Shown in pieces: positions 1 through 64,000 of a stretch of 64,000 nucleotides of DNA (position 1 is its first letter; the number at the start of each line of letters is the position of its first letter). The notes under the pieces were generated by a model. It ran no database searches. It was given only the letters and a program-made list of their open reading frames with translations, and was not told the DNA's origin. Position numbers and translations under genes: made by a program. Origin of the DNA: an uncultured virus (IMG/VR IMGVR_UViG_2740892251_000001) (Duplodnaviria; Heunggongvirae; Uroviricota; Caudoviricetes); IMG/VR virus record IMGVR_UViG_2740892251_000001; one strand, given 5' to 3'.

Positions 1-31
1 CCGCACAGCCATAAGCCGAGGGATTTTAAAA
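1..31 (-). repeat. att core / displaced 3' half of tRNA-Leu(UAA), cut by the window edge
   Basis: CCGCACAGCCATAAGCCGAGGGATTTTAAAA is the reverse complement of the anticodon loop-variable arm of leuZ-type tRNA and is identical to 49837..49867. Confidence 0.9.
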
Positions 32-50
32 TCCGCGTTAATTTAATTTA

Positions 51-145
51 AATCAATAGGTTGGATTAAAACGACCTAACATGAATATTAGCAGCCCCCC
101 AAAAAATCAACAACTTACCGCATCCCCCAACCAGCAAGTTAGGAA
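51..145. promoter_or_regulatory. att arm: IHF sites and integrase arm-type sites
   Basis: WATCAAN4TTR matches at 51..63 and 105..117; CCTAACAT (75..82) and AAGTTAGGAA (136..145) match the ATGTTAGGAA repeats at 49691..49724. Confidence 0.7.
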
Positions 146-210
146 CAATATTTTGGGTAAGATATTCAAATTTAGGCCGGGCCATTAAGCACATTGATGT
201 AGGTGCCAAC

Positions 211-1740
211 TCATAGGATCAGTGTTGAATCGTCTGTATAGGCCAGAGCACTGATGAGCTGTTCTGAGTTGGTACTTTTCAGTAGTGGGAAATTTATCAA
301 CTTAAAACCGTTACTGAAACAGATATCACACGTCTTGTTCTCAGTATCGAGCACTATTTCTTTAAACGTTTTGAAGATAAAACGTCTGCATTTCTCCCGG
401 TCCTCTTTTAAGGTTAAATCCAGATTTGTTACATCCTCACTAACGGCCAGCCTCTGCTTATTCTTAGCTACACGCATTGTGACTTCATTACTTTTGAATT
501 CTTTATGCAGTGCCTTTATCTTTTCAGCCAAAGCAGTCACTTCAGGTGCTATTTGTAATGCCTCAATCAGCTTATCAATACTTTTAAGAACCTCAATATT
601 TCTATCCTGAAGCGAACGGGTCGATCCTCTACTGGTTGAATTAGTCTGGAACTTGTCAGCATGGATAACAACTGTAGTTATCAGGTTTACATCCGCAATA
701 TCACGCCTAATCGATGGTGTATTACAACGATGTAGCCGACGCATAGGGCATACATAATACCCCATCCCTTTGCCATCTATGGAATTGAGAATGATACTGT
801 GACCACATACTTTACATTTCATCACCGAACGGAAGAGATTAATTAGATAGGGGTTATCAGTGTGCTTGTCTTTGCCAAAGGGTGGTTTTCTGAACTCTCT
901 GACAGCGTAGAAAGTTGTATCGGAAATGACTCGAGGAAAATAGCCCGGTATTTCTTGTATTCCATTGGCTATCGTACGGTATGACGGGACATTTATTCCA
1001 ATCAGAGCTTTATTTACCAAAATTTTTTCAATTGTAGAAGGGTTCCAGACGCCAATTTCTCCCGTTAGTGTTATCACCTTTTTATCATTCAGCATTTTAA
1101 CTATTCCATTGAGAGATTGCCCTTTTAATCGTAGCCGAAATATCTCTTTAATCGTCCGGGCATGTTCAGGTATCAGCTCGAAACTATCTCCTCTTTGGTT
1201 CACCTTCAACCAGCGAGGGCAACTTCTGGTAATTATTTTGCCCGAGGCCGCTGCTTCCTCCCTTTTCTTCTTCCATGCAGACTTCATCCGGCGTGATTTA
1301 ATTTCACTTTCTTCATTAGCCCGCTGCGCAATTAGAATGGCTTTTATAAGTGAGTATGGGTCATCCAAAGAATCTTTAGTGTAATGAGTATGGTCGCTAA
1401 GGGTAACAACATCGATACCGGCCTTTAATATACTTTTAAGCCGCTCCGTTGCCTCCCCTATTTTTTCACGTGACAGGCGATCCAGACTTTCTACCAGTAA
1501 AGCTGTCCCATATTCAATGTAGCCACCCTCAACGGCATCCATGAAGTCTGAGAATGCACCACGCGTGGCGTGAGTTCCGTGGTAAGCACTGATACCTAAA
1601 TCTTTATAAGTTAGGTCGTCTAGCAAATAGTCTGGATTGGCCTCAAGCCACTCTTCCACTAGCCTATTTTGCCTTTTTAAAGAATCGCCATACTGCTGAA
1701 TAGGCGAGGAAAATCGGAGGTATGCTATAGCTTTTTTCAT
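211..1740 (-). CDS. ybcK: Large serine recombinase (resolvase + recombinase + Zn ribbon), YbcK-like
   Basis: MKKAIAYLRFSS with catalytic Ser, ESLDRLSR, CxxC...C...C; closely resembles E. coli DLP12 YbcK; ATG at 1740 preferred over TTG at 1812. Confidence 0.85.
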   Translation of the reverse strand: MKKAIAYLRFSSPIQQYGDSLKRQNRLVEEWLEANPDYLLDDLTYKDLGISAYHGTHATRGAFSDFMDAVEGGYIEYGTALLVESLDRLSREKIGEATERLKSILKAGIDVVTLSDHTHYTKDSLDDPYSLIKAILIAQRANEESEIKSRRMKSAWKKKREEAAASGKIITRSCPRWLKVNQRGDSFELIPEHARTIKEIFRLRLKGQSLNGIVKMLNDKKVITLTGEIGVWNPSTIEKILVNKALIGINVPSYRTIANGIQEIPGYFPRVISDTTFYAVREFRKPPFGKDKHTDNPYLINLFRSVMKCKVCGHSIILNSIDGKGMGYYVCPMRRLHRCNTPSIRRDIADVNLITTVVIHADKFQTNSTSRGSTRSLQDRNIEVLKSIDKLIEALQIAPEVTALAEKIKALHKEFKSNEVTMRVAKNKQRLAVSEDVTNLDLTLKEDREKCRRFIFKTFKEIVLDTENKTCDICFSNGFKLINFPLLKSTNSEQLISALAYTDDSTLIL

Positions 1741-2217
1741 AGCCCGCAGCCAACATAAAGATGGAACTAGATACTGGCATACCGGAGTTGAACAAAAAGT
1801 GAACTCTGTCAAATCTTCTCATTGCGGAACAGAGCTATTGATTCGAATGTAAGATTTACATATTGATAAATAGTTTCAACCATCATCCCTCCCTGATATA
1901 CCCCCAGTATTTGTGGAGCAATGAATCTGTTCTATGATGCCAACCACATTGATGAAAACTTAATACAATTATTAATGTTATTTTAAACTGATTATTTGGA
2001 TACATAAATTTAGATACTTAAACGAAAAACAGGAAAATTCCTACAAAACCAATCCTGGTGTCTGATTATTTTTTAACCTAGATCACGTTATTGTGAACTC
2101 ATGAATTATCGTTGCAGTAATAAGTTTGATGCTCATGTGTATTTTAAAAAGTAAACGAGAATTCATATTAATAAATTCATTCTTTTTATCATATTAACAT
2201 CAGGGTTATTACTTAAA

Positions 2218-5200
2218 ATGAAATTATTTAACTACAAATTATCTTGTATCGCCTTAACTATTATATCTGCGATTAATACCACAACTTCTTATGCTGATAT
2301 CGGTTTTACAGGTGATGTAATACCTGACTTACCTGACTGGGATATTCCGGGGGTAATAATTGTTGGTAATACGTCATTTGGTGCTATGGAGATTTTCAAT
2401 AGTGGACCGGTGAACAGCGGAAATGGTGGAACGTTGACCAGCGGAAATGTAGCCGCTGGGCTATGGAGCTATATTGGCTATAGTTCTACAGCTACCGGTG
2501 AGGTAGTTATTACTGGCTCTGACTCTAAATGGATTAATAACGGAGTGCTCTTTGTTGGTTATAACGGTAACGGCACATTACAGATATTGGATGGTGGAGT
2601 GGTAAATAACCCTGTTAACGCGACACATGTTGGTTTTGGTGTTGGAGCTGTTGGTTATCTTGAAGTCAGTGGAACTGGTTCACAATTAACCAACGGCGGT
2701 GAGTTACGCATTGGTGGCGAAAATGATAGTAATGGCATGATGCGAATTACCGATGGTGCTGTAGTCACTAACCAAAATGATGCTGATATTGCGTATCGCC
2801 CAGGTTCAACCGGTAGCGTTGAAGTCACAGGTCCAGGCTCAATCTGGAATGCCGGTAATCGTATGTTCATCGGCCATGAAGGTGATGGCAGTCTTAAAAT
2901 CACCAATGGCGGCGTTGTTACCACGGCAACGAAAGCAAGCGTTGCGGCAGGAACTACTTCAACCGGTTATGTAGAAGTGAGCGGTGCAGGTTCCCGCTGG
3001 CAAGTGGGTACATTGCTTGATATAGGAACAAATGGCCCTGCCACTATGGTTGTTTCTGATGGTGGTGTAGTAGCCAGTCAAAGCGGGAATATTAATGACT
3101 CTATCGGAGTGGTAGAAATCACCGGCACCGACTCTCGTTGGGATAATGCCGAGACCCTACAAATTGGTTCATTTTACGCATCAGTAGGTTCTAATAGTAC
3201 TCTAAATATCACTAATGGTGGTGTTGTAACTGATAGTTTTGGTTATGTTGGTGCAGGAAAAGATGCCACTGGCCGAGTAAATATCTCAGGTACAGATTCT
3301 GCTTGGCAAAACTCTAACAGCTTGGTTATAGGTAACAATGGGAATGGCTCTATCGTCGTCTCCGATGGCGGGAGTCTCACTAGTTCTGGTAGCTATGTCG
3401 GCTATGCCGCTGGCTCAAAAGGTGACGTTTTGGTCACGGGTGTTAACTCCAATTGGGTTAACGCAGGTGATATTCGTTTTGGGGAGTTTGGCGGTAACGC
3501 CTCGCTGACTATTAATAACAGTGGGACTGTTCAAACCGATAATTTAACCATTGCTAAAGATGCAACTTCAACCGGAGTACTGAATATTGGTAGCGCAGCT
3601 AATTATACTGCGTCATCAGCCGGTTATATTAATACACCACTTATCACCTTAGGTAGCGGTGATAGCTCAATTGTCTTTAACCATATTGATACTGATTATC
3701 AGTTTAATTCTGCCATTGCTGGCAGTGGTAAAGTGGCAGTTTACAGTGGTATGACGGTACTAAATGGCGTAAATACCTATAGTGGTACGACAACAATTAA
3801 TGCTGGCACCTTAAAAGCTGGTGCAGCAAGCGGCTTCAGTGCAGCTTCTGAATATATTGTCGAGACTGCGGGGAAACTGGATTTAGCCGGTTTCGACCAG
3901 ACACTGAATAGTCTAAGTAATAGTGGTACTGTGAGCCTTAACGGTGCACCAGGTACGATTCTGACGGTATCTGGTGATTACATCGGCAATGACGGTTTGC
4001 TCAATTTTAACTCAGCACTCAATAATGATGCTTCAGTTACTGATAAATTAGTCGTTAATGGTAATACTGCTGGCACCACTCATGTGGCTGTAACTAACTT
4101 GGGTGGCAGTGGCGCGACGACATTAAACGGTATTGAGTTGATTAAAGTGAATGGACTGTCGGACGGTGAATTTATTAAGCAGGGACGTATTGTTGCCGGT
4201 GCGTATGATTACTCTCTGGCTCGCGGGGTAGGAACCAATGCGAGTAACTGGTATTTGACCAACGCAGTTGATCTTACCAACCCTGTTGAACCAGCATTAA
4301 TTATTGAACGTCCAGAAGTTGGCAGTTACACAGCTAACCTAGCAGTGGCAAATAATATGTTCGTCACGCGTTTACATGACCGTGTGGGTGAAACCCAATA
4401 TATCGATGCATTGACTGGCGAACATAAAGTAACCAGCATGTGGTTACGTAACGAGGGTGGTCATAACCGTTCTCGTGATACTTCGGGTCAACTGAGTACA
4501 CAGGCTAATCGTTATGTCGTGCAACTAGGGGGCGATATTGCCCAATGGAGCAATAACGATAAAGACGGTATCCGTCTGGGTGTTATGGCTGGGTATGGTA
4601 ACAGCAAAAGCACCACTGTTTCACAACTGTCCGGTTACAACGCAAAAGGGACGACTGATGGTTACAGCTTGGGCGTATACGGTACTTGGTATGCTAACGA
4701 AGCCGATAAATCTGGCTTATATGTGGACAGCTCTGCGCAATACAGCTGGTTCAACAACACTGTTGACGGTCAAAGCTTGGAAAATGAAGAGTACAAATCT
4801 AAAGGTGTGACTGCCTCTCTTGAAAGTGGTTATACCTTTAAAGTGGGTGAAAATGCAGCTAAGAATGCCACCTACTTTATCCAACCTAAAGCGCAGATTT
4901 CCTGGATGGGTGTTAAAGCTGACGATCATAAAGAAGCCAACGGCACTAATGTTTCTGGTGAAGGTGATGGAAATATCCAAACCCGTCTGGGTGTAAAAGC
5001 CTTTATGAATGGTTACAGCGATCTGGATAAGGGTAAAGACCGTGAATTCCAGCCATTTATTGAAGCAAACTGGATCCACAATACCAAAGATTTCGGCACT
5101 ACAATGGACGGAATGACCGTTAAGCAAGACGGTGCGGCCAATATTGGTGAGCTGAAAGTGGGTGTAGAAGGCCAGATAAATAAGAGAGTGAATATCTGGG

Positions 5201-5277
5201 GTAATGTCGGACAGCAAATTGGTAATAAAGGCTATAGCGATACTGCAGTGATGTTAGGAATTAAATATAACTTCTAA
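2218..5277 (+). CDS. Type Va autotransporter (AIDA-I/Yap-like) with beta-helical passenger repeats
   Basis: Signal peptide; about 7 repeats GxxSxW...LxIGxxGxGxLxIxxGGVV; pertactin-like junction TDKLVVNGNT...GAYDYSL; beta-barrel ending KYNF. Confidence 0.93.
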   Translation: MKLFNYKLSCIALTIISAINTTTSYADIGFTGDVIPDLPDWDIPGVIIVGNTSFGAMEIFNSGPVNSGNGGTLTSGNVAAGLWSYIGYSSTATGEVVITGSDSKWINNGVLFVGYNGNGTLQILDGGVVNNPVNATHVGFGVGAVGYLEVSGTGSQLTNGGELRIGGENDSNGMMRITDGAVVTNQNDADIAYRPGSTGSVEVTGPGSIWNAGNRMFIGHEGDGSLKITNGGVVTTATKASVAAGTTSTGYVEVSGAGSRWQVGTLLDIGTNGPATMVVSDGGVVASQSGNINDSIGVVEITGTDSRWDNAETLQIGSFYASVGSNSTLNITNGGVVTDSFGYVGAGKDATGRVNISGTDSAWQNSNSLVIGNNGNGSIVVSDGGSLTSSGSYVGYAAGSKGDVLVTGVNSNWVNAGDIRFGEFGGNASLTINNSGTVQTDNLTIAKDATSTGVLNIGSAANYTASSAGYINTPLITLGSGDSSIVFNHIDTDYQFNSAIAGSGKVAVYSGMTVLNGVNTYSGTTTINAGTLKAGAASGFSAASEYIVETAGKLDLAGFDQTLNSLSNSGTVSLNGAPGTILTVSGDYIGNDGLLNFNSALNNDASVTDKLVVNGNTAGTTHVAVTNLGGSGATTLNGIELIKVNGLSDGEFIKQGRIVAGAYDYSLARGVGTNASNWYLTNAVDLTNPVEPALIIERPEVGSYTANLAVANNMFVTRLHDRVGETQYIDALTGEHKVTSMWLRNEGGHNRSRDTSGQLSTQANRYVVQLGGDIAQWSNNDKDGIRLGVMAGYGNSKSTTVSQLSGYNAKGTTDGYSLGVYGTWYANEADKSGLYVDSSAQYSWFNNTVDGQSLENEEYKSKGVTASLESGYTFKVGENAAKNATYFIQPKAQISWMGVKADDHKEANGTNVSGEGDGNIQTRLGVKAFMNGYSDLDKGKDREFQPFIEANWIHNTKDFGTTMDGMTVKQDGAANIGELKVGVEGQINKRVNIWGNVGQQIGNKGYSDTAVMLGIKYNF

Positions 5278-5303
5278 TACTGGCTAAAAAATTATAGGTA
5301 AAC

Positions 5304-5328
5304 AGACCGGGCAATTAAGCCCGGTTTT
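5304..5328. terminator. Intrinsic terminator between convergent autotransporter and tail genes
   Basis: ACCGGGC-AATTAA-GCCCGGT-TTT. Confidence 0.75.
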
Positions 5329-5335
5329 GCTATCC

Positions 5336-5728
5336 CTATTCCGGCGCTGTCGGCCACCCAATATCCGGCGCAAGAGAAACATCAACGTTTTTCACTGCAA
5401 TACGGTATTGCTTCCACGCTTTCAAATCAGATCGCAGTTTATCTGGCACATCTTCTTCACTATCCACCAGCCCCTCAATCTCATCAGTAATAGCAGCAAT
5501 GATGTCCGATGCGTGAGATAAAATAGCCGTTTGCTTTTGCGTGACTTCAATAATCATCTGTTGCAGAACGCGCGGCGCGGGGCCAGGTAACCATTCGCCA
5601 TTTTCATCTGCGTAATAAGTTGGGTCTGGCCTGGGGCCATTCATTACAATGCATTTTTCCGGTAACTGAAACGTATCTGAATAGCTGATATATTCAACAT
5701 TAGTCCCCAACTCTGAGTATGTTCTCAT
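5336..5728 (-). CDS. Tail fibre assembly chaperone
   Basis: C-terminal LKAWKQYRIAV...DIGWPTAPE (Tfa-type motif); follows the tail fibre gene. Confidence 0.85.
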   Translation of the reverse strand: MRTYSELGTNVEYISYSDTFQLPEKCIVMNGPRPDPTYYADENGEWLPGPAPRVLQQMIIEVTQKQTAILSHASDIIAAITDEIEGLVDSEEDVPDKLRSDLKAWKQYRIAVKNVDVSLAPDIGWPTAPE

Positions 5729-5730
5729 GT

Positions 5731-7572
5731 TTAAGTCCCCAATCCATCAATTGTCCACACAGCAACTCTATAAGGGGCGGAGGTTATAGTGCTAGCCGAG
5801 GGGAATGAGTTAGCAGTCATTGCTGCTACATGCGCAACCCAAGTATTACCACTCCAGACGACGATATTATCCCCCCATGGTATAGCTAAAGCCCCTACTG
5901 ACACAGAGCCCGAACCAACGTTACTACCAAACCCTGCAACTCCCCATATCCCACCAAACTGGACTTCACATCGATAGTCTATTTTTCTGCCGATGAAGGG
6001 ATTATCCAGCACTATTCGCTGTGATAATCCAAGGGTGGCGGGTGCGACTGCGGAACCACCCGGATAAAGATATGTGAATTTTTGATGACTTTCGAGTGTA
6101 GCTATACGAGTTGATAACAATGTTATTTGAGTCGCTAGCTCCAGCGCATTTATTTGGCCTTCATTGAATGCAGCGCCAGCAAGTTTAATTACCCAGCAAG
6201 TTGTGACACTAAGTACACGGTTTTCATCTGCGACGAGGAACCCAGGGGATTTCGATGCATCAAACAGTAAATCTTTTGCGCCTATTGTTTGAGCATTAGT
6301 TCCCGCCGCCTTGTTGGTTGTGCCTTTTACAAAAGCCCCACCTAAAGTAGATATATCTAATACTAACCCTGTAGAGGGTGAAAACTCAAAGGAGCCAGTG
6401 ATATTCCTTGCCGCGTCCATTTGGAGTAACCCCACCGTCCCGGCAGATTTAACACCATCCCCTCGACCTACTGTAGCCCCTAATGAACCTGAGTATTTAC
6501 CGTTCTTATCTGGTACACGGAATGTTGTTGAACCATCCCCGCTAGAGAATTGACCTCGCTTTAAGGGATCTCCCAACCAGGCGGCGTCCGTAATGACAGT
6601 CCGTTTAGCTTGTATTGCTGCCCATGCATCTGGGAATAGCGCACGACTTAATAGCTGCCCATCTTGTGGGGCTTCACCTGCCTCAATATGGTCACGAGTG
6701 TCTGTCTGATACGAATGAAGTATAGGTAAACCGCCAGCTGGCTTTGCGTCTAACTGTTGCTTAGTGACTGCACCTTTCGGATCTGTGGCGTCACCGGCTA
6801 ATATTACCGGCCCTGTAAATGTGCCGCCTGTAGTATGCATAAGTAAATCGGGGTTAACGCTTTCAGCAAATTGTTCCGCTTCATCTCTGGCAGTAACTGC
6901 CCCATCTTTGCTTTGTGTAGCTATTGTTGCAGCCTCAGATGCAATCGATGCCGAATCTGTCGCCGCCGCAGCAGCATCGCTGGCTGTCGTAGCGGAACCA
7001 GAAGCCGATATTGCAGAACCTTCCGCTGCCGCTTCTGCTGACTGGGCCGCTGTCTTTGCCGCGACCGCTTCATCTCGTGCCGTTTCCGCCCCAGCTACCG
7101 CCTCTCCAGCGTTCTCTATCAGCTCCCTGTTATCATCAAACCACGTTTTCGAGTCATTAACCCATGCGGTCAGATCGCTCAAAGATGGAATAACCACAGT
7201 GGAACCATCAGGAGCAATAATGGTGACATCGCCTGTACCAGTGGTTATATCTTGCCAGTCTTCTAATAACTTCTGATATAAAGCCAATTGCACGGCTGTT
7301 CTACGCGCCAAGTCAGACATTGAATTTGATACAGTCGTGACAATTGCATATTCAGAATTGGTAATTGCTGATGTTAAATTCTTTGTTACTCTTATTTTAG
7401 TATCGCTATCGACAGCAAGTATTTCATATATTACAACCTGCCCAGAGCCAGGAATAAATATCATCTGCCCAGGGGCGATTCCAAATATTGGGTTATTCCA
7501 TAGCGTACCAACACCAGTAATCACATTTGTCCCAGCTACGGACGTGACTGTTCCTGCCTCATACCAAGACAT
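5731..7572 (-). CDS. Side tail fibre protein
   Basis: N-terminal WYxxGTV anchor, Ala-rich heptads, collar motif GDGSTTFRVPD. Confidence 0.88.
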   Translation of the reverse strand: MSWYEAGTVTSVAGTNVITGVGTLWNNPIFGIAPGQMIFIPGSGQVVIYEILAVDSDTKIRVTKNLTSAITNSEYAIVTTVSNSMSDLARRTAVQLALYQKLLEDWQDITTGTGDVTIIAPDGSTVVIPSLSDLTAWVNDSKTWFDDNRELIENAGEAVAGAETARDEAVAAKTAAQSAEAAAEGSAISASGSATTASDAAAAATDSASIASEAATIATQSKDGAVTARDEAEQFAESVNPDLLMHTTGGTFTGPVILAGDATDPKGAVTKQQLDAKPAGGLPILHSYQTDTRDHIEAGEAPQDGQLLSRALFPDAWAAIQAKRTVITDAAWLGDPLKRGQFSSGDGSTTFRVPDKNGKYSGSLGATVGRGDGVKSAGTVGLLQMDAARNITGSFEFSPSTGLVLDISTLGGAFVKGTTNKAAGTNAQTIGAKDLLFDASKSPGFLVADENRVLSVTTCWVIKLAGAAFNEGQINALELATQITLLSTRIATLESHQKFTYLYPGGSAVAPATLGLSQRIVLDNPFIGRKIDYRCEVQFGGIWGVAGFGSNVGSGSVSVGALAIPWGDNIVVWSGNTWVAHVAAMTANSFPSASTITSAPYRVAVWTIDGLGT

Positions 7573-7597
7573 AATTGTATTCCTATTAAGTTATTTG

Positions 7598-8314
7598 TTA
7601 GGCATAGCCGAGTGAGGCTTTGTAGTACTGGTCATACAGTGATGTTTCTATATAAGCGCAACCTTTAGAAAATCCATCTGCGGAGCCGCCACCCGCGCTC
7701 TGGGAAATTTGTCTAAACACTGGGGTAATAATGCCGGACGAAAAACCTGTGAAACAAAACAGAAAAATAAGTGCGGTCGGTGGGTTTGTCCCAGGAATGC
7801 CTTGAGTTAGCTGCCTTGCTACTGAACAAATTGTGGCACATGGCATTGTGGGTGCAGGCGTCGTTAACTGTGGGCGTTCCCAAAACTTGATATCTAGCGG
7901 TAGGCAATTACCCGTATAAACGAGCTGCCCGTCCTTGTAGAAGTAAATCCCCCACTCTGGGATGTTGGCTACAAATTCTGAGAACACATAAAATCGGATG
8001 GTGTGAGCTAATCCCGCTGTACCCGCTGTCGTGTGTACCCGCCAAAAGCCATTCGGGCCTTGTTCGGCGTAGTGAAGAACGCCACCGCTAGCGCCTTGCT
8101 GGCTCCCAGTTGACAGTATCTTATGGAAAATGAAACACTTTTTGGCGTTTGGGACGATAGTTTCGTAATAATGCTGGGCTGATACATCGCCGGTGTAGTC
8201 TGCCGTCCTGTCCATCACCTGCACTAATACTGTGGGCGTAAACTCAGGGGAGGCAAATATCACCCCATCATCACGCGTTATTTGCATGCCAAAGCCGTCC
8301 ATTACATTACCCAC
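7598..8314 (-). CDS. Tail-tip accessory protein
   Basis: Position downstream of J; FGMQI and WGIYFY repeated motifs. Confidence 0.65.
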   Translation of the reverse strand: MGNVMDGFGMQITRDDGVIFASPEFTPTVLVQVMDRTADYTGDVSAQHYYETIVPNAKKCFIFHKILSTGSQQGASGGVLHYAEQGPNGFWRVHTTAGTAGLAHTIRFYVFSEFVANIPEWGIYFYKDGQLVYTGNCLPLDIKFWERPQLTTPAPTMPCATICSVARQLTQGIPGTNPPTALIFLFCFTGFSSGIITPVFRQISQSAGGGSADGFSKGCAYIETSLYDQYYKASLGYA

Positions 8315-8568
8315 ACGATTATTGAGTTACCCGCGGCGTTTGACCACGAGACAGTTCCACCAGAGACAGACACGACTGCTTCTGTTGCAAATGACCCCGC
8401 TGTCGTGAAATAAGCTTTAGCCCGAAGGCTTTTTCCAGCAGGCACGGTATACGATCGTGAGCCGCTATTGTTCCCAATAAAATAATCCATCATATAAGCA
8501 GGGAGAAACGCATTAATCACATCAAATGTACCGCCAGGTATAAATAGTTGAGCACCCCATTTAGACAT
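8302..8568 (-). CDS. Small tail-tip accessory protein
   Basis: Coupled to J; MSKWGAQ start typical of this position. Confidence 0.6.
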   Translation of the reverse strand: MSKWGAQLFIPGGTFDVINAFLPAYMMDYFIGNNSGSRSYTVPAGKSLRAKAYFTTAGSFATEAVVSVSGGTVSWSNAAGNSIIVWVM

Positions 8569-8570
8569 AT

Positions 8571-11500
8571 TTACACCTCCAGTTTTTTCCCAATAACGAC
8601 GACGATTTGATCACTTTCATTAAATACTGTGATTCGGTTATTAACTAACCTCAGTTTCCCTTCGCCAGCAACAGCGCCATTCATTTCAAATGAACCATCC
8701 GCAGCCATTCTCGTTCCCGTTTGGCCCGAAACAAAATTAGCTGATTTCCATTCACCAATTTTTGCCAGAGTAATTGAGGCGTAATTAATGAATGCCTCAT
8801 TAATAAACGTCTGCCCATTCTCTATTGCGAATGCAAGTTTATAACTATTATCGCTTGGGTTATAAACACCGAAAGTATTTGCGGAAAATAGAACCTGACT
8901 TGTCCAGTTGGCACCATCAAATTCGACCCCTATCGCCATTCCTGCTGATTTATATACCCCATTAAATTCAGCTCCAACTTTAAGCGTAGTAATGGCGCTG
9001 CCCGTACCATCAACTTTAACAACCGTTTCTGCTCGTCGTTCAATAGCGGCTGAGTTTTCACCGACCTGTGATTGAACACCTTCAATTATTGTTGCTGTTG
9101 CTGCAAGTTCAGTAATAACTGTTTGACGTATATCGAATATTTCAGCCCTGAAATCACCGTTTTGTTTCTTCCAACGATGAACATCAGCATCATTAGCTAG
9201 AGCATTTTCAATAATTGCTTCAGCATTCATATCCAGATCGGATGACAATTGCCCGAAGGTTTCTGATCCCTTTATAGCCTGGTCAATGTAATCAATCATG
9301 CCGGGAATATCTGACGATGCTACACCGGAGGCCTCAACAAACTCAGAAACACCAAACGCATTACGAGTCCTGACGTAAACATAATAAGTCGTGTCAGACT
9401 TGAGCCCGTTCAGCGCCCATTGAGTTGAACGTCCTAAAAACTGAGCCTCACTTTCAATATTTGTCGCACTAGATGCTGGTATTTCTCCTGTCCACCAAAA
9501 CTCAAAGGTAGTATCTGTTGTGGCTGTAATATTCATTACCGGCACAACATCAGCAGAAAATATCCCAGGAGTCCATCTAACAGAAGATGGCATAGGGGGC
9601 ACACCAATGAGCAAGCTGACCTGTGTTTCTGCGCCCTTCATACCATTATCATTGCGCCCACGAACACCAAGTGAATATGTTCCGGCTGGGATGCCAAAGA
9701 AGTCATAGCGGAATTGATCTGTTTCGTACTGAGCGAATACTGCACCATCCAAGGTATAGACCAACAACTCAAACACCAGCTTTCTGGTTGTAGTGGCGGT
9801 TTCCCACGAAGCGCTTACCTGAACAGTTTCACTGTTCGTATTGATTATCCGAAGATTTTCAATATTTGGGACACGATAGCCATTTAGTGTATCTGAAGGG
9901 ACATCAAATACGGCTCCTTCGTCAACGATGGCTTGCTTATTGGGGTTATGCAACGTTGCAGATATGCTGTAGATAGAGTTATTTTCATCTTCAGAAATCC
10001 CCATTATGCGAAACAACCGCGTAGCTACTTCACTGGTTGAAATTGCAAACGTAGTACCATCTCTAACCCAGGCTGGAGCCACTTTCAGCGTGATAGTAGA
10101 ACCATTAACTGAGGCAATTTCATATTTAGTGAACTTCGCGTTAGCGCCCATGATAGACATGGTGTCGCCATTCCCAGCCAATGTGGACACATCGGCATCA
10201 ACATTGATCACTACGCCACTGTGACTAACTATACGTCCACCGAGCCTGGTTGCTGCTCGGTTGTTATCCATTAACTCAATGATGTCGCCTGGGATAAACC
10301 CAATAGCATCCCGCGCCATACGAAACGTTACTTTGTCCTTTTCAAGTTTGGCGCTTTCAACCAACCATTTTGCTGTCCTACGGGCCTGACCGCGTGACGT
10401 ACAACCAAAGGCTTCAATGGTGGTCTCGTTGTATGCACCACTGCTGCTGATCATCTCATCATCAGAGTAGTATTCTTTCACTTGTTCCCAACCGTTATTG
10501 GGATCAGTCCAAGATACAACCACCGCGTTGTATCGCTCTGAGCGCTTCATTGCGCTATAAGTGAATAGCCCATCAACGACGCTGGCATTCGTTACAACAG
10601 CTACCGGGTCTTGTGGTCGGTCGATCATGATGGAAAAGCGCATGCCATCCCACAAAGCAATGCCGCGAAACATGCCCGCAATATCATCCAGCAGTTCGCG
10701 CGCGCTCTTCTGCTCGGTGATGTAGGCATTTAAGGTAAAGCGCGGCTCTTCTCCGCCGAAACCATTTTCTACTTTTTGATCACAGAACTGTGATAGTACG
10801 TACAGGCTGCCGTCATCAACATCAACGTATCCAGCGCGACGAGCCAACCCATAGCGCGTATTTTTAACCAACATGCGGAATATCCACGCCGGATTATTAG
10901 TCCATGCAGATTTGAAGCCACCTAACCAAAGCCCGGTATATGTGCGGGTTATTGGGTCATAATTATCGGGAACATCAACAATTATCCCTCTCAGATGGGA
11001 GGTTCGATTCGGTGTGTCGGTGTACTGGTCTCGGTCAATAACGGCACCACAAACAGCGGTGTACGGGTAAGAAAGGTTATCGTCAATGATTTCAGTGTAG
11101 CTATTCCACGCAGTGCCATTATTTAGAAGGTCACTCGTGCTATCTGGAGTTACGCGGCGCACACGGATATCAAATGGCTTGGTCTCTGGGGCATCAATAA
11201 CATGGGCCTCCAGATATTCACCTGAAATCTTGCCTGTGATCGTTACCGTTTTTATCGGCGTAAATGCACCATTTCCCACCCTTGTCTCAATAACCATCGT
11301 TACCGAGGTATTTCTTTGGTTACCCTGTGTATCCTGCTCAACTAAGGCATTAACGCCCACATTAAGCCGAACGCGCGTTACGTTATTATCAGTAACCGTG
11401 CGCACAAGAGGAGTGGCCTGCGTAACGTCCGTATTAACAATGGTGGTGGAGTCGATAGCAGAGAAACCATTGATTGGGAGCTGTGTTGCTGATCCTGGAC

Positions 11501-11711
11501 GCCACGCGACACTCACACCAGGGACACTGACGACACCGGTATTATTGGTAATTGGCGTTTTATTCAATCTGAATGAGGAGAGGTGTTCCTGATCTACTGG
11601 GCCGTAAATTGGCCCCTCAGAAATAATGTCCAGAACGCGATAGAACTGCTTTGACGTGAGGTTGTCATTAATAAGTGTTGGCGTACTTCCGCCACCGCCG
11701 CCTGAACTCAT
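8571..11711 (-). CDS. Central tail fibre / host specificity protein J
   Basis: DIISEGPIYG, AWTNNPAWI, AFGCTSRGQARR, FN3-like domains, C-terminal GQTFINEAFI. Confidence 0.95.
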   Translation of the reverse strand: MSSGGGGGSTPTLINDNLTSKQFYRVLDIISEGPIYGPVDQEHLSSFRLNKTPITNNTGVVSVPGVSVAWRPGSATQLPINGFSAIDSTTIVNTDVTQATPLVRTVTDNNVTRVRLNVGVNALVEQDTQGNQRNTSVTMVIETRVGNGAFTPIKTVTITGKISGEYLEAHVIDAPETKPFDIRVRRVTPDSTSDLLNNGTAWNSYTEIIDDNLSYPYTAVCGAVIDRDQYTDTPNRTSHLRGIIVDVPDNYDPITRTYTGLWLGGFKSAWTNNPAWIFRMLVKNTRYGLARRAGYVDVDDGSLYVLSQFCDQKVENGFGGEEPRFTLNAYITEQKSARELLDDIAGMFRGIALWDGMRFSIMIDRPQDPVAVVTNASVVDGLFTYSAMKRSERYNAVVVSWTDPNNGWEQVKEYYSDDEMISSSGAYNETTIEAFGCTSRGQARRTAKWLVESAKLEKDKVTFRMARDAIGFIPGDIIELMDNNRAATRLGGRIVSHSGVVINVDADVSTLAGNGDTMSIMGANAKFTKYEIASVNGSTITLKVAPAWVRDGTTFAISTSEVATRLFRIMGISEDENNSIYSISATLHNPNKQAIVDEGAVFDVPSDTLNGYRVPNIENLRIINTNSETVQVSASWETATTTRKLVFELLVYTLDGAVFAQYETDQFRYDFFGIPAGTYSLGVRGRNDNGMKGAETQVSLLIGVPPMPSSVRWTPGIFSADVVPVMNITATTDTTFEFWWTGEIPASSATNIESEAQFLGRSTQWALNGLKSDTTYYVYVRTRNAFGVSEFVEASGVASSDIPGMIDYIDQAIKGSETFGQLSSDLDMNAEAIIENALANDADVHRWKKQNGDFRAEIFDIRQTVITELAATATIIEGVQSQVGENSAAIERRAETVVKVDGTGSAITTLKVGAEFNGVYKSAGMAIGVEFDGANWTSQVLFSANTFGVYNPSDNSYKLAFAIENGQTFINEAFINYASITLAKIGEWKSANFVSGQTGTRMAADGSFEMNGAVAGEGKLRLVNNRITVFNESDQIVVVIGKKLEV

Positions 11712-11720
11712 ATTTTCACC

Positions 11721-12248
11721 TTAGCTAATAGAGATGTTCCAGTCTTTGTTATTGCTGGTATCAATACCAAGTGACCCCACGTTTGACCCAACAACCATTT
11801 CACCCAACAGCAATGGAACAGGACGCCCCTGTCCGACTTTGTTTTCAGCGCTAGTGTATGAGTTGTTCGTTATCGAACCGCTTTGTGCTGATTCAGCCGA
11901 GGTCTTGGTTTTCATGTTCGAGGTCATATAGAGCGAATAGGCTACAGAGGCCACGGTAACGGCGACCATGATCCACGCTGCGGCCACAGCAGTTATTGCC
12001 CCCTCAACAACCGGAACAAACAAGACCGTCGCGCCATCCCTTAAGTGCCGATCCATATGGAAATTAAGCGTGTCACTGGAAACGTCATTACCATCAATCC
12101 GTATTCGAATTTTTGATTTATAGAAGTCACGTTTGAATTCAGGACATTGAGCGAGAAGAAGACGCAATCCCTGCGAGGTGGTATCAACTGTTAAAGTGAC
12201 CTGGCGGAAATGTCGGCGAAGATTCCCCGCAAATCTAAATATGAGCAT
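11721..12248 (-). CDS. Tail assembly protein I
   Basis: Ubiquitin-like N-terminus; GQGRPVPLLLGEMVVGS. Confidence 0.9.
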   Translation of the reverse strand: MLIFRFAGNLRRHFRQVTLTVDTTSQGLRLLLAQCPEFKRDFYKSKIRIRIDGNDVSSDTLNFHMDRHLRDGATVLFVPVVEGAITAVAAAWIMVAVTVASVAYSLYMTSNMKTKTSAESAQSGSITNNSYTSAENKVGQGRPVPLLLGEMVVGSNVGSLGIDTSNNKDWNISIS

Positions 12249-12919
12249 TGTTCATGCCTCCAGACAGAATGGGTAAGGCGTAGGTAAGCTGGCCGTAGTT
12301 GCTCTCGACGGCTTAGACGTCCGATGTTTTCATGATGAAGAATGGTGTTATCACCGAGATAAATCATGGCGTGGCAAGGGTCGGTTTCAGGGAATGCACG
12401 CCGGATAAGCACATCACCTGGCTGAATATCTTGCATCTCAATCGGATGAAATCTATTGGCTGGCATGTTCTTCAAGTAAAGGTTTTCGCCTCGAAGCCAC
12501 CAACCGTTAGTGCGTTCAAAATCAGGTAAGTCGATGCCGCATAAGTGGTAGGCATCACGAAATAGTGTGTAGCAGTCCATAACCCCATGAGCGAAGTTTC
12601 GCCCTAGCAAATATGCTACTGGCCTGAATTTTCGTAGCTGCCCTCCGCTCGCTAACCACCAATCGATACCGGTTGCCAGTTGGGCTGTCCGATCTGCGCC
12701 AGATAGCACTAACTTTTGTCCTGGGTGAGAATGAAAAACGGCGGTGATTTCTCCCGCCGCTTCAGCATTCAACCAGTCATCGTCACTTATCCTAAAATGT
12801 CGCTCAGGTATCGGATGCGCATTCCTGCACTTAACCAGACTCCTCCCATCAACTATCAGGCCGCAAACCTCATCACCAGACAAGGCCGCGAACTCAAGGC
12901 ATTCATTCTCAAGCATCAT
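12191..12919 (-). CDS. Tail assembly protein K (JAB + NlpC/P60)
   Basis: EVCG...FHSHP (JAB); DCYTLFRDAY...HAMIY (NlpC/P60). Confidence 0.92.
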   Translation of the reverse strand: MMLENECLEFAALSGDEVCGLIVDGRSLVKCRNAHPIPERHFRISDDDWLNAEAAGEITAVFHSHPGQKLVLSGADRTAQLATGIDWWLASGGQLRKFRPVAYLLGRNFAHGVMDCYTLFRDAYHLCGIDLPDFERTNGWWLRGENLYLKNMPANRFHPIEMQDIQPGDVLIRRAFPETDPCHAMIYLGDNTILHHENIGRLSRREQLRPAYLRLTHSVWRHEQCSYLDLRGIFADISARSL

Positions 12920-13620
12920 GACACCTTAGCTGAACCGGGGAAGCCGCCGAACGGCAGCGAGAAAGGTTTCGGATAGCGCTTACGGCACCCTGACGGATGC
13001 TTAGAACACTTATCTTTTGATGGGTCGGATGTCGGGATATCTTTATCATTAGCAACTGGCGGCCCAGAGTAACCACAGCCATCACCGCGATATATCCACT
13101 GGCAAACATCAGCCAGGATAGTACGCGCGGGAATAATGGCATTGTCGCAGTCAACCGGAGTGGCAAGGTTGTAAGTCACTGTCTCGAAAGTTTCCTCAAC
13201 CATTTCTTCAATCACGTAGCGGGAAACGGCTTCCATCGTGGTATCTGCATCTGGATTGCCACTAGGAAAATTAACTGCATCAAGATTTTGAACCAGAACC
13301 TGCCGCCGCGTTACGACCGCGCCCAATGCATCATCAAAATCGCTGTTAATACCGGTGATTAGGCCGGTGATATTCGCAACCTTCATGGTCGGGCGAGAAT
13401 ATGTACCTTCTGATTTAACCTCAAAGCCTTCAACAGCTATCGGATAAGCTGAGTATTGCCGCCCTTTCCAGATAACATCACCGTAATAACCGTTAGTTCC
13501 AGAGTGAAAGCGGATAACATCACCGCCGAATGACTGCAAATCAACCTCGAATAGGTCAATCATTGCACCAACGCCAGAGTCCACACTCTCAATTATTAAA
13601 TTGGCTGGTATATCGCGCAC
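12916..13620 (-). CDS. Minor tail protein L
   Basis: CQWIYRGDGCGY...DKCSK..GC..FGGFPG Fe-S cysteines. Confidence 0.93.
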   Translation of the reverse strand: MRDIPANLIIESVDSGVGAMIDLFEVDLQSFGGDVIRFHSGTNGYYGDVIWKGRQYSAYPIAVEGFEVKSEGTYSRPTMKVANITGLITGINSDFDDALGAVVTRRQVLVQNLDAVNFPSGNPDADTTMEAVSRYVIEEMVEETFETVTYNLATPVDCDNAIIPARTILADVCQWIYRGDGCGYSGPPVANDKDIPTSDPSKDKCSKHPSGCRKRYPKPFSLPFGGFPGSAKVS

Positions 13621-13747
13621 GACTAACTCCCATTTAAAAAGCCACCCAAAGGTGGCTACTGTCTGAATATCAGAGGTTATCTGAGTTGCATATGATAATG
13701 TTGGCCCCAGAGAACTTAGACATTTGCTGTCCGATAGAGGAACCTAG

Positions 13748-14302
13748 ATGTTTGGCTGGCGCAAAAACAAGTACGATAATAACTATATCAAGTCATTGCT
13801 TAATATTCCGACTCATCCTCCTGAATGGCATCCCAATGTTGAGATTGCTGTCGGAGGGTTAACAGAGGTGGGTTTTTCTCATCTACAAAATCACCTGTTG
13901 CTGGTCGTATCATCCTCGGGGCGGGGAGTATTCAACTGTATTACTGGCGAAAAGGTTGCCAGAGATTTTGAAGAATACGGGGACTGGTACGATCCAATAA
14001 ATTTAACCTGCAAAGGCATAGGGCCATTAGCAGGTGAGGATATTTCCATTGCTGGCCTATGTGGCGGCGGATTGCCAATGTGTAATCATTACGGTGAAAC
14101 ATTGATACGGGCGGCACCAGAATGGCCTATTGAGGTCTTAATCTGGTGTCCACCAAGTAAAGATGCATTATGCATAGGCCATCAGGAGGGATGTTTCAAA
14201 CTGGTTTCCGACCATTTCCGTTGCACGGGATTTTCGTGGGATGGTGATTTCATCATTTCCGCGACCAGTAGTGATATTACTATTTGGCATAGAAAACGAT
14301 AG
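13748..14302 (+). CDS. Hypothetical moron protein, antisense to the tail operon
   Basis: 184-aa ORF with RBS (GAGG) inserted between L and M; hairpin at ~13635..13658. Confidence 0.7.
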   Translation: MFGWRKNKYDNNYIKSLLNIPTHPPEWHPNVEIAVGGLTEVGFSHLQNHLLLVVSSSGRGVFNCITGEKVARDFEEYGDWYDPINLTCKGIGPLAGEDISIAGLCGGGLPMCNHYGETLIRAAPEWPIEVLIWCPPSKDALCIGHQEGCFKLVSDHFRCTGFSWDGDFIISATSSDITIWHRKR

Positions 14303-14315
14303 TTTCGCCAGAGCA

Positions 14316-14669
14316 CTACCGCGGAACTTGTTCAAATGTGGCGGCAAGTTCAAACAATATACCGGTCTTTGTCAAACTCCAGGAGCGACAGACAAACATC
14401 TTCTGCACCCCCGTATCAGGTGGTGTCCAGTAGAATGCCTCCACAGACATTCGATTTTTGATAAATGCCTCAGCAGCTTTCGCAGCGTTTGGACGGTTAC
14501 ATTTACTGTCATCAATCCCTTTAAATGTCAGCGAGTAGCTATCCATCAGCGGATTAATGCCTTTAACTTGCCGCTGTTCGTAACCATCGCCAAGTTTAAC
14601 GACGGCAACATTTGGCGCGCGGGAAGCCGTGAAGCCTTTTTGTGGGCTCCATGTGAATGTTTCTGGCAT
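14316..14669 (-). CDS. Minor tail protein M
   Basis: KLGDGYEQRQxxGIN, AFYWTPP, ATFEQV. Confidence 0.92.
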   Translation of the reverse strand: MPETFTWSPQKGFTASRAPNVAVVKLGDGYEQRQVKGINPLMDSYSLTFKGIDDSKCNRPNAAKAAEAFIKNRMSVEAFYWTPPDTGVQKMFVCRSWSLTKTGILFELAATFEQVPR

Positions 14670-14681
14670 GGGGTTTTCCTG

Positions 14682-17600
14682 TTACTTGCGGAGTAAGCCG
14701 TTTGGCCGCTGCTGGTCTTTAATGGTGTTAAGGCTGACTGTCTTCATCATTGCAGCCATTTTCTGCATTGTGGCGTCATCGATGCCGTTAGTCGTCTCGA
14801 TGTGGAAATGAATTTCCTGCTGAACAACTGTGCCAGCACCACCACTCCCACCCTGCATATCCTTATTGCTGATGACCTTGCCATTATCGCCGGGGATCAT
14901 GTATTGCTTGCCGGTTCCCGCCTGGTATATCTCAGGTGCACCGCCCTCACCGACTCGATACATTTCGCCTGCTGATACAGGGCCTCCGTTTTTACGCGCG
15001 CCAGCCATGGCCAGTCCCTTAGACGCTGCTAGCGCTGTGCCATAAGCAGTGGTACCGACCGTAGAAGCTCCGCCCATTGTCGCGATGGAGGCGCTCACTG
15101 CCGCTGGTGCCCATGCCGCCGCTGCTGCGGTTGCCTGTGCTGCTGTTGCAGCAAGAGCAGTAGTAGCCGCCGCCTGCCCCATAATCATATTTTTGACCTG
15201 CTGCATACCCATTTGGACTAATGCATTAACACCCTCTTGGATTATTGTTGCAGCAAGATTCTTCATAGCCTCTTCTGCTGACTGAGTACCCGTCAGAAGC
15301 CCAGTCAGCATATTGGTTGTGCGCTGACCTAAAGCATCAATGGAGCTCGCTAAATATTGGTTGGATTGGCTTTGGTTCCTCCAGATTTCCCACTGAGCAG
15401 CTAGTCGAGCTTGTTCATACTGGGTATTGGCGGCATTGCGAAGAGCTAGTGCCTGCTGCTCAGTTAGCGTTTTATCCTCTTCAAATTTTTGAATCAGTGC
15501 TAACTTTTGAGCGTTTTCATTAGCCAACGCCTGCACCGGGTCAACTAATGCGGCATTTTGCTGTTGTGGCATTACTGCGCTGGCGGCTGATGCCTCGGCA
15601 ATAGCTCTGGAGTAGTCAGCGGATATTTGAGCACGACGTTGCTGTGACTGTTCGAAAGATATATCACCTGCCGCGAGCTGTCGGTTTAACTGTGATAAAT
15701 CCAACTTACGTTGCTGCTCGGCCTTGGCGACACTATCAGCATCGATCGCAGCCTTTTTATCAGCCATGCGTTGTTGAATATCAAATATCTGACCGGCTTG
15801 TTGTGTGGCCTGCTGGATCTGCTGCTGAGACGCGCCTGAACCTAAGTCCTGAACAGCAGCAAGTTGCGCGGCTTCACGATTGAGTCCTTTTGTCTTTAAT
15901 TCAGCAACGGCCATTTCATTGCTTAAATCCTGCAATGATTTAACCCGGCGTTTCTCTGCTGCTTCGGCGGCGGTTTCTTCCTTCGTGACTGCGGCAGTTT
16001 CCTTTTTCAGCGCAGCCTGTGCAACTTGCTTATCATAAGCGGCACCAGCCTGTTCGCGGCCAATTCTGACAGTATTGTCATCAGCATTAATAGCTCGAAG
16101 TTCTTGCTCTGTTTTTAGTTGTGCGCGCTTACGTAAGTCTGTTTCAGCAAGCAATTCATTTTGTTGGTATAGGTCATCTAAAACCTTCTGTGCTTTTGGG
16201 TCTCGTTGAATGGATAAGCTAGTTGAGTTAAACCGCTCTTTGGCCCCACTAGCGACGTTAATTGCTTGTCCTAACTTATTCATCATTCCAGCGGCAACGC
16301 CCGCTTCCTGACCATCTCTTCTGAGGAGATCTATTCCTTCAAGCAAAGTTCCATTTAATGCAGCTCTGCCGATATTTACAGCGTTTTGTGTCTTATCTAC
16401 TCTATTTTGTGCAATTGAAAGTTCATTGGCTGCAATCGCAAGCCTGTCTTGAGCACCAGTTAACGCCTCTGCCGCTTGTCGTCCCGTTGTCGTATTTAAC
16501 CCGTAATCTTTTATTACTTTAGTGTAATTACTGACGCTATAAGCAGCGTTGTCATAGGCTTCTTGGGCCACTGCCAATGATTTATTTAATATTGGCATTG
16601 ATGAATTGAGTTTTGCTATTTCAGCACCAAGCTGAACGTTACTCATCTCTTTCATTTTTCCGACTAAAGCAGATACTCCGTCAGCAAGTTCATTAGCCTC
16701 TTTCTTGGCTTCCTGTGCTTTTTGGTAGAAATAGAATATTGCCCCGGCCGCTAATGTAGCTGCTCCAACAGGACCACCGACTAACGACAAAGCACCACGC
16801 AACAAGCCACCAGATATAGATGCCGCAGAGGCCGCCGCAGACGCTTGCTTTTGAGCCAAGGCGTTAGCAACAAGCGCCCGATTATAATTACCAGTAGCAG
16901 TTGCTGCCTCAAGGCGAGCAGCCGATAATCTCACTTCGGCTGCTGTCGAGTTTGCAGCATTGAATGCACTCGCCTTTTGCATCTGCGCGAGTGTTATCTC
17001 CTCAATTGCTCTGACTTTCGCTGACTGAGCCGCAATAAGGTTAGCTGCTGACTGATTAGCTGCGGCCTGTGCTGCAAGATTGTCAGCCAAAGCAGCTTGA
17101 CGCGCTGATGATGCTTTTTGCACCTGAGCCGCCGATGCTAATGTGAGTGCAGCAACGTAGCGAGAACCGATTATTCCTGCAACAACACCAATAACAGTAA
17201 CGATCGATTCAAGGTTTTCACTGAGTGAAATAACTGATGAATTAAATACATTCAATGTTGTATTGACTGAAGATGATTCACCAACAAATTTAGTAATGTT
17301 ATTAGAAGCAACGGTAAATGCCTGCCCCATAGTGAGAACGGTATTGCCGAACTCTTTGGCGATCGCATCGCTTTGCTTCAGCAGTCCATTAACAACAACG
17401 TCGGTTGTTAACTTACCTTCAGCCGCCATAGCGCGTAGCTGACCAACGGTAACGCCGAGTGAATCAGCCAAACCAACGGCCAACCGGCTGCCGTTCTCTG
17501 AAATAGAGTTAAACTCTTCCCCGCGCAGCACACCAGAAGCTAATGCTTGTGAAAGCTGGATCATGGTCGAGCTGGCTTCTTCGGCTGTTGCACCAGAAAC

Positions 17601-18050
17601 CACCAGCCCTTTGTTAATCGTGGTTGTTAATTTGGCTAGGTCTGCCGTACTGGTTCCCGCACTTCTCGTGGCCCTTTCCAATCGCCCGTATAACGTGGCG
17701 GTTGCCTCAAGACCAGCGCGTGTATCCTGAGAAATATCAAATACACGATTAGTTACGGTGAATAAATCTTCATTAGCCCTTACTGCGTTAACCAACTTAT
17801 TACTTACTGTTACCCATGCATTTCCGTATTCGGCAACCTGCTGGACTGACAACGCGGTTGCTAATGAGGTTGCCACACGACTTAACGAAAACATGGACTT
17901 TTCAGCGCGTTCAACTGACTTTGCAGTTGAATCAAATTTCCCTTCCATCTGATCAAGACGACTATTTACCTGTTGCTGTGACGTGATCAGCTTGCCTAAT
18001 TCCATGTCTACCTGATAGACAATCCCGCCCACATCTTTTCCATCAGACAT
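14682..18050 (-). CDS. Tail tape measure protein
   Basis: 1122 aa, Ala-rich; QLSQALASGVLRGEEFNSI; C-terminal GGPV..YRVGEGGAPE. Confidence 0.95.
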   Translation of the reverse strand: MSDGKDVGGIVYQVDMELGKLITSQQQVNSRLDQMEGKFDSTAKSVERAEKSMFSLSRVATSLATALSVQQVAEYGNAWVTVSNKLVNAVRANEDLFTVTNRVFDISQDTRAGLEATATLYGRLERATRSAGTSTADLAKLTTTINKGLVVSGATAEEASSTMIQLSQALASGVLRGEEFNSISENGSRLAVGLADSLGVTVGQLRAMAAEGKLTTDVVVNGLLKQSDAIAKEFGNTVLTMGQAFTVASNNITKFVGESSSVNTTLNVFNSSVISLSENLESIVTVIGVVAGIIGSRYVAALTLASAAQVQKASSARQAALADNLAAQAAANQSAANLIAAQSAKVRAIEEITLAQMQKASAFNAANSTAAEVRLSAARLEAATATGNYNRALVANALAQKQASAAASAASISGGLLRGALSLVGGPVGAATLAAGAIFYFYQKAQEAKKEANELADGVSALVGKMKEMSNVQLGAEIAKLNSSMPILNKSLAVAQEAYDNAAYSVSNYTKVIKDYGLNTTTGRQAAEALTGAQDRLAIAANELSIAQNRVDKTQNAVNIGRAALNGTLLEGIDLLRRDGQEAGVAAGMMNKLGQAINVASGAKERFNSTSLSIQRDPKAQKVLDDLYQQNELLAETDLRKRAQLKTEQELRAINADDNTVRIGREQAGAAYDKQVAQAALKKETAAVTKEETAAEAAEKRRVKSLQDLSNEMAVAELKTKGLNREAAQLAAVQDLGSGASQQQIQQATQQAGQIFDIQQRMADKKAAIDADSVAKAEQQRKLDLSQLNRQLAAGDISFEQSQQRRAQISADYSRAIAEASAASAVMPQQQNAALVDPVQALANENAQKLALIQKFEEDKTLTEQQALALRNAANTQYEQARLAAQWEIWRNQSQSNQYLASSIDALGQRTTNMLTGLLTGTQSAEEAMKNLAATIIQEGVNALVQMGMQQVKNMIMGQAAATTALAATAAQATAAAAAWAPAAVSASIATMGGASTVGTTAYGTALAASKGLAMAGARKNGGPVSAGEMYRVGEGGAPEIYQAGTGKQYMIPGDNGKVISNKDMQGGSGGAGTVVQQEIHFHIETTNGIDDATMQKMAAMMKTVSLNTIKDQQRPNGLLRK

Positions 18051-18732
18051 TCTTCGCTAACCTCGCCTTTTCTTGAGCAATTAAACGTTCCTGGAGGCGA
18101 TCATCAGCATCCATGATTTCATCGTATTCTTCGCGGGTGAATCCTTTATCTTCTGGGTACTTAGCTTTGAGCAGTAACTGAAACTCGGTCATCGTTAACT
18201 GCTCGGCTTCAGCGCGGGACATGTTGAAATGAATTCTGGCTGAGTTGATGTAATCCATTGCATTAAATTCGGTGCTGTAATCGTTGTTACCTTCATTCTT
18301 TTGTAGCTTTCTTATTTTGGCTTTGCCGATCACACCATGCTCAATTAATTCTTTAGCTATGGTAATTACTACTTCTTTAGAAATTTTACCCGGACGGTAA
18401 ACAATACAATTACGCCAGCCTTTGAACTCACCTATAAGCTCCGCTACTGGCATGTCGCAACAAGCCTCGATAACCCTTATAGCGGCAGCAAGAATATGAG
18501 CAGAGCATTGCTTGATAGCCTTACTTGGTATTAACGATGCTGGCAGGTTGGCATTTATTGCCGGAGTCAAAACCTGATTTAATTCAGAACCGTTCAACAC
18601 TGCGTATGTTTCGACAATCTCAGTGGCTGCACCGATTCTTGTCATATTCTTTAATGATGGACGGAAGAAATAATCTTGCTGACTCACAGTGTCAGACAGG
18701 AGCATTTCGCCAATATCAAGCATCGGTGTCAT
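18043..18732 (-). CDS. Tail assembly chaperone (DUF6246-like)
   Basis: DYFFRPSL..MTRIG, ARIHF...LTMTEFQ; directly upstream of the tape measure gene. Confidence 0.7.
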   Translation of the reverse strand: MTPMLDIGEMLLSDTVSQQDYFFRPSLKNMTRIGAATEIVETYAVLNGSELNQVLTPAINANLPASLIPSKAIKQCSAHILAAAIRVIEACCDMPVAELIGEFKGWRNCIVYRPGKISKEVVITIAKELIEHGVIGKAKIRKLQKNEGNNDYSTEFNAMDYINSARIHFNMSRAEAEQLTMTEFQLLLKAKYPEDKGFTREEYDEIMDADDRLQERLIAQEKARLAKNV

Positions 18733-18756
18733 GGGGAGTCCTGAAATTTAGGTAAT

Positions 18757-18781
18757 AAAAAAACCCACAGTTAAGTGGGTT
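18757..18781 (-). terminator. Intrinsic terminator
   Basis: CCCAC/GTGGG stem with a T7 tail on the minus strand. Confidence 0.7.
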
Positions 18782-18807
18782 GGGCTTTGGTCGTAGGACT
18801 TAACTAA

Positions 18808-18885
18808 TTAAGCAACTTCAGCGCCGTGGATCAGGTGGCGCAGAGCTTCTACCCCGTTAGCGTTGTAGCGGAACGCCTCAACTTG
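18808..18885 (-). pseudogene. C-terminal remnant of a phage antirepressor/Rha-type regulator
   Basis: Translates QVEAFRYNANGVEALRHLIHGAEVA*, a C-terminus I recall from phage antirepressor-like proteins; no 5' part. Confidence 0.55.
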
Positions 18886-19147
18886 CCCTGTCAGCTGGAT
18901 CCAAGAGGCGACAATAACTATCCAATTCACCGGTGTAATACCGACGCCGAAGGAGGTATTTCGTAATTCGTCAGGTGATTTTTATCGCTGCTCTTGTGAA
19001 TTGATCGATGATAATGGGAAAAGTTATACAACAAGTAATTATGGTTTTTGTAAGTTGCACTCACCACATAAAGAATTTAAGCGATTCACTGGTTAGGTAG
19101 AAAGAAAAATCCAATACGGATTCAACACAATAATAAGGGAAAAGAAT

Positions 19148-19333
19148 ATGGGCGAGTAGAACAAATCACTGTTTATAGTCATATGGATAATTACGTTCTT
19201 CCCATGCTACAGGATGGCAAGAAAAGCTGGGTTTGGGTGGCCTATGGCTATCTTGTTGTCCATTCCCGTTATCCACTACATAACACTATACTTCTTCGCT
19301 TTCAGAAAGTGGCCGACTTTGCCTAACGCATAA
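19148..19333 (+). pseudogene. Small 2-TM membrane protein interrupted by TAG at codon 4
   Basis: RBS AAGGGA; MGE*NKSLFIVIWIITFFPCYRMARKAGFGWPMAILLSIPVIHYITLYFFAFRKWPTLPNA*. Confidence 0.6.
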
Positions 19334-19354
19334 CAGAAAGCCAGCCTGAGTGGG

Positions 19355-19588
19355 CTAATCAGTCTTTGTGGTTCTTTTCTTATAGACGCTTCTTATTATT
19401 CCTAACGCTGTAAATACACCCCCAAGAAAGATTAAGAGAGCACCATAACGAATGTGATTTTCCCTTGCGGCTATCAGAAAAATGTTATCTACGCACTGCT
19501 GATCAATCAGTGCGCAAGTGGACATGTTATACGCTATTATTGACCATACAACCCCTGCAATCAATGCACCCAAACCCCAAGTCGTCAT
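19355..19588 (-). CDS. Small 2-TM membrane moron protein
   Basis: MTTWGLGALIAGVVWSII...ALLIFLGGVFTALGII; RBS AAGGA before ATG at 19588. Confidence 0.65.
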   Translation of the reverse strand: MTTWGLGALIAGVVWSIIAYNMSTCALIDQQCVDNIFLIAARENHIRYGALLIFLGGVFTALGIIRSVYKKRTTKTD

Positions 19589-19653
19589 ATCCAATCCTTT
19601 TATGGTCTTTCGAAATTTTAAATAAGCAAAAACCCGCCGGAGCGGGCTTGAAG

Positions 19654-20004
19654 TCAACTACCGTTGCGTTTTTTCGCAATATATTCCCCAATATTATTGG
19701 TTAGACTTTCACGAACTTTGACAATGGCTTGATCTCTTATGGTCGTTATAGCTTGCTTTTGATTATCGTCTAATTCTTCCCACTGAGATGCATCAGGGCC
19801 AATAGAATCATGATATTTATTCAATTCATCATCACAATGCCCAAACGCCTTTGAGGAAATATCTGCGGTAGGGGCTGATGTGCCGGCTTGCGTATCTGCA
19901 TAACTGAAGATGCATTTGCTCAAGCTTTCAGCTGTTTTTTCTAAATCACTCGCATTCGCCCCAAAACAAACTAAAAACACTAAACTAATTATTCTTAAGT
20001 TCAT
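19654..20004 (-). CDS. Secreted/periplasmic moron protein
   Basis: Signal peptide MNLRIISLVFLVCFGANA; Cys pair. Confidence 0.7.
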   Translation of the reverse strand: MNLRIISLVFLVCFGANASDLEKTAESLSKCIFSYADTQAGTSAPTADISSKAFGHCDDELNKYHDSIGPDASQWEELDDNQKQAITTIRDQAIVKVRESLTNNIGEYIAKKRNGS

Positions 20005-20064
20005 ATGCGCATCCAATCGACAAAACCGCCAAAATCCTACCACGACATTTTCTATAGCTACAAT

Positions 20065-20330
20065 TGCTATATAACAGAGAAAGGAATCGATTTCCTTCTA
20101 GATGATGGCGGGCTGAGTGCGATATTGAACGTTCAAACAGACTTACTCAAGACAGACACGACTTCGCAAAAGCGCTAAATCAAAAACCTATATTCGAAAA
20201 GCTCAAGCAAGAACTCACTGACGCCCTATTTGATTTACTTAAAGACATTAGTAAAACGTGGCTAACCAAACAAATAAAAGACAGGCTTGGCTTGATAGAT
20301 TCAGATATAGCTGAAGCTAGAACACAAAGA
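20065..20330 (+). pseudogene. Two fused gene remnants
   Basis: YITEKGIDFLLDDGGLSAILNVQT joined out of frame to RLTQDRHDFAKALNQKPIFEKLKQEL...IKDRLGL (DUF2513-like C-terminus); no starts. Confidence 0.45.
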
Positions 20331-20413
20331 CTCGCACTCGATGGGTTGTTTAGCGCACGGACGCGTTAGAAAGCAAAGCCCATTTCGGGTTTTGCTTGTG
20401 TAGGTACTATTAT

Positions 20414-20731
20414 TTACTCTTCAAGATACCTACCACTTATCTCATCCAATGCACAGGAAAGCATCTTAACTGCCCTGCATTGCCTGTCTTTCCCGGCACT
20501 TCTGTTGAATGGCGACTTACAAAACTGACTCATTTTCCCAGCCCAGTAAGCTTTAACTATTGAGGAGTCCACCAGCTTTATACATGCAGTATGTTCTTTC
20601 ACGGAATAACTACGAATACATGCTGCTTCTGATACCAGAGCTATCGCAGGTACTGGCATATTTTCATTTATCGGAGAGGAAACAGAAAACGCCGGACTTG
20701 ATATAAGTAAGATGCTTAGAAGTAATTTCAT
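20414..20731 (-). CDS. Secreted Cys-rich moron protein
   Basis: Signal peptide MKLLLSILLISSPAFS; five Cys. Confidence 0.7.
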   Translation of the reverse strand: MKLLLSILLISSPAFSVSSPINENMPVPAIALVSEAACIRSYSVKEHTACIKLVDSSIVKAYWAGKMSQFCKSPFNRSAGKDRQCRAVKMLSCALDEISGRYLEE

Positions 20732-20941
20732 GTTAATTCCTTGTGTAAAACATGTGAAATATAAAACTACCTCCTAATTAACTAAACTTCATATTAAGAA
20801 TATTCCGTGCAAATATTACGATGTAAAAAAAGTGTACGGTGAAGGAAACAAAAACCAACTGAGCGGTTGGTTTTTCAGTGTACGGACGCGCCAGAAAGCA
20901 AAAGACCCGCATTCAACGGGTCTAATTTTGCATCTGCGGCC

Positions 20942-21289
20942 TTACTTCGGCTTCTTGTAGTTTATGGTGACTTCCATTCCACTGGTTGGCTTATTGGGTT
21001 CATACTTCCATTTGTAGATAGAATCTAAGGCTGATTTCTCAAAGAGATTTCTCGGCTCAGCTTCAACCACCTTTGCATTCTCAACTTTTCCGGCAGCGTT
21101 AATATCATAAGTAATCTTCACATACCCTTCTTTATCGTGCACCCAGGCGCGGGAAGGATATATTTCAATATTTCGCTCAATTAACTGCGGGGTATTGTTA
21201 TTTGAAACTAAATCATTCGCATTTGCTGTAATTTGAAAAAGAGACGAAAAGCACAACACCAGAAGCCCAAGCTTCATTTTATTTTTCAT
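20942..21289 (-). CDS. Secreted stand-alone TonB C-terminal domain protein
   Basis: Cleavable signal (…ITANA) then YPSRA...EGYVKITYDINAAGKVENAKVVEAEPRNLFEKSAL...KWKYEP; no Pro-rich linker. Confidence 0.85.
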   Translation of the reverse strand: MKNKMKLGLLVLCFSSLFQITANANDLVSNNNTPQLIERNIEIYPSRAWVHDKEGYVKITYDINAAGKVENAKVVEAEPRNLFEKSALDSIYKWKYEPNKPTSGMEVTINYKKPK

Positions 21290-21448
21290 GAATTTATCGC
21301 CTTTCTTATTTGTATAATTAACGATAGCAGTAATAAAGATAAGGGTATAATTGGTAATGCAGATCAATATCGCAATATTGATCGTTTAAAACGATCAACT
21401 TTTAAATAATTATCATCAAGAGCACCAATAAGATGCTCTTTGTGAGAA

Positions 21449-22198
21449 TTACGCGGTGATAGTAATATTACTCGTTCCGGTTTTAGCGCCATCATTCGTT
21501 GTGAATGTGATAGTCGCTGTACCGACTGCAACGCGGGTGACTAAACCCGTTGAGCTAACCGTTGCTTTGGTTGCGTCAGAGGTTGTCCATACACCCGTTT
21601 TATCAGTAGCGTCCGCAGGTAGAACGGTCGCGGTAAGCTGAACTGTTGCAGCGACCGCGCCAGTACTGGTTGCCGGAGCCACAGTTACGCTGGCAACTGG
21701 AATCGCCGAGCCATCAACGAAAGTGACAGAATCTGCATCAGCAACTTTCCACTCACCGGAGTAAGTAGCGAAGTCAGAAGAACCGAAATCTGAACTCCAT
21801 GAAGTGGTATTGAAGTAACCCTGAATATAGGTGCCATCATCCACGCCAAGGAAATCAAAGCGAACCCATAGACCCGGCTGGCGGCCTGCTTGGACCTCAT
21901 CGAAAATGTATTTCGACATTTTTACCGGGCCAACCTCGGTTGTTTTAGCTCTCTTACGCCACTCACCCTCACCTGAAATGGTCAAATCCATGTTAGTGAC
22001 CAGGTTCTCTACCAGCCCCTTGGCGTCATCCGCGTCAGAAGAAATGGTATTCATCGAATAATCGAGGCCTTTGGTAGTCAGCGCCCCCATGCGCTTCCAG
22101 TCCGCTACCTCTGGTGGTGTTTCCGGGCAACCAAACGCCATCCGCAAAACGGCGACGCGACCAACCAGCTTGCCGTAACCATTTTGGCAACCTTGCAT
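21449..22198 (-). CDS. Major tail tube protein with C-terminal Ig-like domain
   Basis: C-terminal VASVTVAP..QLTATVLPADATDK..ATVSSTGLVT (Big_2). Confidence 0.9.
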   Translation of the reverse strand: MQGCQNGYGKLVGRVAVLRMAFGCPETPPEVADWKRMGALTTKGLDYSMNTISSDADDAKGLVENLVTNMDLTISGEGEWRKRAKTTEVGPVKMSKYIFDEVQAGRQPGLWVRFDFLGVDDGTYIQGYFNTTSWSSDFGSSDFATYSGEWKVADADSVTFVDGSAIPVASVTVAPATSTGAVAATVQLTATVLPADATDKTGVWTTSDATKATVSSTGLVTRVAVGTATITFTTNDGAKTGTSNITITA

Positions 22199-22222
22199 AT
22201 TTTTTACCTCTATTAGTTCGGC

Positions 22223-22606
22223 TTAGTCGCCGTATTTAATTGCGAATTGAAGTCTGTAGACCAGGCGGCCTTCAGTGGTTGTTACGGGTGATGAGATACT
22301 GCCGAGGTTTTCAATGTAGCCAATGCAGTCATTCGGATTTGGATTGGCCTGAACGTGCGCGATTATTGCCTGTGCTGCATTATCCGCCGCTTCATCCTCG
22401 TTAACCGCGCCAATCACATCAACCAGGACGTAATACTCACTGCCAAGGTCGTTGCGAATTGAACTGCCGCCGTTGGGCCGAAAAACAATAAACTGCTCTG
22501 TCAGCTTGCCGGTATCACGCCATTTGAGCATTTGAGTAGTGAAAGCAGTAGTTAACCCAGACTCGACAAAGTAATCGCGAACACGCCGGTGCATTGATGG
22601 AGTCAT
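22223..22606 (-). CDS. Tail terminator / completion protein
   Basis: Position; TTEGRLVYRLQF. Confidence 0.7.
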   Translation of the reverse strand: MTPSMHRRVRDYFVESGLTTAFTTQMLKWRDTGKLTEQFIVFRPNGGSSIRNDLGSEYYVLVDVIGAVNEDEAADNAAQAIIAHVQANPNPNDCIGYIENLGSISSPVTTTEGRLVYRLQFAIKYGD

Positions 22607-22971
22607 AGTTTCATTTCCTCCATAATCGCCTTTTCAATGGACTGCCTAGCGTCCGCGAAACCTTTCGTAAGAAACTCTTTCTCGGCCATTGGTCTGCGGA
22701 ATACCTGTTTAACGCTAGGGTCATGGACATATATCGCGTAATTAGCCGAATAGCCCACACGCCCGGTCAGCCTAGTGCCATTCGCGCTGATATCACGAAA
22801 CTGAGAATTGATAAGGGTTGATGTATCGATGGGGGTATAGAGTGCAGCCTGTGACGCTCCGATAATTAACGCCTTAGTTATCGCCCTGACAGCTTTCCGG
22901 CCTTGAATGTCATTAATCAGCCTATTCAGATTAGCTTTAGCCTCTCTGATGCCTTTAACCTTCGCGCCCAT
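22603..22971 (-). CDS. HK97 gp10-like neck protein
   Basis: TPIDTSTLINS, VGYSANYAIYVH, KEFL; ATG at 22971. Confidence 0.8.
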   Translation of the reverse strand: MGAKVKGIREAKANLNRLINDIQGRKAVRAITKALIIGASQAALYTPIDTSTLINSQFRDISANGTRLTGRVGYSANYAIYVHDPSVKQVFRRPMAEKEFLTKGFADARQSIEKAIMEEMKL

Positions 22972-22972
22972 G

Positions 22973-23323
22973 TCAGACTCCCGTGATAATTGCGAAATCG
23001 TCCGCAATGCGCTCGAATGTGTCAGCGTAACGAATGATATGCTTTACCTCATCAGCGCCATCCACCTTGGTCGGGTCAGTCGCTACCGAATCGCCAATCA
23101 GGATGTAGTCGCCCCGTTCGGCGTCAGCGTACTCAGTCCAGTGCGTGTTTTTGATAACGAACTCTAAACCAAGGCCACCCAGCTTTGCGGTAGCATCACC
23201 GCCGTAATCGCACATAATATGAATGGGAGGAAACCAAGCCTGCTTGCCATAATCATCTGGCTTCCCGTTCTTCTTCCATAACGTTACTGTTGCCGTGTAG
23301 CTCCAGTTTGCGGCGCTGCTCAT
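22973..23323 (-). CDS. Head closure / head-tail joining protein
   Basis: MSSAANWSYTA..TLW; position. Confidence 0.7.
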   Translation of the reverse strand: MSSAANWSYTATVTLWKKNGKPDDYGKQAWFPPIHIMCDYGGDATAKLGGLGLEFVIKNTHWTEYADAERGDYILIGDSVATDPTKVDGADEVKHIIRYADTFERIADDFAIITGV

Positions 23324-23631
23324 AAGTGGTACCTCTCATACTGGTATGGTTCGCATTCATTACAGCCAACGACTGTGAACCCTGACAGCTGTTTGTCATC
23401 ACCATAAATTGCCGCAAGATATCCAGTGCCAGGCGCTGCCAATCCATTAAGTATCCCGACTGTGCCCACTGTTAAAACTCCTTGAGAGTCCCGACCTAAC
23501 ATAATCGGACAGTCTGATGATGCCATGACTTCATTAACAATGACTCGGCTGGAAATAATGGACTCAACAGCTACTGGGTCAGACTTGAACATCATATTCA
23601 TCAAGTCAGCGAGTTTTTTTGCTTCAATCAT
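23320..23631 (-). CDS. Hypothetical protein; homologue of 61931..62209
   Basis: Translationally coupled in the head operon; DP..I..R...N...G..G.LN.L...AA.Y.D motif. Confidence 0.75.
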   Translation of the reverse strand: MIEAKKLADLMNMMFKSDPVAVESIISSRVIVNEVMASSDCPIMLGRDSQGVLTVGTVGILNGLAAPGTGYLAAIYGDDKQLSGFTVVGCNECEPYQYERYHL

Positions 23632-24011
23632 TAATTTCCCCTTACTGTCATAAACAGCCCGACCGGATTACCAACAGTAATTGGAAGCCCGCTAGTGCAT
23701 CCAAACGCATCCATAGCCGTTAATGAATCACGAAGCTGCGCAAGCCCCGCCTCCCCATATTCAAATGAACGTGAAGCCCCTGATGGCGCTGATTGTGACT
23801 TAATCTTCCTGGCACCAGACGAGGCAGCCATTAGCGCTATTGCATACAGCTTGATTAATTGCTGAATACAATCGTCATAGCCTGCCTCGTCTAAGCAAAT
23901 ATCGATTTTATCAACCTGGCAGATGATCAGATTCAGCACAACGTCCGGGATGAAATAGCCCAGTTCTGCCAGAAGTGATTTAACATCTGCGGGGGTGATC
24001 TGGGCTGCCAT
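23631..24011 (-). CDS. Head-tail adaptor
   Basis: ARKIKSQSAPSGASRSFEY; position after the capsid genes. Confidence 0.75.
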   Translation of the reverse strand: MAAQITPADVKSLLAELGYFIPDVVLNLIICQVDKIDICLDEAGYDDCIQQLIKLYAIALMAASSGARKIKSQSAPSGASRSFEYGEAGLAQLRDSLTAMDAFGCTSGLPITVGNPVGLFMTVRGN

Positions 24012-24013
24012 TG

Positions 24014-24304
24014 TTATTTCCCTTTTGTAGTTGCTGCTTTCAACGCGGCTTCGGCGGTATTTGCCCGATCTGTTTCGTCGGCCAGTTCATCGTCCTTTGC
24101 TTTCAACGCGGCTTCGGCGGCAACGAGTGCCGCTTTAAGTTCGTCAATTTCAGGGGATGGCGTGGCAACCTCAAATTCACGGTTATCAGTAACTAAGCGG
24201 ACATGAGAAACCAAAGCGGGATGCAGTTTTTGTAGTTCAACCACATCCCCCTCTTTCTGACCAGCAATCCAAGGTCGAGTGATTACGTACTTTTCCATTC
24301 CCAT
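24014..24304 (-). CDS. Small head-associated protein
   Basis: ORF directly after the major capsid gene; coiled C-terminus. Confidence 0.6.
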   Translation of the reverse strand: MGMEKYVITRPWIAGQKEGDVVELQKLHPALVSHVRLVTDNREFEVATPSPEIDELKAALVAAEAALKAKDDELADETDRANTAEAALKAATTKGK

Positions 24305-24308
24305 CTCC

Positions 24309-25391
24309 TTAACTCATGTCAGCAGCATAGAACACGCCACCACGACCGTTAACGTCAGCCTTGATTTGAATACCCATCAACGCCCAGATCATGAAGTCGT
24401 AGTTTGCGTTTGGCATCAAGCGCGGCACTGCAACAGTTGATACCGGTGCACCAACTAACGGGCTGATGTATTCGCGATTCTTCACGTAACCGAAGAATTC
24501 GTTACCCTTCATTTTGAATGTAGAGCGGAAAGCTTTAATGCGGGAGAAGCGCAGAATTTCCTCACGCAGAGTGCCTTCTTTATAGTTACCAGATTGAGAC
24601 AATGGCGCATCCAGACGGCGGCGAATCTCTGGGGAAATCCACAACACATCAACAGCATCGATGTAGTTGTCATCCAGAATTTTTGCGAAGTCCTGGTTAA
24701 AGAACGCTATGATCTGGTCATTAGTTGCGGTAACCAGATTGATGTTGGCACCTGAAGCACCTAGATCGATTTTCTTGGTGTTACGGTGGTTACGAATACC
24801 CTGACCAACATAGCTGCCAGCCTTGGCACGTGAAGAGCCATCCAGTATATAGTCGGCAATATGACTGAATACCTTCACCATCTTGCGAGCCTGAGACTCA
24901 ACAACTAAATCGATGTTCTCAGACTTGAGTCCAGTCCAGTGACGCCAGTTCACACCGAAACCAGCAGTAAAGGCAGGAACCGGATCGCCATCAGTGTCAA
25001 AATCGATATGATCTTTGTACACCGGTGGCTGGGCATCCATAGAGATGGTTACTTCATCAGAGATATCCTGACCAACGGTGTACAGTTTCGCCGTCTTGCC
25101 CGGATTAATTGGCGTACCGATTGATTGCAGGTCAGTTAAGAACTCGCGGCCTTGGTCATTATCGCGGATCTGGATGATTTGGTTATCCACTTCCTGCCAG
25201 AAGTCACGCGTCAGAATGCCAGCGGCATTTTTAACGTAAGCTTCACTGTTCTGCATGCCACCTTGGATCAAGCCTTCAGTGATATTGGACTGAGCATTTG
25301 CAGCGATGCGTCGCTCTTCTTGCAGCGCTCGGTACTGCGCCATGTATGCGGCATTGTTGAAATGCCCGTCTGCGTGATTAAAAACTAACAT
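24309..25391 (-). CDS. Major capsid protein
   Basis: 360 aa; DGDPVPAF..GFGVNWR, MGIQIKAD..GRGGV; position. Confidence 0.85.
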   Translation of the reverse strand: MLVFNHADGHFNNAAYMAQYRALQEERRIAANAQSNITEGLIQGGMQNSEAYVKNAAGILTRDFWQEVDNQIIQIRDNDQGREFLTDLQSIGTPINPGKTAKLYTVGQDISDEVTISMDAQPPVYKDHIDFDTDGDPVPAFTAGFGVNWRHWTGLKSENIDLVVESQARKMVKVFSHIADYILDGSSRAKAGSYVGQGIRNHRNTKKIDLGASGANINLVTATNDQIIAFFNQDFAKILDDNYIDAVDVLWISPEIRRRLDAPLSQSGNYKEGTLREEILRFSRIKAFRSTFKMKGNEFFGYVKNREYISPLVGAPVSTVAVPRLMPNANYDFMIWALMGIQIKADVNGRGGVFYAADMS

Positions 25392-25401
25392 TCATATCTC
25401 C

Positions 25402-25830
25402 TTAAGCAGCGCGAACGATGACGAGTTCAGAGGAAGCGCCAACGGTAAACTTCTCTTTCGAGTAAGCCACGATGTGATCAGTGCCCACTACGCCAATGCG
25501 CAGTACGCCGGCAGCGTCCACAGCCAAAGGAGTATCGACATTCAATGCAGCAGCAGCTTTCACCAACATTGCAAACGATCGGCCAGTCTCGAAATAGTTG
25601 CCCACTCCAATATCACCAATAGCTACAGTTTCGGTAACTCGCTTACCTTGCAGATAATCAACGCCGATAGCATAAAGCTGGATCCCCTCACCCGCGCCAG
25701 CAGTGACAAACTTGTCGAACTTGTCATCTGAACCGATAAAAGCCAGGCTGCCCGGCAACACTGTAACCTTCATTTGGCGGTTTTCTGTTTCTGCCGCGCC
25801 ATCAATGTTAATGCGGTTATATCGAGCCAT
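25402..25830 (-). CDS. Head decoration protein
   Basis: Between scaffold and capsid; MARYNRINIDG. Confidence 0.7.
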   Translation of the reverse strand: MARYNRINIDGAAETENRQMKVTVLPGSLAFIGSDDKFDKFVTAGAGEGIQLYAIGVDYLQGKRVTETVAIGDIGVGNYFETGRSFAMLVKAAAALNVDTPLAVDAAGVLRIGVVGTDHIVAYSKEKFTVGASSELVIVRAA

Positions 25831-27180
25831 TTACGCCACCTTCCCCGGAATGTAATCAGCCATATCGTCCTGCGCGTCACCGTGGTTAAACGCACCATTT
25901 AGCCCAATAGTTGTTTGGGTTTGAGCAAACAACCCATCTAAAGCCTCACCCGCTAGCGTATTAACTGCGGCATCTTCAAGCTTGAATTTAGCCTTCACTG
26001 CTGCTCGCTTGGTCGCCAGTTCTTTATCTGCATTGGCTGCTAACTGAGTTTTTAACCCGGCAAGCTCGTCGCTCAAGGGCTTTACCGCTGCATTTACTGC
26101 GGCAGTAATGGCATCAGTGTTGACAGTGGTGTCAGCAGGCTTAGCCATCAGTTGGTTGTAGGCATCCAGCAGCTCGGCCTCAGTTTTGCCGTCAGTCGGC
26201 TTTCCAGCAGCTTTCAGCGTATTGGTAATCATGTCTTTCATTGGATTTAATTCTCCGTTGGTTTTAACTTCGTCGTACTCGACTTTTTTAATGACTTCGG
26301 TTGGTTCGCCAACGAGTTGCGCTGTCTGCGACTCATCGATTAGGTAGGATTGTTTAAACTTTTTTGGGCCATCTTCGTAGATGAAATAATTGGGGTAAAT
26401 GGACTCAATCCAGCGACGAATATCGAATTCACGGCCAGCATTCAGCACATTGCTAATAGATTCGTAGATTTCACTGTGGGACAGTTGCGAGTTAGTACTG
26501 AAATGAAACAGAACCTTGTTAAACCAGCCTTCGCGGGTGCAATCGGTAGAATCAGCCAGGCTTACCGTTTCAATCTGAAGTTCCTCACCCGCAGCATTAA
26601 CAAAAATGCCTACACCCTCACGTGGCGTTCCGGCTGGCGTCTCATGCAATAGAATTGCGCAGTGGTCGTAGGCATGGTTACGAGCAATCCAGTTGTATTT
26701 TTTACCCTTCGATACTCCCTTTCCTGCCGAACGATTCAGATTTAGCCCGGTTGATACGCCGACTGGCTCAACCTCTTCCCCCGCTTTCATGTCGTCTAGT
26801 CGATTAACGACCTCTTTACCCTTATCCGTAGCTTCGGCATAACGGCGGTTAACGCACATATCCATCAGTACGCGATCGCCGTCTTTACGAACGTTGCGAG
26901 CAAAAGCACCGATGTGATACTCGTTGACGGCCCGCACATTACTCGCGCTGACGTATTGGCCCTCAATCTTCGGGTGCCCATAGGGCATGGGCTTACCTTC
27001 AAGGCTTTTAAAGCCCTTTGAAATCTCGTCTGCCGGGTACAGTCCGCCATTGAGCACGATATCGTCGATGACCGGACAGACGTCCTTCACAACGATGTGC
27101 TCAACGCCATCAATGATTTCTGAGGTGATGTTTGAAGCGGAGTTGATGACCGACAGCACGTTTACGCAGATGCGTGACAT
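25831..27180 (-). CDS. Prohead protease/scaffold (DUF2213-like)
   Basis: IVLNGGLYP, GHP, VSTGL, DHCAILL; Ala-rich scaffold C-terminus. Confidence 0.8.
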   Translation of the reverse strand: MSRICVNVLSVINSASNITSEIIDGVEHIVVKDVCPVIDDIVLNGGLYPADEISKGFKSLEGKPMPYGHPKIEGQYVSASNVRAVNEYHIGAFARNVRKDGDRVLMDMCVNRRYAEATDKGKEVVNRLDDMKAGEEVEPVGVSTGLNLNRSAGKGVSKGKKYNWIARNHAYDHCAILLHETPAGTPREGVGIFVNAAGEELQIETVSLADSTDCTREGWFNKVLFHFSTNSQLSHSEIYESISNVLNAGREFDIRRWIESIYPNYFIYEDGPKKFKQSYLIDESQTAQLVGEPTEVIKKVEYDEVKTNGELNPMKDMITNTLKAAGKPTDGKTEAELLDAYNQLMAKPADTTVNTDAITAAVNAAVKPLSDELAGLKTQLAANADKELATKRAAVKAKFKLEDAAVNTLAGEALDGLFAQTQTTIGLNGAFNHGDAQDDMADYIPGKVA

Positions 27181-27215
27181 GCTGAGTCCTCTTTATGGTT
27201 TAATCGGTGGTGGTG

Positions 27216-28208
27216 CTATGCCGTAACGCCTTCCGTCTCTTGCCACTGCTTGCGCTCAACTACAAGACGTTCAATTAAGTTAGGGTTGAGAAGTTTGCCG
27301 CTGTCATTGACAATTGCTGGTATCTGGCTGCAATAGCACCGGTATTTATTACCATCAATGCTGTACCACTCCCGCACATCGGCAACAGTACGCAATCGAC
27401 CATGCCAATAAGCATGGGTCATTCGCGTTGTTGGCTTAAGTGCTGACAGATGCAGCAACATGGTATTCAGTCCAAGGCGATCTTTAGCCCACTCTGTTTC
27501 CGCCCACTGGGCTTGACGCAATGCACTAACCTGCTCAGTCTGAGCGATGTTCTCAGCCTTACTCATCGATACATCAAGACGCTTGCTGATTATGCTGGCA
27601 GTTTCTCGGGGGTTAACTCCTCGACCTATAGCGTCAGCCAGAACGTTAGCTAAATCAGCGCGAGTGGTATCCGATAACCCTTTCCAGTCGCTATACACCG
27701 GCACGTATGCCATCTGTATCTGATTAAGGTAAGGTGCACTAAACAGCAATTGAGATAACGTGGTTTGCGCGGAATATATGGGGGACTGTGCCGCAAGGTT
27801 TGTATAGGCATTTAATGTGCCGCGTTCAAATTCAGATGAGACATATGACATAGCCCAAATATTCTGACCATTACCTTCAAGCAGATAATCGTCAAGTATC
27901 GTCTGCACAATCTCCAGTAGCGCCGCCAATCGCCTTGCGTCCATGTCGTAGATAAACTCTCCGGCATTGACGTAATAAAGTGATGGCAGATCATCGGCTT
28001 CGTTATTGCAGATAATGGCGGTTGATTGAGAGTTATTGGTTTGAATGGTACCGGTTAGATAAATATCGAATTGCTGTCTGAGCGCTACTTTGATGTCGTA
28101 ATACCGCTGGGCGATATCACTGCGCATCTTATTTACCTGGCGGCTGCTTTGAGTTGGGTCCGCTTTGTTTCTTGGTATCACCGGCAGGCCCGGACGTTTG
28201 TTTATCAT
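27216..28208 (-). CDS. Head morphogenesis protein (SPP1 gp7/Mu gpF family)
   Basis: IAQTEQ...TTRMTHA..HG...RCYCS. Confidence 0.88.
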   Translation of the reverse strand: MINKRPGLPVIPRNKADPTQSSRQVNKMRSDIAQRYYDIKVALRQQFDIYLTGTIQTNNSQSTAIICNNEADDLPSLYYVNAGEFIYDMDARRLAALLEIVQTILDDYLLEGNGQNIWAMSYVSSEFERGTLNAYTNLAAQSPIYSAQTTLSQLLFSAPYLNQIQMAYVPVYSDWKGLSDTTRADLANVLADAIGRGVNPRETASIISKRLDVSMSKAENIAQTEQVSALRQAQWAETEWAKDRLGLNTMLLHLSALKPTTRMTHAYWHGRLRTVADVREWYSIDGNKYRCYCSQIPAIVNDSGKLLNPNLIERLVVERKQWQETEGVTA

Positions 28209-29604
28209 CGGTCAACGGGTCTCCTATTGGTAGCGGTGGTAGCTCTATCTCGTACTCTGGCAAAGTTGGTAACTCAGCGGCGGCCCGGATTTCGTTCTCT
28301 TTAATAGCTGAACGCCCAAATGCGTTTTGTGTCTTAACCGCTACATCAGCCATCTTGTCAGCATCAGCAATTTTCTCTGCCTTGCTGGGCGCGAGCAAGT
28401 CAGACCATGAGATTGTAATCTCACCGGATGGCGGCTCATCAATAATTCCGAATGTCCAGAAGCGAGTAAGCACGATCTCAATTAGATCAGACAGAAATCC
28501 ATTGCGCCGTGACATGCGGGTTTTGGCCCAATCTTTCGCATCTTCAGATGATGCTCGCTCACCCGTTTGCATTCCCATCAACACCTTGAAAGGCATGGGT
28601 ATGGTTGAGCAGAACTCATTAATGAGGGTGCGCCACGTTGGCTCAGGATCTCCCGGCGTAACCGATAACACCGTAGCTTTACCTGATTGCATGAACGCAG
28701 CGCTATCAGTGCTATTATTTAGTCGCTTAACCTGCTCATCTAAGCCATCAGCCAACCCATCAGGCGGGACGCCTAATGCGGCTGCGAGCGTCTTAAAGTT
28801 AGTATCTTTATCGAACTCGTAATTTAGCTGTCGGCTGGCATTTTTCAGGAAGCCCTCAGCAGCTCCGCCAGATGTCTTTTCTATATCAAGCAGCTTATTG
28901 AAACCAGCCCTTAACAGTGGAACGCCAGAGGTTAGCGTCCCATCCTCGGAACCTTCAGCCAAGATGATAACGCGATCAGGGTGAATATTGACTTGCCGAG
29001 ATGGTGCGCCGCTATACTGCCCTTCAACCGGTAATTCGGTATAGGAGTACATTTTGGGTTGCCCGTAATTCTCGCTAAGCGGGTCGGTATCCCAGTCAGA
29101 AACATCAAGCTGCGACTCCCATACGGGAATTAGCCTAATGAGTGCTTTCTCCTTAAGCGATCCGATGGTGGTTGCCACTATTGGTTCAGACCATTGAGAG
29201 TTATCACGTAGCTGAATCAACAGGGCCGAATAACGCCCAACAAGATTACGCCGGTCAGCGTCTTTAATTTGCTTCCAGCAGCGCTTGAGTAGCTTCTTAG
29301 TTGCTTTATCCCATGGTGTTTCCCCCTTGGAATCTTGCGATTTTTCACCATCAAACACTTCTGGGTAATCTTCCCAGCAGCCTTCAACCATCCTCTTTAT
29401 TGCAGCCCCGGCCACTGCATTCCGTTCGTAGGCGTTGTAATACTCATCGAAAGTCAGGTTCTCTGGATATCCAAACTCCTGATATATCCGAGTTCGCTTA
29501 GTATTTCCTGACTTGCCGAAGCTGATGTTCATCATTCGGGCGCGTTCAATCGCCAGGCTATTCACCGCCATGGACAACGCTTTAATATCGATATTATTGC
29601 TCAC
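28129..29604 (-). CDS. Portal protein (DUF1073-like)
   Basis: IHPDRVII, GGAAEGFLKNASRQL, GMQTGERASSED. Confidence 0.85.
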   Translation of the reverse strand: MSNNIDIKALSMAVNSLAIERARMMNISFGKSGNTKRTRIYQEFGYPENLTFDEYYNAYERNAVAGAAIKRMVEGCWEDYPEVFDGEKSQDSKGETPWDKATKKLLKRCWKQIKDADRRNLVGRYSALLIQLRDNSQWSEPIVATTIGSLKEKALIRLIPVWESQLDVSDWDTDPLSENYGQPKMYSYTELPVEGQYSGAPSRQVNIHPDRVIILAEGSEDGTLTSGVPLLRAGFNKLLDIEKTSGGAAEGFLKNASRQLNYEFDKDTNFKTLAAALGVPPDGLADGLDEQVKRLNNSTDSAAFMQSGKATVLSVTPGDPEPTWRTLINEFCSTIPMPFKVLMGMQTGERASSEDAKDWAKTRMSRRNGFLSDLIEIVLTRFWTFGIIDEPPSGEITISWSDLLAPSKAEKIADADKMADVAVKTQNAFGRSAIKENEIRAAAELPTLPEYEIELPPLPIGDPLTDDKQTSGPAGDTKKQSGPNSKQPPGK

Positions 29605-29615
29605 GTCATCCTCCG

Positions 29616-31172
29616 TCAGCGCTTACGCACCAACATGCCGACTATTTCTGGTGGCGAGTGTAATGCCCGGTATCGTGTGGCATCCCAATCGTGATCTTCC
29701 TGCGTCGTATCCACGTCATCAGGGTTCTTTTCGTCTCGAACTAATACAGGGACACGACTTATCCAGCCGCGACAGTAGTCGAAAATGTATAGGGCTGGTT
29801 TTTCCGGCATTCCTGATTCTGACTTCTTGCCTTCGACAACAGCTTCGAGCATGTCTGCAAATATGGAGGCTCCGTTAATCCGAGAGCCAGGCTTCTTATT
29901 CGCGGGTATCCATGTGACTCCTTGATCTTCCATTTTCTGCGCGATGGATAGTTCATTGTCGCCAGTGTTATAAATGGCTCCATCAGCAGGGCCGGGGATA
30001 ACCTCAGAACAAATGTTTGGCATTAGGTGTATCTGACCTTGTTCTTTCATTTCATCAGGCATTTCATCATCAGTTCCTGACAACCACCCATCAATCCATT
30101 TGACGCCTTTAGCGACGTTGGTTGATGACATGTTTAATCCTTTATTCAGCTCATCCGGTGGGCAGCCATACCATTCGCCAATCAGGATTAATGAGCCTGC
30201 TGGCGGGCAAAATATTGAGCCATCTGGCAACGTTGCGTTTGTTCCATCAGTCTGCGCCCACCAAAGGTTAGAAAATGGCTTCGACTCGCCCCAGTCATGA
30301 GAGCGATCAACAGTCCAACTATCAGGTATACTAAATGGCTTGATAACGTGAATGCTCTCATTCCATAGATGGTCAAACCGCCCGCCGCTAGTCACATCCC
30401 ACGAACCCTCAACCCACGCTTTACGCTTGTTCGGGTCTTTGATATTCATCAGTGAGGCAATATAAACTGGGTCGAGATAGGGGTTCTCTTTGAACGAACC
30501 ATGAATAGCCACCCTTGTAAGGGTTATTTCCTCATCCTGCTGAGTCTGCGGATTTGGCACCATCTGAGTATCACGGATAATTGTTCCGCGCGGCGCTGGC
30601 TCAATAAAGCGTTTCTTCACCCATGTATGGCCTATGCCAAACGGGTTGGTAGTGTTGAATGTTTCAAGCGGGATATTTGGCAATAACGAGCCGTCAGGTA
30701 GCGGGTAATCTTGTGGCCTGAACGATGAGCGGCGACAAGAGAACATCGACTCATAGAAGTCTGCGTTAGGTTGCTTTGTCAGCTCATTAAAACCGATAAA
30801 CGGGAATTCTTGACCGTGATAATCCCAATAGTCGTTTTCTTCTTTACCGAACCGAAACAGCAACTCTTCACCTGTGGGCCAGATCCAACGTAATTCCGAT
30901 GCTGACGCGAGAAAGCGAGCACCATCACCGAACAGGCGATACATGCGCTTGGACTGGGTAATAATATCGGCAAGGTTCTTATATTCTGTGTCGAATATGA
31001 CTCCGCGCCAGAACGTGCCGTAACCCAGTCCAACCTTTCGCCGAAAGCGAGCCAACTGTGCGGCTGTTTTACCTGGGCCGCGAGTCCCTTCGAAAAGGAT
31101 CTCATCGCACGGACAACTCAACGAAAGCGACTGAGAACCAGGTAACGGCTTCCAAACTACGTTGTAGCTCAT
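29616..31172 (-). CDS. Terminase large subunit
   Basis: Walker A GTRGPGKT, FIGFNE, TTNPFG, HDWG, HDWDATRY; ATG at 31172. Confidence 0.93.
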   Translation of the reverse strand: MSYNVVWKPLPGSQSLSLSCPCDEILFEGTRGPGKTAAQLARFRRKVGLGYGTFWRGVIFDTEYKNLADIITQSKRMYRLFGDGARFLASASELRWIWPTGEELLFRFGKEENDYWDYHGQEFPFIGFNELTKQPNADFYESMFSCRRSSFRPQDYPLPDGSLLPNIPLETFNTTNPFGIGHTWVKKRFIEPAPRGTIIRDTQMVPNPQTQQDEEITLTRVAIHGSFKENPYLDPVYIASLMNIKDPNKRKAWVEGSWDVTSGGRFDHLWNESIHVIKPFSIPDSWTVDRSHDWGESKPFSNLWWAQTDGTNATLPDGSIFCPPAGSLILIGEWYGCPPDELNKGLNMSSTNVAKGVKWIDGWLSGTDDEMPDEMKEQGQIHLMPNICSEVIPGPADGAIYNTGDNELSIAQKMEDQGVTWIPANKKPGSRINGASIFADMLEAVVEGKKSESGMPEKPALYIFDYCRGWISRVPVLVRDEKNPDDVDTTQEDHDWDATRYRALHSPPEIVGMLVRKR

Positions 31173-31741
31173 TTGCCTAATACCTCGCTTTGCTGTTGCT
31201 GTGCGGCTGCCTCCCATTCGTCAGCGCTGTTACAGGTTGGGACTGGCATAATGTTGTGAGTTACAGAGCCGGATTGCTCAATTTGTTCTTTGAACGCCAG
31301 AACACTGATGTGCTTACCCATTAACTCAAGGTTTTTTACCTTATTCGGCCATTTAATCTTCTTCAGGATATTCTCAATGGTGGTTTCATCGAAGTTGGTA
31401 ATCGATGTATTGATATCAAAACCACTGAGTGTTGTGCGCCACACCTTCGGCCATTCAGAGATGGGTTTAATTCCACCGTCATCATTCAGAATATCTAATA
31501 CATCCATCCGGTCGATTTCGACGAGCCTATTTAAGACATAAGCCGCATTTATGCCAACCAGATCATTGCGTTGAGCTTTCAGTTCGGCGATTCTGTTTTG
31601 GATGTCAAGTTTTGACAATAATTGCGCGGCGATGCGGTTTGCAGTCTTTACGCTGTACCCCGCCCGAATAGCCGCTTGTGTAGCGTTTAAATCGATGAGG
31701 TACTCGCGACAGAACATTTCTTGTTTGTCGGTGAGTGCCAT
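31169..31741 (-). CDS. Terminase small subunit
   Basis: LTDKQEMFCREYLIDLNATQAAIRAGYS. Confidence 0.95.
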   Translation of the reverse strand: MALTDKQEMFCREYLIDLNATQAAIRAGYSVKTANRIAAQLLSKLDIQNRIAELKAQRNDLVGINAAYVLNRLVEIDRMDVLDILNDDGGIKPISEWPKVWRTTLSGFDINTSITNFDETTIENILKKIKWPNKVKNLELMGKHISVLAFKEQIEQSGSVTHNIMPVPTCNSADEWEAAAQQQQSEVLGK

Positions 31742-31763
31742 TTAGTTATCCAAGAGTTTAAAT

Positions 31764-32198
31764 ATGTCTGAGATTAATAAGCGATCTTCAAAGAGTGCAG
31801 GTGATGCTAGCGAATATTATGTAGCTTACATGCTTTCTAGATTGGGCATCAGTGCCGCTCTAACCACTAGTGGTTCAAGTGCGGTGGATATCATTGCTAC
31901 CATTGATGGCTCAAAAAGCATCAGCATACAGGTAAAAGGATCATGGGCACGGTCACAGCCTAGGCAATGGATGGTAGGGAAAAAACGCCCGCACTCCTCC
32001 GATACGCTATTTTACGTTTTTTGTAATGTATCTGAAGATATTATGAACCCTAGAAATCCGGAAGTGTTCATTGTGCCAAGCAAAGATGTAGATGATTTAT
32101 CAAGTTGGCACCATCAGGTTCCACTATTCAAAGTATCTTCTGACAGAGAAGGGCTTTATTCTGATAAATGGACTTTAATTGAAAAGGCACTTCGTTAG
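31764..32198 (+). CDS. PD-(D/E)XK-family nuclease moron
   Basis: G..SEYYV...L...G, VDII, ISIQVK. Confidence 0.7.
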   Translation: MSEINKRSSKSAGDASEYYVAYMLSRLGISAALTTSGSSAVDIIATIDGSKSISIQVKGSWARSQPRQWMVGKKRPHSSDTLFYVFCNVSEDIMNPRNPEVFIVPSKDVDDLSSWHHQVPLFKVSSDREGLYSDKWTLIEKALR

Positions 32199-32287
32199 CA
32201 GGAACCAACTCAATGTGAGGCCTGAACTCATTAACGAATGATAATGGCGGATATGGCCGCTTCATTTGTAAGTCTGAGTTAGCCATA
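32199..32287 (-). pseudogene. N-terminal remnant of a phage putative metallopeptidase gene
   Basis: MANSDLQMKRPYPPLSFVNEFRPHIELVPANEV runs into the 3' end of the nuclease gene. Confidence 0.45.
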
Positions 32288-32447
32288 ACAGAATATTCCG
32301 CTGGTTGGTAAAGTCTCAGCCGCTGATTGGCTGATACCTCGATATGTGAAAACATCTATAAGATTCTGTCAAAGGCACTTCATGAACACCTTTTGCCGAG
32401 TTTTATAAATTCGGTATGATAAAAAACCGCCCAAAGGCGGCGAGGAA

Positions 32448-32666
32448 TCAGTTACTTGATAGCCATTGAATGGCTTTTTCCATCTGTTTTAACGCGTTAG
32501 CTTTTGCTTCTCGCTTTATATCAGCAAGTGTTGTCTCAGGAGTTACCGAGAAACGCAGATAAAAGCTAATGTTTTCCACATTCATATCATTGGTATAAAT
32601 CGTTACTTCTACGCAAACCGCCATATCGTCATTTACAGGGGTAATGCTCCCAAATTCGATGTCCAT
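32448..32666 (-). CDS. Small hypothetical protein
   Basis: 72-aa ORF with AAGGA RBS and downstream terminator 32421..32441. Confidence 0.6.
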   Translation of the reverse strand: MDIEFGSITPVNDDMAVCVEVTIYTNDMNVENISFYLRFSVTPETTLADIKREAKANALKQMEKAIQWLSSN

Positions 32667-32926
32667 TGCTTATCCTTGATAATTCAAACAAATCAGCTTT
32701 TTATACTGAAGAACTTTCAGAGGTAAGTAAAATCATTATCAAGTACCTGACACGTAGAGACATCAAGCCAGCCTGGTATGCCGATTCGATGGCCTCCCAA
32801 TCTGGTTTAGCCATTTACTATTCCTTTTGTCGTTATAAATCTTTGTGAAGCGCCATTGTGGTGACGCTTGGCAGAGTTTTATAAATAGCATCCAATAAAA
32901 AACCGCTCGGAGGCGGCTTGTGATGA

Positions 32927-33220
32927 TTACCTGACGCAGTATCTAATGCTGTACAACACACTTGGTCCGAAGCTCACTATCAGTGATGCGAGGATCCCGC
33001 AGATACTGGAAATGCGAACACCAGAAGCCGTTAAATAGTCAAACAAAGGAGTCCCGAAAATAACGGCGTACTGTAGAGCAGTGAAAGCAAGAATAAGTAC
33101 CAAAAAAAGCAGCGCACTTTTCAGCGTGAAGAATATCCATTCTCTTATCCCGAGTCCGATATACCCATTGCGCCTAAACGCCCCTTTGTAGTCCCTTATG
33201 AACTTTGCCATGCCTTGCAA
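32927..33220 (-). CDS. Small 2-TM membrane protein
   Basis: Two hydrophobic segments; terminator 32897..32917. Confidence 0.55.
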   Translation of the reverse strand: MQGMAKFIRDYKGAFRRNGYIGLGIREWIFFTLKSALLFLVLILAFTALQYAVIFGTPLFDYLTASGVRISSICGILASLIVSFGPSVLYSIRYCVR

Positions 33221-33312
33221 CCTTGAGCTTAAATCGTTCCTTATAATTGCATAGATTGTCTGTTATTGGGTATCTACTGAGAGCCGTTGTGACAGTGCTT
33301 CCCAATTTGCAA

Positions 33313-33573
33313 TCATGTTTTCCTCCCAACGTTCTGCCGCCAGTCGATAACCTCATCAAGCCGACCTTTGCAGATTCGTAGTTCCCGCTTTAACTCCATC
33401 GCGTACAATCCGCCATCTCCCCAGGTAATACCGGTAAATTCTGGAACCTCACAAGGGGTAAGTGCTGACTCTGGGGGCAATAATAAAACGGGTTCGGTAA
33501 CAAGCGGTTTAACGGGCTTATTCGCGCATGACGTTAATGGCATCATCAGGCATAGGCTTGATAGCACAATCAT
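33313..33573 (-). CDS. o-spanin (Rz1-like lipoprotein)
   Basis: Lipobox LTSC, Pro-rich, overlaps the i-spanin gene. Confidence 0.85.
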   Translation of the reverse strand: MIVLSSLCLMMPLTSCANKPVKPLVTEPVLLLPPESALTPCEVPEFTGITWGDGGLYAMELKRELRICKGRLDEVIDWRQNVGRKT

Positions 33574-33850
33574 CACTCGCCGCTGCTGCTTTAAACCGTG
33601 CAACCTGTAATTCACTTTCATTGCGTAGTTTCCTTTCGTTCTCTAGCTGGCGGGTTGTGGCTACACGGTTGGCGGCGTCATTCACCTGGTATGCATCAAT
33701 GATATTTCCCAGTGCCGTGTTTGTGGCTTGCTCGGCCACCAGCTCCGCTTCCGTTTTTTCGACCTGATTTGAGAGGCGGTAACTGTTAAAGAACAGGGCC
33801 GACACAACCACCACCAGCACTGCAATGACTAATCCAATGGCCTTATTCAT
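33518..33850 (-). CDS. i-spanin (Rz-like)
   Basis: N-terminal TM, coiled coil, C-terminal DCA..PMP. Confidence 0.85.
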   Translation of the reverse strand: MNKAIGLVIAVLVVVVSALFFNSYRLSNQVEKTEAELVAEQATNTALGNIIDAYQVNDAANRVATTRQLENERKLRNESELQVARFKAAAASDDCAIKPMPDDAINVMRE

Positions 33851-34376
33851 CCAGCCCCCAACAGGTCAGTTCGCTCTCCTGTGCGCGGCGTTCTATCTGC
33901 CCGTAACAGTTATTTGAGCGAATATTGCAATCCTTGCCGCCGTCATATACCCAGAGTTTGATCTCAGCGCATGCACCTTTACGGTCGCCAGCGTTGAGTT
34001 TTTTATAGAACGTGGAGGTGAAACATTTACTTGGGCCGATGTTATAGGGGCAAAACGACGCGATACCGGCCATCTGTGGTTCAGTCAGCGCTACCCGGAC
34101 ATTCTTCTTTACCCAGCTTATGGCCTTGTCAGCCTCCAGCTTATTTACCGCAGCGCATTTCTCCACTGACAGCTTCATTCCTTTCACTACCGGTTTACCA
34201 TCGACTTGAGTCGCACCACGGCAAATAGTCCAAATCCCCTTTCCATCTGGATAAGCTACCAGCCGGTTACCCTCTTTCTCATCCAAAAGCTGATCAAAAA
34301 TCATGGTGGCCGGTGCTGCAACCATAATCAGAGCCAGGACAGCCGCGCTTAATTTGCTTTTTGTCGAGGCCATCAC
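33843..34376 (-). CDS. SAR endolysin (T4-type lysozyme)
   Basis: SAR hydrophobic N-terminus; EG..LVAYPDGKGIWTICRG catalytic triad. Confidence 0.95.
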   Translation of the reverse strand: MMASTKSKLSAAVLALIMVAAPATMIFDQLLDEKEGNRLVAYPDGKGIWTICRGATQVDGKPVVKGMKLSVEKCAAVNKLEADKAISWVKKNVRVALTEPQMAGIASFCPYNIGPSKCFTSTFYKKLNAGDRKGACAEIKLWVYDGGKDCNIRSNNCYGQIERRAQESELTCWGLDE

Positions 34377-34588
34377 TCACCATCCGGTTTATAGCCGTGG
34401 CGACGATCCCAAATCTTGATGCCAGCATTAAGCATGAATGTCAGGGCCATAAAGAATAACGAACCAAGCACACCAATCACCGTCCACTCATCAGGGGTGA
34501 ATCCGGCGATCAGCTCTTTAGCCCAAAAAATAAAACTACCACCCGACGCCAGGTAGGAAGCATTAGAAGCGATATTGCTCATTTTCAT
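34373..34588 (-). CDS. Holin (pinholin-type, dual start MKM)
   Basis: 71 aa, two TMs, basic C-terminus, upstream of the endolysin. Confidence 0.85.
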   Translation of the reverse strand: MKMSNIASNASYLASGGSFIFWAKELIAGFTPDEWTVIGVLGSLFFMALTFMLNAGIKIWDRRHGYKPDGE

Positions 34589-34657
34589 GATCTCCCCCTC
34601 CCGGTCAGCGGGTTGGGCGCGTAGTAGGAATAAAAAAAACCACCAGTTTGGGCAGCT

Positions 34658-35389
34658 CTATTCGGTTTTCCCTCCCGGCTTTGGATATGGGAGGGGTTTA
34701 AACAGCTTTGTATTGAGCCGCTTTCTAGCTCGTTTATTCAGAAACTTGATATAGCGGAGCTGCGTAAATTTATGTGCTGTCGCCCGGTGAATATTGGCCT
34801 GCAGATGTAAACCACGCGCACCCGCTTTGCTGGGCTTAGTAGTTAAAGCAATCTTGTGGTACCACTCGCCATCTAATTCATAAAACGTGCTTTGATGGCT
34901 ACCCACATAATCAAAATTGCTAGCCTGGTACACCACACCGAAACGCCCGCACCGCTCATCAGCGAACGTCTGCACCCACTCAACACCGGGATGAAGCAAT
35001 TTGATGGTTTTGAGCGCGTAACTGATCGCCCGCGATTCGGTATTCGTCAGCATGTCGTCATGCACCCACAGGCGGTTTAGTTCCATGTATTGCCGGTTAC
35101 CGGTTCCCTCTACCACCCGCCCACCACTACTGGGATTCATTGCATAACCCCATTGCATGACACCAACCAGATCGCGACCGGAGAAAATACCCAGGTGCAG
35201 ATATGAGTTGTTTACTATGCGTTTGCTGTAATGAAAGTTGATGATAACCAGACGGGCCAACCAGACAGGGATTGTAGCGACATGCAGATCCGAACATCCG
35301 TACCCTACCGTTACACCGTCATAAATCACCGGTTCAGGCTTACCCACGGCGCGGGATGCATTTTTGTAACTTAACTTTTTCATGGTCAT
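34658..35389 (-). CDS. mom: Mom-family adenine-modifying enzyme
   Basis: [55 protein letters not shown] as in Mu Mom. Confidence 0.88.
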
Positions 35390-35567
35390 ATATACAGTAT
35401 TCCGTTAGGATACCACCGCTGACGTTAGCAGGGTGGGCCTTGGTTATACTCATGACCGGAAACATGGGTGTAATGGCCCTGATATGCTGATACATACCGG
35501 GGTCGCCCATTTCTAACGAGTGATAAATGATAGCCGCTTGACTCAAAAGGTCAGGCGTTTTTTTTGT

Positions 35568-35611
35568 TGAGGGCGTGGGTCAGAATCAAACCGACGTCAT
35601 TAGCTTGAAAG
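35568..35611 (-). pseudogene. Degenerate 3' half of a tRNA (Gly-like)
   Basis: Minus strand CTTTCAAGCTAATGAC-GTCGG-TTTGATT-CTGAC-CCACGCCCTCA; T-arm recognisable, 5' half absent. Confidence 0.5.
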
Positions 35612-35684
35612 AATTAGGTCAGGCTGCATAAACGGCAAAACTCCGCACGGAGGCGAAGTTTTCTGGATTGTGTAAGCTACATGA

Positions 35685-35735
35685 CTAAGTAACCACTCTT
35701 ATCACAATACAAACATTTTTGCGTACGCGTTAGTT
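35685..35735 (-). promoter_or_regulatory. Putative late promoter pR'/qut
   Basis: CTAACGCGTACGCAAAAA...TATTGTGATAAGAGTGGTTAC, a pattern I recall downstream of Q in lambdoid phages; upstream of mom and lysis genes. Confidence 0.5.
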
Positions 35736-35797
35736 CTTTCTTATATTACTATTCTATACATAGCTGAATACCTTCGGATTATGAAAAAGGAAGTTCC

Positions 35798-36859
35798 ATG
35801 GATAACTTGATTTATCAAAAATTTAGTAATTTCGATCATAACGATACTTTTTTTGATTCTTTAAAAGCTGACTACAAAGAGTTTCCTTCTTGGCTGGTAA
35901 AAAAAGCTGATAACGGCGAATCCGCCTATGTTTTATATGGTGACAATAGCGAAATTGAAGGCTTCATGTATTTGAAGGAAATGGATGATGGCGAAGGTAT
36001 CACTCCTCTTTTACCTGCAGGTAATCATCTTAAGATAGGTACATTTAAGTTTGAATCTAAAAAAACACTAAGAGGTCAAAGATTTCTTAAAAAAGCATTT
36101 GATAGAGCCATTAGTTCAGGTTCACAAGATATATATGTTACCGTTTTTGAAAAACATGGACATCTCATTAGATTATTTCAAACCTATGGGTTCTATAAAC
36201 ATGGTGAGAAAGAAACACCAAATGGCAAAGAATTTGTTTATGTCCGATCGCTAAATGAAGTAAATGGTGATGTATTATTAGATTACCCATTAGTATTAAA
36301 TAAAAATGCAAAGAGATTTTTGTTATCTATTTATCCTGAATTTCATACAAGGCTATTTCCAGATTCAAAACTTGTCACTGACTCACCGGATATAGTGCAA
36401 GATGTATCTCATACCAACAGTATCCATAAAATATATATTTGTGGTATGCATACAGTTTCAAGAATGCAAAGGGGGGACATTATAGTTATATACAGAACCG
36501 GCGACCAGAAAGGTGCCGCATTCTATAGAGCCGTAGCTAGTTCAATCTGTGTGGTTGAAAATATTAGAAAAATTGACGATTTTAAAGACGAAGAAAGTTT
36601 TGTCAGCTACTGCGGCAAATTTAGCGTATTCAACGAAGATGAATTAAGAGGGTTTTATAGAAGCAGAAAATACCCTTATGTTTTGCGCTTCACGTATAAC
36701 CTAGCTTTGCCTAAAAGGCCAACTCGTGGTAAGCTGATTGAAGAAGTTGGACTAAATGGAACTAAAGGTTTTAGATGGAGTCACTTCGAATTAACAGAAA
36801 ATCAGTTCAACAAAATTCTTGAATTAGGCCAAGTCGATGAAAGTTTTATTATCAATTAA
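35798..36859 (+). CDS. GNAT acetyltransferase fused to a PUA/EVE-like domain
   Basis: LKIGTFK...RGQRFL...YVTVF...LIRLFQTYGF (GNAT); KIYIC...RGDIIVIYRT...SSICVVE (PUA-like). Confidence 0.75.
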   Translation: MDNLIYQKFSNFDHNDTFFDSLKADYKEFPSWLVKKADNGESAYVLYGDNSEIEGFMYLKEMDDGEGITPLLPAGNHLKIGTFKFESKKTLRGQRFLKKAFDRAISSGSQDIYVTVFEKHGHLIRLFQTYGFYKHGEKETPNGKEFVYVRSLNEVNGDVLLDYPLVLNKNAKRFLLSIYPEFHTRLFPDSKLVTDSPDIVQDVSHTNSIHKIYICGMHTVSRMQRGDIIVIYRTGDQKGAAFYRAVASSICVVENIRKIDDFKDEESFVSYCGKFSVFNEDELRGFYRSRKYPYVLRFTYNLALPKRPTRGKLIEEVGLNGTKGFRWSHFELTENQFNKILELGQVDESFIIN

Positions 36860-37214
36860 ACCTGAGTATGCAGAAAAAATATTAGATGGCAGCAAGCGAT
36901 TTGAATTTAGAAAAGGCATATTCAAGAATGAAAATATTACAACAGTTGTAATCTATGCAACAATGCCGGTAGGGAAAATAGTTGGTGAGTTTTATGTTGA
37001 ATCAATATTAACCGGACATCCAGATAAAGTATGGCTTGAAACAAAACGATTTGCAGGTATAACAAAAGAATTCTTTGATATATATTACCATGGCAGAGAT
37101 AAAGCATTTGCTATAAAAATAGGATCAGTAAAAAAATTTGAAAAACCTCTTCCGATATCTTCTCTTGGAAGCAATATATCCCCCCCACAATCTTATCGTT
37201 ATTTATCTGTTTGA
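36837..37214 (+). CDS. ASCH-domain protein
   Basis: LLSIKPEYAEKILDGSKRFEFRK, IYATMPVGKIVGEF, PPQSYRY. Confidence 0.9.
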   Translation: MKVLLSIKPEYAEKILDGSKRFEFRKGIFKNENITTVVIYATMPVGKIVGEFYVESILTGHPDKVWLETKRFAGITKEFFDIYYHGRDKAFAIKIGSVKKFEKPLPISSLGSNISPPQSYRYLSV

Positions 37215-37246
37215 TGAAGCCCGGCGACCAGCCGGGCCATAATGTA

Positions 37247-37642
37247 TTACTTATTATTTAACATCGCCAAACACCCGTCAATAAACCCCTGAGCCGTCTG
37301 CATTTCTTTCCTGATTGTCCCATCCGAGCATTTACGCCTTTTAGCTATCATGCGTAGTGAAACACCAAACACATAGTGCAAAATCACCAGTTCATACTCT
37401 TCCGGTTTATACTTTTTCAGCCGTGCCACACAGCCATCAATCATAATGCCATCATCATCACAACACTGAGGCCGTGATTTATTGGTGTTCGGTAAGAGGC
37501 TTTTAAACCCAGCAGCAATAGGCTGCCAATCTACCTGGCTGTTATCACTGGCGACCCAAGCTCCCCAAAGCTCTAAAAGATAATGAATATCTAGTGTTGG
37601 CTTTTGATGTTGCTGCATTGAGTTGTTTTTCACTTGGTTCAT
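37247..37642 (-). CDS. Late antiterminator Q
   Basis: LELWGAW, AAGFK.LLP, CCDDDG, RKCSDGTIRK...GFIDG. Confidence 0.92.
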   Translation of the reverse strand: MNQVKNNSMQQHQKPTLDIHYLLELWGAWVASDNSQVDWQPIAAGFKSLLPNTNKSRPQCCDDDGIMIDGCVARLKKYKPEEYELVILHYVFGVSLRMIAKRRKCSDGTIRKEMQTAQGFIDGCLAMLNNK

Positions 37643-37923
37643 ATCTTGCCTTCCTTTCTCAATGCCGCCTGTGTGCGCATAACGCCCTCGGCGTGATATA
37701 GACGTGCCGTGTCACCATCAATTAAACGGGTGCGGCGGTCGCATTCGTCATGGCATGCACTACAGCCCCATGCGGCCTGCTCATCTGAGGGTTTAATTCC
37801 GGTACCGCAGGTTCCTGCCAGCCGATAATGCGTAAGTACCACGGTTTCAGGGTTGCCATTGCATACACCCGGAATACGGATCTGACACTCACGGCCCCTA
37901 GCCTCTTTGCGTAAATTAGCCAT
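37639..37923 (-). CDS. DUF1364/YbcO-family nuclease-like protein
   Basis: LRKEARGRECQIRIPGVCN...CSACHD. Confidence 0.85.
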   Translation of the reverse strand: MANLRKEARGRECQIRIPGVCNGNPETVVLTHYRLAGTCGTGIKPSDEQAAWGCSACHDECDRRTRLIDGDTARLYHAEGVMRTQAALRKEGKI

Positions 37924-37931
37924 GACACCCC

Positions 37932-38525
37932 CTAAGCCGCGTAGCTCATTAATTGACTGGCAGCGTTCTCCGCCTCGGATGGATGACTGAATGATTTACT
38001 GAGAATGAAAGTCCAGAGCACATTCAGTGTTGATTTGTATAAATCGTTGAATTCCAGCTCGTCCATTTTTGCGAATGAAATAGACCGAGGTTCGCGCAGC
38101 GTTGAGCCGTCCGGTAATTCGAACAGATCATAATGGCCAGCCTCAACGGTCACCCAACGGCGAAAAGCATGGAATGATTTTGCGGTAGATAAGTTTGCGG
38201 CACGTTTACCGGCCACCAGCGCCAGATAATCATCGGCTATCTCATAAAGTACGCCCTCATTCCCCACATGGGAAATAAGTTGGCTTACATAACCACGCAG
38301 AAATTTAAGTTCAAATGGTGATATTGCCCCGCCCTTTGGCTCCCAATATTCAAAGCCAAGGTTGAGCAACGAGAAGAATTTACGATGAAACGGCGCATTA
38401 CGCACACGTTTAAATTCGCCAGTGACAATAGTCCCCAGCTTGGTATTTTTAACGAAATCCTCAGCATCCGGCGTAGCCGGTACCAAGATCCCACCTATTG
38501 ATTTGGTAAAACTATACTGTGCCAT
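37932..38525 (-). CDS. DUF1367-family protein
   Basis: RNAPFHRKFF, FRRWVTVEAG, SISFAKMD..EF. Confidence 0.85.
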   Translation of the reverse strand: MAQYSFTKSIGGILVPATPDAEDFVKNTKLGTIVTGEFKRVRNAPFHRKFFSLLNLGFEYWEPKGGAISPFELKFLRGYVSQLISHVGNEGVLYEIADDYLALVAGKRAANLSTAKSFHAFRRWVTVEAGHYDLFELPDGSTLREPRSISFAKMDELEFNDLYKSTLNVLWTFILSKSFSHPSEAENAASQLMSYAA

Positions 38526-38634
38526 TTCCGCCCCCGGATGTATGGCACAGCAGCACGATATTTAGGTTATCGGGTGTTCAATCCGATAAAACGAGTATAC
38601 CATCTCCAAATATATTTGAGTTAAAATTCACATC

Positions 38635-39123
38635 CTAATCATTCTTTTTTCTAGCTAGATTTATTCGGTGAGAGTGGACTTCATCTGTATAAGAATTTCT
38701 AAATGCAATACTACCTAATAAAACTTTTCCTGATGCTTTATTTTTTAATAATAAAACAGCAACTGAAGCAACATCGGCATCTACAGTCTGGCAATTTATA
38801 GATGCAAACCCCTCCCAGTAACTACCAGATATTTTATAATCGAGAGTCATTTCTTTGTTTTTTGCTGTTGTAGTGATTACCATTTTTCCAAATAGCCTAT
38901 GTGCTTTTTGTTCTATATATATATCTACTTTTGTATGTACTTTTTCTTCATTAATAGTCTCGGTTTCTTCTGTGCTCCATATGCCAGATATTATTGCCCC
39001 CTTATATGTATACTCAGCATAAAATGGTAAAAAAATCTGAGTAATAAAAACTTTCAGTAAATACAACAGGGCAGCAGTAACGACGCCAGACACTGTACCA
39101 GTAATAATTTCAAACAATTGCAA
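38635..39123 (-). CDS. AT-rich moron: N-terminal TM plus beta-barrel (Cap15/S-2TMbeta-like)
   Basis: Hydrophobic N-terminus, ISGIW, I.Q....G, then about 8 beta-strands. Confidence 0.55.
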   Translation of the reverse strand: MQLFEIITGTVSGVVTAALLYLLKVFITQIFLPFYAEYTYKGAIISGIWSTEETETINEEKVHTKVDIYIEQKAHRLFGKMVITTTAKNKEMTLDYKISGSYWEGFASINCQTVDADVASVAVLLLKNKASGKVLLGSIAFRNSYTDEVHSHRINLARKKND

Positions 39124-39177
39124 ATCCTTATGGTTAGAAAGTAACGATACAAATAACCTTATACTTTACAAATGATA

Positions 39178-39522
39178 TCATGATTTTAATTTAGTCTCAT
39201 GCCACCCAAGAGTTTGCCAGCATTTAATTTCACCGATAAATGCACAGCCCTGACTATCACCGGGCAAAGCATCGTCACACTTACCGCACTTTCGCCCTGC
39301 TTGCTCCTTGAGCAGTGCTTGTAACTCTGCATTATCTTTTCGTATCAGCATGGTTATGTATTCGTCCATGTCATATGGTTCACGCTGTGGCCGACGTAGG
39401 GCGCAGTTCTGACGTAGCATATCAACTTCTTGCCCATCGAGTTTTAGCTCAAACTTAACGATGCCATTAACAGCTTGGCGCATCCGTTGTGCCTGCTTAC
39501 GTTCTGTCGCTGACTTAGCCAT
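39178..39522 (-). CDS. Hypothetical Cys-rich protein; homologue of 60834..61193
   Basis: ERKQAQR...EYITMLIRKD...CGKC...LPGD..GC.....CWQT.G. Confidence 0.8.
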   Translation of the reverse strand: MAKSATERKQAQRMRQAVNGIVKFELKLDGQEVDMLRQNCALRRPQREPYDMDEYITMLIRKDNAELQALLKEQAGRKCGKCDDALPGDSQGCAFIGEIKCWQTLGWHETKLKS

Positions 39523-39738
39523 TATCATCACCCTCTGGCTTGGTTACTGCATTATATTTCCCCTGCCACTCTAAACATTCCCGTTCGTAGTGCTTTGCTG
39601 TGCGCCGGTTTTATTGGCTGAGGCCACCAGCTCCGCTATACGATCAGCAATACTGTTTAGCACCTCACTTTCACGCGGTTCCACTCTCTCGGCCGCTGAA
39701 CGAATTGCAGCAATCATGCCATCGGTTGAAATATTCAT
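39515..39738 (-). pseudogene. Small gene with probable 1-nt deletion in an A-run (~39610)
   Basis: MNISTDGMIAAIRSAAERVEPRESEVLNSIADRIAELVASANK stops at 39571; the shifted frame ends TAA overlapping the next ATG. Confidence 0.5.
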
Positions 39739-39986
39739 TTGGTCTCGCCTCTGTGGTCTCTACGGTCACGCCAGTAATTTAAGCGCTGTTTAAAAAATTC
39801 CCGATAATGCACCGGTACCCGTTCAATCGCTTCCAGTACGTGGGCGCGGTGGGTTCTACGCTCGTATAGGTTTTTGATTAAGCCGCTGACTCTCAGATCA
39901 AGATTCTGTTTGTCCTGATATTCCTGAGGCCAGAGGCAAATGTTGTACGGGAGTCCGGGCGGGAGATAATCCGATTGCCCGACCAT
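39735..39986 (-). CDS. Hypothetical protein
   Basis: Coupled ORF; MVGQSDYLPPGLP. Confidence 0.7.
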   Translation of the reverse strand: MVGQSDYLPPGLPYNICLWPQEYQDKQNLDLRVSGLIKNLYERRTHRAHVLEAIERVPVHYREFFKQRLNYWRDRRDHRGETK

Positions 39987-39988
39987 GG

Positions 39989-40411
39989 TTACGCCCTCGA
40001 CTCAGCCGCCAGGCGTTTCATGATGTTGGGTTCGCTGGGGAGTGGCCCGGCTTTTACTTTGTTGAGTAGTTCCAGTCTTACCGGGGTATCTGCTTTAAGA
40101 ATGTGCTCAACTCTATCCAGTGGCATTTTTAGCATGACTGAAATACGTTGCGGGGAACGGCCAAGGCGCTGTAATTCATAAATACAGGTCATAACGCGGC
40201 GACCATAGCTAATACGGTTGCCGATTTTCACCATAGCACCATGTTCAATGACAGGTTCAGCCACCTTATCCAGCTTTGGTGCGGGAACATATGGGACACG
40301 CAGACGAGCGCGAGCTGCTTGATTGATACGATCAATTATTGCCGGGCCGTGGTCGCAGCCATCGTCAATTACCGGACGTTTTTCATTGATGTATTCATTG
40401 ATTGTATGCAT
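39989..40411 (-). CDS. Hypothetical protein with possible HTH
   Basis: LQRLGRSPQRISVMLKMPLDRVEHIL; GAGG RBS. Confidence 0.7.
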   Translation of the reverse strand: MHTINEYINEKRPVIDDGCDHGPAIIDRINQAARARLRVPYVPAPKLDKVAEPVIEHGAMVKIGNRISYGRRVMTCIYELQRLGRSPQRISVMLKMPLDRVEHILKADTPVRLELLNKVKAGPLPSEPNIMKRLAAESRA

Positions 40412-40454
40412 GGTCTTGCCTCTTTGGGTTAGTTCACTCGCTGGTCAGGCGCGA

Positions 40455-41828
40455 TTAAAATTTAGGTGTTGAATAACTCTTTTCTTTGGCCGGTGGCCTT
40501 GATGCCTCTTTCGCTATTCGGCTGGCTTCCTTTGCCACCAGCTGATCCACCGGCAGAAAGTGGCCGTTTTTAAATTCCTGATAAACGGTGCCGGGCTCGC
40601 CAAATCGGTTCTTGGTTACAATGGCCTCGGCAAATCTGGCCGCCGGACTATCGGCGTTATAAACCGCCTCTCGATACAACATAATGATGCTGTCAGCATC
40701 CTGCTCGATTGAACCGGAGTCTCTGAGATCGGAACTGATGGGCCTGCGGCTACCCGGTGGCCGTTCATCCACTTTGCGTGATAACTGGCTAAGGGCAAAA
40801 ATCGGGGTATTTATTCGACCGGCCAGTGTTTTTAAGCCGCGTGAAATGATGCCGACTGATAGATCATTACGCTCCGCCTTGGGTTTGGTAATCAGGCCAA
40901 GATAATCAACCATCACCATTCTTAATTGTGGGTACCGGCGCTTGTGTGTTTCGGCGATAGCCCGTATCTGATCGATGGTCAGTTCGCTGGCATCAACAAT
41001 CCAAATATCACGGCCATTCAATGCCTGTAGTGCGGAGTTAATGCGCGCCCAGTCCTCATCACATAAGGTTTTAGGGTCGCGCAATTTTGATACTGGCAAA
41101 TTACCGGCCCCGGCAACGGAACGCTCTACCATCTGTAGGGAAGCCATTTCCATACTGAATATCAGCGCCCCGCCGCCGTTCTGTGTGGCTCCCTCAACAA
41201 TCTTCAACGCAAACTCGGTCTTACCCATCCCCGGACGCCCGGCGATAACCACCAAGTCCTGCGGGTTAAAGCCACCGGTGATGGCATCCAGCTCAACTAT
41301 GCCGCTTTGCAGGTTCATTGACTCAATTTCACCATTCATGCGCTTATCCAGCATGTCCATATAGCCGGGCAATAAGTCATTTAGATGCACCGGGATAATG
41401 CCGCCGCTATCTGCCGTCATATCAATTAGCTGTGTTACCGCGCCCTGTATCACCTGATCGCGCTGTTCCTGATTGTTCGCCCCTCGGATGCCGTCAGCCG
41501 CGGTCTGAAATAATGCGGTCATGGTGCGGCTATACCAAATCTTACGGGCATAGGCGGCATAGCCTTTCAGGTTTGCCACGTTGCCCGGCATACGGACAAT
41601 TTCAGATAGCGTAGCCAGACTACTACCGCCCAGCGCCTCACTGACGAACAGGACATCGATCATCCCTTTGGTCAATGCCTGCTTTTTAATTTCCGCATAG
41701 GCAGAACGATAAATCCTGATGCTAAATGCCTCTTCCGGCAGAGTGGCAATAACCTCCAGCGCATCAGGGGTTGAGCCGCCATACAGCAGGCCGGATAGAA
41801 TGGCGGCTTCTAACTCTTGAGGTTTCAT
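40455..41828 (-). CDS. DnaB-like replicative helicase
   Basis: AGRPGMGKT, FSMEM, VDYLGL, LSQLSR, DLRDSGSIEQDAD, KNRFG. Confidence 0.96.
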   Translation of the reverse strand: MKPQELEAAILSGLLYGGSTPDALEVIATLPEEAFSIRIYRSAYAEIKKQALTKGMIDVLFVSEALGGSSLATLSEIVRMPGNVANLKGYAAYARKIWYSRTMTALFQTAADGIRGANNQEQRDQVIQGAVTQLIDMTADSGGIIPVHLNDLLPGYMDMLDKRMNGEIESMNLQSGIVELDAITGGFNPQDLVVIAGRPGMGKTEFALKIVEGATQNGGGALIFSMEMASLQMVERSVAGAGNLPVSKLRDPKTLCDEDWARINSALQALNGRDIWIVDASELTIDQIRAIAETHKRRYPQLRMVMVDYLGLITKPKAERNDLSVGIISRGLKTLAGRINTPIFALSQLSRKVDERPPGSRRPISSDLRDSGSIEQDADSIIMLYREAVYNADSPAARFAEAIVTKNRFGEPGTVYQEFKNGHFLPVDQLVAKEASRIAKEASRPPAKEKSYSTPKF

Positions 41829-42799
41829 AGCGCACCATCGCGGGTTTTTCTCAACACGTCCGGTTTCATCAAATAATCAAAATTGGCGCGCCAGTGGGAA
41901 CCATCATCACCACCGAAATAAAACACCGGAGCCTGTTCGCGGAACGCCTCGAAATAGCCCTGAAACGCTTCAAGGTCTTTGGTTTTGAGGTATTGGAGTA
42001 ATTCGCGGATAGCATGCTTACGGTCTTGATCGATTTCAGCCAGTGGCAAAACATCGCTGAACACACGGTTGTACGCAGCAATGACCGCATCGCAATCAAT
42101 CCGCCCTGCAGACTCAGACCATGCGCGGGCATCGGCCAGATAACCATCGAACCGATTCACGCGGCAGATATTCGCAGGTTTGGCATACTTGCCGTTACGG
42201 GGTTTCCATGTGCTAACCACCCAATGGGTCACCAATTGCAAATCAATCAGCGCATAGGCTTTGCGTGATTTGGTTGTTGTCAGCAAGATTTCAAATGGCC
42301 CAGGGTCTTCACATCGGGTGTGAGTGAGTTGGTTGTAATACGCCAACGCCCTTTCAGCGTCAGCGAGAATATTTTCAGTTCCCCCTTGAGGGGTAAGGGG
42401 TGTATTGGGATCTATGACTGATTCAAAAGAGTGACTGGTTCTGGGTGCAGCATTTGCACCACTGACCGGTGCACCGTTTGCACCAGAGGGTGCAGGAGAT
42501 TCACCATAGGGTGCAGCATTTGCACCAGCGGAATTTAAGCGCAGGTGATAAACATTTGAGCGATTTAAGCCATTTTCAGATTTACGCTCTTCAATCCTAA
42601 CCAGCCCATTTTTTACCAGTTTTTGGATATGATTCTGTACCGAGCGTTCGGATATTTCACACTGTTCGGCAATGTAGGGAACCGATGGCCAGCACTCGCC
42701 CTGATCGTTGGCATTGTCGGCTAATTTTATCAGTACCAATTTACGTAACGGGTTGCCAACTTTAATACTCATGGCCTTAGCCATTAGATTCATGCTCAT
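41825..42799 (-). CDS. Replication initiator (O-like, N-terminal HTH)
   Basis: KLVLIKLADNANDQGECWPS; C-terminal WRANFDYLM; internal iterons. Confidence 0.9.
   Translation of the reverse strand: MSMNLMAKAMSIKVGNPLRKLVLIKLADNANDQGECWPSVPYIAEQCEISERSVQNHIQKLVKNGLVRIEERKSENGLNRSNVYHLRLNSAGANAAPYGESPAPSGANGAPVSGANAAPRTSHSFESVIDPNTPLTPQGGTENILADAERALAYYNQLTHTRCEDPGPFEILLTTTKSRKAYALIDLQLVTHWVVSTWKPRNGKYAKPANICRVNRFDGYLADARAWSESAGRIDCDAVIAAYNRVFSDVLPLAEIDQDRKHAIRELLQYLKTKDLEAFQGYFEAFREQAPVFYFGGDDGSHWRANFDYLMKPDVLRKTRDGAL
42444..42526. repeat. Replication origin: four 17-bp palindromic iterons
   Basis: GGTGCA-N5-T(G/T)CACC at 42444, 42468, 42489 and 42510 (spacing 24/21/21) inside the initiator gene. 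Confidence 0.85.
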
Positions 42800-42801
42800 A
42801 G

Positions 42802-43026
42802 TCAGATCCCCAGCGCTGCGGCTATTTGCCGACAGGCAGACTGATAATCGTCGGGCGATAGATTCATCAGGCACAGGTCAGCTTTCTTCTGCTCGTACTG
42901 CTCCCACACGCTATATGCGGCTACCTGACGCCCGGCAAAAATAGGGGCGATGTCAGCCATACTTGCCGGTTGGCCGTTAAGCCGGAATCCGTTGCGCCAG
43001 GTGATTTTGTCGATAGATGTAAGCAT
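42802..43026 (-). CDS. Hypothetical protein directly upstream of the initiator
   Basis: 74 aa with GAGG RBS; stop 2 nt before the initiator ATG. Confidence 0.75.
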   Translation of the reverse strand: MLTSIDKITWRNGFRLNGQPASMADIAPIFAGRQVAAYSVWEQYEQKKADLCLMNLSPDDYQSACRQIAAALGI

Positions 43027-43042
43027 TGGTCTTGCCTCTGTT

Positions 43043-43507
43043 TTATACGGTGGTCAGCCGGTGGTGTTGTGGTCTGATTGCGTGAAGTGCCGCAACAGCG
43101 CCCGATATTCTTTGTGACATGTCACAGCCATCTAATAGAACCGCGCTAATTGCTGCGGCAAACTCTCGGCTGGCAATCGAAACCAAATAATTCACGGTCT
43201 CGCCATTCACCCTGGCCCGCCGTTCTGCCGGGAGTGCCGCTTTAAGTACCGGTGATAATTCCAAGACCTTGCGCATTGATGCTTTTGAATCCCCGCGCAG
43301 CCAACGAAATAACTGCTGCCGGTTGTTGTTAATAGACTTCCAATCAGCGCCGCCCTGCCCGTTTTCAATGGGAGTGAGACGAACTGAACCGGTGTTGATA
43401 TTGAGCAAGAAAAAAATTCTGCTGATCTCGATAGCTACATGCTCCTGCCCCCGCTCTGCCGCCCACGCCTGAACTTCGGCTTTAAGCGCTTTGATTTCTT
43501 GTTCCAC
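43043..43507 (-). CDS. CII-like regulator (YdaT-type)
   Basis: Position after cro; WAAERGQ..VA.EI, NRQQLFRWL. Confidence 0.75.
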   Translation of the reverse strand: MEQEIKALKAEVQAWAAERGQEHVAIEISRIFFLLNINTGSVRLTPIENGQGGADWKSINNNRQQLFRWLRGDSKASMRKVLELSPVLKAALPAERRARVNGETVNYLVSIASREFAAAISAVLLDGCDMSQRISGAVAALHAIRPQHHRLTTV

Positions 43508-43567
43508 GTTGCGTCTCCTGTCGCAGGAAATTGATTATTGATAATCAGATTTGTGAGTGGGATTTGG

Positions 43568-43753
43568 TTAGGCTGCACTTCGATACATAGCGGGGTCATA
43601 TTTCAGTTCGCCATGAGTCATGCGTTCAATCTTCATTGCCTGTTTCTCAGGGATAATTGCCCCCCAACGGCAAACCGCTGGGTGCTTTATGCCTAAGGCC
43701 GTGGCGGTATTCACTACCCCACCAAAAAACTTGACGACATCTTTCTTGTTCAT
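43568..43753 (-). CDS. cro: Cro-like repressor
   Basis: VKFFGG..TATALGI..PAVCRWG..IPE. Confidence 0.9.
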   Translation of the reverse strand: MNKKDVVKFFGGVVNTATALGIKHPAVCRWGAIIPEKQAMKIERMTHGELKYDPAMYRSAA

Positions 43754-43780
43754 AGGAACTCCTTGTTTAACTCAGGATGA

Positions 43781-43847
43781 AAGGTAACAAAAGGTACATG
43801 ACAATGCAAACACTTTTCACCTCACTATGGCGTAACATTGGTTACAT
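43781..43847. promoter_or_regulatory. OR operators and pR
   Basis: GGTAACAAAAGGTACAT and CGTAACATTGGTTACAT; minus-strand TTGCAT-17-TACCTT. Confidence 0.65.
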
Positions 43848-44508
43848 GAAAAATGAAATGAATGACCGCATCCGTCTTCGCAGACTGCAGCTAGATCTCA
43901 CACAAGTCCAGTTAGCCAAAGCTATTGGGGTGAGCCGTGTATCAGTGACAAAATGGGAGTCAGGAATCACTAAACCAGATGGGGAGAATCTTCACCGGCT
44001 GGCGCAAATACTTTCATGCACGCCAGAGTGGTTACTCTATGGTACCGGAGATTTACGTCAGGTTGACGATACAAAGATAAAGCCCCTCGTCGCAACGCCT
44101 AATGCCATACCTGTTATCTCATCCGTTCAAGCCGGTGCCTGGACAGAAACCTACTCCGCCGCCCGTATTTCTGATGTTCTTAGATGGTGTAACACCACAG
44201 TGAAGGTTTCTGAAAACGCATTTGGGTTGGATGTTCGGGGTGAATCAATGACCAACCCCAACGGTTCTCCCTCTATCCCCGAGGGGTCTACCGTTATCGT
44301 AGAACCTAATTATGGTTCTATTGATGATTTGTACGGTAAAATAGTGGTCGCCATTATTGATGGCAGCTCCGAGGCCACCATTAAAAAGTTAGTTATTGAT
44401 GGCCCCAACAAATACCTAATGCCTTTAAATCCCAATTTCAAACCCATTGAAATCAACGGCAATTGCCGTATTCTCGGTCGCGTTGTTCAGGTCACCCAAG
44501 ACCTGTAA
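43846..44508 (+). CDS. cI: CI repressor (HTH + S24 autopeptidase)
   Basis: HTH LTQVQLAKAIGVSRVSVTKWE; VQAG cleavage site; GESM and TIKKL; ATG at 43846 may be leaderless. Confidence 0.95.
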   Translation: MKNEMNDRIRLRRLQLDLTQVQLAKAIGVSRVSVTKWESGITKPDGENLHRLAQILSCTPEWLLYGTGDLRQVDDTKIKPLVATPNAIPVISSVQAGAWTETYSAARISDVLRWCNTTVKVSENAFGLDVRGESMTNPNGSPSIPEGSTVIVEPNYGSIDDLYGKIVVAIIDGSSEATIKKLVIDGPNKYLMPLNPNFKPIEINGNCRILGRVVQVTQDL

Positions 44509-44513
44509 TCAAT

Positions 44514-44539
44514 AGCCCATCCCCCTGATGGGCTTTTTT
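44514..44539 (+). terminator. cI terminator
   Basis: AGCCCATC-CCCCT-GATGGGCT-TTTTT. Confidence 0.85.
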
Positions 44540-44549
44540 ATGCCTCTAG

Positions 44550-44604
44550 ATGTAACTATTAGAACACTTCCTTATTGACACAAAAGGTAACTATAGGTAC
44601 ATTC
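44550..44604 (+). promoter_or_regulatory. pL promoter with OL operators
   Basis: TTGACA (44575)-17-TACATT (44598); operators TGTAACTATTAGAACA and GGTAACTATAGGTACAT match the OR motif. Confidence 0.8.
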
Positions 44605-44631
44605 CTCTCATCAACACGGCACAGCAGCCGA

Positions 44632-44695
44632 TGCGAACAGGCAGGACGCCCACGAAGTAGCTGCCGGTGGCATACGAAACACCGGATGATTCGCA
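44632..44695 (+). ncRNA. Structured pL leader RNA (multi-stem junction)
   Basis: TGCGAA/TTCGCA closing stem, GGC-AGGAC-GCC and CCGGTG-GCATACGAAA-CACCGG. Confidence 0.5.
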
Positions 44696-44750
44696 AGTTT
44701 AGGTTTAGTACGTTCTGGCAGCTGGGAAGACAGCACCAAATTACAGACGT

Positions 44751-44870
44751 AAAAAAACCCACCGAAGTGGGCTTCTTTACCCCGGATCACCGACCAAAGT
44801 TAACCGGGAATTGCTAACGGGGACCAACCCGTTAACAGAGGCAAGACCAACGGCTTACGCCATCGACCTT
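44751..44870 (-). ncRNA. Candidate multi-target antisense sRNA
   Basis: Four hairpins with GUAA, UUGGUC, UUUGGUC and UUCG loops, U7 tail, extended -10 upstream; complementary to RBSs of early genes. Confidence 0.75.
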
Positions 44871-44876
44871 AAAATT

Positions 44877-44885
44877 AGTATATCA
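44877..44885 (-). promoter_or_regulatory. Extended -10 promoter for the sRNA
   Basis: Minus strand TG-A-TATACT, about 7 nt upstream of the first hairpin. Confidence 0.65.
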
Positions 44886-44894
44886 GGAGTTGCT

Positions 44895-45230
44895 ATGACA
44901 GCACTACAGATAACCACCACGCTCTATATCCATGTTAATCCGCATTCAGCATTGCAAGATAATCGTTTTATCGTGTGTACCAGTGACATGTCACAGTCCG
45001 CGCCAGCCTATGCGTTACTCGAAACCCGCGAAATCACTCTGACGTTCGACGAACCCGATCCATTTGAAATCATCGGTAAGCAGGTTGATTCACTACGTGC
45101 TCAGAAAGAACGAGTCGCGGCGGAATCATATCGGCATCAGTTGCTAATTGATGATCAAATTCAGGCGTTGCTCTGCATTGAGCACACCACGCCAGCAAAC
45201 GTCTCTGACGATAGCGACATTCCTTTTTAA
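44895..45230 (+). CDS. Hypothetical early protein
   Basis: AGGAG RBS; IDDQIQALLCIEH; ends DDSDIPF (SSB-like acidic tail). Confidence 0.75.
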   Translation: MTALQITTTLYIHVNPHSALQDNRFIVCTSDMSQSAPAYALLETREITLTFDEPDPFEIIGKQVDSLRAQKERVAAESYRHQLLIDDQIQALLCIEHTTPANVSDDSDIPF

Positions 45231-45285
45231 TTAGCCCTACATCAAAGACCAAGATCCGTTTAAAAAACAAAGAGGCAAGACCAAC

Positions 45286-47487
45286 ATGACTGTATTTATT
45301 TGCTTATTCGAGCCGAAAAAAGCGGCTGTCAAAAATGGGGCTATCCCATTGGTTATAGCGCTGGAAGCTATCAATAAGAAAATGGCATCCGCACTGGCCA
45401 TCGCTAAATTGTGGGAAGCCTACCCAGCCGCTGGCGATAACTTTGCTGATCCGAAAATCTGTGAGGATACCGTCGGGCAACCGCGCCCTGTGGTTGGTGA
45501 GTTCGACGAACAGTTCGCACAGGAGAATACTTTTGATGGCAAAGTATGGACGCCAAATACTGCGGCATTGTCAGAAGATGATGATGATGAGAACGACGAC
45601 GAACCCGCTGATGATGCCCGTTTAGTGAACTACGCCAAACTGGGCATCGATGTCAAAGTTGGCAAAATCCTAATGTATGACTTACGTGACATCGATACGC
45701 ACGAACTATCACTGGTATATGACCTGGTTAACGACGATGAGGGTGATGCCGGGCTACGTTCCATTATAACCGCGTTAGCAGGCATACCGGCTATAGGAGC
45801 AATGTACCAAGAATCAGTCAAAGAGCTGATCGACGCTATCAATATGAAATTCCCGAAAACACCTCAATTCCCAGAAGTTCGAAAATTCGCTCAAAAATGG
45901 GTTGATGAACCTAATAAGCGGGACGAGTTAACCGGAGCGAAAAAAGTCACCCGCATAGATACACCGGCCCCTGATGCGCCAATTAAACGCAGCTTTGAAC
46001 ACACATATAAAACGCTTGATCTCGAAGTTGCCCTCGCCCTGGTACCGGCTGATTTTAACTGCTGGGAAATCCATTCAGCAGAAATGAAGCAAGCAAAAGA
46101 GTTGATGGACAGTAATGATGATGCCTGGCGCAAATGGTCAACCGAATTACGCGTTCGTAGTGATGCGTTGTCTATTCCGCGTGAAACTATCTTTGAGATC
46201 ATTCGCGTGGGTAAAAAGAAACCTATCTTCCTGACCAATGCCGCCGCCAGAAAAGAATTTATCGCACAATGTATCGCCGTCAAAGGGCCACAGCCTGCGG
46301 TTAAAAATTTGGGGGACGGTAAGTTCTCTATTGATGGTCTGGTCGGTGGTGAACCCCAACCGGCGGCAAACAGTGAAACAAAACTGGCACTGGTTGCCAA
46401 TTCTGAGCCAGAAACTGAAACAAAACCGCCAATCGTTGCAACAGAACAGGAAAACCCCGCACAGGAACCCATCACCGATAACACCGCTCAACAGGCTAAA
46501 GAAACCCTAGAACAGTTGGGTTACAGCGTTTATGCCTCGGCTGATGAGAAGCCGGCAGAGGTTATTGATACGGCGCAACCAAGCACGGTTGCTAGCGTAG
46601 AAGTTACTGTTGATGAGTTCCAACACCGTGCCGGGTTGATTGAGCAAGAGATTGCGCAGAAGTCCCCTCAGGAACAAGAAAACCTGCATATCTGGAAATC
46701 GGTACAACGCACCGATCCACGCTTTACCAAACCTGTAGAGGGCGCGGGATATGTCGCTACCAGCATTAACGCTGAATATATGTTTATGCGGGCCACAGAA
46801 GTATTCGGCCCCATCGGTGAGGGTTGGGGCTATACCATTCTTGAAGAAAAGATGCTGCCAGGCGCGCCAATGTCCGAGGCTATTTACGACGATAACAAGA
46901 AATACATTGGCAACCGGCTTATTCGTGATGCCGATGGCACATTGATATGCGAACAAAATCACTCAATCAAAATTCAATTCTGGTATTCAATTGAGGGAGA
47001 AGTACGTGGCGAGATCGAAAGCTACGGAGCCACCCCTTACATGTATAAAACCAATAAAGGAATTAAGGCTGATAACGAGGTAATCAAAAAAAGCCTCACG
47101 GACGCCATTAAGAAAGCGCTATCTATGCTGGGCTTTAGCGCTGACGTATGGCTCGGCATGCACGATAACCCCGAATATATAGCAGAAAATAACATTGAGT
47201 TTGCTATCAAAAATGCCAGTGAAAAAGCCGGTGACTCCGTTCGCCTGCGCAAAGAGCTGGATGAGAAATTAACCAAAGTCGGCAATACCATTTCGAATGC
47301 CGTTACCACCAATGAAGTGAATAAGATATATAGCACCATTACGCGAGAAATCGACGTACACCGCAAAGATGCCGACGCCAAAGCTGACAAAGAATACGCC
47401 AATTACCTCAAAAACCGCCTGCTTGCATTACATCGCTTAACCGAACAACGGGTTGCCAAACTTAACGCACAGGAGCAAACAGCATGA
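45286..47487 (+). CDS. RecE-like N-terminal region fused to a Rad52/Sak-like annealing domain
   Basis: HTYKTLDLEVALAL (RecE N-region-like); RATEVFGPIGEGWG and KKSLTDAIKKALSMLGFSADVW (Rad52/22-like). Confidence 0.7.
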   Translation: MTVFICLFEPKKAAVKNGAIPLVIALEAINKKMASALAIAKLWEAYPAAGDNFADPKICEDTVGQPRPVVGEFDEQFAQENTFDGKVWTPNTAALSEDDDDENDDEPADDARLVNYAKLGIDVKVGKILMYDLRDIDTHELSLVYDLVNDDEGDAGLRSIITALAGIPAIGAMYQESVKELIDAINMKFPKTPQFPEVRKFAQKWVDEPNKRDELTGAKKVTRIDTPAPDAPIKRSFEHTYKTLDLEVALALVPADFNCWEIHSAEMKQAKELMDSNDDAWRKWSTELRVRSDALSIPRETIFEIIRVGKKKPIFLTNAAARKEFIAQCIAVKGPQPAVKNLGDGKFSIDGLVGGEPQPAANSETKLALVANSEPETETKPPIVATEQENPAQEPITDNTAQQAKETLEQLGYSVYASADEKPAEVIDTAQPSTVASVEVTVDEFQHRAGLIEQEIAQKSPQEQENLHIWKSVQRTDPRFTKPVEGAGYVATSINAEYMFMRATEVFGPIGEGWGYTILEEKMLPGAPMSEAIYDDNKKYIGNRLIRDADGTLICEQNHSIKIQFWYSIEGEVRGEIESYGATPYMYKTNKGIKADNEVIKKSLTDAIKKALSMLGFSADVWLGMHDNPEYIAENNIEFAIKNASEKAGDSVRLRKELDEKLTKVGNTISNAVTTNEVNKIYSTITREIDVHRKDADAKADKEYANYLKNRLLALHRLTEQRVAKLNAQEQTA

Positions 47488-47984
47488 GCAATACAGCTAT
47501 CGCATTAGCCGCAGACCTTTTCAAACTGCAACAGTTGGTTGAGTCCTCAGAGGAACTCACGCCAGAAATGATCGCCGATACGCTGGAGGGTTTAGAGGGG
47601 GCTTTGGGGGATAAGCTGGATGCAACCTATGTCTTTGTTCGTAACCTTGAGGGCCAGGCTAAAACCTGTGATGAGGAAGCTAAACGCCTGGCTGACCGGA
47701 AAAGGTCATTCGAGAATCGGGCCAAATCGATCAAACAATACGTCCTTAACTGTTTATTGGCCGCAGATAAGAACACACTTAAAACGCCGTATAACACATT
47801 CACCGCGCGTAAAGGTGTGGCCAGTGTGGTGATCGACAATGAGGATTTATTGCCCAGTGAATTGGTGACAGTGCAAACCACCGTAGCGCCCGATAAAAAG
47901 GCCATCAAGGAAGCCATAGAAAATGGTGTTGATGTTAAAGGTGCGCATATCGAGATAGGTAGCCGTAGCCTGCAGGTTCGCTAA
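47484..47984 (+). CDS. Siphovirus Gp157-family protein
   Basis: IADTLEGL, EAKRLADRKRS.EN, PDKKAIKEAI..G..V.GA. Confidence 0.9.
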   Translation: MSNTAIALAADLFKLQQLVESSEELTPEMIADTLEGLEGALGDKLDATYVFVRNLEGQAKTCDEEAKRLADRKRSFENRAKSIKQYVLNCLLAADKNTLKTPYNTFTARKGVASVVIDNEDLLPSELVTVQTTVAPDKKAIKEAIENGVDVKGAHIEIGSRSLQVR

Positions 47985-48029
47985 TTTCATCCCGCCCCAA
48001 ACCAACGGGGCATTACTGAGGCAACACCC

Positions 48030-48212
48030 ATGCTAAAGCGTACTCACAAACGCGGTGAAAAGTCCTATATCACGCTCCCCGATGGACGAACGGGAACTAT
48101 CCACACTGATCGCCGTTGTGATGTTCACTACGATTTTCCGGTAGATGTTCGAATTAGCAGCACTCCACCGCAGAAAGCACCCGAAAAATTGATTTTGCAT
48201 AATCAGAAATAA
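48030..48212 (+). CDS. Small protein, possibly CsrA-like fold
   Basis: ML..T.K.GE...I.......P.DVRI pattern; GAGG RBS. Confidence 0.55.
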   Translation: MLKRTHKRGEKSYITLPDGRTGTIHTDRRCDVHYDFPVDVRISSTPPQKAPEKLILHNQK

Positions 48213-48261
48213 TCAACCTGCCCCGCTAGCATGGTGGAAATCCAACACCAGGGAAACCACC

Positions 48262-48468
48262 ATGCAGCCATGGCAACCGGGCAAGCGCCTATTAACCGAG
48301 TTCGATATTAAGATCGGCAAGTTATCAGCCAGCGTACGGAAACAACAACTCACCGACCACGATATACAGCGGGCCTGTTCTGCGACCGACAGAGCAATAA
48401 CCCAAATGATACAGGGGCAAGACCATGAAAAACGACCACGACATAATCACCAAAGAGGAGATGATTGA
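48262..48468 (+). CDS. Hypothetical protein
   Basis: MQPWQPGKRLLTEFDIKIGKL; operon position. Confidence 0.6.
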   Translation: MQPWQPGKRLLTEFDIKIGKLSASVRKQQLTDHDIQRACSATDRAITQMIQGQDHEKRPRHNHQRGDD

Positions 48469-48661
48469 GTTGACCGGTCATCACTACAAAACCAAACAAT
48501 GTGACTCTTTACGCCGCTCGGGGATCTTTTTTATCCGACGTCCGGACGGACACCCGAAAACCACTTGGGGCCATTTTTTGAATCCAGTCAGTTTGCGCGG
48601 TAAGCCGCTGGATCCGGAAAAAGAAGAACCCAATTTCGAGGCCATGAACAGTGGCCGGTAA
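48425..48661 (+). CDS. xis: Excisionase (DUF4224-like)
   Basis: ITKEEMIELTG...KQC..L...GI.F..RPDG.P..TW...EPNFEAM; overlaps int. Confidence 0.85.
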   Translation: MKNDHDIITKEEMIELTGHHYKTKQCDSLRRSGIFFIRRPDGHPKTTWGHFLNPVSLRGKPLDPEKEEPNFEAMNSGR

Positions 48662-49697
48662 ACGCAAGAACGCCGCAGACACGGCATTACCACCTCGGGT
48701 GTATCGTGGAAAATCGAAATATGAATTCCACCCCGCCCGCGGTGGCTCAATATCGCTATGCCCATTGGATGCACCTATTTCTCAAGTATGGTCATGCTAC
48801 GAAAAAATAAATAATGAGCCATTAGAAAAAGCCAACTTGAATAAACTCATTGAACAGTTTTTCCGCTCTGTTGATTTTAATGAGTTAGCTGTTGAGACGC
48901 AGAAAGACTACCGCAAATATTCACTTAGAGTATTACCAGTTTTCGGGAAAATGGAACCAGACAACATAAAACCTGAACATATCAGGAAATATATGGATAG
49001 ACGCGGGATCGCCAGTCGAACACAGGCAAACCGAGAGAAAACTTTCCTATCGCGGGTTTATCGTTGGGGATATGAGCGGGGAATGGTAAAAGGCAATCCA
49101 TGCAAGGGGGTTAAGCAATTTAAAGAGGTTGGCAGGGAACGATACATCACTAACGCTGAATATAGCGCTCTCTACAACGTAGCTCCGCCGATTGTAAAAG
49201 CGGCAATGGAACTCGCCTATCTTTGTTGTGCTCGGCAAGCAGACATCCTCGCCTTAAAAAAGTCACAGCTAATAGATGCCGGGGTATTTATACAGCAAGG
49301 GAAAACAGGAAAGAAACAGATCAAGGCATGGACGGAAAGATTACAGCAGGCCATCAAAATTGCTGATGGAATAGAAATCGCTCCAGGTGTGAGCAGTATT
49401 TATGTACTGCATCAGCGATCTGGGCATGGCTACACAAGAGATGGTTTCAATAGTCGGTGGCGCAACGCAAAATTATTGGCTGCAAAAACATTTCCCGAAT
49501 TGAATTTTGATTTCACGTTTCATGATTTAAAGGCAAAGGGAATATCCGACTTAGAGGCAACACTCGAAGAGAAGCAAGCTATTTCAGGGCATAAGAATAC
49601 GGCTCAAACAGCCAGATATGACCGGAAAACAGAAATCGTGCCAGTGGTGGGGGGCAGAAAAAGTGAGTTTTTATTCAGATTACCAAAATCATGTTAG
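48651..49697 (+). CDS. int: Tyrosine integrase
   Basis: ANREK, CARQADIL, FHDLKAK, SGHK, RYDR; adjacent to att. Confidence 0.93.
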   Translation: MAGKRKNAADTALPPRVYRGKSKYEFHPARGGSISLCPLDAPISQVWSCYEKINNEPLEKANLNKLIEQFFRSVDFNELAVETQKDYRKYSLRVLPVFGKMEPDNIKPEHIRKYMDRRGIASRTQANREKTFLSRVYRWGYERGMVKGNPCKGVKQFKEVGRERYITNAEYSALYNVAPPIVKAAMELAYLCCARQADILALKKSQLIDAGVFIQQGKTGKKQIKAWTERLQQAIKIADGIEIAPGVSSIYVLHQRSGHGYTRDGFNSRWRNAKLLAAKTFPELNFDFTFHDLKAKGISDLEATLEEKQAISGHKNTAQTARYDRKTEIVPVVGGRKSEFLFRLPKSC

Positions 49698-49724
49698 GAA
49701 ATGATGTTAGGAACATCTTAGGAA
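49691..49724 (+). repeat. Three integrase arm-type sites
   Basis: ATGTTAGGAA (49691), ATGTTAGGAA (49704), ATCTTAGGAA (49715). Confidence 0.75.
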
Positions 49725-49740
49725 TGAGATTTCAAACACA

Positions 49741-49768
49741 AAAAAACCGCNNCCGCCTCTCGGCGGTT
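49741..49768 (-). terminator. Terminator downstream of the tRNA 3' half; contains an nn assembly gap
   Basis: AAAAAACCGC..nn..CCGCCTCTCGGCGGTT. Confidence 0.6.
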
Positions 49769-49812
49769 AACGACATACTCATACTACTTTGTTTTACTTA
49801 GAATATTTTCCA

Positions 49813-49867
49813 TGGTGCCCGGGGCGGGACTTGAACCCGCACAGCCATAAGCCGAGGGATTTTAAAA
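49813..49867 (-). tRNA. leuZ: tRNA-Leu(UAA) 3' fragment only (att site shared by both prophages)
   Basis: Minus strand TTTAAAATCCCTCGGCTTATGGCTGTGCGGGTTCAAGTCCCGCCCCGGGCACCA; 5' half absent. Confidence 0.9.
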
Positions 49868-50080
49868 ACTCTTAGGACAATCTGCAAATCAATCACTTAC
49901 GTAAAATCAGTAAGTTACCAAACACGATGGCGGGTTAGTTTGGGTTGTTGTGGGGGTCGTAGTCACATTAATCAAACTAAATTCAATAATCAGAAAGAAT
50001 CAGATGTGCTCACTTATTACTTAACCTAACGCCCTTACTATTCAGTAATATAATCAGGTATGACAGTCGACTTGGTGCTC

Positions 50081-50240
50081 AGGCTATGTGAAAACGTTTT
50101 TTGGGTCGTAGATACTACCAAAGACAGAGCTGCAAACCGCGCTCATACGTTAATTTTGGCTCTACTAACCAGCCGATCAATTTCAGATTTTTACGCATAC
50201 GTGCGCACTTCAGCTTTTGGTTAGGGTTTTCACACAGCCT
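50081..50240. mobile_element. 160-bp MITE-like element
   Basis: 15-bp terminal IRs AGGCTATGTGAAAAC / GTTTTCACACAGCCT (14/15); non-coding. Confidence 0.6.
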
Positions 50241-50356
50241 ATACCAAAAGCTGACACGGCTCGCACTATTGTGAGCTGATAAATAGAAGATCAGGATATT
50301 TGTGTTACTATTAATAAAAATATTAGTTTGATAAGTTATAATTTAATGGGTATAGA

Positions 50357-52497
50357 ATGGAACTATTACAAGAAGTTGGAGCTATAGTTAAAATTGTAAT
50401 TATGCCTACACTCGAAGAGCAAACTTATTTTCAGGGTTTTGATACTGGGATTACCCATCCTGATGTTGCTGAGATTCTTTTGCTATTAAATAAAACACCA
50501 AAAAATATAAAGGAAATATTTATTCAGAATGAGGCCCAGTCAATAAATAGGCTGGAAACACTAAACCCGATAATTCTCATCTCAAAAGAAAATATCGATA
50601 ATATATATTTGACTTTCCGAAGTTCTTTCTGTTTAATTTTTTGCGTTAGAAAAGATTTTTCATTTTCAAAAGATTTTTCTAAATCTTTTGAAATTCCTCC
50701 TATTATATGCTGCGATGTTAAATCTGCTGATATACGACCTTGTGAAGTAAATAGTATCTTTTCTTTTGATAAGTTGCTTTTCTCACGACTTAAATTAGTT
50801 GAGAAAAAATATAATAAAATTAATCCAGAAATCAAAGTTTCTGGAAAATTAAAAAGAAGAGGTGCGTTTTTTAAAAAAACAACATGGAGCTCCACTCTCA
50901 ACAATACTACTCTGCCTAACGAACTGCTTATTGAATCGTTAGGTTTTATGCTCTCACCCTCAAAAAAAATTAAAGATGGAAGTAGTAGGAGAGAGTTTAT
51001 AAATCACATCATAGAAAGTGTTTCTGCTTATAATGATTGTTTGGAAAAATTAGGGAAAATACCATCATCTGAAATTATATTGTATACCCCTGGTATGTTT
51101 TCCTTCTTGCATAATAAAGATAGCGAAATTTTCAAACTTCTGAGGAAGAATTAGAACTGGATGAAAAACGGTTTTTAATCAGTGGGGTTTTAAGGAATCC
51201 AGATTATTCAGGAATTAGGTTTATTTTTGAAAAAAAGAAAAATAAATTATCTAGGATTTTAAAAAATCCAAAGGTAAATTATTTGTGTTCTTTGAGGATA
51301 GCTGAAATGCGCCTTACCACTGCAGCAATTTCATTATTGAGTTCGAATAAAGACTCGCCATCGATTAGATTACCTAACGAAATAAATCATTGTAGTAGTC
51401 ACCTAAGAAAACTGGAAACGTTAGCTAGTACCTTTGGAATAAACGATCCAGTTTTCTTAAAAAAAGCTAAAGCATTCAATACTATTACAAGACGAATTAT
51501 TGGCCCTAAAATTAGGACTTACATTAATGATAATTATAATGATATATCCTTCGTTAGTGATATTCCATTAGACTGGATTAGATTTGATAATATACCGATT
51601 ATGTTTAGCCATGAAATTTCAAGGATTAACGTCACTCCAGGCAATATTCTTTTACAGAATGCATCTTCATTTCCAAGAACTACGATTAAAAGCTCTGAAC
51701 TAAAAAAAATCTTAGTTATACGTTCTTTTGAGCCCGATGATCCACTCAAATTTTTTTTAGAGATTGCCTTGGAAGTTTTTAAAGAAAACATGCCGGACCT
51801 CAAGTGTGAAATCGTAGATGTCAGGTCAAAAGGTGAACTAATTGATGCATTAAATCAATATAATGGATACATCCTTATAATGGATTGTCACGGAGATCAT
51901 GGCGGTGATACAGATAATGGATGGTTAGTAATCGGAGATGAAAAAGTTGACACGTGGCAATTGAGAGAGAATGCTAGGGTACCGCCTATTGTTATTCTCA
52001 GCGCCTGCTTAACATCTGCACTTAGTGGCTCTCATGCATCAGTGTCAAACGGATTCATGGTTAGTGGAGCTTTAAGTGTTATTGGTACATTATTGCCAGT
52101 AAATGCCTTTGATTCAGCAGTTTTTGTTAGTCGACTCGTATATAGATTTTATGAATTTCCATCAGTTATCCCTAACCATTATACTCATGTCAATATGAGA
52201 CTTTTTCTTTCATTATTCCTTAGGATGTCTTATGTGACTGATTTGATGCGCGGTTTTGAGCGGGAGGGTTTTTTGTCCAAGGATTCATGGCAAGATGAAC
52301 ATGTTAAGATAAATACTTACATAAATATGTTAAATAGTGATTGGTATCATTATACGATTACTTCTCTTGCTAAGCTAACTAAGCTAAATGAACAAGAAGT
52401 GAATGATATTATAGAAAGCAAATTATTCATAACTGAGACTATGTGTTATAGTCAAATCGGAATGCCTGAGTCAATAACAATTATTATACAGGAATAA
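50357..52497 (+). pseudogene. CHAT (caspase-like) protease gene split by a frameshift near 51145
   Basis: ORFs 50357..51154 and 51283..52497; the second frame is open from 51124; catalytic DCHG and LSAC motifs. Confidence 0.75.
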
Positions 52498-52908
52498 TTT
52501 TCTATGAGTGTTTCCCATTATAACCTATCTGAGCCTTGCTATATAAATGCTAATCACTTCTTTTTTCAGTATCTATACACTCAATATTTGTGAAGCACAA
52601 CCATTAAAAAATGGCGGAGTTTTCATTACTAAACGTCCCTTACAATCCAGAGAAATACTATTAACAATAGTAGGCAGCTCATTGAACGGTGAGTGTAAAG
52701 CAACTCTATTCCATAGTTGCTAGCACAGCTGCAAATTATCAAGTGATTTTGGTGTCAATATCCGCCTTTCGCTCGAGGCCGTCAATTGTCTCAGTGCTGA
52801 TGTTTGATACTGAGTTGCTGACCGGCAGCACGCCTACGCATTTGTGCGACATACTATAGCCTCATTAGTGGACTTTTGGTATAAGAAACCTGCAAAAGTG
52901 GGTTGTTG

Positions 52909-53646
52909 TTAATAAGTTTCTAGTTTTATTTTACTGTTTATTTCTGATGTTGGAATGGGGAAAGCTATATCTCTCAGACTTTCAACATTGAAAAAATATG
53001 CATCTTCGGTTCCCTTACCTCTGTCTAAGCAAAGTCTAAACTCACTCTGATGCTCATACTCCTTTTGCTTATGAAAAACCGCATCCGCTGTATTTTCAAG
53101 AGAAAGAGATTCATTACTATCATAATAAATTAACTTCCTTGCTGAAAAATAATTCGCCTCATTACTATCAATCAAAGATTGTGCTGCCCTTTTAATACGA
53201 GAAATAAATTCAGGAATATTAGGTATTATTACAGCATAGGCCCCTAAGTTTAAAGATTCTTCCGGCATTTTAAAATACCCCCTGACCTGCTCTATTTGCT
53301 CTTCAGTAAGCAACTCATTAATACTAAATTCATGTGAATGTAGAACAGTTAAGCAAAGCACATTGTAACTGTCGTGGTTATTAGTTCTAATAATAATTGG
53401 ACCTAAAATATCTTTTTCAGTTATGATAATTTCATCCATTCCCGGGGGATGTATGATAAGACGTAACCCTTTTGGCTGCAGCCAAGCAGTCACCGCTTCA
53501 TTCTTATCCCCAATATTGTTATTTTTTTCCTCCTCGTACTCTTTAAAGTATTTAATGGTGTTCATGTAAAGTTTACCATCGAGAAAATCTTCTCGGTATT
53601 TTTCGGTGGAAAATACCTTCACTAAAAAACCGTATCCATCACTCAT
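52909..53646 (-). CDS. Hypothetical AT-rich cargo protein (DUF2971-like motif)
   Basis: FLDGKLYMN...YF...GDKNE; HKQKEYEHQSEFR. Confidence 0.7.
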   Translation of the reverse strand: MSDGYGFLVKVFSTEKYREDFLDGKLYMNTIKYFKEYEEEKNNNIGDKNEAVTAWLQPKGLRLIIHPPGMDEIIITEKDILGPIIIRTNNHDSYNVLCLTVLHSHEFSINELLTEEQIEQVRGYFKMPEESLNLGAYAVIIPNIPEFISRIKRAAQSLIDSNEANYFSARKLIYYDSNESLSLENTADAVFHKQKEYEHQSEFRLCLDRGKGTEDAYFFNVESLRDIAFPIPTSEINSKIKLETY

Positions 53647-53953
53647 TATAGCCTCCTGATAAATTTTATTATCATCTATAGGTCTTCATTCGGGTTTACT
53701 ATGGTTTCTTTCATTTTCAAACCTTTTGACCATGTCGGTATTATGAAGCTGACGAATATACTATTCAGGTATTCGCTGTTTGAATATCCAATGCCCACTT
53801 TTAGCTGACTGTCAGATTTTATCGTATCTTGCTACAAAACACAGTCAGTAACCCGCGAGAACTAGATATTCCAACGACATCATGATTCGTTCTTTGGACA
53901 CAGTTATTACAAAAACTACCAGCCCTTTTATTCGTCATTATATTCTCACATTA

Positions 53954-54985
53954 TTAATTTTTCGAAATGCGATCATAAGGATTCAAACTCACTGCCGCTT
54001 CTAAATGATCCGGGGCAAAGTGGCTATAGCGCATGGTCATTTGGATAGTGGAGTGCCCGAGGATTTGTTGTAGTACTAATATGTTGCCGCCGTTCATCAT
54101 AAAATGACTGGCGAAAGTATGCCGTAGAACGTGGGTTAACTGGCCGGTAGGTAACACCAGTTTAGCCCGGTCAATGGCTTGGCCGAATGCGTCATAGGCA
54201 TTGGCGAATAAGCGCCCTTTCATCTTTGGAATCAGTTTATGCAGTTCCGCAGAAATAGGGACTGTACGGTTCTTTTTACTCTTGGTGTTGACATAAGTAA
54301 TTTTGTTTGGCATCACCTGAGCTTGTCTTAATTGCTCCGCTTCGCTCCAGCGTGCGCCGGTGGCCAGACAGATACGAACAATGATACCGAGATCTTTATT
54401 GCTGGAATTGTCACACTCATGCAGCAGGTGCTTAATATCATCTTCATAAAGAAAAGTTAATTCGTTTTCACTTTCACGAAATAACCTGACGCCATCCAGC
54501 GGATTCGCATGATTCCAATGCCCTAGCCTTTTCAACTCATTAAAGACAGCTCGCAGATATGCATGTTCGCGGTTAACAGTTGCCTCTTTTGGCGGTTTAA
54601 CGATTCCGTGTTTTGACTTACGACTAAACTCACCGGCTAAGCGCTGCTTGCGGTATTTGGCGAACACTTCCCGGTCAAAATCAGCAACAGCAGGATCTCC
54701 CAAGTTATCACACAGGATATTGAGTTTATCTAGTCTTGCTTTGCCGTCACTCAAAGAGCGCCCGTGGAGTTCATACCACTGACCAACCAATGTTTTTAAC
54801 CTCTGCGCAGCAGTTTCTGCCGGTGTGTAGTTAATATCCAGATCACCACGTTGCGCTAACTGCTCACGTTCAAAGCGCAACGCCTCGCCGCGAGTAACAA
54901 AGGTTTTCCTAACCCGCTTACTGTCACGGCCATCTGAGTAAAAATCACAGACCCACTTCCCATTGGGTAATTTCCGTACTGCCAT
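53954..54985 (-). CDS. int: P2/186-type tyrosine integrase
   Basis: TGARWSE, KSKKNR, HVLRHTFASHF, LGHS, MRYSH. Confidence 0.96.
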   Translation of the reverse strand: MAVRKLPNGKWVCDFYSDGRDSKRVRKTFVTRGEALRFEREQLAQRGDLDINYTPAETAAQRLKTLVGQWYELHGRSLSDGKARLDKLNILCDNLGDPAVADFDREVFAKYRKQRLAGEFSRKSKHGIVKPPKEATVNREHAYLRAVFNELKRLGHWNHANPLDGVRLFRESENELTFLYEDDIKHLLHECDNSSNKDLGIIVRICLATGARWSEAEQLRQAQVMPNKITYVNTKSKKNRTVPISAELHKLIPKMKGRLFANAYDAFGQAIDRAKLVLPTGQLTHVLRHTFASHFMMNGGNILVLQQILGHSTIQMTMRYSHFAPDHLEAAVSLNPYDRISKN

Positions 54986-55022
54986 AAATAAGTCCTCAAG
55001 AATAATCCCTTGGGTCTATTTA

Positions 55023-55038
55023 CTGTATATAAAAACAG
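55023..55038. promoter_or_regulatory. LexA (SOS) box upstream of int
   Basis: CTGTATATAAAAACAG; minus-strand TTGACT at 55040..55045. Confidence 0.8.
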
Positions 55039-55077
55039 TAGTCAATGTTTGATACTTATAACCATAAACATTGAGGT

Positions 55078-55410
55078 TTAGTCATTCTCTTGAGTATGAA
55101 TCGCGATAACTTTAGCAAGTATCTCTTCTAACTCCTTTTTGGTTACATTCTCTATATCCAAAGATTTTATTTTGTTATCATCCATCAGTAATTTAGCTGA
55201 CCTACCCTTACGTGATTTGAGCCATTCAATAATTACATAAGCAAGAATTGCTATTGTCGGTGTATCTTTAATTTTGAATAAAAAATCGACAACTTCGTTA
55301 GCGGTTGTAGCAGCGCTAAAACAGATCGGGAAACTTAACTCTAGATTATTTTTCTTACATAACTCTATAAAATCATCGCTAACAAGTAGTCTAATATTCT
55401 GGTATATCAT
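55078..55410 (-). CDS. Moron between cI and int, EACC1-like
   Basis: Hydrophobic helix then IIEWLKSRKGRSAKL...LDIEN..KELEEIL. Confidence 0.55.
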   Translation of the reverse strand: MIYQNIRLLVSDDFIELCKKNNLELSFPICFSAATTANEVVDFLFKIKDTPTIAILAYVIIEWLKSRKGRSAKLLMDDNKIKSLDIENVTKKELEEILAKVIAIHTQEND

Positions 55411-55479
55411 CCGTGTATTTTCCTAACTAATAATTTTATAACGTTATTATTTTTTTAGCCTATCGATTACGTTTTATTA

Positions 55480-56055
55480 TTAACCATTCGTGACAGTAAT
55501 CTCGCTAACAACCTTTGCCAATATGCTTACTTCACTAACCGGCCAATTGACATCATTGATTCGCCATACATCACCGGGTAAACGGGTAAGCTCACTGATA
55601 GATACAACTCCCGCTTTTTCAATCAACCACAGACCATCAGTGATTTTCTTGAATTGATGTTCAACCAGAAATGAACTCTTGGCATTAGGTGAAGAAATCA
55701 ACTCAGGCTCATCTATCTGTACTGGAAGTAATTCAGGATCAAGTAATACAGGGCTAGCATCGGTTAACAATCCATCAACCAACTTTCTATGCTGAATTAA
55801 TTTAGCATGTTCTTTTTCATTAGTAGCTTTGTCGGCTTCCCACGGTTCACCCTCCCCAGTTGCTAACCATTGTAAAGATGCACCCGTTTCAAGAGCGCAC
55901 TGAACAATTTCTTTACCGGGAAAATACCCACGTTTAATCCACGTACTTACTGTTCCATGACCAACACCTATTTTTCCTACAAGCTCACGTTGCGTTGAAA
56001 AACCGTAGGCTTTCAATAACCTATCAACAACAGCCTGTCCGCCACTAAAAATCAT
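55480..56055 (-). CDS. cI: 186-type CI repressor
   Basis: GGQAVVDRL..AYGF, W..R..FP....CALETG.SL.WLATGEG. Confidence 0.92.
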   Translation of the reverse strand: MIFSGGQAVVDRLLKAYGFSTQRELVGKIGVGHGTVSTWIKRGYFPGKEIVQCALETGASLQWLATGEGEPWEADKATNEKEHAKLIQHRKLVDGLLTDASPVLLDPELLPVQIDEPELISSPNAKSSFLVEHQFKKITDGLWLIEKAGVVSISELTRLPGDVWRINDVNWPVSEVSILAKVVSEITVTNG

Positions 56056-56167
56056 TCAATATTCCCGCCGAAATAATATTGACTAGTACACATTTGAGGA
56101 TTAAATTCCTCATTGTTGTACATAGACACAAGTTAACCCGCATTAACCACACATTACAGGATGCACC

Positions 56168-56365
56168 ATGATGCAAAACCTTGCAATCACAGTAACCTCT
56201 CCTTATTTATCCCTGCCCGAGTTCTCAAAATTGAGCGGAATCCCTTATGAAACCTGCCGTGGAATGGTGAAAGATGGTCGTTTACCTATCCGCCAGAAAG
56301 TTCGCAAAATGGAAAAGGTTCTCGTAAATATGATCGCTCTCACTAAAGAAGCAGCAAACCAGTAA
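56168..56365 (+). CDS. apl: Apl/Cox-like regulator and recombination directionality factor
   Basis: PYLSL.EFSKLSGIP..T.R.MV.DGRLPI...VLVNM. Confidence 0.88.
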   Translation: MMQNLAITVTSPYLSLPEFSKLSGIPYETCRGMVKDGRLPIRQKVRKMEKVLVNMIALTKEAANQ

Positions 56366-56419
56366 TGTTCGATATTCAAATTTGCCAACTAATTGTCGGT
56401 ATATGTGAGGAAGTAAGCC

Positions 56420-56929
56420 ATGTTTGATTTTTCAGTATCCAAACATCCGCACTTTGATAACGCCTGCCGCCAGTTTGCTTTAAAGCACAACTTAGTCGAG
56501 CTGGCAGCAAACGCAGGGATTACGGCGCAGGTTCTGCGGAATAAATTAAACCCCGATCAGCCGCACCGTTTGACCGTAGACGAACTGTTACGCATCACCG
56601 ACCTGACCGAAGACCCAACGTTATTAGACGGACTGCTGTTACAAATCAATTGCATGCCATCGGTGCCAGTCAATGAAGCCTGTGCCGGTAATATCCCAAC
56701 TTATGCGTTACATGCTACTGCTGCTGTTGGCTTAATTGCCGCAGCTGCTGTTCAAGGCGATCATAAGACCGCTTCCCGTAAATCATCGCTACTGGATACC
56801 GTCAATACTGCGATTCGCCACCTGTCACTGATTGGCCTGACAGTGCAATGTCGCATTCAGTCAACCCCTGCGCTTGCTTCAACCGTTGATGTTATTAGCG
56901 GATTGAGTGCTGTCGCCGGTTTGAGTTGA
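56420..56929 (+). CDS. cII: 186-type CII activator
   Basis: MFDFSVSKHPHFDNAC..F...LRNKLNPDQPHRLT. Confidence 0.92.
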   Translation: MFDFSVSKHPHFDNACRQFALKHNLVELAANAGITAQVLRNKLNPDQPHRLTVDELLRITDLTEDPTLLDGLLLQINCMPSVPVNEACAGNIPTYALHATAAVGLIAAAAVQGDHKTASRKSSLLDTVNTAIRHLSLIGLTVQCRIQSTPALASTVDVISGLSAVAGLS

Positions 56930-56938
56930 GGTGTCTTT

Positions 56939-57124
56939 ATGATTATTTCTATTGCCCCATTGTTAAAACAGCAAAGCCCGGTAAACCTGCGCCATTTCGG
57001 CCATGGTGTGCTGGAGTTGAAGAACGGCCAGCGCTGGAAGCCGGGAAGTAATCAAAAGGCACTTTTACAAGAATTGTCCTCTGCAAAGAAGACGCCAATA
57101 TTACGCCGTCTGTTCGGGCGTTAA
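56939..57124 (+). CDS. Fil-like protein
   Basis: SIAPLLKQQSP...FGHG.L...G.RW.P; follows cII as in phage 186. Confidence 0.7.
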   Translation: MIISIAPLLKQQSPVNLRHFGHGVLELKNGQRWKPGSNQKALLQELSSAKKTPILRRLFGR

Positions 57125-57135
57125 TTGGGGGTTAT

Positions 57136-57447
57136 ATGTTGCAATTAACGGAATCTGAAAAATTAAGAATGATGGGTATTGCTCGTATTGCTGAATTAAA
57201 AGAAACGCATTTCCGTAATAGAAAGAATGTTGCTCAAGAGGCTTTTGATAAATCGCCTGCACATTTGCGTAAAACAATCTGTTTTCATGCCGGGTTAAAA
57301 AGCCGTCATGTGAATATGCAGTTTTCAGAATTAACTCCAGCAGAAAGAGAATCTGTTGTTGAAGCGTTGAATTACTTAATTGAGTTTACTCGTTCGTTGC
57401 CGTCATTTGTCAGTAATGATGACTGCGCACTGAATATTATTAATTAA
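57136..57447 (+). CDS. P2 gpB-like early protein
   Basis: FHAGLK.RHV.M.FSELT..ER..VV.ALN. Confidence 0.65.
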   Translation: MLQLTESEKLRMMGIARIAELKETHFRNRKNVAQEAFDKSPAHLRKTICFHAGLKSRHVNMQFSELTPAERESVVEALNYLIEFTRSLPSFVSNDDCALNIIN

Positions 57448-57512
57448 TTATCACCGCAATATATGGCGTTCTACTCGCCGGGTTTCGTATTACCTAAAAA
57501 CAGGAATTACCA

Positions 57513-57782
57513 ATGAAAAATATAGTACATAAAGTTCGATTTATTGGTGTCGATCATGCTGACCCCGCTAGTGAACGTTCGGTGTTAACCATACAGGTTG
57601 AATCTCTAGAAGCACTATTAAATGAAACACGGGCTGATGAAAGAAAGAATCAGGCTGTACTTGTCTCTTCCCAACTAGAAAAGGTAGCCAACCAAATTGG
57701 GGAGATGAGCGCCGTAGAAGTTGCTGACCTTCTCAACCAAATGGCCGAACGCATGATCAATCAGTCCCGCGAGCAACATTAA
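57513..57782 (+). CDS. DUF2732-like early protein
   Basis: LLNETRADERKNQA...L...A....MSAVEVADLL. Confidence 0.75.
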   Translation: MKNIVHKVRFIGVDHADPASERSVLTIQVESLEALLNETRADERKNQAVLVSSQLEKVANQIGEMSAVEVADLLNQMAERMINQSREQH

Positions 57783-57839
57783 AACGCTTATCAGCAGTAT
57801 TTCTGACTGAACAAAATAACAGCAACTACGGAGACTTAA

Positions 57840-58355
57840 ATGCCCACTAAAAAAATCACTACCGAGGTATATAACGTGGGAATTGGCCCTGAATGCACTC
57901 AGGGGTTTTCGCTGCATCTACAGAAGCAACCCACGCAGGGTTCAAGTCTCCAGCAATTAGCGATGACACAAACTCATTCCAATCTGGCGACACAAGAAAG
58001 ACTGAAGTATTCAGTGGCAAATGAATCCTATCATTGTAAAAAAACCGTACCGTCTGGAGAGTGCAATCAACAGAGACATGAATATCTGTCTCTAGCTCTG
58101 CCAGATAACCCGTCTTCTCCCATACAAATCTTTGGGGCTTCGGAATTTGCTGATACACGATTTGTAATGCGTGCTGAATTACTTCTTTCCATTGCTCGCG
58201 CGGTGGGGGAACTTTTGGAAGGTTGCACTCCATCTGACGAGCAAGACTCCTTCGATCGTCTTTTGATAAAGGCCAGCGCTCTTTTACGCGAAGCGGTGCG
58301 CACTGAACAAGAACCTCACAAGCCTCAATCAAACGATGTGCAGGAGCAAGCATAA
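57840..58355 (+). CDS. Hypothetical protein; overlaps a long antisense ORF
   Basis: GGAG RBS, in operon orientation; no recognised motif. Confidence 0.45.
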   Translation: MPTKKITTEVYNVGIGPECTQGFSLHLQKQPTQGSSLQQLAMTQTHSNLATQERLKYSVANESYHCKKTVPSGECNQQRHEYLSLALPDNPSSPIQIFGASEFADTRFVMRAELLLSIARAVGELLEGCTPSDEQDSFDRLLIKASALLREAVRTEQEPHKPQSNDVQEQA

Positions 58356-58450
58356 ATGTTTTTGGCTTTGTATCCATATCCACAAGAAATTTTAGGTTGT
58401 CTGTATAGCGTCCTGTTGAGCCGCTATAACTCAAAGCTTGCTTATCTTCC

Positions 58451-60814
58451 ATGTTGCCTCGTTCTGAGCGCCAAATGATCGGGAAGCAATATAACCAAGA
58501 TCTGGTTAACCATAAACAAGAGATAATAGCTAAAGACTCACATCGTGCCTCCCGAGGCCGCATTATCCCAACTCCGCCGTTGCCTTATCCGGGCAGCGGC
58601 GCTGCTGTTCCTGCTTATGCCTATCCCGGCAGCAAACCGCGCCAAACCCTTGCACCAGCAAGACCGCTTACCCGTGAACAACTGATTCAGGGGCAAGCTG
58701 TTTTAGCCAATATCAATAATCTGCCCCACTTCCTACGCAGCCAGTTCATTTCTCGCTATGAATACCTGTTAGCCAATAAAGGGCTAAACGACGCTAACAA
58801 ATGGCTGGTGTTTGTTTTTGACCAGCGTATCTGGCCGCGTATTGAGGTGGTCAATAGTAAAAATGTTATGCGCCTTAGTGCGTCAATGAGCTTTTCCACT
58901 GATACCCCAACCTATGCCAGCTTAGCGGGTATGCATGATAAAGAGCTGCGCCGCTTTGCCCGCAAAATCGGCGATGAGCTAATGGTGGCGTACAACCATC
59001 ATTGTGATGAATGCATTAAGGTTAATCAGGGTGACAGGGCCGTTTTATTGCAGGCCGATACACAGGTTCGTATTTATGGCGATCTTGCCAGAATGGCGCG
59101 CGCTTTTAATATCACCCCGATGCACTGGCGCAAATACCTGAAAGACCGGTTAGATATCACGTCTGCTATCGCCAGCCTGTCACGGCTGGTTGATCCTGAA
59201 TGGTGGGAGCGCAAACTCAAAGCACAGCGCACCCGCTGGCGGGAGGCGTTATTGATTGCTGTCGGTAATGTCAGCCGTGATATGTCGGCCTCTTCTTATG
59301 CCAGTAAGCAGGCTATCCGCGAAGTGTTCGCCCGTCGTCAGTCTAATTTGGAATACCTCAAAAGCTGCCAGTTAGAAAACATTGAAACCGGTGAGCGCAT
59401 CGACCTGATTGATAAGGTGATGGCGAGTATTTCCAATCCAGAAATTCGCCGTATGGAGCTAATGAGCACCATCGCCGGTATCGAAAAATATGCCGCTTCA
59501 CAGAAGCACGTCGGCATGTTCCTGACCGTCACCACCCCGTCAAAATATCACCCGACCCGCGTTATCGGTAAAGGGGATAACGAGAAAGTCCAGCTTAACC
59601 ATAAGTGGGACGATGAAGCCTATTCCCCCAAAGACGGCCAGCGCTACCTTTGCAATATTTGGAGCAAAATGCGCACTGCCTTTAAAGACAATAAATTAAG
59701 CGTCTACGGAATGCGGGTGGTTGAGCCGCACCACGACGGCACCCCGCACTGGCACATGATGCTGTTTTGTGAGCGCCGCCAGCGCCAACAGATTATCGAC
59801 ATAATGCGCCGCTATGCGTTGAAAGAAGACAGTGACGAGCGCGGGGCCGCTAAATACCGCTTTGAGTGCAAGCACCTGAACAAAGGCGGGGCCGCTGGTT
59901 ACATCGCTAAATACATTGCCAAGAATATCGATGGCTATGCGCTTGAGGGTGAACGCGACCATGAAACCGGTGAGCTGCTAACCGATTCCGCTGCGGCGGT
60001 TACAGCATGGGCGGCAACGTGGCGCATCCCTCAGTTTCGCCCAATGGGTATTCCCTCCATGGGAGCCTATCGCGAGTGTCGCCGTATCCGTTTTATCAGT
60101 CTGGCCGAGTCGTTTGACGAAACGGTGGAAGCTGTGCGCCATGCGGCTGACGAGGGTGATTTTGCTGCCTACATCGCTGCGCAGGGTGGAACCAATAGCG
60201 GCAATCAGACTGTGCGTGTAGCCAAACGCATTGCCGATGAGCTGAACGCCTACGATGAAGAAGTGATGAAAGTCGTCGGTATCTATGCCCCTCACTTGGG
60301 CGCTGACCATGTTCATGAAACCCGTACAACCCAATGGCGCATCGTTTCTGGTGCCGTTGACGTTGAGCCTTTGACTTTGAAAAGCGCCTCTGGCGCGCCT
60401 CGGAGTCCTGTCAATAACTGTGGGTTAGGTGGAAACACCCAAGCGACAAATGACCCCAACGGGGAGGCTAAAACGCCTGTGATGGCGATGGAATACCCAC
60501 CGGATGCAGTTATTGACTGGTCGGACACTGCCGCCGTAAAGGCGATTGTGGCTCGCGTTAAAGAGAAACAGCCAACGATCAGTAAGATGCAACGCAGTTA
60601 TGACCCCACCAAGGGCCGACTTATTGCGCCATCAGCCCGTTTAACCCGCGAAGAACGCCAGCGCATCCCACAAATCCGCAACGATTTACTGTTGAAAGAT
60701 ATCAGCGCCCAACGCTGGGTACTGGAATCGTTAGCCCGTGGGGCAAAAATGTCTGTTGGTGATGCTGTTATCCATTATCCGGCCTTGTCCGACTGGCCGG
60801 AATTCGATGATTAA
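58451..60814 (+). CDS. A: Rolling-circle replication endonuclease gpA (start uncertain)
   Basis: T.TTPSKYHP, HUH motif EPHHDGTPHWH, YIAKYIAKNIDG, APRSPVNNC. Confidence 0.95.
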   Translation: MLPRSERQMIGKQYNQDLVNHKQEIIAKDSHRASRGRIIPTPPLPYPGSGAAVPAYAYPGSKPRQTLAPARPLTREQLIQGQAVLANINNLPHFLRSQFISRYEYLLANKGLNDANKWLVFVFDQRIWPRIEVVNSKNVMRLSASMSFSTDTPTYASLAGMHDKELRRFARKIGDELMVAYNHHCDECIKVNQGDRAVLLQADTQVRIYGDLARMARAFNITPMHWRKYLKDRLDITSAIASLSRLVDPEWWERKLKAQRTRWREALLIAVGNVSRDMSASSYASKQAIREVFARRQSNLEYLKSCQLENIETGERIDLIDKVMASISNPEIRRMELMSTIAGIEKYAASQKHVGMFLTVTTPSKYHPTRVIGKGDNEKVQLNHKWDDEAYSPKDGQRYLCNIWSKMRTAFKDNKLSVYGMRVVEPHHDGTPHWHMMLFCERRQRQQIIDIMRRYALKEDSDERGAAKYRFECKHLNKGGAAGYIAKYIAKNIDGYALEGERDHETGELLTDSAAAVTAWAATWRIPQFRPMGIPSMGAYRECRRIRFISLAESFDETVEAVRHAADEGDFAAYIAAQGGTNSGNQTVRVAKRIADELNAYDEEVMKVVGIYAPHLGADHVHETRTTQWRIVSGAVDVEPLTLKSASGAPRSPVNNCGLGGNTQATNDPNGEAKTPVMAMEYPPDAVIDWSDTAAVKAIVARVKEKQPTISKMQRSYDPTKGRLIAPSARLTREERQRIPQIRNDLLLKDISAQRWVLESLARGAKMSVGDAVIHYPALSDWPEFDD

Positions 60815-60833
60815 TCTACCTATGAGGAAAACC

Positions 60834-61193
60834 ATGACTAAAACCGCCGCAACTACCCGCAAACAGGCACAGCGCCAGCGTGATAAATCTGCCGGTATCA
60901 ATGAGGTTCGCGCCCGACTTGAGCCGGAAGAGTTCGCCATGCTGAACGAGGGCATGGTCGCCCGGCGTCTGTTTCGGCCAGCCTATGATTTACCAGAATA
61001 TATCGCGCTGCTTATTCGGCAAGATAACCTGCGACTAAAAGAGCAACTGGCCGAGATGGGTAAACAACGTTGCGGCAGATGTGGCGATACCTTGCCGGGC
61101 GATCCGAATGGATGCTGTTTGCGGGGTGAAGCTGCGTGCTGGCAGACCAAAGGTATCAACAGCCTATTAATTAGCATAGTTAAACCTTTGTGA
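60834..61193 (+). CDS. Hypothetical Cys-rich protein; homologue of 39178..39522
   Basis: GAGG RBS; RKQAQR...EYIALLIRQD...CGRCGDTLPGD..GC....CWQT.G. Confidence 0.8.
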   Translation: MTKTAATTRKQAQRQRDKSAGINEVRARLEPEEFAMLNEGMVARRLFRPAYDLPEYIALLIRQDNLRLKEQLAEMGKQRCGRCGDTLPGDPNGCCLRGEAACWQTKGINSLLISIVKPL

Positions 61194-61296
61194 CGCGTCA
61201 CATCGGATTATTTTTACAACATATAGCGCGTCACAAGCATCTGATTTAGCTAAATAGCCGTATACGGTATTGACCTTAATATTCTTTTACTCAATA

Positions 61297-61312
61297 CTGT
61301 ATATAAATACAG
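61297..61312. promoter_or_regulatory. LexA (SOS) box
   Basis: CTGTATATAAATACAG; TTGACC -35 at 61270. Confidence 0.85.
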
Positions 61313-61329
61313 TATAATAAGGAACCTGC

Positions 61330-61524
61330 ATGGAACACGTTGATAAAATAGAACTAACGCTAACAAGAATTAAATTTATTGCTGAAGTTTCGCAAGTTGC
61401 ACAGTGCAGTAATAGTGAGTTTCTTGTCGCCATGTCGTTGATATCAGACCTGACCAGCCAGATAGTGACGAGCCAAAATTATGATGAGATTTTCTATAAC
61501 GCCGACGGCCAAAAGCCGCACTGA
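61330..61524 (+). CDS. SOS-regulated small protein (Tum-like antirepressor candidate)
   Basis: Directly downstream of the LexA box, at the position of phage 186 tum. Confidence 0.6.
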   Translation: MEHVDKIELTLTRIKFIAEVSQVAQCSNSEFLVAMSLISDLTSQIVTSQNYDEIFYNADGQKPH

Positions 61525-61700
61525 TAAATTCCCCATAAAACGATGCATGTGTGGCCCCCCATCGCGATTTGGGTCATGCATGCATATAGTGCATGATTCC
61601 GCATGTCGATCCCCTCCCCTATTTCCCCTGTTAGCGCCAGTTCCGGCGCGGATCTCAATGGATCATGCAAGTGCATGAAAAGCGACCTGCAAAGCGCGCA

Positions 61701-61719
61701 GGCGTGGCGGGGATAGCAT
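61701..61719 (+). other. cos site (19-nt cohesive end)
   Basis: GGCGTGGCGGGGATAGCAT, compared with P2 GGCGAGGCGGGGAAAGCAC; flanked by GCGCGCA/TGCGCGC. Confidence 0.85.
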
Positions 61720-61882
61720 TGCGCGCAAAGGGTTTTGATACCCTTATTTATAGATCTTGGGCGGGCCGTGGTGCTGCGTTCGGTTGGGTTGGGAATCAAT
61801 GCGTGTTCATCGGGTGCGAGGGCGTGGCGGGCGTCTGGTGGCGTATGGCGCGAGGTGTTGGGATTGCTACTTTTCGGGCATG

Positions 61883-61906
61883 AAAAAGCCGCCCGGTTCG
61901 GCGGCT
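61883..61906 (-). terminator. Portal operon terminator
   Basis: AGCCGCC/GGCGGCT stem with a T tail on the minus strand. Confidence 0.75.
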
Positions 61907-61930
61907 ATGATATTCAAAAATATCAATTAA

Positions 61931-62320
61931 CTATTTGCAAACTTGAAACGCTGCCAGCTTGTTTTCATCTGTATACAGTGCAGCGACAAAGCCATCTGTA
62001 ACCAGTGAGTTGATAACGCCAAGCGCGCCAGTCATGTATTTGTCTTTAGACATACCACACATCACCTCAGAGTCATGGGCTAACGTCGCGTTACATTCTA
62101 TTCGATGCGATACCAGCGCAGTAATACAATCCGGGTCAAGTGACAACGCTTGATTAAGAATATCAACAGCCCGTTGCGCTGTGATTTTCTGGTTAGTTTG
62201 AGTTTCCATAATTATTACTCGTTTCGTTTCGCATTTTTGGGGTGGCTGAGGCGGTGGCGCGGGCCTCTTCACAATATCGCCGGGGTTATATGGCGGCGGT
62301 GTTGGCGCTTTACGTCCCAT
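61931..62320 (-). CDS. Hypothetical protein with Pro-rich N-terminus (alternative start 62209); homologue of 23320..23631
   Basis: Coupled to the portal gene; shared motif. Confidence 0.65.
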   Translation of the reverse strand: MGRKAPTPPPYNPGDIVKRPAPPPQPPQKCETKRVIIMETQTNQKITAQRAVDILNQALSLDPDCITALVSHRIECNATLAHDSEVMCGMSKDKYMTGALGVINSLVTDGFVAALYTDENKLAAFQVCK

Positions 62321-62321
62321 A

Positions 62322-63359
62322 TTAATCCTCGCTTATCAGTTCATAAGGCTTAAACCGGATCACCTCTTCCCCTATCCAGTCATTCACCTCTTTCAATCGT
62401 TCTTGCAACGGCGTTAACTCGTTACGGACAAACACTTGTGAGGCTTTCGCCACGTCACCGAATCCGCCGGTATTGTTGGGAATAATCCCCATCATCTGCG
62501 GTGGCACCCGGTGCACACTGAGCAGGTCGTCGCGGGTGGCGTTCTTGATATTAAAAAAGTCATCTTTGGTGGCGACTTCGCTCAACGGTAAAATCTGGAT
62601 ACCGTCTTTTTTGCCATTAGGCGCGTACATAAACAGGTTGCGGAAATTGCCTAGCCCTTTGGTGTCGCGCATCGCTTTACGCATTGCCTCAATATCGCTG
62701 CTACTTTGCGCCGCATCAGTCATATACAGGATGTATCCCGCGTGAGCGCCGTTCTGATAATACTTGCGGCGAAACAGCGTGGCGGCTTCATTGAGCCATG
62801 CCGAATTTAAACCGCTGAGGTATTCCGGTAAACCGTAAAGCTCCTGATTGATATCCGGCTCGATCAGGTGGAAAACGCTCCCGGCGGCGAACAGGTGTTC
62901 ATCTTTCCAGTTCTGGACAAACCAATAGCACTCTTTTTCTAATCCACGTCGGGTGTACTTTGCCGGGCTGGGGTCGAGGCGCAGTGCTGCGCCCAGTTGG
63001 TTACGGCGCAGCTCTAAAAACGCATTGCCGAATACCAGATAATCCAGCGCATAACGGCTAAAAGCCTGCTGACTGAGCATGGGGTGTGGGATAAAAGTAC
63101 TTGCCAGTATGTTGCGCTTCACATACAGCGGTGAGCTGTGATGCACTGCCGCCCGGAAGCTGCGCGCCAGCCCGTCAAAGCTGATAGGCGGGTCATACCA
63201 TTTTCCGTTGCCGGTGCATTCGATGTAATCCAGAATTTCCCGCTTGTCGAGCACGGCGGAGGGTTCGCCAAAGGTGAACGCCTCCACCGGCTGCTGTTGG
63301 CTGGCGGTGTGATTGGTTGCCGGGCGACTTAATGCCTTGCGGCCTTTGCGCTTACTCAT
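62322..63359 (-). CDS. Q: P2-type portal protein
   Basis: EAFTFGEP, HHSSPLYVKRN, NGAHAG.I, HRVPPQMMG. Confidence 0.96.
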   Translation of the reverse strand: MSKRKGRKALSRPATNHTASQQQPVEAFTFGEPSAVLDKREILDYIECTGNGKWYDPPISFDGLARSFRAAVHHSSPLYVKRNILASTFIPHPMLSQQAFSRYALDYLVFGNAFLELRRNQLGAALRLDPSPAKYTRRGLEKECYWFVQNWKDEHLFAAGSVFHLIEPDINQELYGLPEYLSGLNSAWLNEAATLFRRKYYQNGAHAGYILYMTDAAQSSSDIEAMRKAMRDTKGLGNFRNLFMYAPNGKKDGIQILPLSEVATKDDFFNIKNATRDDLLSVHRVPPQMMGIIPNNTGGFGDVAKASQVFVRNELTPLQERLKEVNDWIGEEVIRFKPYELISED

Positions 63360-64000
63360 CCGTAAAACTCCAAGAAATTAGGGCTGTGACCGCCATATGT
63401 CGCGGTAAGGGGTTCATTTAACAGGGCGTGCATAATCGCCCACGCCACATCGGCATGGCTGGCTTCTTCACTGCGGCTGGCAACATAAGTCGAACTCTTG
63501 CCGCTGGCGGTCATGGTTTTGCGAATGGCCATAAATGACTGGGTGATATCGGTGTGGCCGGTGTCATATTCCAGACGGCCGTTATTGATGGTGTGTTTGG
63601 CTTTCAGCACCATGGCGGTTTTGATTTCAGGGGTGTATTTGATTTCCCTTGCGGCCGGGAAGAACTGGCGCACCAACTGGAAAACACCTTGCCCGACGGT
63701 AGTCGCATCAATACCGATGTATTCCACGCAATATTTCTGCGTCAATTCTTCGATATGCTTGGCCTGCGCTTCAAAATCCATACCTTTCCACTGGTGGCGC
63801 TCCAACACGCGGAACTTGCCGCCCGGCACCATTGGCGGCGCAATCACCGCACACCCGGCACTGTCGCCGCCGTTGGCCTCGGACGGGTCATAACCGATCC
63901 ACACCGGGCGATAACCAAACGGCCGCAACGAATAGGGGTTGTAGTCTTCCCACTCTTCCAGACTGTCCACCATGCAAGCCTGCAACTCGGCGAACGGGAA
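63356..64000 (-). CDS. P: Terminase ATPase subunit, 3' part
   Basis: VWIGYDPS, YIGIDATT, SHADVAWA. Confidence 0.93.
   Translation of the reverse strand, partial: FPFAELQACMVDSLEEWEDYNPYSLRPFGYRPVWIGYDPSEANGGDSAGCAVIAPPMVPGGKFRVLERHQWKGMDFEAQAKHIEELTQKYCVEYIGIDATTVGQGVFQLVRQFFPAAREIKYTPEIKTAMVLKAKHTINNGRLEYDTGHTDITQSFMAIRKTMTASGKSSTYVASRSEEASHADVAWAIMHALLNEPLTATYGGHSPNFLEFYG

Follow-up and report, generated by a model that had tools for sequence, protein, structure and literature searches.

A start-associated tag at dispersed early genes of a lambdoid prophage and a complementary IsrB-type small RNA as candidate repressor

Control of phage early programmes is ascribed to repressors and antiterminators. 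For phages P1 and P7, Citron and Schuster reportedly described in 1990 the c4 antisense RNA, which is said to mask a ribosome-binding region of phage messages and thereby to hold back lytic functions during lysogeny. This RNA is reportedly processed out of the transcript that also contains its target, within one operon, and is said to form specificity classes by matched base changes in RNA and target. IsrB-1 and IsrB-2, encoded in Gifsy-2 and Gifsy-1 of Salmonella Typhimurium, are RNAs of 88 and 94 nt, antisense to flanking genes beside sbcA; the passages of the source dealing with them report neither target nor function (Padalon-Brauch et al. 2008, PMC2330248). Start-associated sequences (SAS) and ESAS were described in Cluster K mycobacteriophages by Pope et al. 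(2011), whose text on these motifs states that the partner, RNA or protein, of host or phage, 'remains to be determined' (PMC3203893). The Hfq-dependent RNA PreS (LPR1) of phage lambda has numerous targets, of which the host genes dnaN and alaS are the ones studied in the corresponding sections of the preprint (bioRxiv 10.1101/2024.10.31.621285).

The window, that is the whole stretch of 64 kb analysed here, carries a lambdoid prophage of the enterobacterial lambdoid/ZF40-like type. A scan for GAGGCAAGACC with at most one mismatch, suggested by the original prediction, gave seven matches across the whole 64 kb and no more, with 0.77 expected; seven was reached in none of 100 shuffles. The positions and match lengths predicted for the strong and weak sites were each reproduced (Table 1), with the plus-strand copy at 44834-44851, AACAGAGGCAAGACCAAC, as reference. 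Six of the seven copies lie 0-3 nt upstream of early-gene start codons and all six have the mRNA sense: the rightward operon has three of them, on the minus strand, and the leftward operon the other three, on the plus strand. Opposite the seventh copy, on the minus strand, is a small RNA gene of the isrB family. The ORFs behind the six tags match phage protein families or occupy conserved slots: phrog_2465, phrog_4183, a 55-aa ORF without family, phrog_2489 (the RecE-like exonuclease), phrog_2482 and phrog_1266 (the excisionase). The 74-aa gene precedes an O-like initiator and has its stop 2 nt upstream of the likely start of the latter, and the tag of the 55-aa ORF sits within the end of the upstream theta-like gene. 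We propose that the start-associated tag AGAGGCAAGACCA(A) supplies Shine-Dalgarno sequence and spacer to one start in cis and, in trans, to five strong starts and one or two weak ones. The weak phrog_2482 site belongs to a gene family with an exact tag in 16 relatives; membership of the site before the Q-like gene is at best doubtful.

Table 1. Tags, small RNA gene and neighbouring elements in the window (binding energies are predictions)
Feature	Position	Strand	Remarks
Partial match AGGCAAGA, before Q-like antiterminator gene (37247-37642)	37644..37651	-	-10.8 kcal/mol, in the tail of non-tag sites
Tag with one A-to-G, start of 55-aa ORF (39571-39738)	39739..39754	-	16 nt match; -16.2 kcal/mol
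Tag, start of 140-aa gene (39989-40411), first after DnaB-like helicase	40411..40423	-	13/13 vs reference; -15.3 kcal/mol
Tag, start of 74-aa gene (42802-43026, phrog_2465)	43026..43042	-	17/17 vs reference; net binding -21.3 kcal/mol, best trans site of 195 starts
pL-like promoter, downstream of cI-like repressor gene (43777-44508)	44575..44603	+	TTGACA, 17-nt spacer, TACATT; 10/12 matches in promoter scan
Predicted small RNA, ~121 nt	44750..44870	-	isrB match and conserved fold; putative 5' end
Terminator hairpin and U-run	44779-44750	-	predicted fold
SL2, loop UUGGUC in conserved CUUUGGUCGG	44809-44780	-	predicted fold
SL1, loop UUGGUC	44837-44812	-	predicted fold
Unpaired GCCUC	44842-44838	-	predicted fold
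SL0, 5' hairpin	44870-44843	-	predicted fold
Seed (anti-tag) UUGGUCUUGCCUCU	44837..44850	-	plus strand AGAGGCAAGACCAA, 7th tag copy, followed by ACG, not ATG
Putative extended -10 element, TGnTATACT	44877..44885	-	read off the sequence; would put the transcription start near 44870
Cis gene, 111 aa, phrog_2479	44895..45230	+	its AGGAG and ATG overlap the small RNA promoter, not the small RNA
Tag, start of 733-aa RecE-like exonuclease gene (45286-47487)	45271..45285	+	15/15 vs reference; -20.1 kcal/mol
Weak tag GAGGCAACACC, start of 60-aa gene (48030-48212, phrog_2482)	48018..48028	+	merely -7.6 kcal/mol
Tag with one A-to-G, start of excisionase gene (48425-48661)	48411..48425	+	15 nt match; -18.7 kcal/mol

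Judged by the SAS sections of the paper by Pope et al., SAS and tag are alike as short, asymmetric sequences with a Shine-Dalgarno core a few nt before the ATG of varied non-structural genes; both are kept across subclusters, and the host genome has virtually no copies. The tag is a repeated asymmetric motif with such a core 3-7 nt from non-structural ATG starts, and it is rare in the host: in two whole Yersinia genomes with related prophages, the 5-8 kb early region contained 6 of the 9 exact copies and 5 of the 6, respectively, none of the four copies outside the prophage stood at a gene start, and a control with the reversed pattern found 0 copies in the same genomes. Sequence (GGGATAGGAGCCC for SAS), host phylum and phage type differ, and the tag has neither the SAS consensus nor a Cluster K mycobacteriophage as carrier. 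Furthermore, the SAS sections mention no cognate RNA, whereas a complementary small RNA travels along with the window tag. The tag works like a SAS and is not a member of that group. The discussion of the same paper compares SAS with the asymmetric 13-bp stoperators of Cluster A mycobacteriophages (PMC3203893), and the tag could in the same way be the DNA site of a repressor-type protein that blocks transcription. Its asymmetry, its co-orientation with transcription on both arms and its confinement to early regions would suit such a site, but the repeat around the pL-like promoter is GTAACTAT(A/T)AG and unrelated to the tag. Moreover, in 32 related C-type contigs an ATG follows within 0-4 nt after 164 of 174 tag copies, a fixed distance that argues for translation rather than transcription and makes a DNA site hardly credible.

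The small RNA gene was recognized by the Rfam model isrB (RF01386), which matches 44752-44833 on the minus strand with 38.4 bits and passes the gathering score of 35. The RNA of one relative, contig L163, reached 33.4 bits, below this threshold, and ZF40, contig L061 and lambda gave no match to RF01386 at E values up to 0.1. The predicted RNA has a folding energy of -56.2 kcal/mol (z = -5.85). The same four hairpins are present in all 33 unique variants, with a mean of -51.6 kcal/mol versus -34.9 for the reverse complement. Of the alignment cells, 94.5% are paired, versus 30-48% with partners slid; 14 of 33 pairs have changes on both sides, and the observed value was reached in 0 of 500 shuffles. 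Judging from these folding and covariation models, the minus-strand RNA is a real structured element. The 12-nt core of the seed, UUGGUCUUGCCU, is invariant in all 20 aligned variants, and seven of the nine SL0 pairs vary solely on the 5' arm, so that the seed arm remains fixed. In the predicted fold, the G-U-rich stem SL0 takes up eight of the 14 seed bases, and five (GCCUC) are free; the dimer calculation still predicts net binding. The cI-like repressor gene upstream of the pL-like promoter was identified by PHROG, and transcripts from this promoter would meet the small RNA gene head-on. The small RNA promoter itself is a candidate for which the -10 element is the evidence: relatives have TATACT, TAAAAT or TATAAT at equal distance from the first SL0 base, a simple sigma-70 scan of the window did not list it, and a good -35 element is absent. 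A search of RNA-seq data gave no run with this phage among its raw reads; one metatranscriptome contig spans the small RNA locus and carries no strand information.

Like IsrB, the window RNA lies backwards in an early-left operon next to a recE/sbcA-type exonuclease gene (here on the plus strand), and it has the SL2 loop CUUUGGUCGG and the U-tailed terminator in common with IsrB. The latter spans 88-94 nt and its Rfam model begins just 3' of the anti-tag, whereas the window RNA adds the 5' hairpin and the anti-tag. Comparison of 38 IsrB-type RNAs with their own phages by exact 10-mers detected multi-site complementarity in the window type and in L061 and not in the IsrB-like RNAs of other prophages. 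The proposed window RNA would resemble c4 as a phage RNA that masks a ribosome-binding region and whose classes arise by matched changes; c4 is said to be processed and to serve one operon, whereas the window RNA is a convergent antisense RNA whose target is repeated at five to eight starts, scattered over the two early operons. An assignment to the C4 antisense RNAs was rejected, since a search of the window with RF01695 gave no match and the RNA is convergent with the operon. PreS differs in that its targets, as far as the preprint sections on studied targets go, are host genes, whereas phage starts are proposed for the window RNA; a search of the lambda genome gave neither an isrB-like match nor the tag. 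Literature searches retrieved no description of the tag or its RNA, and the words 'motif', 'ribosom' and 'small RNA' are absent from the ZF40 genome paper (PMC3391216). The combination of tag and complementary RNA appears to be new, while IsrB, the c4 RNA of P1 and P7 and start-associated sequences are the kinds already known.

Conservation was followed in IMG/VR contigs, 56 of which are multi-tag (32 C-type with at least three tags and 24 A-type). The small RNA is present in 32 of the 32 C-type contigs and in none of 11 contigs with one or two chance copies of the tag. Among the A-type it is present in 21 of 24, and the DNA of the other three contigs ends before the expected place of the RNA gene. 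A motif retained in phages lacking the RNA, which the original prediction had named as evidence against a role of the RNA, was looked for and not found: 53 of the 56 multi-tag contigs carry the RNA and 0 of the 53 assessable ones lack it; the sole two-tag contig without it is a deletion remnant. Sixty gene-start groups have the block AGAGGCAAGACCAA in common, with flanks below 0.4 bits and a gap from core to ATG of 1 nt in 40 groups and 0 nt in 12. In the slot following the helicase gene there are ORFs of 126/127/132, 140 or 159 aa with differing N-termini, each behind a tag (N-termini and lengths, not homology, are the basis of this distinction), and the exonuclease of the window is just 45% identical to its ZF40 counterpart, whose gene is still tagged. 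By these comparisons the tag is kept while its surroundings differ.

Identical short sequences at module borders with varied cassettes are also what recombination linkers in the sense of Susskind and Botstein would look like, kept uniform by exchange or gene conversion for cassette swapping. The varied ORFs of the helicase slot agree with this, and in the slot of the 55-aa ORF the N-terminus MNISTDGM heads ORFs of eight different lengths, which indicates a mosaic joint just within the gene. The pL leader of the window was exchanged as well, the original being replaced by a 62-nt module common to ST64B, SfV and SfII, and the phage has a RecE-like exonuclease gene of its own. However, 11 to 17 nt are short for homologous exchange, the block stops precisely at the start codon and has the mRNA sense throughout, and linkers would occur independently of a complementary RNA, whereas none of the 53 assessable multi-tag contigs lacks one. 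Linkers would explain neither a one-base switch in every copy and in the RNA nor the extra non-start copies beside boxB-like hairpins that relatives have in their pL leader. Linkers are compatible with the RNA model, but as the cause of the tags we regard them as improbable.

Pairing with the RNA was assessed by ranking the predicted binding to 195 translation starts, as had been suggested. With the energy needed to open internal structure taken into account, the five strong sites came out as the best trans binders at -21.3 to -15.3 kcal/mol, versus -12.8 for the best non-tag start and a median of -3.2. An invariant seed core is confronted with five starts by perfect or G-U matches of 13-17 nt, and seed and targets have changed together, in a single event and with a cis copy that is itself a tag. 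This last point concerns the copy in the RNA locus, which the original prediction held to be the only one away from a start. Within the window this is correct, ACG following the copy; in relatives it does not stand, for there ATG follows and the copy is of the same kind as the other tags. The start codon is present in most lineages and opens a 4-codon ORF, an in-frame extension of 13-15 codons or an out-of-frame upstream ORF. In Yersinia-type and ZF40-type loci the copy is followed by ACG in 29 of 34 and has no start in 3 of 34, with the block of 12-14 nt unchanged. Read from its sequence, the small RNA is antisense in cis to one tag, and for this reason it automatically matches the others as well. 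Complementarity and apparent covariation are thus expected even if the RNA acts in cis only and something else, such as a protein or translation itself, keeps the tags uniform.

Such a cause would be a phage or host protein or an unusually good initiation context, with an RNA acting in cis on the leader ORF and phrog_2479 and with the remaining matches as a low-effect by-product. The ATG behind most RNA-locus copies, the ideal spacing of the GAGG in the tag and the sequestration of half of the seed in SL0 speak for it; a concerted change of the tags would carry the seed along passively, the IsrB subfamilies other than the window type and L061 are apparently cis-only, and the authors of the SAS study also left RNA and protein open as partners. 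No candidate for a tag-binding protein emerged from a Pfam search, in which eight small early proteins had no family match and the exonuclease had a below-threshold match only. The RNA-locus block has stayed unchanged where a start codon is missing, and net binding remains at -15 to -21 kcal/mol with SL0 opened. A perfect duplex of 13-17 nt over Shine-Dalgarno and AUG exceeds the seeds of most characterised sRNAs, so that the RNA, if made, could hardly escape cross-pairing. We consider a cis-only RNA unlikely, although it is the most serious of the alternatives. The preference of the original prediction for RNA-RNA recognition has to be seen in this light: the complementarity is real, conserved and linked to the small RNA, and a sister clade changed both partners, but the lack of a significant wobble bias, the predicted pairing of part of the seed and the tag nature of the RNA-locus copy weaken the case.

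On balance, we think it rather likely that a single small RNA represses the tagged starts. An IsrB-type RNA from the minus strand at ~44870-44750 would run counter to the early-left (pL) operon and, like Salmonella IsrB in lysogens, would be made from a promoter of its own. It would pair over Shine-Dalgarno and AUG of the tagged messages and block ribosome entry; pairing may begin at the unpaired GCCUC and the UUGGUC loops and then open the weak 5' hairpin. The targets would comprise the gene leading into replication initiator and helicase, the gene that directly follows the helicase, the small ORF behind the theta-like gene, the RecE-like exonuclease and the excisionase. Functions in replication, recombination and excision would be damped jointly, both in the resident prophage and, probably, in incoming phages sharing the tag class. 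If this is true, one small RNA reaching several ribosome sites would constitute an extra post-transcriptional control of lysogeny, possibly of superinfection immunity, and IsrB-type prophage RNAs would gain a function. If general, repression of this kind would provide a mechanism for phage start-associated sequences, whose function has been open since 2011.

The tags and seeds fall into classes. In a sister clade including Stenotrophomonas phage BUCT708 all tags read GAGGAAAGACC and the RNA seed UUGGUCUUUCCU; BUCT708 and 21 contigs have the tags GGAAAGACC and the seed GGUCUUUCC. The C/G class comprises 32 contigs and the A/U class 21, with 0 mixed types. The class switch falls on a single branch of the RNA tree and hence represents one evolutionary event, not many. 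L061 presents a third class, in which the seed is UAUUGGUCAGAACUC and GAGTTCTGACCAAT recurs in three more copies. Tag and anti-tag RNA may form an RNA-based immunity layer with these as specificity classes, silencing tagged starts for replication, recombination and excision in the prophage itself and in incoming phages of the same class; changing a single base in the seed and in every tag would then give rise to a new class, each blind to the other. This broader reading is tentative and, in our view, rather doubtful; if true, the classes would resemble those of the P1 and P7 c4 RNAs but extend over the whole early programme. On the same reading, the RNA could also interfere with antitermination at the extra pL-leader tag of relatives, or be titrated there as pL fires. 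The A-to-G deviations that had been taken as wobbles favouring RNA-RNA recognition are present at the starts of the 55-aa ORF and the excisionase gene, yet the bias is not significant in the wider data, where 19 wobble-compatible and 6 pairing-breaking transitions compare with a base-composition expectation of 7:4, besides 12 transversions. The two natural classes are ready-made compensatory mutants and render the system directly testable; their predicted binding was -18.3 for cognate versus -11.2 kcal/mol for cross-class pairs in one comparison and -13.3 versus -10.8 in the other.

The ribosome-binding sequence GAGGCAAGACC (the tag) was present in the window in seven copies with at most one mismatch, whereas 0.77 were expected and none of 100 shuffles reached seven. 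The coordinates and match lengths of the original prediction were all reproduced, and its motif shared by dispersed early genes was recovered: six copies were located 0-3 nt ahead of start codons, all sense to the mRNA, three in each of the two divergent operons of a lambdoid prophage early region (37.2-49.7 kb). Among cultured phages, Pectobacterium phage ZF40 alone resembled this region on the DNA level, with an identical gene order; Yersinia artesiana and Y. frederiksenii carry related prophages. Two whole Yersinia genomes that carry related prophages had six of nine and five of six exact copies inside the early region; the four copies outside were not at gene starts, and a control with the reversed pattern yielded no copies. 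The tag is genuine and far exceeds chance expectation.

The seventh copy, followed by ACG, lies opposite a predicted small RNA. The complement of the tag in this RNA (anti-tag or seed) sits directly 5' of a match to the Rfam isrB family (38.4 bits, threshold 35); the RNA is a borderline member. IsrB was detected as species of 88 and 94 nt, antisense to neighbours beside sbcA, in Gifsy-1 and Gifsy-2 (PMC2330248). Relatives have TATACT, TAAAAT or TATAAT at equal distance upstream of the RNA; a simple promoter scan of the window did not list the -10 element, so that a start near 44870 is only what we infer. The 121-nt RNA had a predicted fold of -56.2 kcal/mol (z = -5.85) with, from the 5' end, hairpin SL0, an unpaired GCCUC, SL1, SL2 and the terminator. 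These four hairpins were predicted identically for all 33 unique variants from relatives, with a mean fold energy of -51.6 kcal/mol versus -34.9 kcal/mol for the reverse complement, a strand difference expected from a G-U-rich fold present on the minus strand alone. In an alignment of 20 sequences, paired cells amounted to 94.5 %, versus 30-48 % with the partners slid, and 14 of 33 pairs had changes on both sides, among them eight of the nine in SL1; none of 500 shuffles matched these values. Twelve bases, UUGGUCUUGCCU, were invariant, and in SL0 seven of nine pairs varied on the arm facing the seed only. The conserved SL1 loop consists of UUGGUC, which recurs within the loop of SL2. A YUNR U-turn motif of fast-pairing antisense RNAs was reportedly described by Franch and co-workers in 1999, and UUGG fits it. 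Support for the RNA being made is by homology to IsrB. The available runs do not contain this phage: of 24 listed data sets, three with raw RNA reads under the same species label had 4, 0 and 1 reads, all on a 62-nt leader module, and one metatranscriptome covered 44742-45007 with a single contig, which had 21 differences and no strand information.

Features of the early region and of related loci
Feature	Position	Strand	Remarks
Rightward operon, part 1		minus	cro-like, cII-like, 74-aa gene, O-like initiator, DnaB-like helicase
Rightward operon, part 2		minus	140-aa gene, theta-like gene, small ORFs, NinB, HNH gene, Q-like gene
ORF with N-terminus MNISTDGM	39571-39738	minus	behind tag
cI-like repressor gene	43777-44508	plus	terminator 3' of gene, then pL-like promoter
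pL-like promoter	44575-44603		promoter scan
62-nt leader stretch	44633-44696	plus	relatives in ST64B, SfV, SfII, Yersinia YeP1-3, Klebsiella, Citrobacter and Aeromonas phages
pL-leader hairpin	44721-44734	plus	types in window and relatives: GCUG-GGAAGA-CAGC, GCCCG-GAAAGA-CGGGC, CCGG-GAAAGA-CCGG
Rfam isrB match	44752-44833	minus	
Terminator hairpin of small RNA	44758-44771		tail CTTCTTT on plus strand
Seventh tag copy	44834-44851	plus	
Extended -10 element TGATATACT	44885-44877		upstream of small RNA; read from sequence
111-aa gene	44895-45230	plus	in leftward operon
Leftward operon		plus	111-aa gene, 733-aa RecE-like exonuclease, Mu Gam-like gene, small ORFs, excisionase, integrase
gp08 of phage ZF40	L001:4919-5407		GTG start
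Tagged starts of phage BUCT708			xis-like, exonuclease-like, 37-aa ORF, gp13-like, gene 3' of dnaB
IsrB-like RNA of L061 (IMG/VR contig)	L061:6100-6260		seed UAUUGGUCAGAACUC
Complement copies GAGTTCTGACCAAT of L061	7250, 9427, 11197		gene borders

Tag and RNA occurred together beyond the window. In phage ZF40, xis, gp05, the exonuclease gene, gp13, gp16 and gp18 bear GAGGCAAGACC (one copy reads GAGGCAAGATC), and the RNA of this phage includes UUGGUCUUGCCU; the exonuclease proteins of window and ZF40 share 45 % identity. Thirty IMG/VR and two Yersinia loci found via the RNA had 5-8 tag copies each, at starts with 22 distinct N-termini. The reverse scan searched IMG/VR with the 15-mer GAGGCAAGACCAATG; its first 80 loci, grouped by contig, came from 43 contigs, which were examined. 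The RNA was present in all 32 contigs with at least three copies and in none of the 11 with one or two. Phages retaining the motif without the RNA, which the original prediction had named as a counter-argument, were sought among these contigs and did not occur among the multi-tag ones (0/32), in which 164 of 174 tag copies were followed by ATG within 0-4 nt. The sole two-copy contig of phage origin among the 11 (L214) was dismissed as an RNA-less phage locus: it is a deletion remnant with int-xis-gam joined to ninB-Q. Across 60 gene-start groups the conserved block was AGAGGCAAGACCA(A) with flanks below 0.4 bits, and only these flanks are informative, since the 11-mer core was the selection criterion. 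A search of 50,697 phage records and 5,426 E. coli genomes found no match to the variant-B RNA. The gp13-like gene was shared, among cultured phages, by ZF40 and two phages of Stenotrophomonas only.

Stenotrophomonas phage vB_SmeS_BUCT708 has the gene order of the window. Its tags read GAGGAAAGACC or GGAAAGACC at five starts, the seed of its RNA reads CAUUGGUCUUUCCUCU, and the predicted fold has the same four hairpins. These sequences define an A/U class of tag and seed beside the C/G class of the window and ZF40. The first 80 loci from a scan for the A-type tag with GAGGAAAGACCAATG came from 57 contigs, 24 of them with at least three A-type tags and 21 of these 24 with a U-type-seed RNA, recognised by a pattern that admits short U-runs and odd loops. 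The other three were ruled out as RNA-less contigs, because their DNA covers the right arm of the early region only and the place of the RNA lies outside it. Over the contigs examined in both scans, 32 were C/G, 21 A/U and none mixed. A tree calculated from 53 unique RNA bodies, with the seed omitted, showed one switch of the seed type (SH-aLRT 96 for the U-type clade); the switch is a single event that many contigs inherited rather than repeated covariation. Such a concerted switch argues for a trans factor that would read the sequence, be it an RNA or a protein. The IsrB-like RNA of L061 has a different unpaired stretch, whose complement occurs three times in that contig, twice exactly and once with one mismatch; only one of these copies is at an ATG. 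A scan for the L061-type tag found multiple copies in L061 only, beside more than 120 chance matches that occurred singly, and also serves as negative control for the multi-copy scans; as a putative third class, L061 is an anecdote. Multi-site complementarity as a general trait of IsrB-like RNAs was rejected: 38 such RNAs from 80 loci were compared with the rest of their own locus, and repeated exact 10-mer complementarity was restricted to L066 (window type) and L061.

The small RNA faces a copy that is a tag in its own right. The RNA is therefore first of all the cis-antisense of one tag, and its seed would stay complementary under any force that holds the tags alike. The opposite copy opens a 4-codon ORF in variant-B relatives, an in-frame extension of the downstream gene in variant E and in 2 of 34 Yersinia-type loci, and an out-of-frame upstream ORF in the A/U clade. 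The opposite tag was unchanged where the start codon was lost (ACG in 29 of 34 loci, no start in 3 of 34), which speaks in favour of the RNA. A Pfam search with the small early proteins of the window found no family, and this absence of a protein candidate is also in favour of the RNA.

Pairing was scored with a dimer partition function that charged the opening cost of RNA and mRNA structure. The five strong starts obtained predicted values of -21.3, -20.1, -18.7, -16.2 and -15.3 kcal/mol, and of the window's 195 starts (median -3.2 kcal/mol) only the trivial cis overlap ranked higher. These five are the top predicted trans starts; the Q-like start (-10.8 kcal/mol) and the site at 48030 (-7.6 kcal/mol) fell behind the best start without a tag (-12.8 kcal/mol). 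Predicted cognate pairing exceeded cross-class pairing for the RNAs of the window (-18.3 versus -11.2) and of BUCT708 (-13.3 versus -10.8). Eight seed bases are inside the predicted SL0 stem, which, if formed, weakens the reading as a trans regulon. Should the RNA be present, a perfect duplex of 13-17 nt over Shine-Dalgarno sequence and AUG would be expected to act, a third point in favour of the RNA. The argument from wobble-preserving deviations did not stand: 19 compatible transitions faced 6 breaking transitions and 12 transversions, not significant against an expectation of 7:4, and the G positions of the tag are also constrained by the Shine-Dalgarno sequence. From sequence evidence only, one RNA acting on the tagged starts appears as the best-supported interpretation, to which we give somewhat better than even chances.

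The tagged genes would head translational units. The stop codon of the 74-aa gene is 2 nt before the likely start of the O-like initiator, whose gene overlaps the helicase gene; the excisionase gene is ahead of int, and the exonuclease gene is the first of the recombination block. Since the tagged genes lead those units, replication, recombination and excision could be damped jointly by an RNA produced in the lysogen. Upon induction, the burst of pL and pR transcripts may outnumber the RNA. Most relatives carry an extra tag copy in the pL leader that is not at a start, adjacent to the boxB-like hairpins described below and absent from the window and ZF40; this copy might titrate the RNA, or link it with antitermination.

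The c4 RNA of P1 and P7 masks ribosome-binding sites and has matched specificity classes. The masking proposed here and the matched classes are alike; the layout of the small RNA differs from that of c4, and the c4 family model gave no match. In its behaviour the tag is close to the start-associated sequences of Cluster K mycobacteriophages, for which partner and function are stated as unknown (PMC3203893), yet it is not one of them. For lambda PreS and in the svsR paper a link to this small-RNA family was not found, nor was a description of the tag or its RNA in the literature including the ZF40 paper.

Short hairpins are located in the pL leader just ahead of the small RNA's terminator, in the window and in the leaders of L121, L163, L166 and L484 (BUCT708); by eye, we take them to resemble lambda boxB. 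In the A/U clade the hairpin core GGAAAGACC is the tag, so the seed would pair with these leader hairpins too. The terminator hairpin of the small RNA is terminator-like on the plus strand as well, and may be a weak two-way terminator through which pL transcripts must read. The 62-nt leader stretch has 85-96 % identity to unannotated intergenic phage DNA. It occurred in many differing contexts within the metatranscriptome, where one contig skips exactly these nucleotides; Rfam gave no match and the fold was not unusual. It may be a mobile leader module, e.g., an antitermination RNA.

In the A/U clade (L516, L552, L554), genes more to the right, with the N-termini MTKHIGVKLINA and MSEAKPQDGSTV, have the tag in front of them as well, so the tagged set of some relatives is larger than that of the window. 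In relatives, the N-terminus MNISTDGM is common to ORFs of 55, 74, 83, 108, 113, 115, 125 and 168 aa, which puts a mosaic joint within the gene, a few codons from its start. In ZF40, the annotated gp08 ORF spans the small RNA gene, which is thus hidden beneath an annotation that is probably over-long: for the homologue of the 111-aa gene, an ATG some 200 nt further in is the more likely start. The gp13-like 73-aa gene of BUCT708 is annotated as 'adenylate cyclase', a label that looks wrong, since PHROG and Pfam assign no such function to the homologue in the window.

Follow-up and report, generated by a model that had tools for sequence, protein, structure and literature searches.

The window, i.e., the whole stretch of 64,000 nucleotides that was analysed, contains a lambdoid prophage in which the early region runs in the opposite sense to the usual map. 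The pR arm runs on the minus strand, with a Cro-like gene, a CII-like/YdaT gene, a 74-aa gene, a gene resembling a replication initiator, and a gene for a DnaB-type helicase; 2 nt separate the stop of the 74-aa gene from the ATG of the initiator-like gene. The pL arm runs on the plus strand, where the first gene and the exonuclease gene are accompanied by a Gam-like gene that overlaps the exonuclease gene by 4 nt, by small genes, and by excisionase and integrase genes (Table 1).

Downstream of the cI-like repressor gene and its terminator, a predicted promoter is flanked by GTAACTAT repeats, and together these are read as a putative pL with its operators. The leader between this promoter and the ATG at 44895 is ~290 nt long. 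A small RNA gene lies inside it on the opposite strand, with the cI-like repressor gene on one side and the first gene of the early-left operon on the other, and the predicted pL promoter reads through it in antisense. The Shine-Dalgarno (SD) sequence of the first pL gene abuts the -10 box of the RNA.

Table 1 Positions of the RNA gene, its elements, the surrounding genes, and the cassette copies in the window.
Feature	Position	Strand	Remarks
Small RNA, ~120 nt	44751..44870	minus	predicted start ~44870, end at U7 tail; own model R1, 131.8 bits; fold; covariation
Predicted RNA promoter, extended -10 TGaTATACT	44877..44885	minus	sequence; weak -35
Hairpin 1, GUAA loop, four G-U pairs	44843..44870	minus	AAGGUCGAUGGC-GUAA-GCCGUUGGUCUU; the anti-cassette includes the 3' arm GCCGUUGGUCUU
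Anti-cassette ("seed") GUUGGUCUUGCCUCUGUU, RNA nt 20-37	44834..44851	minus	GCCUC part single-stranded
Hairpin 2, exposed UUGGUC loop	44813..44836	minus	9 pairs, 4 compensatory, 98% of cells paired
Hairpin 3, loop CUUUGGUCGGUGA containing UUGGUC	44781..44808	minus	9 pairs, 5 compensatory, 99.2% paired; shared with Salmonella-type IsrB
Intrinsic terminator GCCCAC-UUCG-GUGGGU + U7	44751..44772	minus	sequence; 6 pairs, 100% paired
DnaB-type helicase gene	40455-41828	minus	pR arm; overlaps replication gene
74-aa gene, phrog_2465	42802-43026	minus	pR arm
CII-like/YdaT gene	43043-43507	minus	pR arm
Cro-like gene	43568-43753	minus	pR arm
cI-like repressor gene (HTH_3 + Peptidase_S24)	43777..44508	plus	own terminator 44514-44534
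Predicted pL promoter TTGACA-17-TACATT	44575..44603	plus	10/12 consensus matches; flanked by GTAACTAT repeats
First pL gene, 111 aa, phrog_2479	44895..45230	plus	function unassigned; SD AGGAG 44884-44888
Exonuclease gene, 733 aa, phrog_2489	45286-47487	plus	pL arm
Integrase gene	48651-49697	plus	overlaps excisionase gene
Cassette, 1 mismatch AGAGGCGAGACC, + ATG of 55-aa ORF (39571-39738)	39736..39752	minus	16-nt match with 1 mismatch (39739-39754)
Cassette + ATG of 140-aa gene (39989-40411), phrog_4183	40409..40423	minus	13-nt exact complement (40411-40423); function unassigned
Cassette + ATG of 74-aa gene	43024..43042	minus	17-nt exact complement (43026-43042), E 3.6e-4
Start-less cassette copy AGAGGCAAGACC in pL leader, then ACG	44837..44848	plus	RNA antisense to this copy
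Cassette + ATG of exonuclease gene	45271..45288	plus	15-nt exact complement (45271-45285)
Weaker cassette, 2 mismatches TGAGGCAACACC, + ATG of 60-aa gene (48030-48212), phrog_2482	48017..48032	plus	alone within chance
Cassette, 1 mismatch AGGGGCAAGACC, + ATG of excisionase gene (48425-48661)	48413..48427	plus	15-nt match with 1 mismatch (48411-48425)

The small RNA gene and its strand

Four hairpins, including the intrinsic terminator, were found within the ~120 nt of the RNA, with the -10 box upstream. The minus strand of 44751-44885 read letter by letter as in the original prediction of a small RNA at this locus, and every element listed there was located in its place. These were the GUAA tetraloop, the UUCG loop of the terminator, the U7 tail, the strand-specific G-U pairs, and three copies of UUGGUC (GACCAA on the plus strand at 44792, 44822, and 44845). 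Hairpins 1 and 2 are joined by the linker GCCUCU. The extended -10 element proposed upstream was likewise present, separated by 6 nt from the first A of hairpin 1. A two-hexamer consensus scan of the window did not list this promoter because its -35 is poor. The consensus scan also did not list the terminator on the minus strand; it listed the hairpin on the plus strand only, with the tail CTTCTTTA, and the terminator may therefore work in both directions.

Relatives were collected with loop patterns. The hairpin-3 loop pattern retrieved 76 viral loci, i.e., 27 of type A (window-like), 44 of type B (IsrB-like and short at the 5' end), and 5 chance matches; the hairpin-2 loop pattern retrieved 59 loci, adding type C. 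The antisense arrangement was common to the 44 type-B and 27 type-A loci, in which the CAT of the first gene is followed by the SD complement, the -10 box, and the RNA. Among distinct relatives, a -10-like hexamer (TATACT, TATAAT, or TAAAAT) was found no more than 40 nt upstream of the RNA in 24 of 24, adjoining in each case the complement of the SD and ATG of the first pL gene.

The minus strand folded with -61 kcal/mol (z = -5.80), and none of 200 shuffled sequences folded as well. Covariation was counted in 28 aligned relatives, with the structure specified beforehand for hairpins 2 and 3 and the terminator (24 pairs). On the minus strand, 99.0% of the 672 cells were paired, and 11 of the 24 pairs showed a compensatory change in which both sides were altered. 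None of 500 shuffles reached any of five pairing or covariation measures, and sliding the partner by 1-3 columns lowered the pairing to 37-53%. Hairpin 1 behaved in the same manner among the type-A sequences, where its 5' arm is variable (GGUC/GAUU, GAUGGC/GGUGGC/AAUGGC) with the pairs preserved.

We also considered that there might be no separate RNA gene and that the conserved element might be a structure in the leader of the plus-strand pL mRNA, e.g., an attenuator or a terminator to be read through. Indeed, the plus strand also folds better than shuffled sequences (-36.7 kcal/mol, z = -3.04), and it is the strand on which the terminator hairpin was flagged. However, when the same hairpins were read as the opposite strand, the paired cells decreased from 99.0% to 86.9%, because 81 cells are G-U pairs that become A-C mismatches on the plus strand, and in 13 type-A sequences the pairing of hairpin 1 was 100% for the minus strand vs 66% for its complement. 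Both the U7 tail and the conserved -10 hexamer are minus-strand features, and the RNA is homologous to IsrB, which is a mapped antisense transcript (PMC2330248). Hence, a leader structure of the plus strand seems very improbable, and we are highly confident that these signals mark a real minus-strand RNA gene. The arrangement expected of a cis-encoded antisense RNA, namely a position opposite the target with its own promoter and terminator, was found here at the level of sequence.

A start-codon cassette complementary to the RNA

The segment of the RNA at nt 20-37 is complementary to a cassette that reads (A)GAGGCAAGACC(N0-3)ATG in the sense of the mRNA and precedes six early ORFs on both arms: those of the exonuclease, the excisionase (phrog_1266 and Pfam DUF4224), the 74-aa protein encoded upstream of the replication gene, and three small ORFs. 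The original prediction that one segment is complementary to early-gene starts on both arms was borne out by three exact matches (17, 15, and 13 nt) and by two further ones of 15-16 nt that contain a single mismatch; all are antisense to the mRNA and lie directly before an ATG. The 12-mer occurred six times with no more than one mismatch, always within 39.7-48.4 kb and never in the late region, for ~0.3 expected by chance according to our own arithmetic. When up to two mismatches were allowed, the 8 copies found were not above the shuffled sequences (mean 4.95, sd 2.2). The cassette closes at the start codon with GACCAA, the complement of UUGGUC.

Several of the cassette genes lead runs of adjoining or overlapping genes: the 74-aa gene leads to the replication gene and helicase gene, the exonuclease gene to the Gam-like gene, and the excisionase gene to the integrase gene. 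The original prediction had named excision, recombination, and replication genes as targets. The cassettes of the excisionase and exonuclease genes are in keeping with the first two, and replication would be reached only indirectly, via the 74-aa gene. In 43 distinct exonuclease translation initiation regions (TIRs), the cassette formed an island of conservation, with upstream flanks that could not be aligned and with differing first codons.

The copy in the pL leader is conserved and its start codon is variable. It is followed by ATG in 2 of the 27 type-A loci (L021 and L045) and by ACG in the rest; its frame is open into the first pL gene, and the ATG of those two loci is in frame with that gene. 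In other lineages, the leader copy is followed by ATG with mini-ORFs of 8-34 codons, or by ACG, ACA, or ATA. The leaders of types C and D contain one to three extra cassette copies that match the seed variant. A small leader hairpin was also observed ~25 nt before the RNA terminator, its loop being GAAAGA or GGAAGA irrespective of the seed variant.

On the side of the RNA, UUGGUCUU-CCU was invariant in the 28 aligned relatives, and the seed and both UUGGUC loops were invariant while the stems were wholly replaced between lineages. The UUGG of these loops agrees with the YUNR U-turn motif found in loops of antisense RNAs. The probability of being unpaired was 0.9-1.0 for the GCCUC / CUUGCCUC core in most lineages and 0.0-0.3 for UUGGUCUU, which is sequestered in hairpin 1, leaving 5-8 free seed nucleotides. 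As for the seed pairing expected of a trans-acting RNA, a conserved, accessible seed matching several target ribosome-binding sites (RBSs) was found, with six ORF starts in the window and 3-7 per relative, and with the UUGGUCUU part paired. The best predicted duplex was at the TIR of the 74-aa gene (-36.5 kcal/mol), the sole site to exceed all four shuffled seeds, whose own best sites ranged from -28.2 to -32.6. The site of the exonuclease gene was level with the shuffled seeds, and the other sites fell inside the shuffled range.

The variants of the seed and the cassette were compared over 59 loci, one of which was untypable. The 28 loci with a G-type RNA carried C-cassettes at 153 of 156 gene starts, the three exceptions stemming from a loose search pattern, and the 30 loci with a U-type RNA carried A-cassettes at all 120 gene starts; no phage among these 58 loci had mixed cassette variants. 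Two more distant members, with the synteny of repressor, leader, small gene, and exonuclease, were found in Pectobacterium phage ZF40 and in one E. coli prophage. The E. coli prophage has the seed GGUCUUUCCUC and the cassettes GAGGAAAGACC at three annotated starts and at one site just after ydaT, together with two leader copies. The seed of ZF40, GGUCUUGCCUU, meets the SD through a G-U wobble; exact GAGGCAAGACC cassettes occur at five of its genes, and one with a single mismatch at a sixth.

A cassette scan yielded at least 177 stretches, 78 loci of which were obtained with flanks. All 24 contigs among these with two or more exact cassettes carried the RNA, the R1 match (a covariance model described below) lying inside the locus in 23 and just outside it in the 24th, and single-copy cassette loci were mostly chance matches of a 15-mer. 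None of the 44 type-B loci carried the cassette, and their RNAs have no seed and, within 3 kb, no complementary stretch as long as 13 nt. GACCAA was not enriched in type B, occurring 1.84 times per 10 kb per strand vs 6.5 times in type A. Candidate second antisense RNAs opposite other cassette genes gave weak R1 matches (21-27 bits) that represented the seed without structure, and were rejected.

When the seed was masked and a tree of the RNA backbone was drawn, a single change sufficed to account for the G/U state, and the co-variation therefore counts as one independent event, which comprises parallel substitutions at 4-7 gene cassettes per genome. Furthermore, the RNA is antisense to the leader copy, a point overlooked in the original prediction, and thus its complementarity to the other copies is partly automatic. 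Formally, the co-variation is concerted evolution of cassette copies, and what it demonstrates is that these copies are held alike.

The cassette might instead serve another purpose, such as binding an RNA-binding protein of the phage, optimising the ribosome site, or linking gene modules for recombination, with the targets of the RNA lying elsewhere, e.g., in host mRNAs as with other prophage small RNAs. The leader hairpins with GAAAGA or GGAAGA loops resemble the cassette core, ignore the seed variant, and look boxB-like, i.e., protein-binding; a single switch would also be expected from module exchange within two phage clades. In addition, IsrB is reported to associate with ProQ and to have no known target (PMC5391140). 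On the other hand, the co-occurrence of the RNA with every multi-cassette contig, the lack of mixed variants among the 58 loci, and the position of the seed in a single-stranded linker all point away from this explanation, and identities of 12-17 bp are probably short for frequent homologous exchange. We consider it improbable.

Relatives and known RNA families

A covariance model, R1, was built on 28 sequences. It found further lineages at 58-128 bits, in which the hairpin-2 stems share no sequence with those of the window. The RNA was identical in a contig of Yersinia artesiana, and close copies were present in Y. frederiksenii and Rouxiella silvae, which points to a Yersiniaceae host for the prophage. 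Among GenBank phages, the RNA of the window matched only ZF40 (two records) and a 29-nt stretch of an Erwinia phage, and the type-C and type-D RNAs had no match there. Among complete E. coli genomes, the RNA of the window was found in 1 of 5426 and the type-C RNA in 10 of 5426; among the matches listed in E. coli RefSeq genomes, no annotated feature lay under the type-C RNA. A pattern scan of a genome collection gave 71 matches, for ~69 expected by chance, five of which passed a terminator filter that may miss others. In an order-level sample, 7 of 151 genomes matched at E <= 1e-4, of which only the centre genome was strong and six were weak. The RNA is assigned here to a widespread, uncurated prophage RNA family in Enterobacterales.

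In three RNA-seq runs from other organisms, reads were confined to part of the terminator and to a conserved leader element of 62 nt, and a fourth run had no coverage. The put RNA of HK022 was considered as the identity of this neighbouring 62-nt element; no similarity to HK022 24000-34000 was found, and it was rejected as a sequence homologue.

A scan of the whole of Rfam gave a match to isrB (RF01386) of 38.4 bits, for a gathering score of 35, at 44752-44833 on the minus strand and over model positions 1-87 of 87. This match comprises only the 3' 82 nt of the RNA. Hairpin 3 and the terminator fit well, hairpin 2 fits poorly, and the posterior is low over the 5' third of the model. The 5' 38 nt, containing hairpin 1 and the seed, lie outside the match, and the whole RNA is hence not explained by the isrB model. 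The original prediction had not recognised the RNA as a described family and had proposed an Rfam search as a check. On this point it was partly wrong, in that isrB matches the 3' two-thirds just above its threshold; all other families scored below threshold. Rfam contains a family for C4 antisense RNA. In the whole-Rfam scans, no match at threshold other than isrB was obtained and there was no sign of C4 membership, with rsmX, istR, and a CRISPR repeat far below their thresholds.

The isrB model gave 81 and 101 bits at type-B loci and, at E <= 0.01, missed the type C, type D, ZF40, L253, L247, and L248 loci. These are six other anti-cassette loci that the Rfam model does not reach, and R1 offers annotators a new covariance model.

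Salmonella IsrB is an RNA of 88/94 nt encoded in Gifsy-1 and Gifsy-2, antisense between sbcA and STM1010, and detected by primer extension and northern analysis (PMC2330248). Its transcript has been mapped and is expressed in lysogens (PMC2330248, PMC7067206). No mechanism for IsrB is given in the parts available of the IsrB papers found or of a 2025 review of phage small RNAs (PMC12197685). Like the RNA of the window, IsrB lies antisense just upstream of the first early-left gene, with its promoter beside the SD of that gene (PMC2330248, Table 1), and the two share the hairpin-3 loop CUUUGGUCGGUGA and the type of terminator. They differ in that IsrB has one short 5' hairpin in its 88/94 nt, whereas the ~120-nt RNA of the window adds a 5' module consisting of hairpin 1, the GUUGGUCUUGCCUCUGUU anti-RBS segment, and hairpin 2 with its UUGGUC loop. 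The IsrB-type phages also lack the cassette (0/44).

The RNA is related to a curated, functionally uncharacterised family and is, in kind, an antisense or seed-pairing phage RNA, in which the seed and cassette arrangement would be new. This arrangement is not described in the searchable literature; subscription journals and bioRxiv supplements lie outside that search, and an earlier description is possible.

A possible repressor of early-gene translation

The reading that we favour over those considered above and over an action purely in cis is that the RNA is a dual cis-and-trans antisense repressor of early-gene translation, to which we assign a probability of about 0.5. The RNA is predicted to be made from its own -10 promoter, convergent with pL. 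In a lysogen, where pL and pR are repressed, the RNA would accumulate and silence early mRNAs that leak through. Its single-stranded CUUGCCUC core would pair with the SD part of the cassette (A)GAGGCAAGACC(N0-3)AUG, and the pairing would spread into UUGGUC/GACCAA as the weak, G-U-rich hairpin 1 opens. The resulting duplex would cover the mRNA from the SD through the start codon and block translation. The six cassette ORFs mostly head gene runs, so that the replication initiator and helicase, the exonuclease and Gam-like protein, and the excisionase and integrase would be affected, together with three small ORFs. In cis, the RNA is fully complementary to the pL leader, which contains at least one cassette copy that precedes no gene. 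Upon induction, convergent transcription from pL and pairing with the leader would switch off and titrate the RNA, thereby freeing the cassette genes. We infer transcription in the host, repression, titration, and their timing from comparison of sequences.

An effect in cis on the pL leader, which the original prediction had missed, has no less of a foundation than one in trans. It is conceivable that the RNA acts in cis alone, affecting only the first pL gene and the leader in front of it, via promoter occlusion, collisions, or a cleaved duplex, the other matches being a by-product of a relic cassette. The perfect complementarity to the leader and the -10 box abutting the SD of the first pL gene are what such an RNA would have, and IsrB-type relatives occupy the same place without cassette or seed. 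These relatives keep the locus and hairpin 3, and the core role of the family may be purely cis. In two of the 27 type-A loci the leader copy has an ATG that shares the frame of the first gene, and an ATG is present in several other lineages; this resembles a decayed upstream start, and the duplex energies are unremarkable at most trans sites. However, a relic should decay, yet the leader cassette is invariant while the codon after it varies among ATG, ACG, ACA, and ATA, and its variant matches that of the gene cassettes. UUGGUC is also retained in two loops across lineages with entirely different stems; a fully complementary cis pair needs no set loop sequence, and the conserved loops therefore count against an action in cis only. 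Hardest to reconcile with cis action alone are, as judged from these comparisons, the invariant UUGGUC loops and seed amid replaced stems, the start-less leader cassette that has been kept, and the strict co-occurrence of RNA and cassettes. Action in cis alone is a serious alternative that we regard as less likely than the dual action.

Lambdoid lysogeny is taught as a protein-repressor switch, with RNA layers described chiefly in P1, P7, and P4. If the dual cis-and-trans repression is correct, one small RNA reading a shared tag would constitute a genome-wide translational lock, and the identical SD-to-ATG sequence in unrelated early genes would be explained. It would also provide a family context and a testable hypothesis for Salmonella IsrB, an expressed prophage RNA, and would predict immunity groups defined by RNA. 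In its widest form, the proposal would be that the cassette is a shared RBS "address" on the genes that head the replication, recombination, and excision blocks, that one RNA silences all of them in the lysogen, that the gene-less pL leader copies act as a sponge on induction, and that the G:C and U:A types represent RNA immunity groups resembling P1/P7 heteroimmunity, in many temperate Enterobacterales phages. We put this forward tentatively, with the odds somewhat against it.

Several phage regulators offer comparisons. P4 CI is a small structured immunity RNA whose exposed sequences pair at or near the RBS of a lytic gene. The C4 and CI RNAs are excised from the sense transcript of the operon that they control and act mainly on one operon. 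The P1/P7 C4 RNA is described in a review as a small structured phage RNA that pairs near a lytic-gene RBS and forms an RNA immunity layer (PMC12197685). The RNA of the window resembles C4 and CI in that its exposed sequences match RBS regions of putative lytic genes, whereas it differs from them in lying opposite pL with its own -10 and terminator and in facing a cassette on six ORFs of both early arms. Lambda OOP and P22 sar are short, terminated transcripts opposite early mRNA, each with one overlapping target. The RNA of the window is likewise short, terminated, and opposite early mRNA, but its conserved seed and loops match repeats elsewhere in the genome. T4 RegA is a phage protein that controls many early translation-initiation regions; one phage factor would similarly serve many early RBSs here, with the difference that the proposed factor is an RNA and its targets bear a near-identical tag.

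Structured element in the pL leader

The leader of the predicted early-left promoter (pL) contained a structured RNA element of 62 nt (Table). Its closing stem and inner hairpin co-varied, with 10 of the 13 predicted pairs showing compensatory changes among 14 sequences, and these stems enclosed the invariant cores CCCACGAAGUAGC, GCAUACGAA, and GAUGA. The element was found in the window-like (type-A) loci, in IsrB-type loci, and in Pectobacterium phage ZF40, and 50 GenBank phage records, including those of ST64B, SfV, SfII, and phiNP, carried it. Searching Rfam gave no match at E <= 1, and no similarity was observed with the HK022 early region. The edges of the element coincided with exact break points of contigs from other organisms, and one contig from another organism omitted the element precisely. 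The element possibly acts in cis as a leader RNA, such as one that mediates antitermination.

Table. Positions of the features described in this part (window coordinates unless a locus is named)
Feature	Position	Strand	Location or content
Structured RNA element, 62 nt	44633-44694	+	~25 nt downstream of predicted pL start
Small hairpin GCUG-GGAAGA-CAGC	44721-44734	+	pL leader, ~20-25 nt before the terminator of the antisense RNA
GTAACTAT repeat	44552-44559 and 44586-44593	+	one each side of predicted pL -35 box
Second AAGACCAA motif	45247-45252	+	24 nt upstream of exonuclease cassette
ZF40 gp08 CDS as annotated	L150 2160-2648
Genes past prophage integrase	50357-54985		265-aa, 404-aa, and 245-aa proteins, and second integrase
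Second integrase	53954-54985

Other motifs of the promoter and leader

The GTAACTAT repeats are likely operator half-sites for the cI-like repressor. The small hairpin of the leader, whose place is taken in relatives by a GCCGG-GAAAGA-CCGGC hairpin, had a loop that was independent of the seed variant of the antisense RNA, and it is similar to a boxB-type protein-binding hairpin. In five type-C phages (L154, L160, L156, L165, and L211), GGAAAGA(C) motifs were clustered, with four to six inside 450 nt of pL leader; some of them came after a full cassette (the ribosome-site sequence shared by several early genes) and an ATG or GTG opening a mini-ORF of 8-34 codons, neither the length nor the sequence of which was conserved.

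Neighboring genes

The second AAGACCAA motif was kept in the type-A regions around the exonuclease start, so that the exonuclease mRNA presents GACCAA twice to an RNA in which UUGGUC occurs three times. In ZF40, the annotated start of gp08 carries the CDS over the entire antisense RNA gene, and a start homologous to that of the 111-aa first pL gene of the window would be approximately 50 codons further in; the annotation is therefore probably over-extended. Beyond the prophage integrase, the 265-aa protein had no Pfam match, no match was obtained for the 245-aa protein, and the 404-aa protein weakly matched a CHAT domain; this region may be a separate island.
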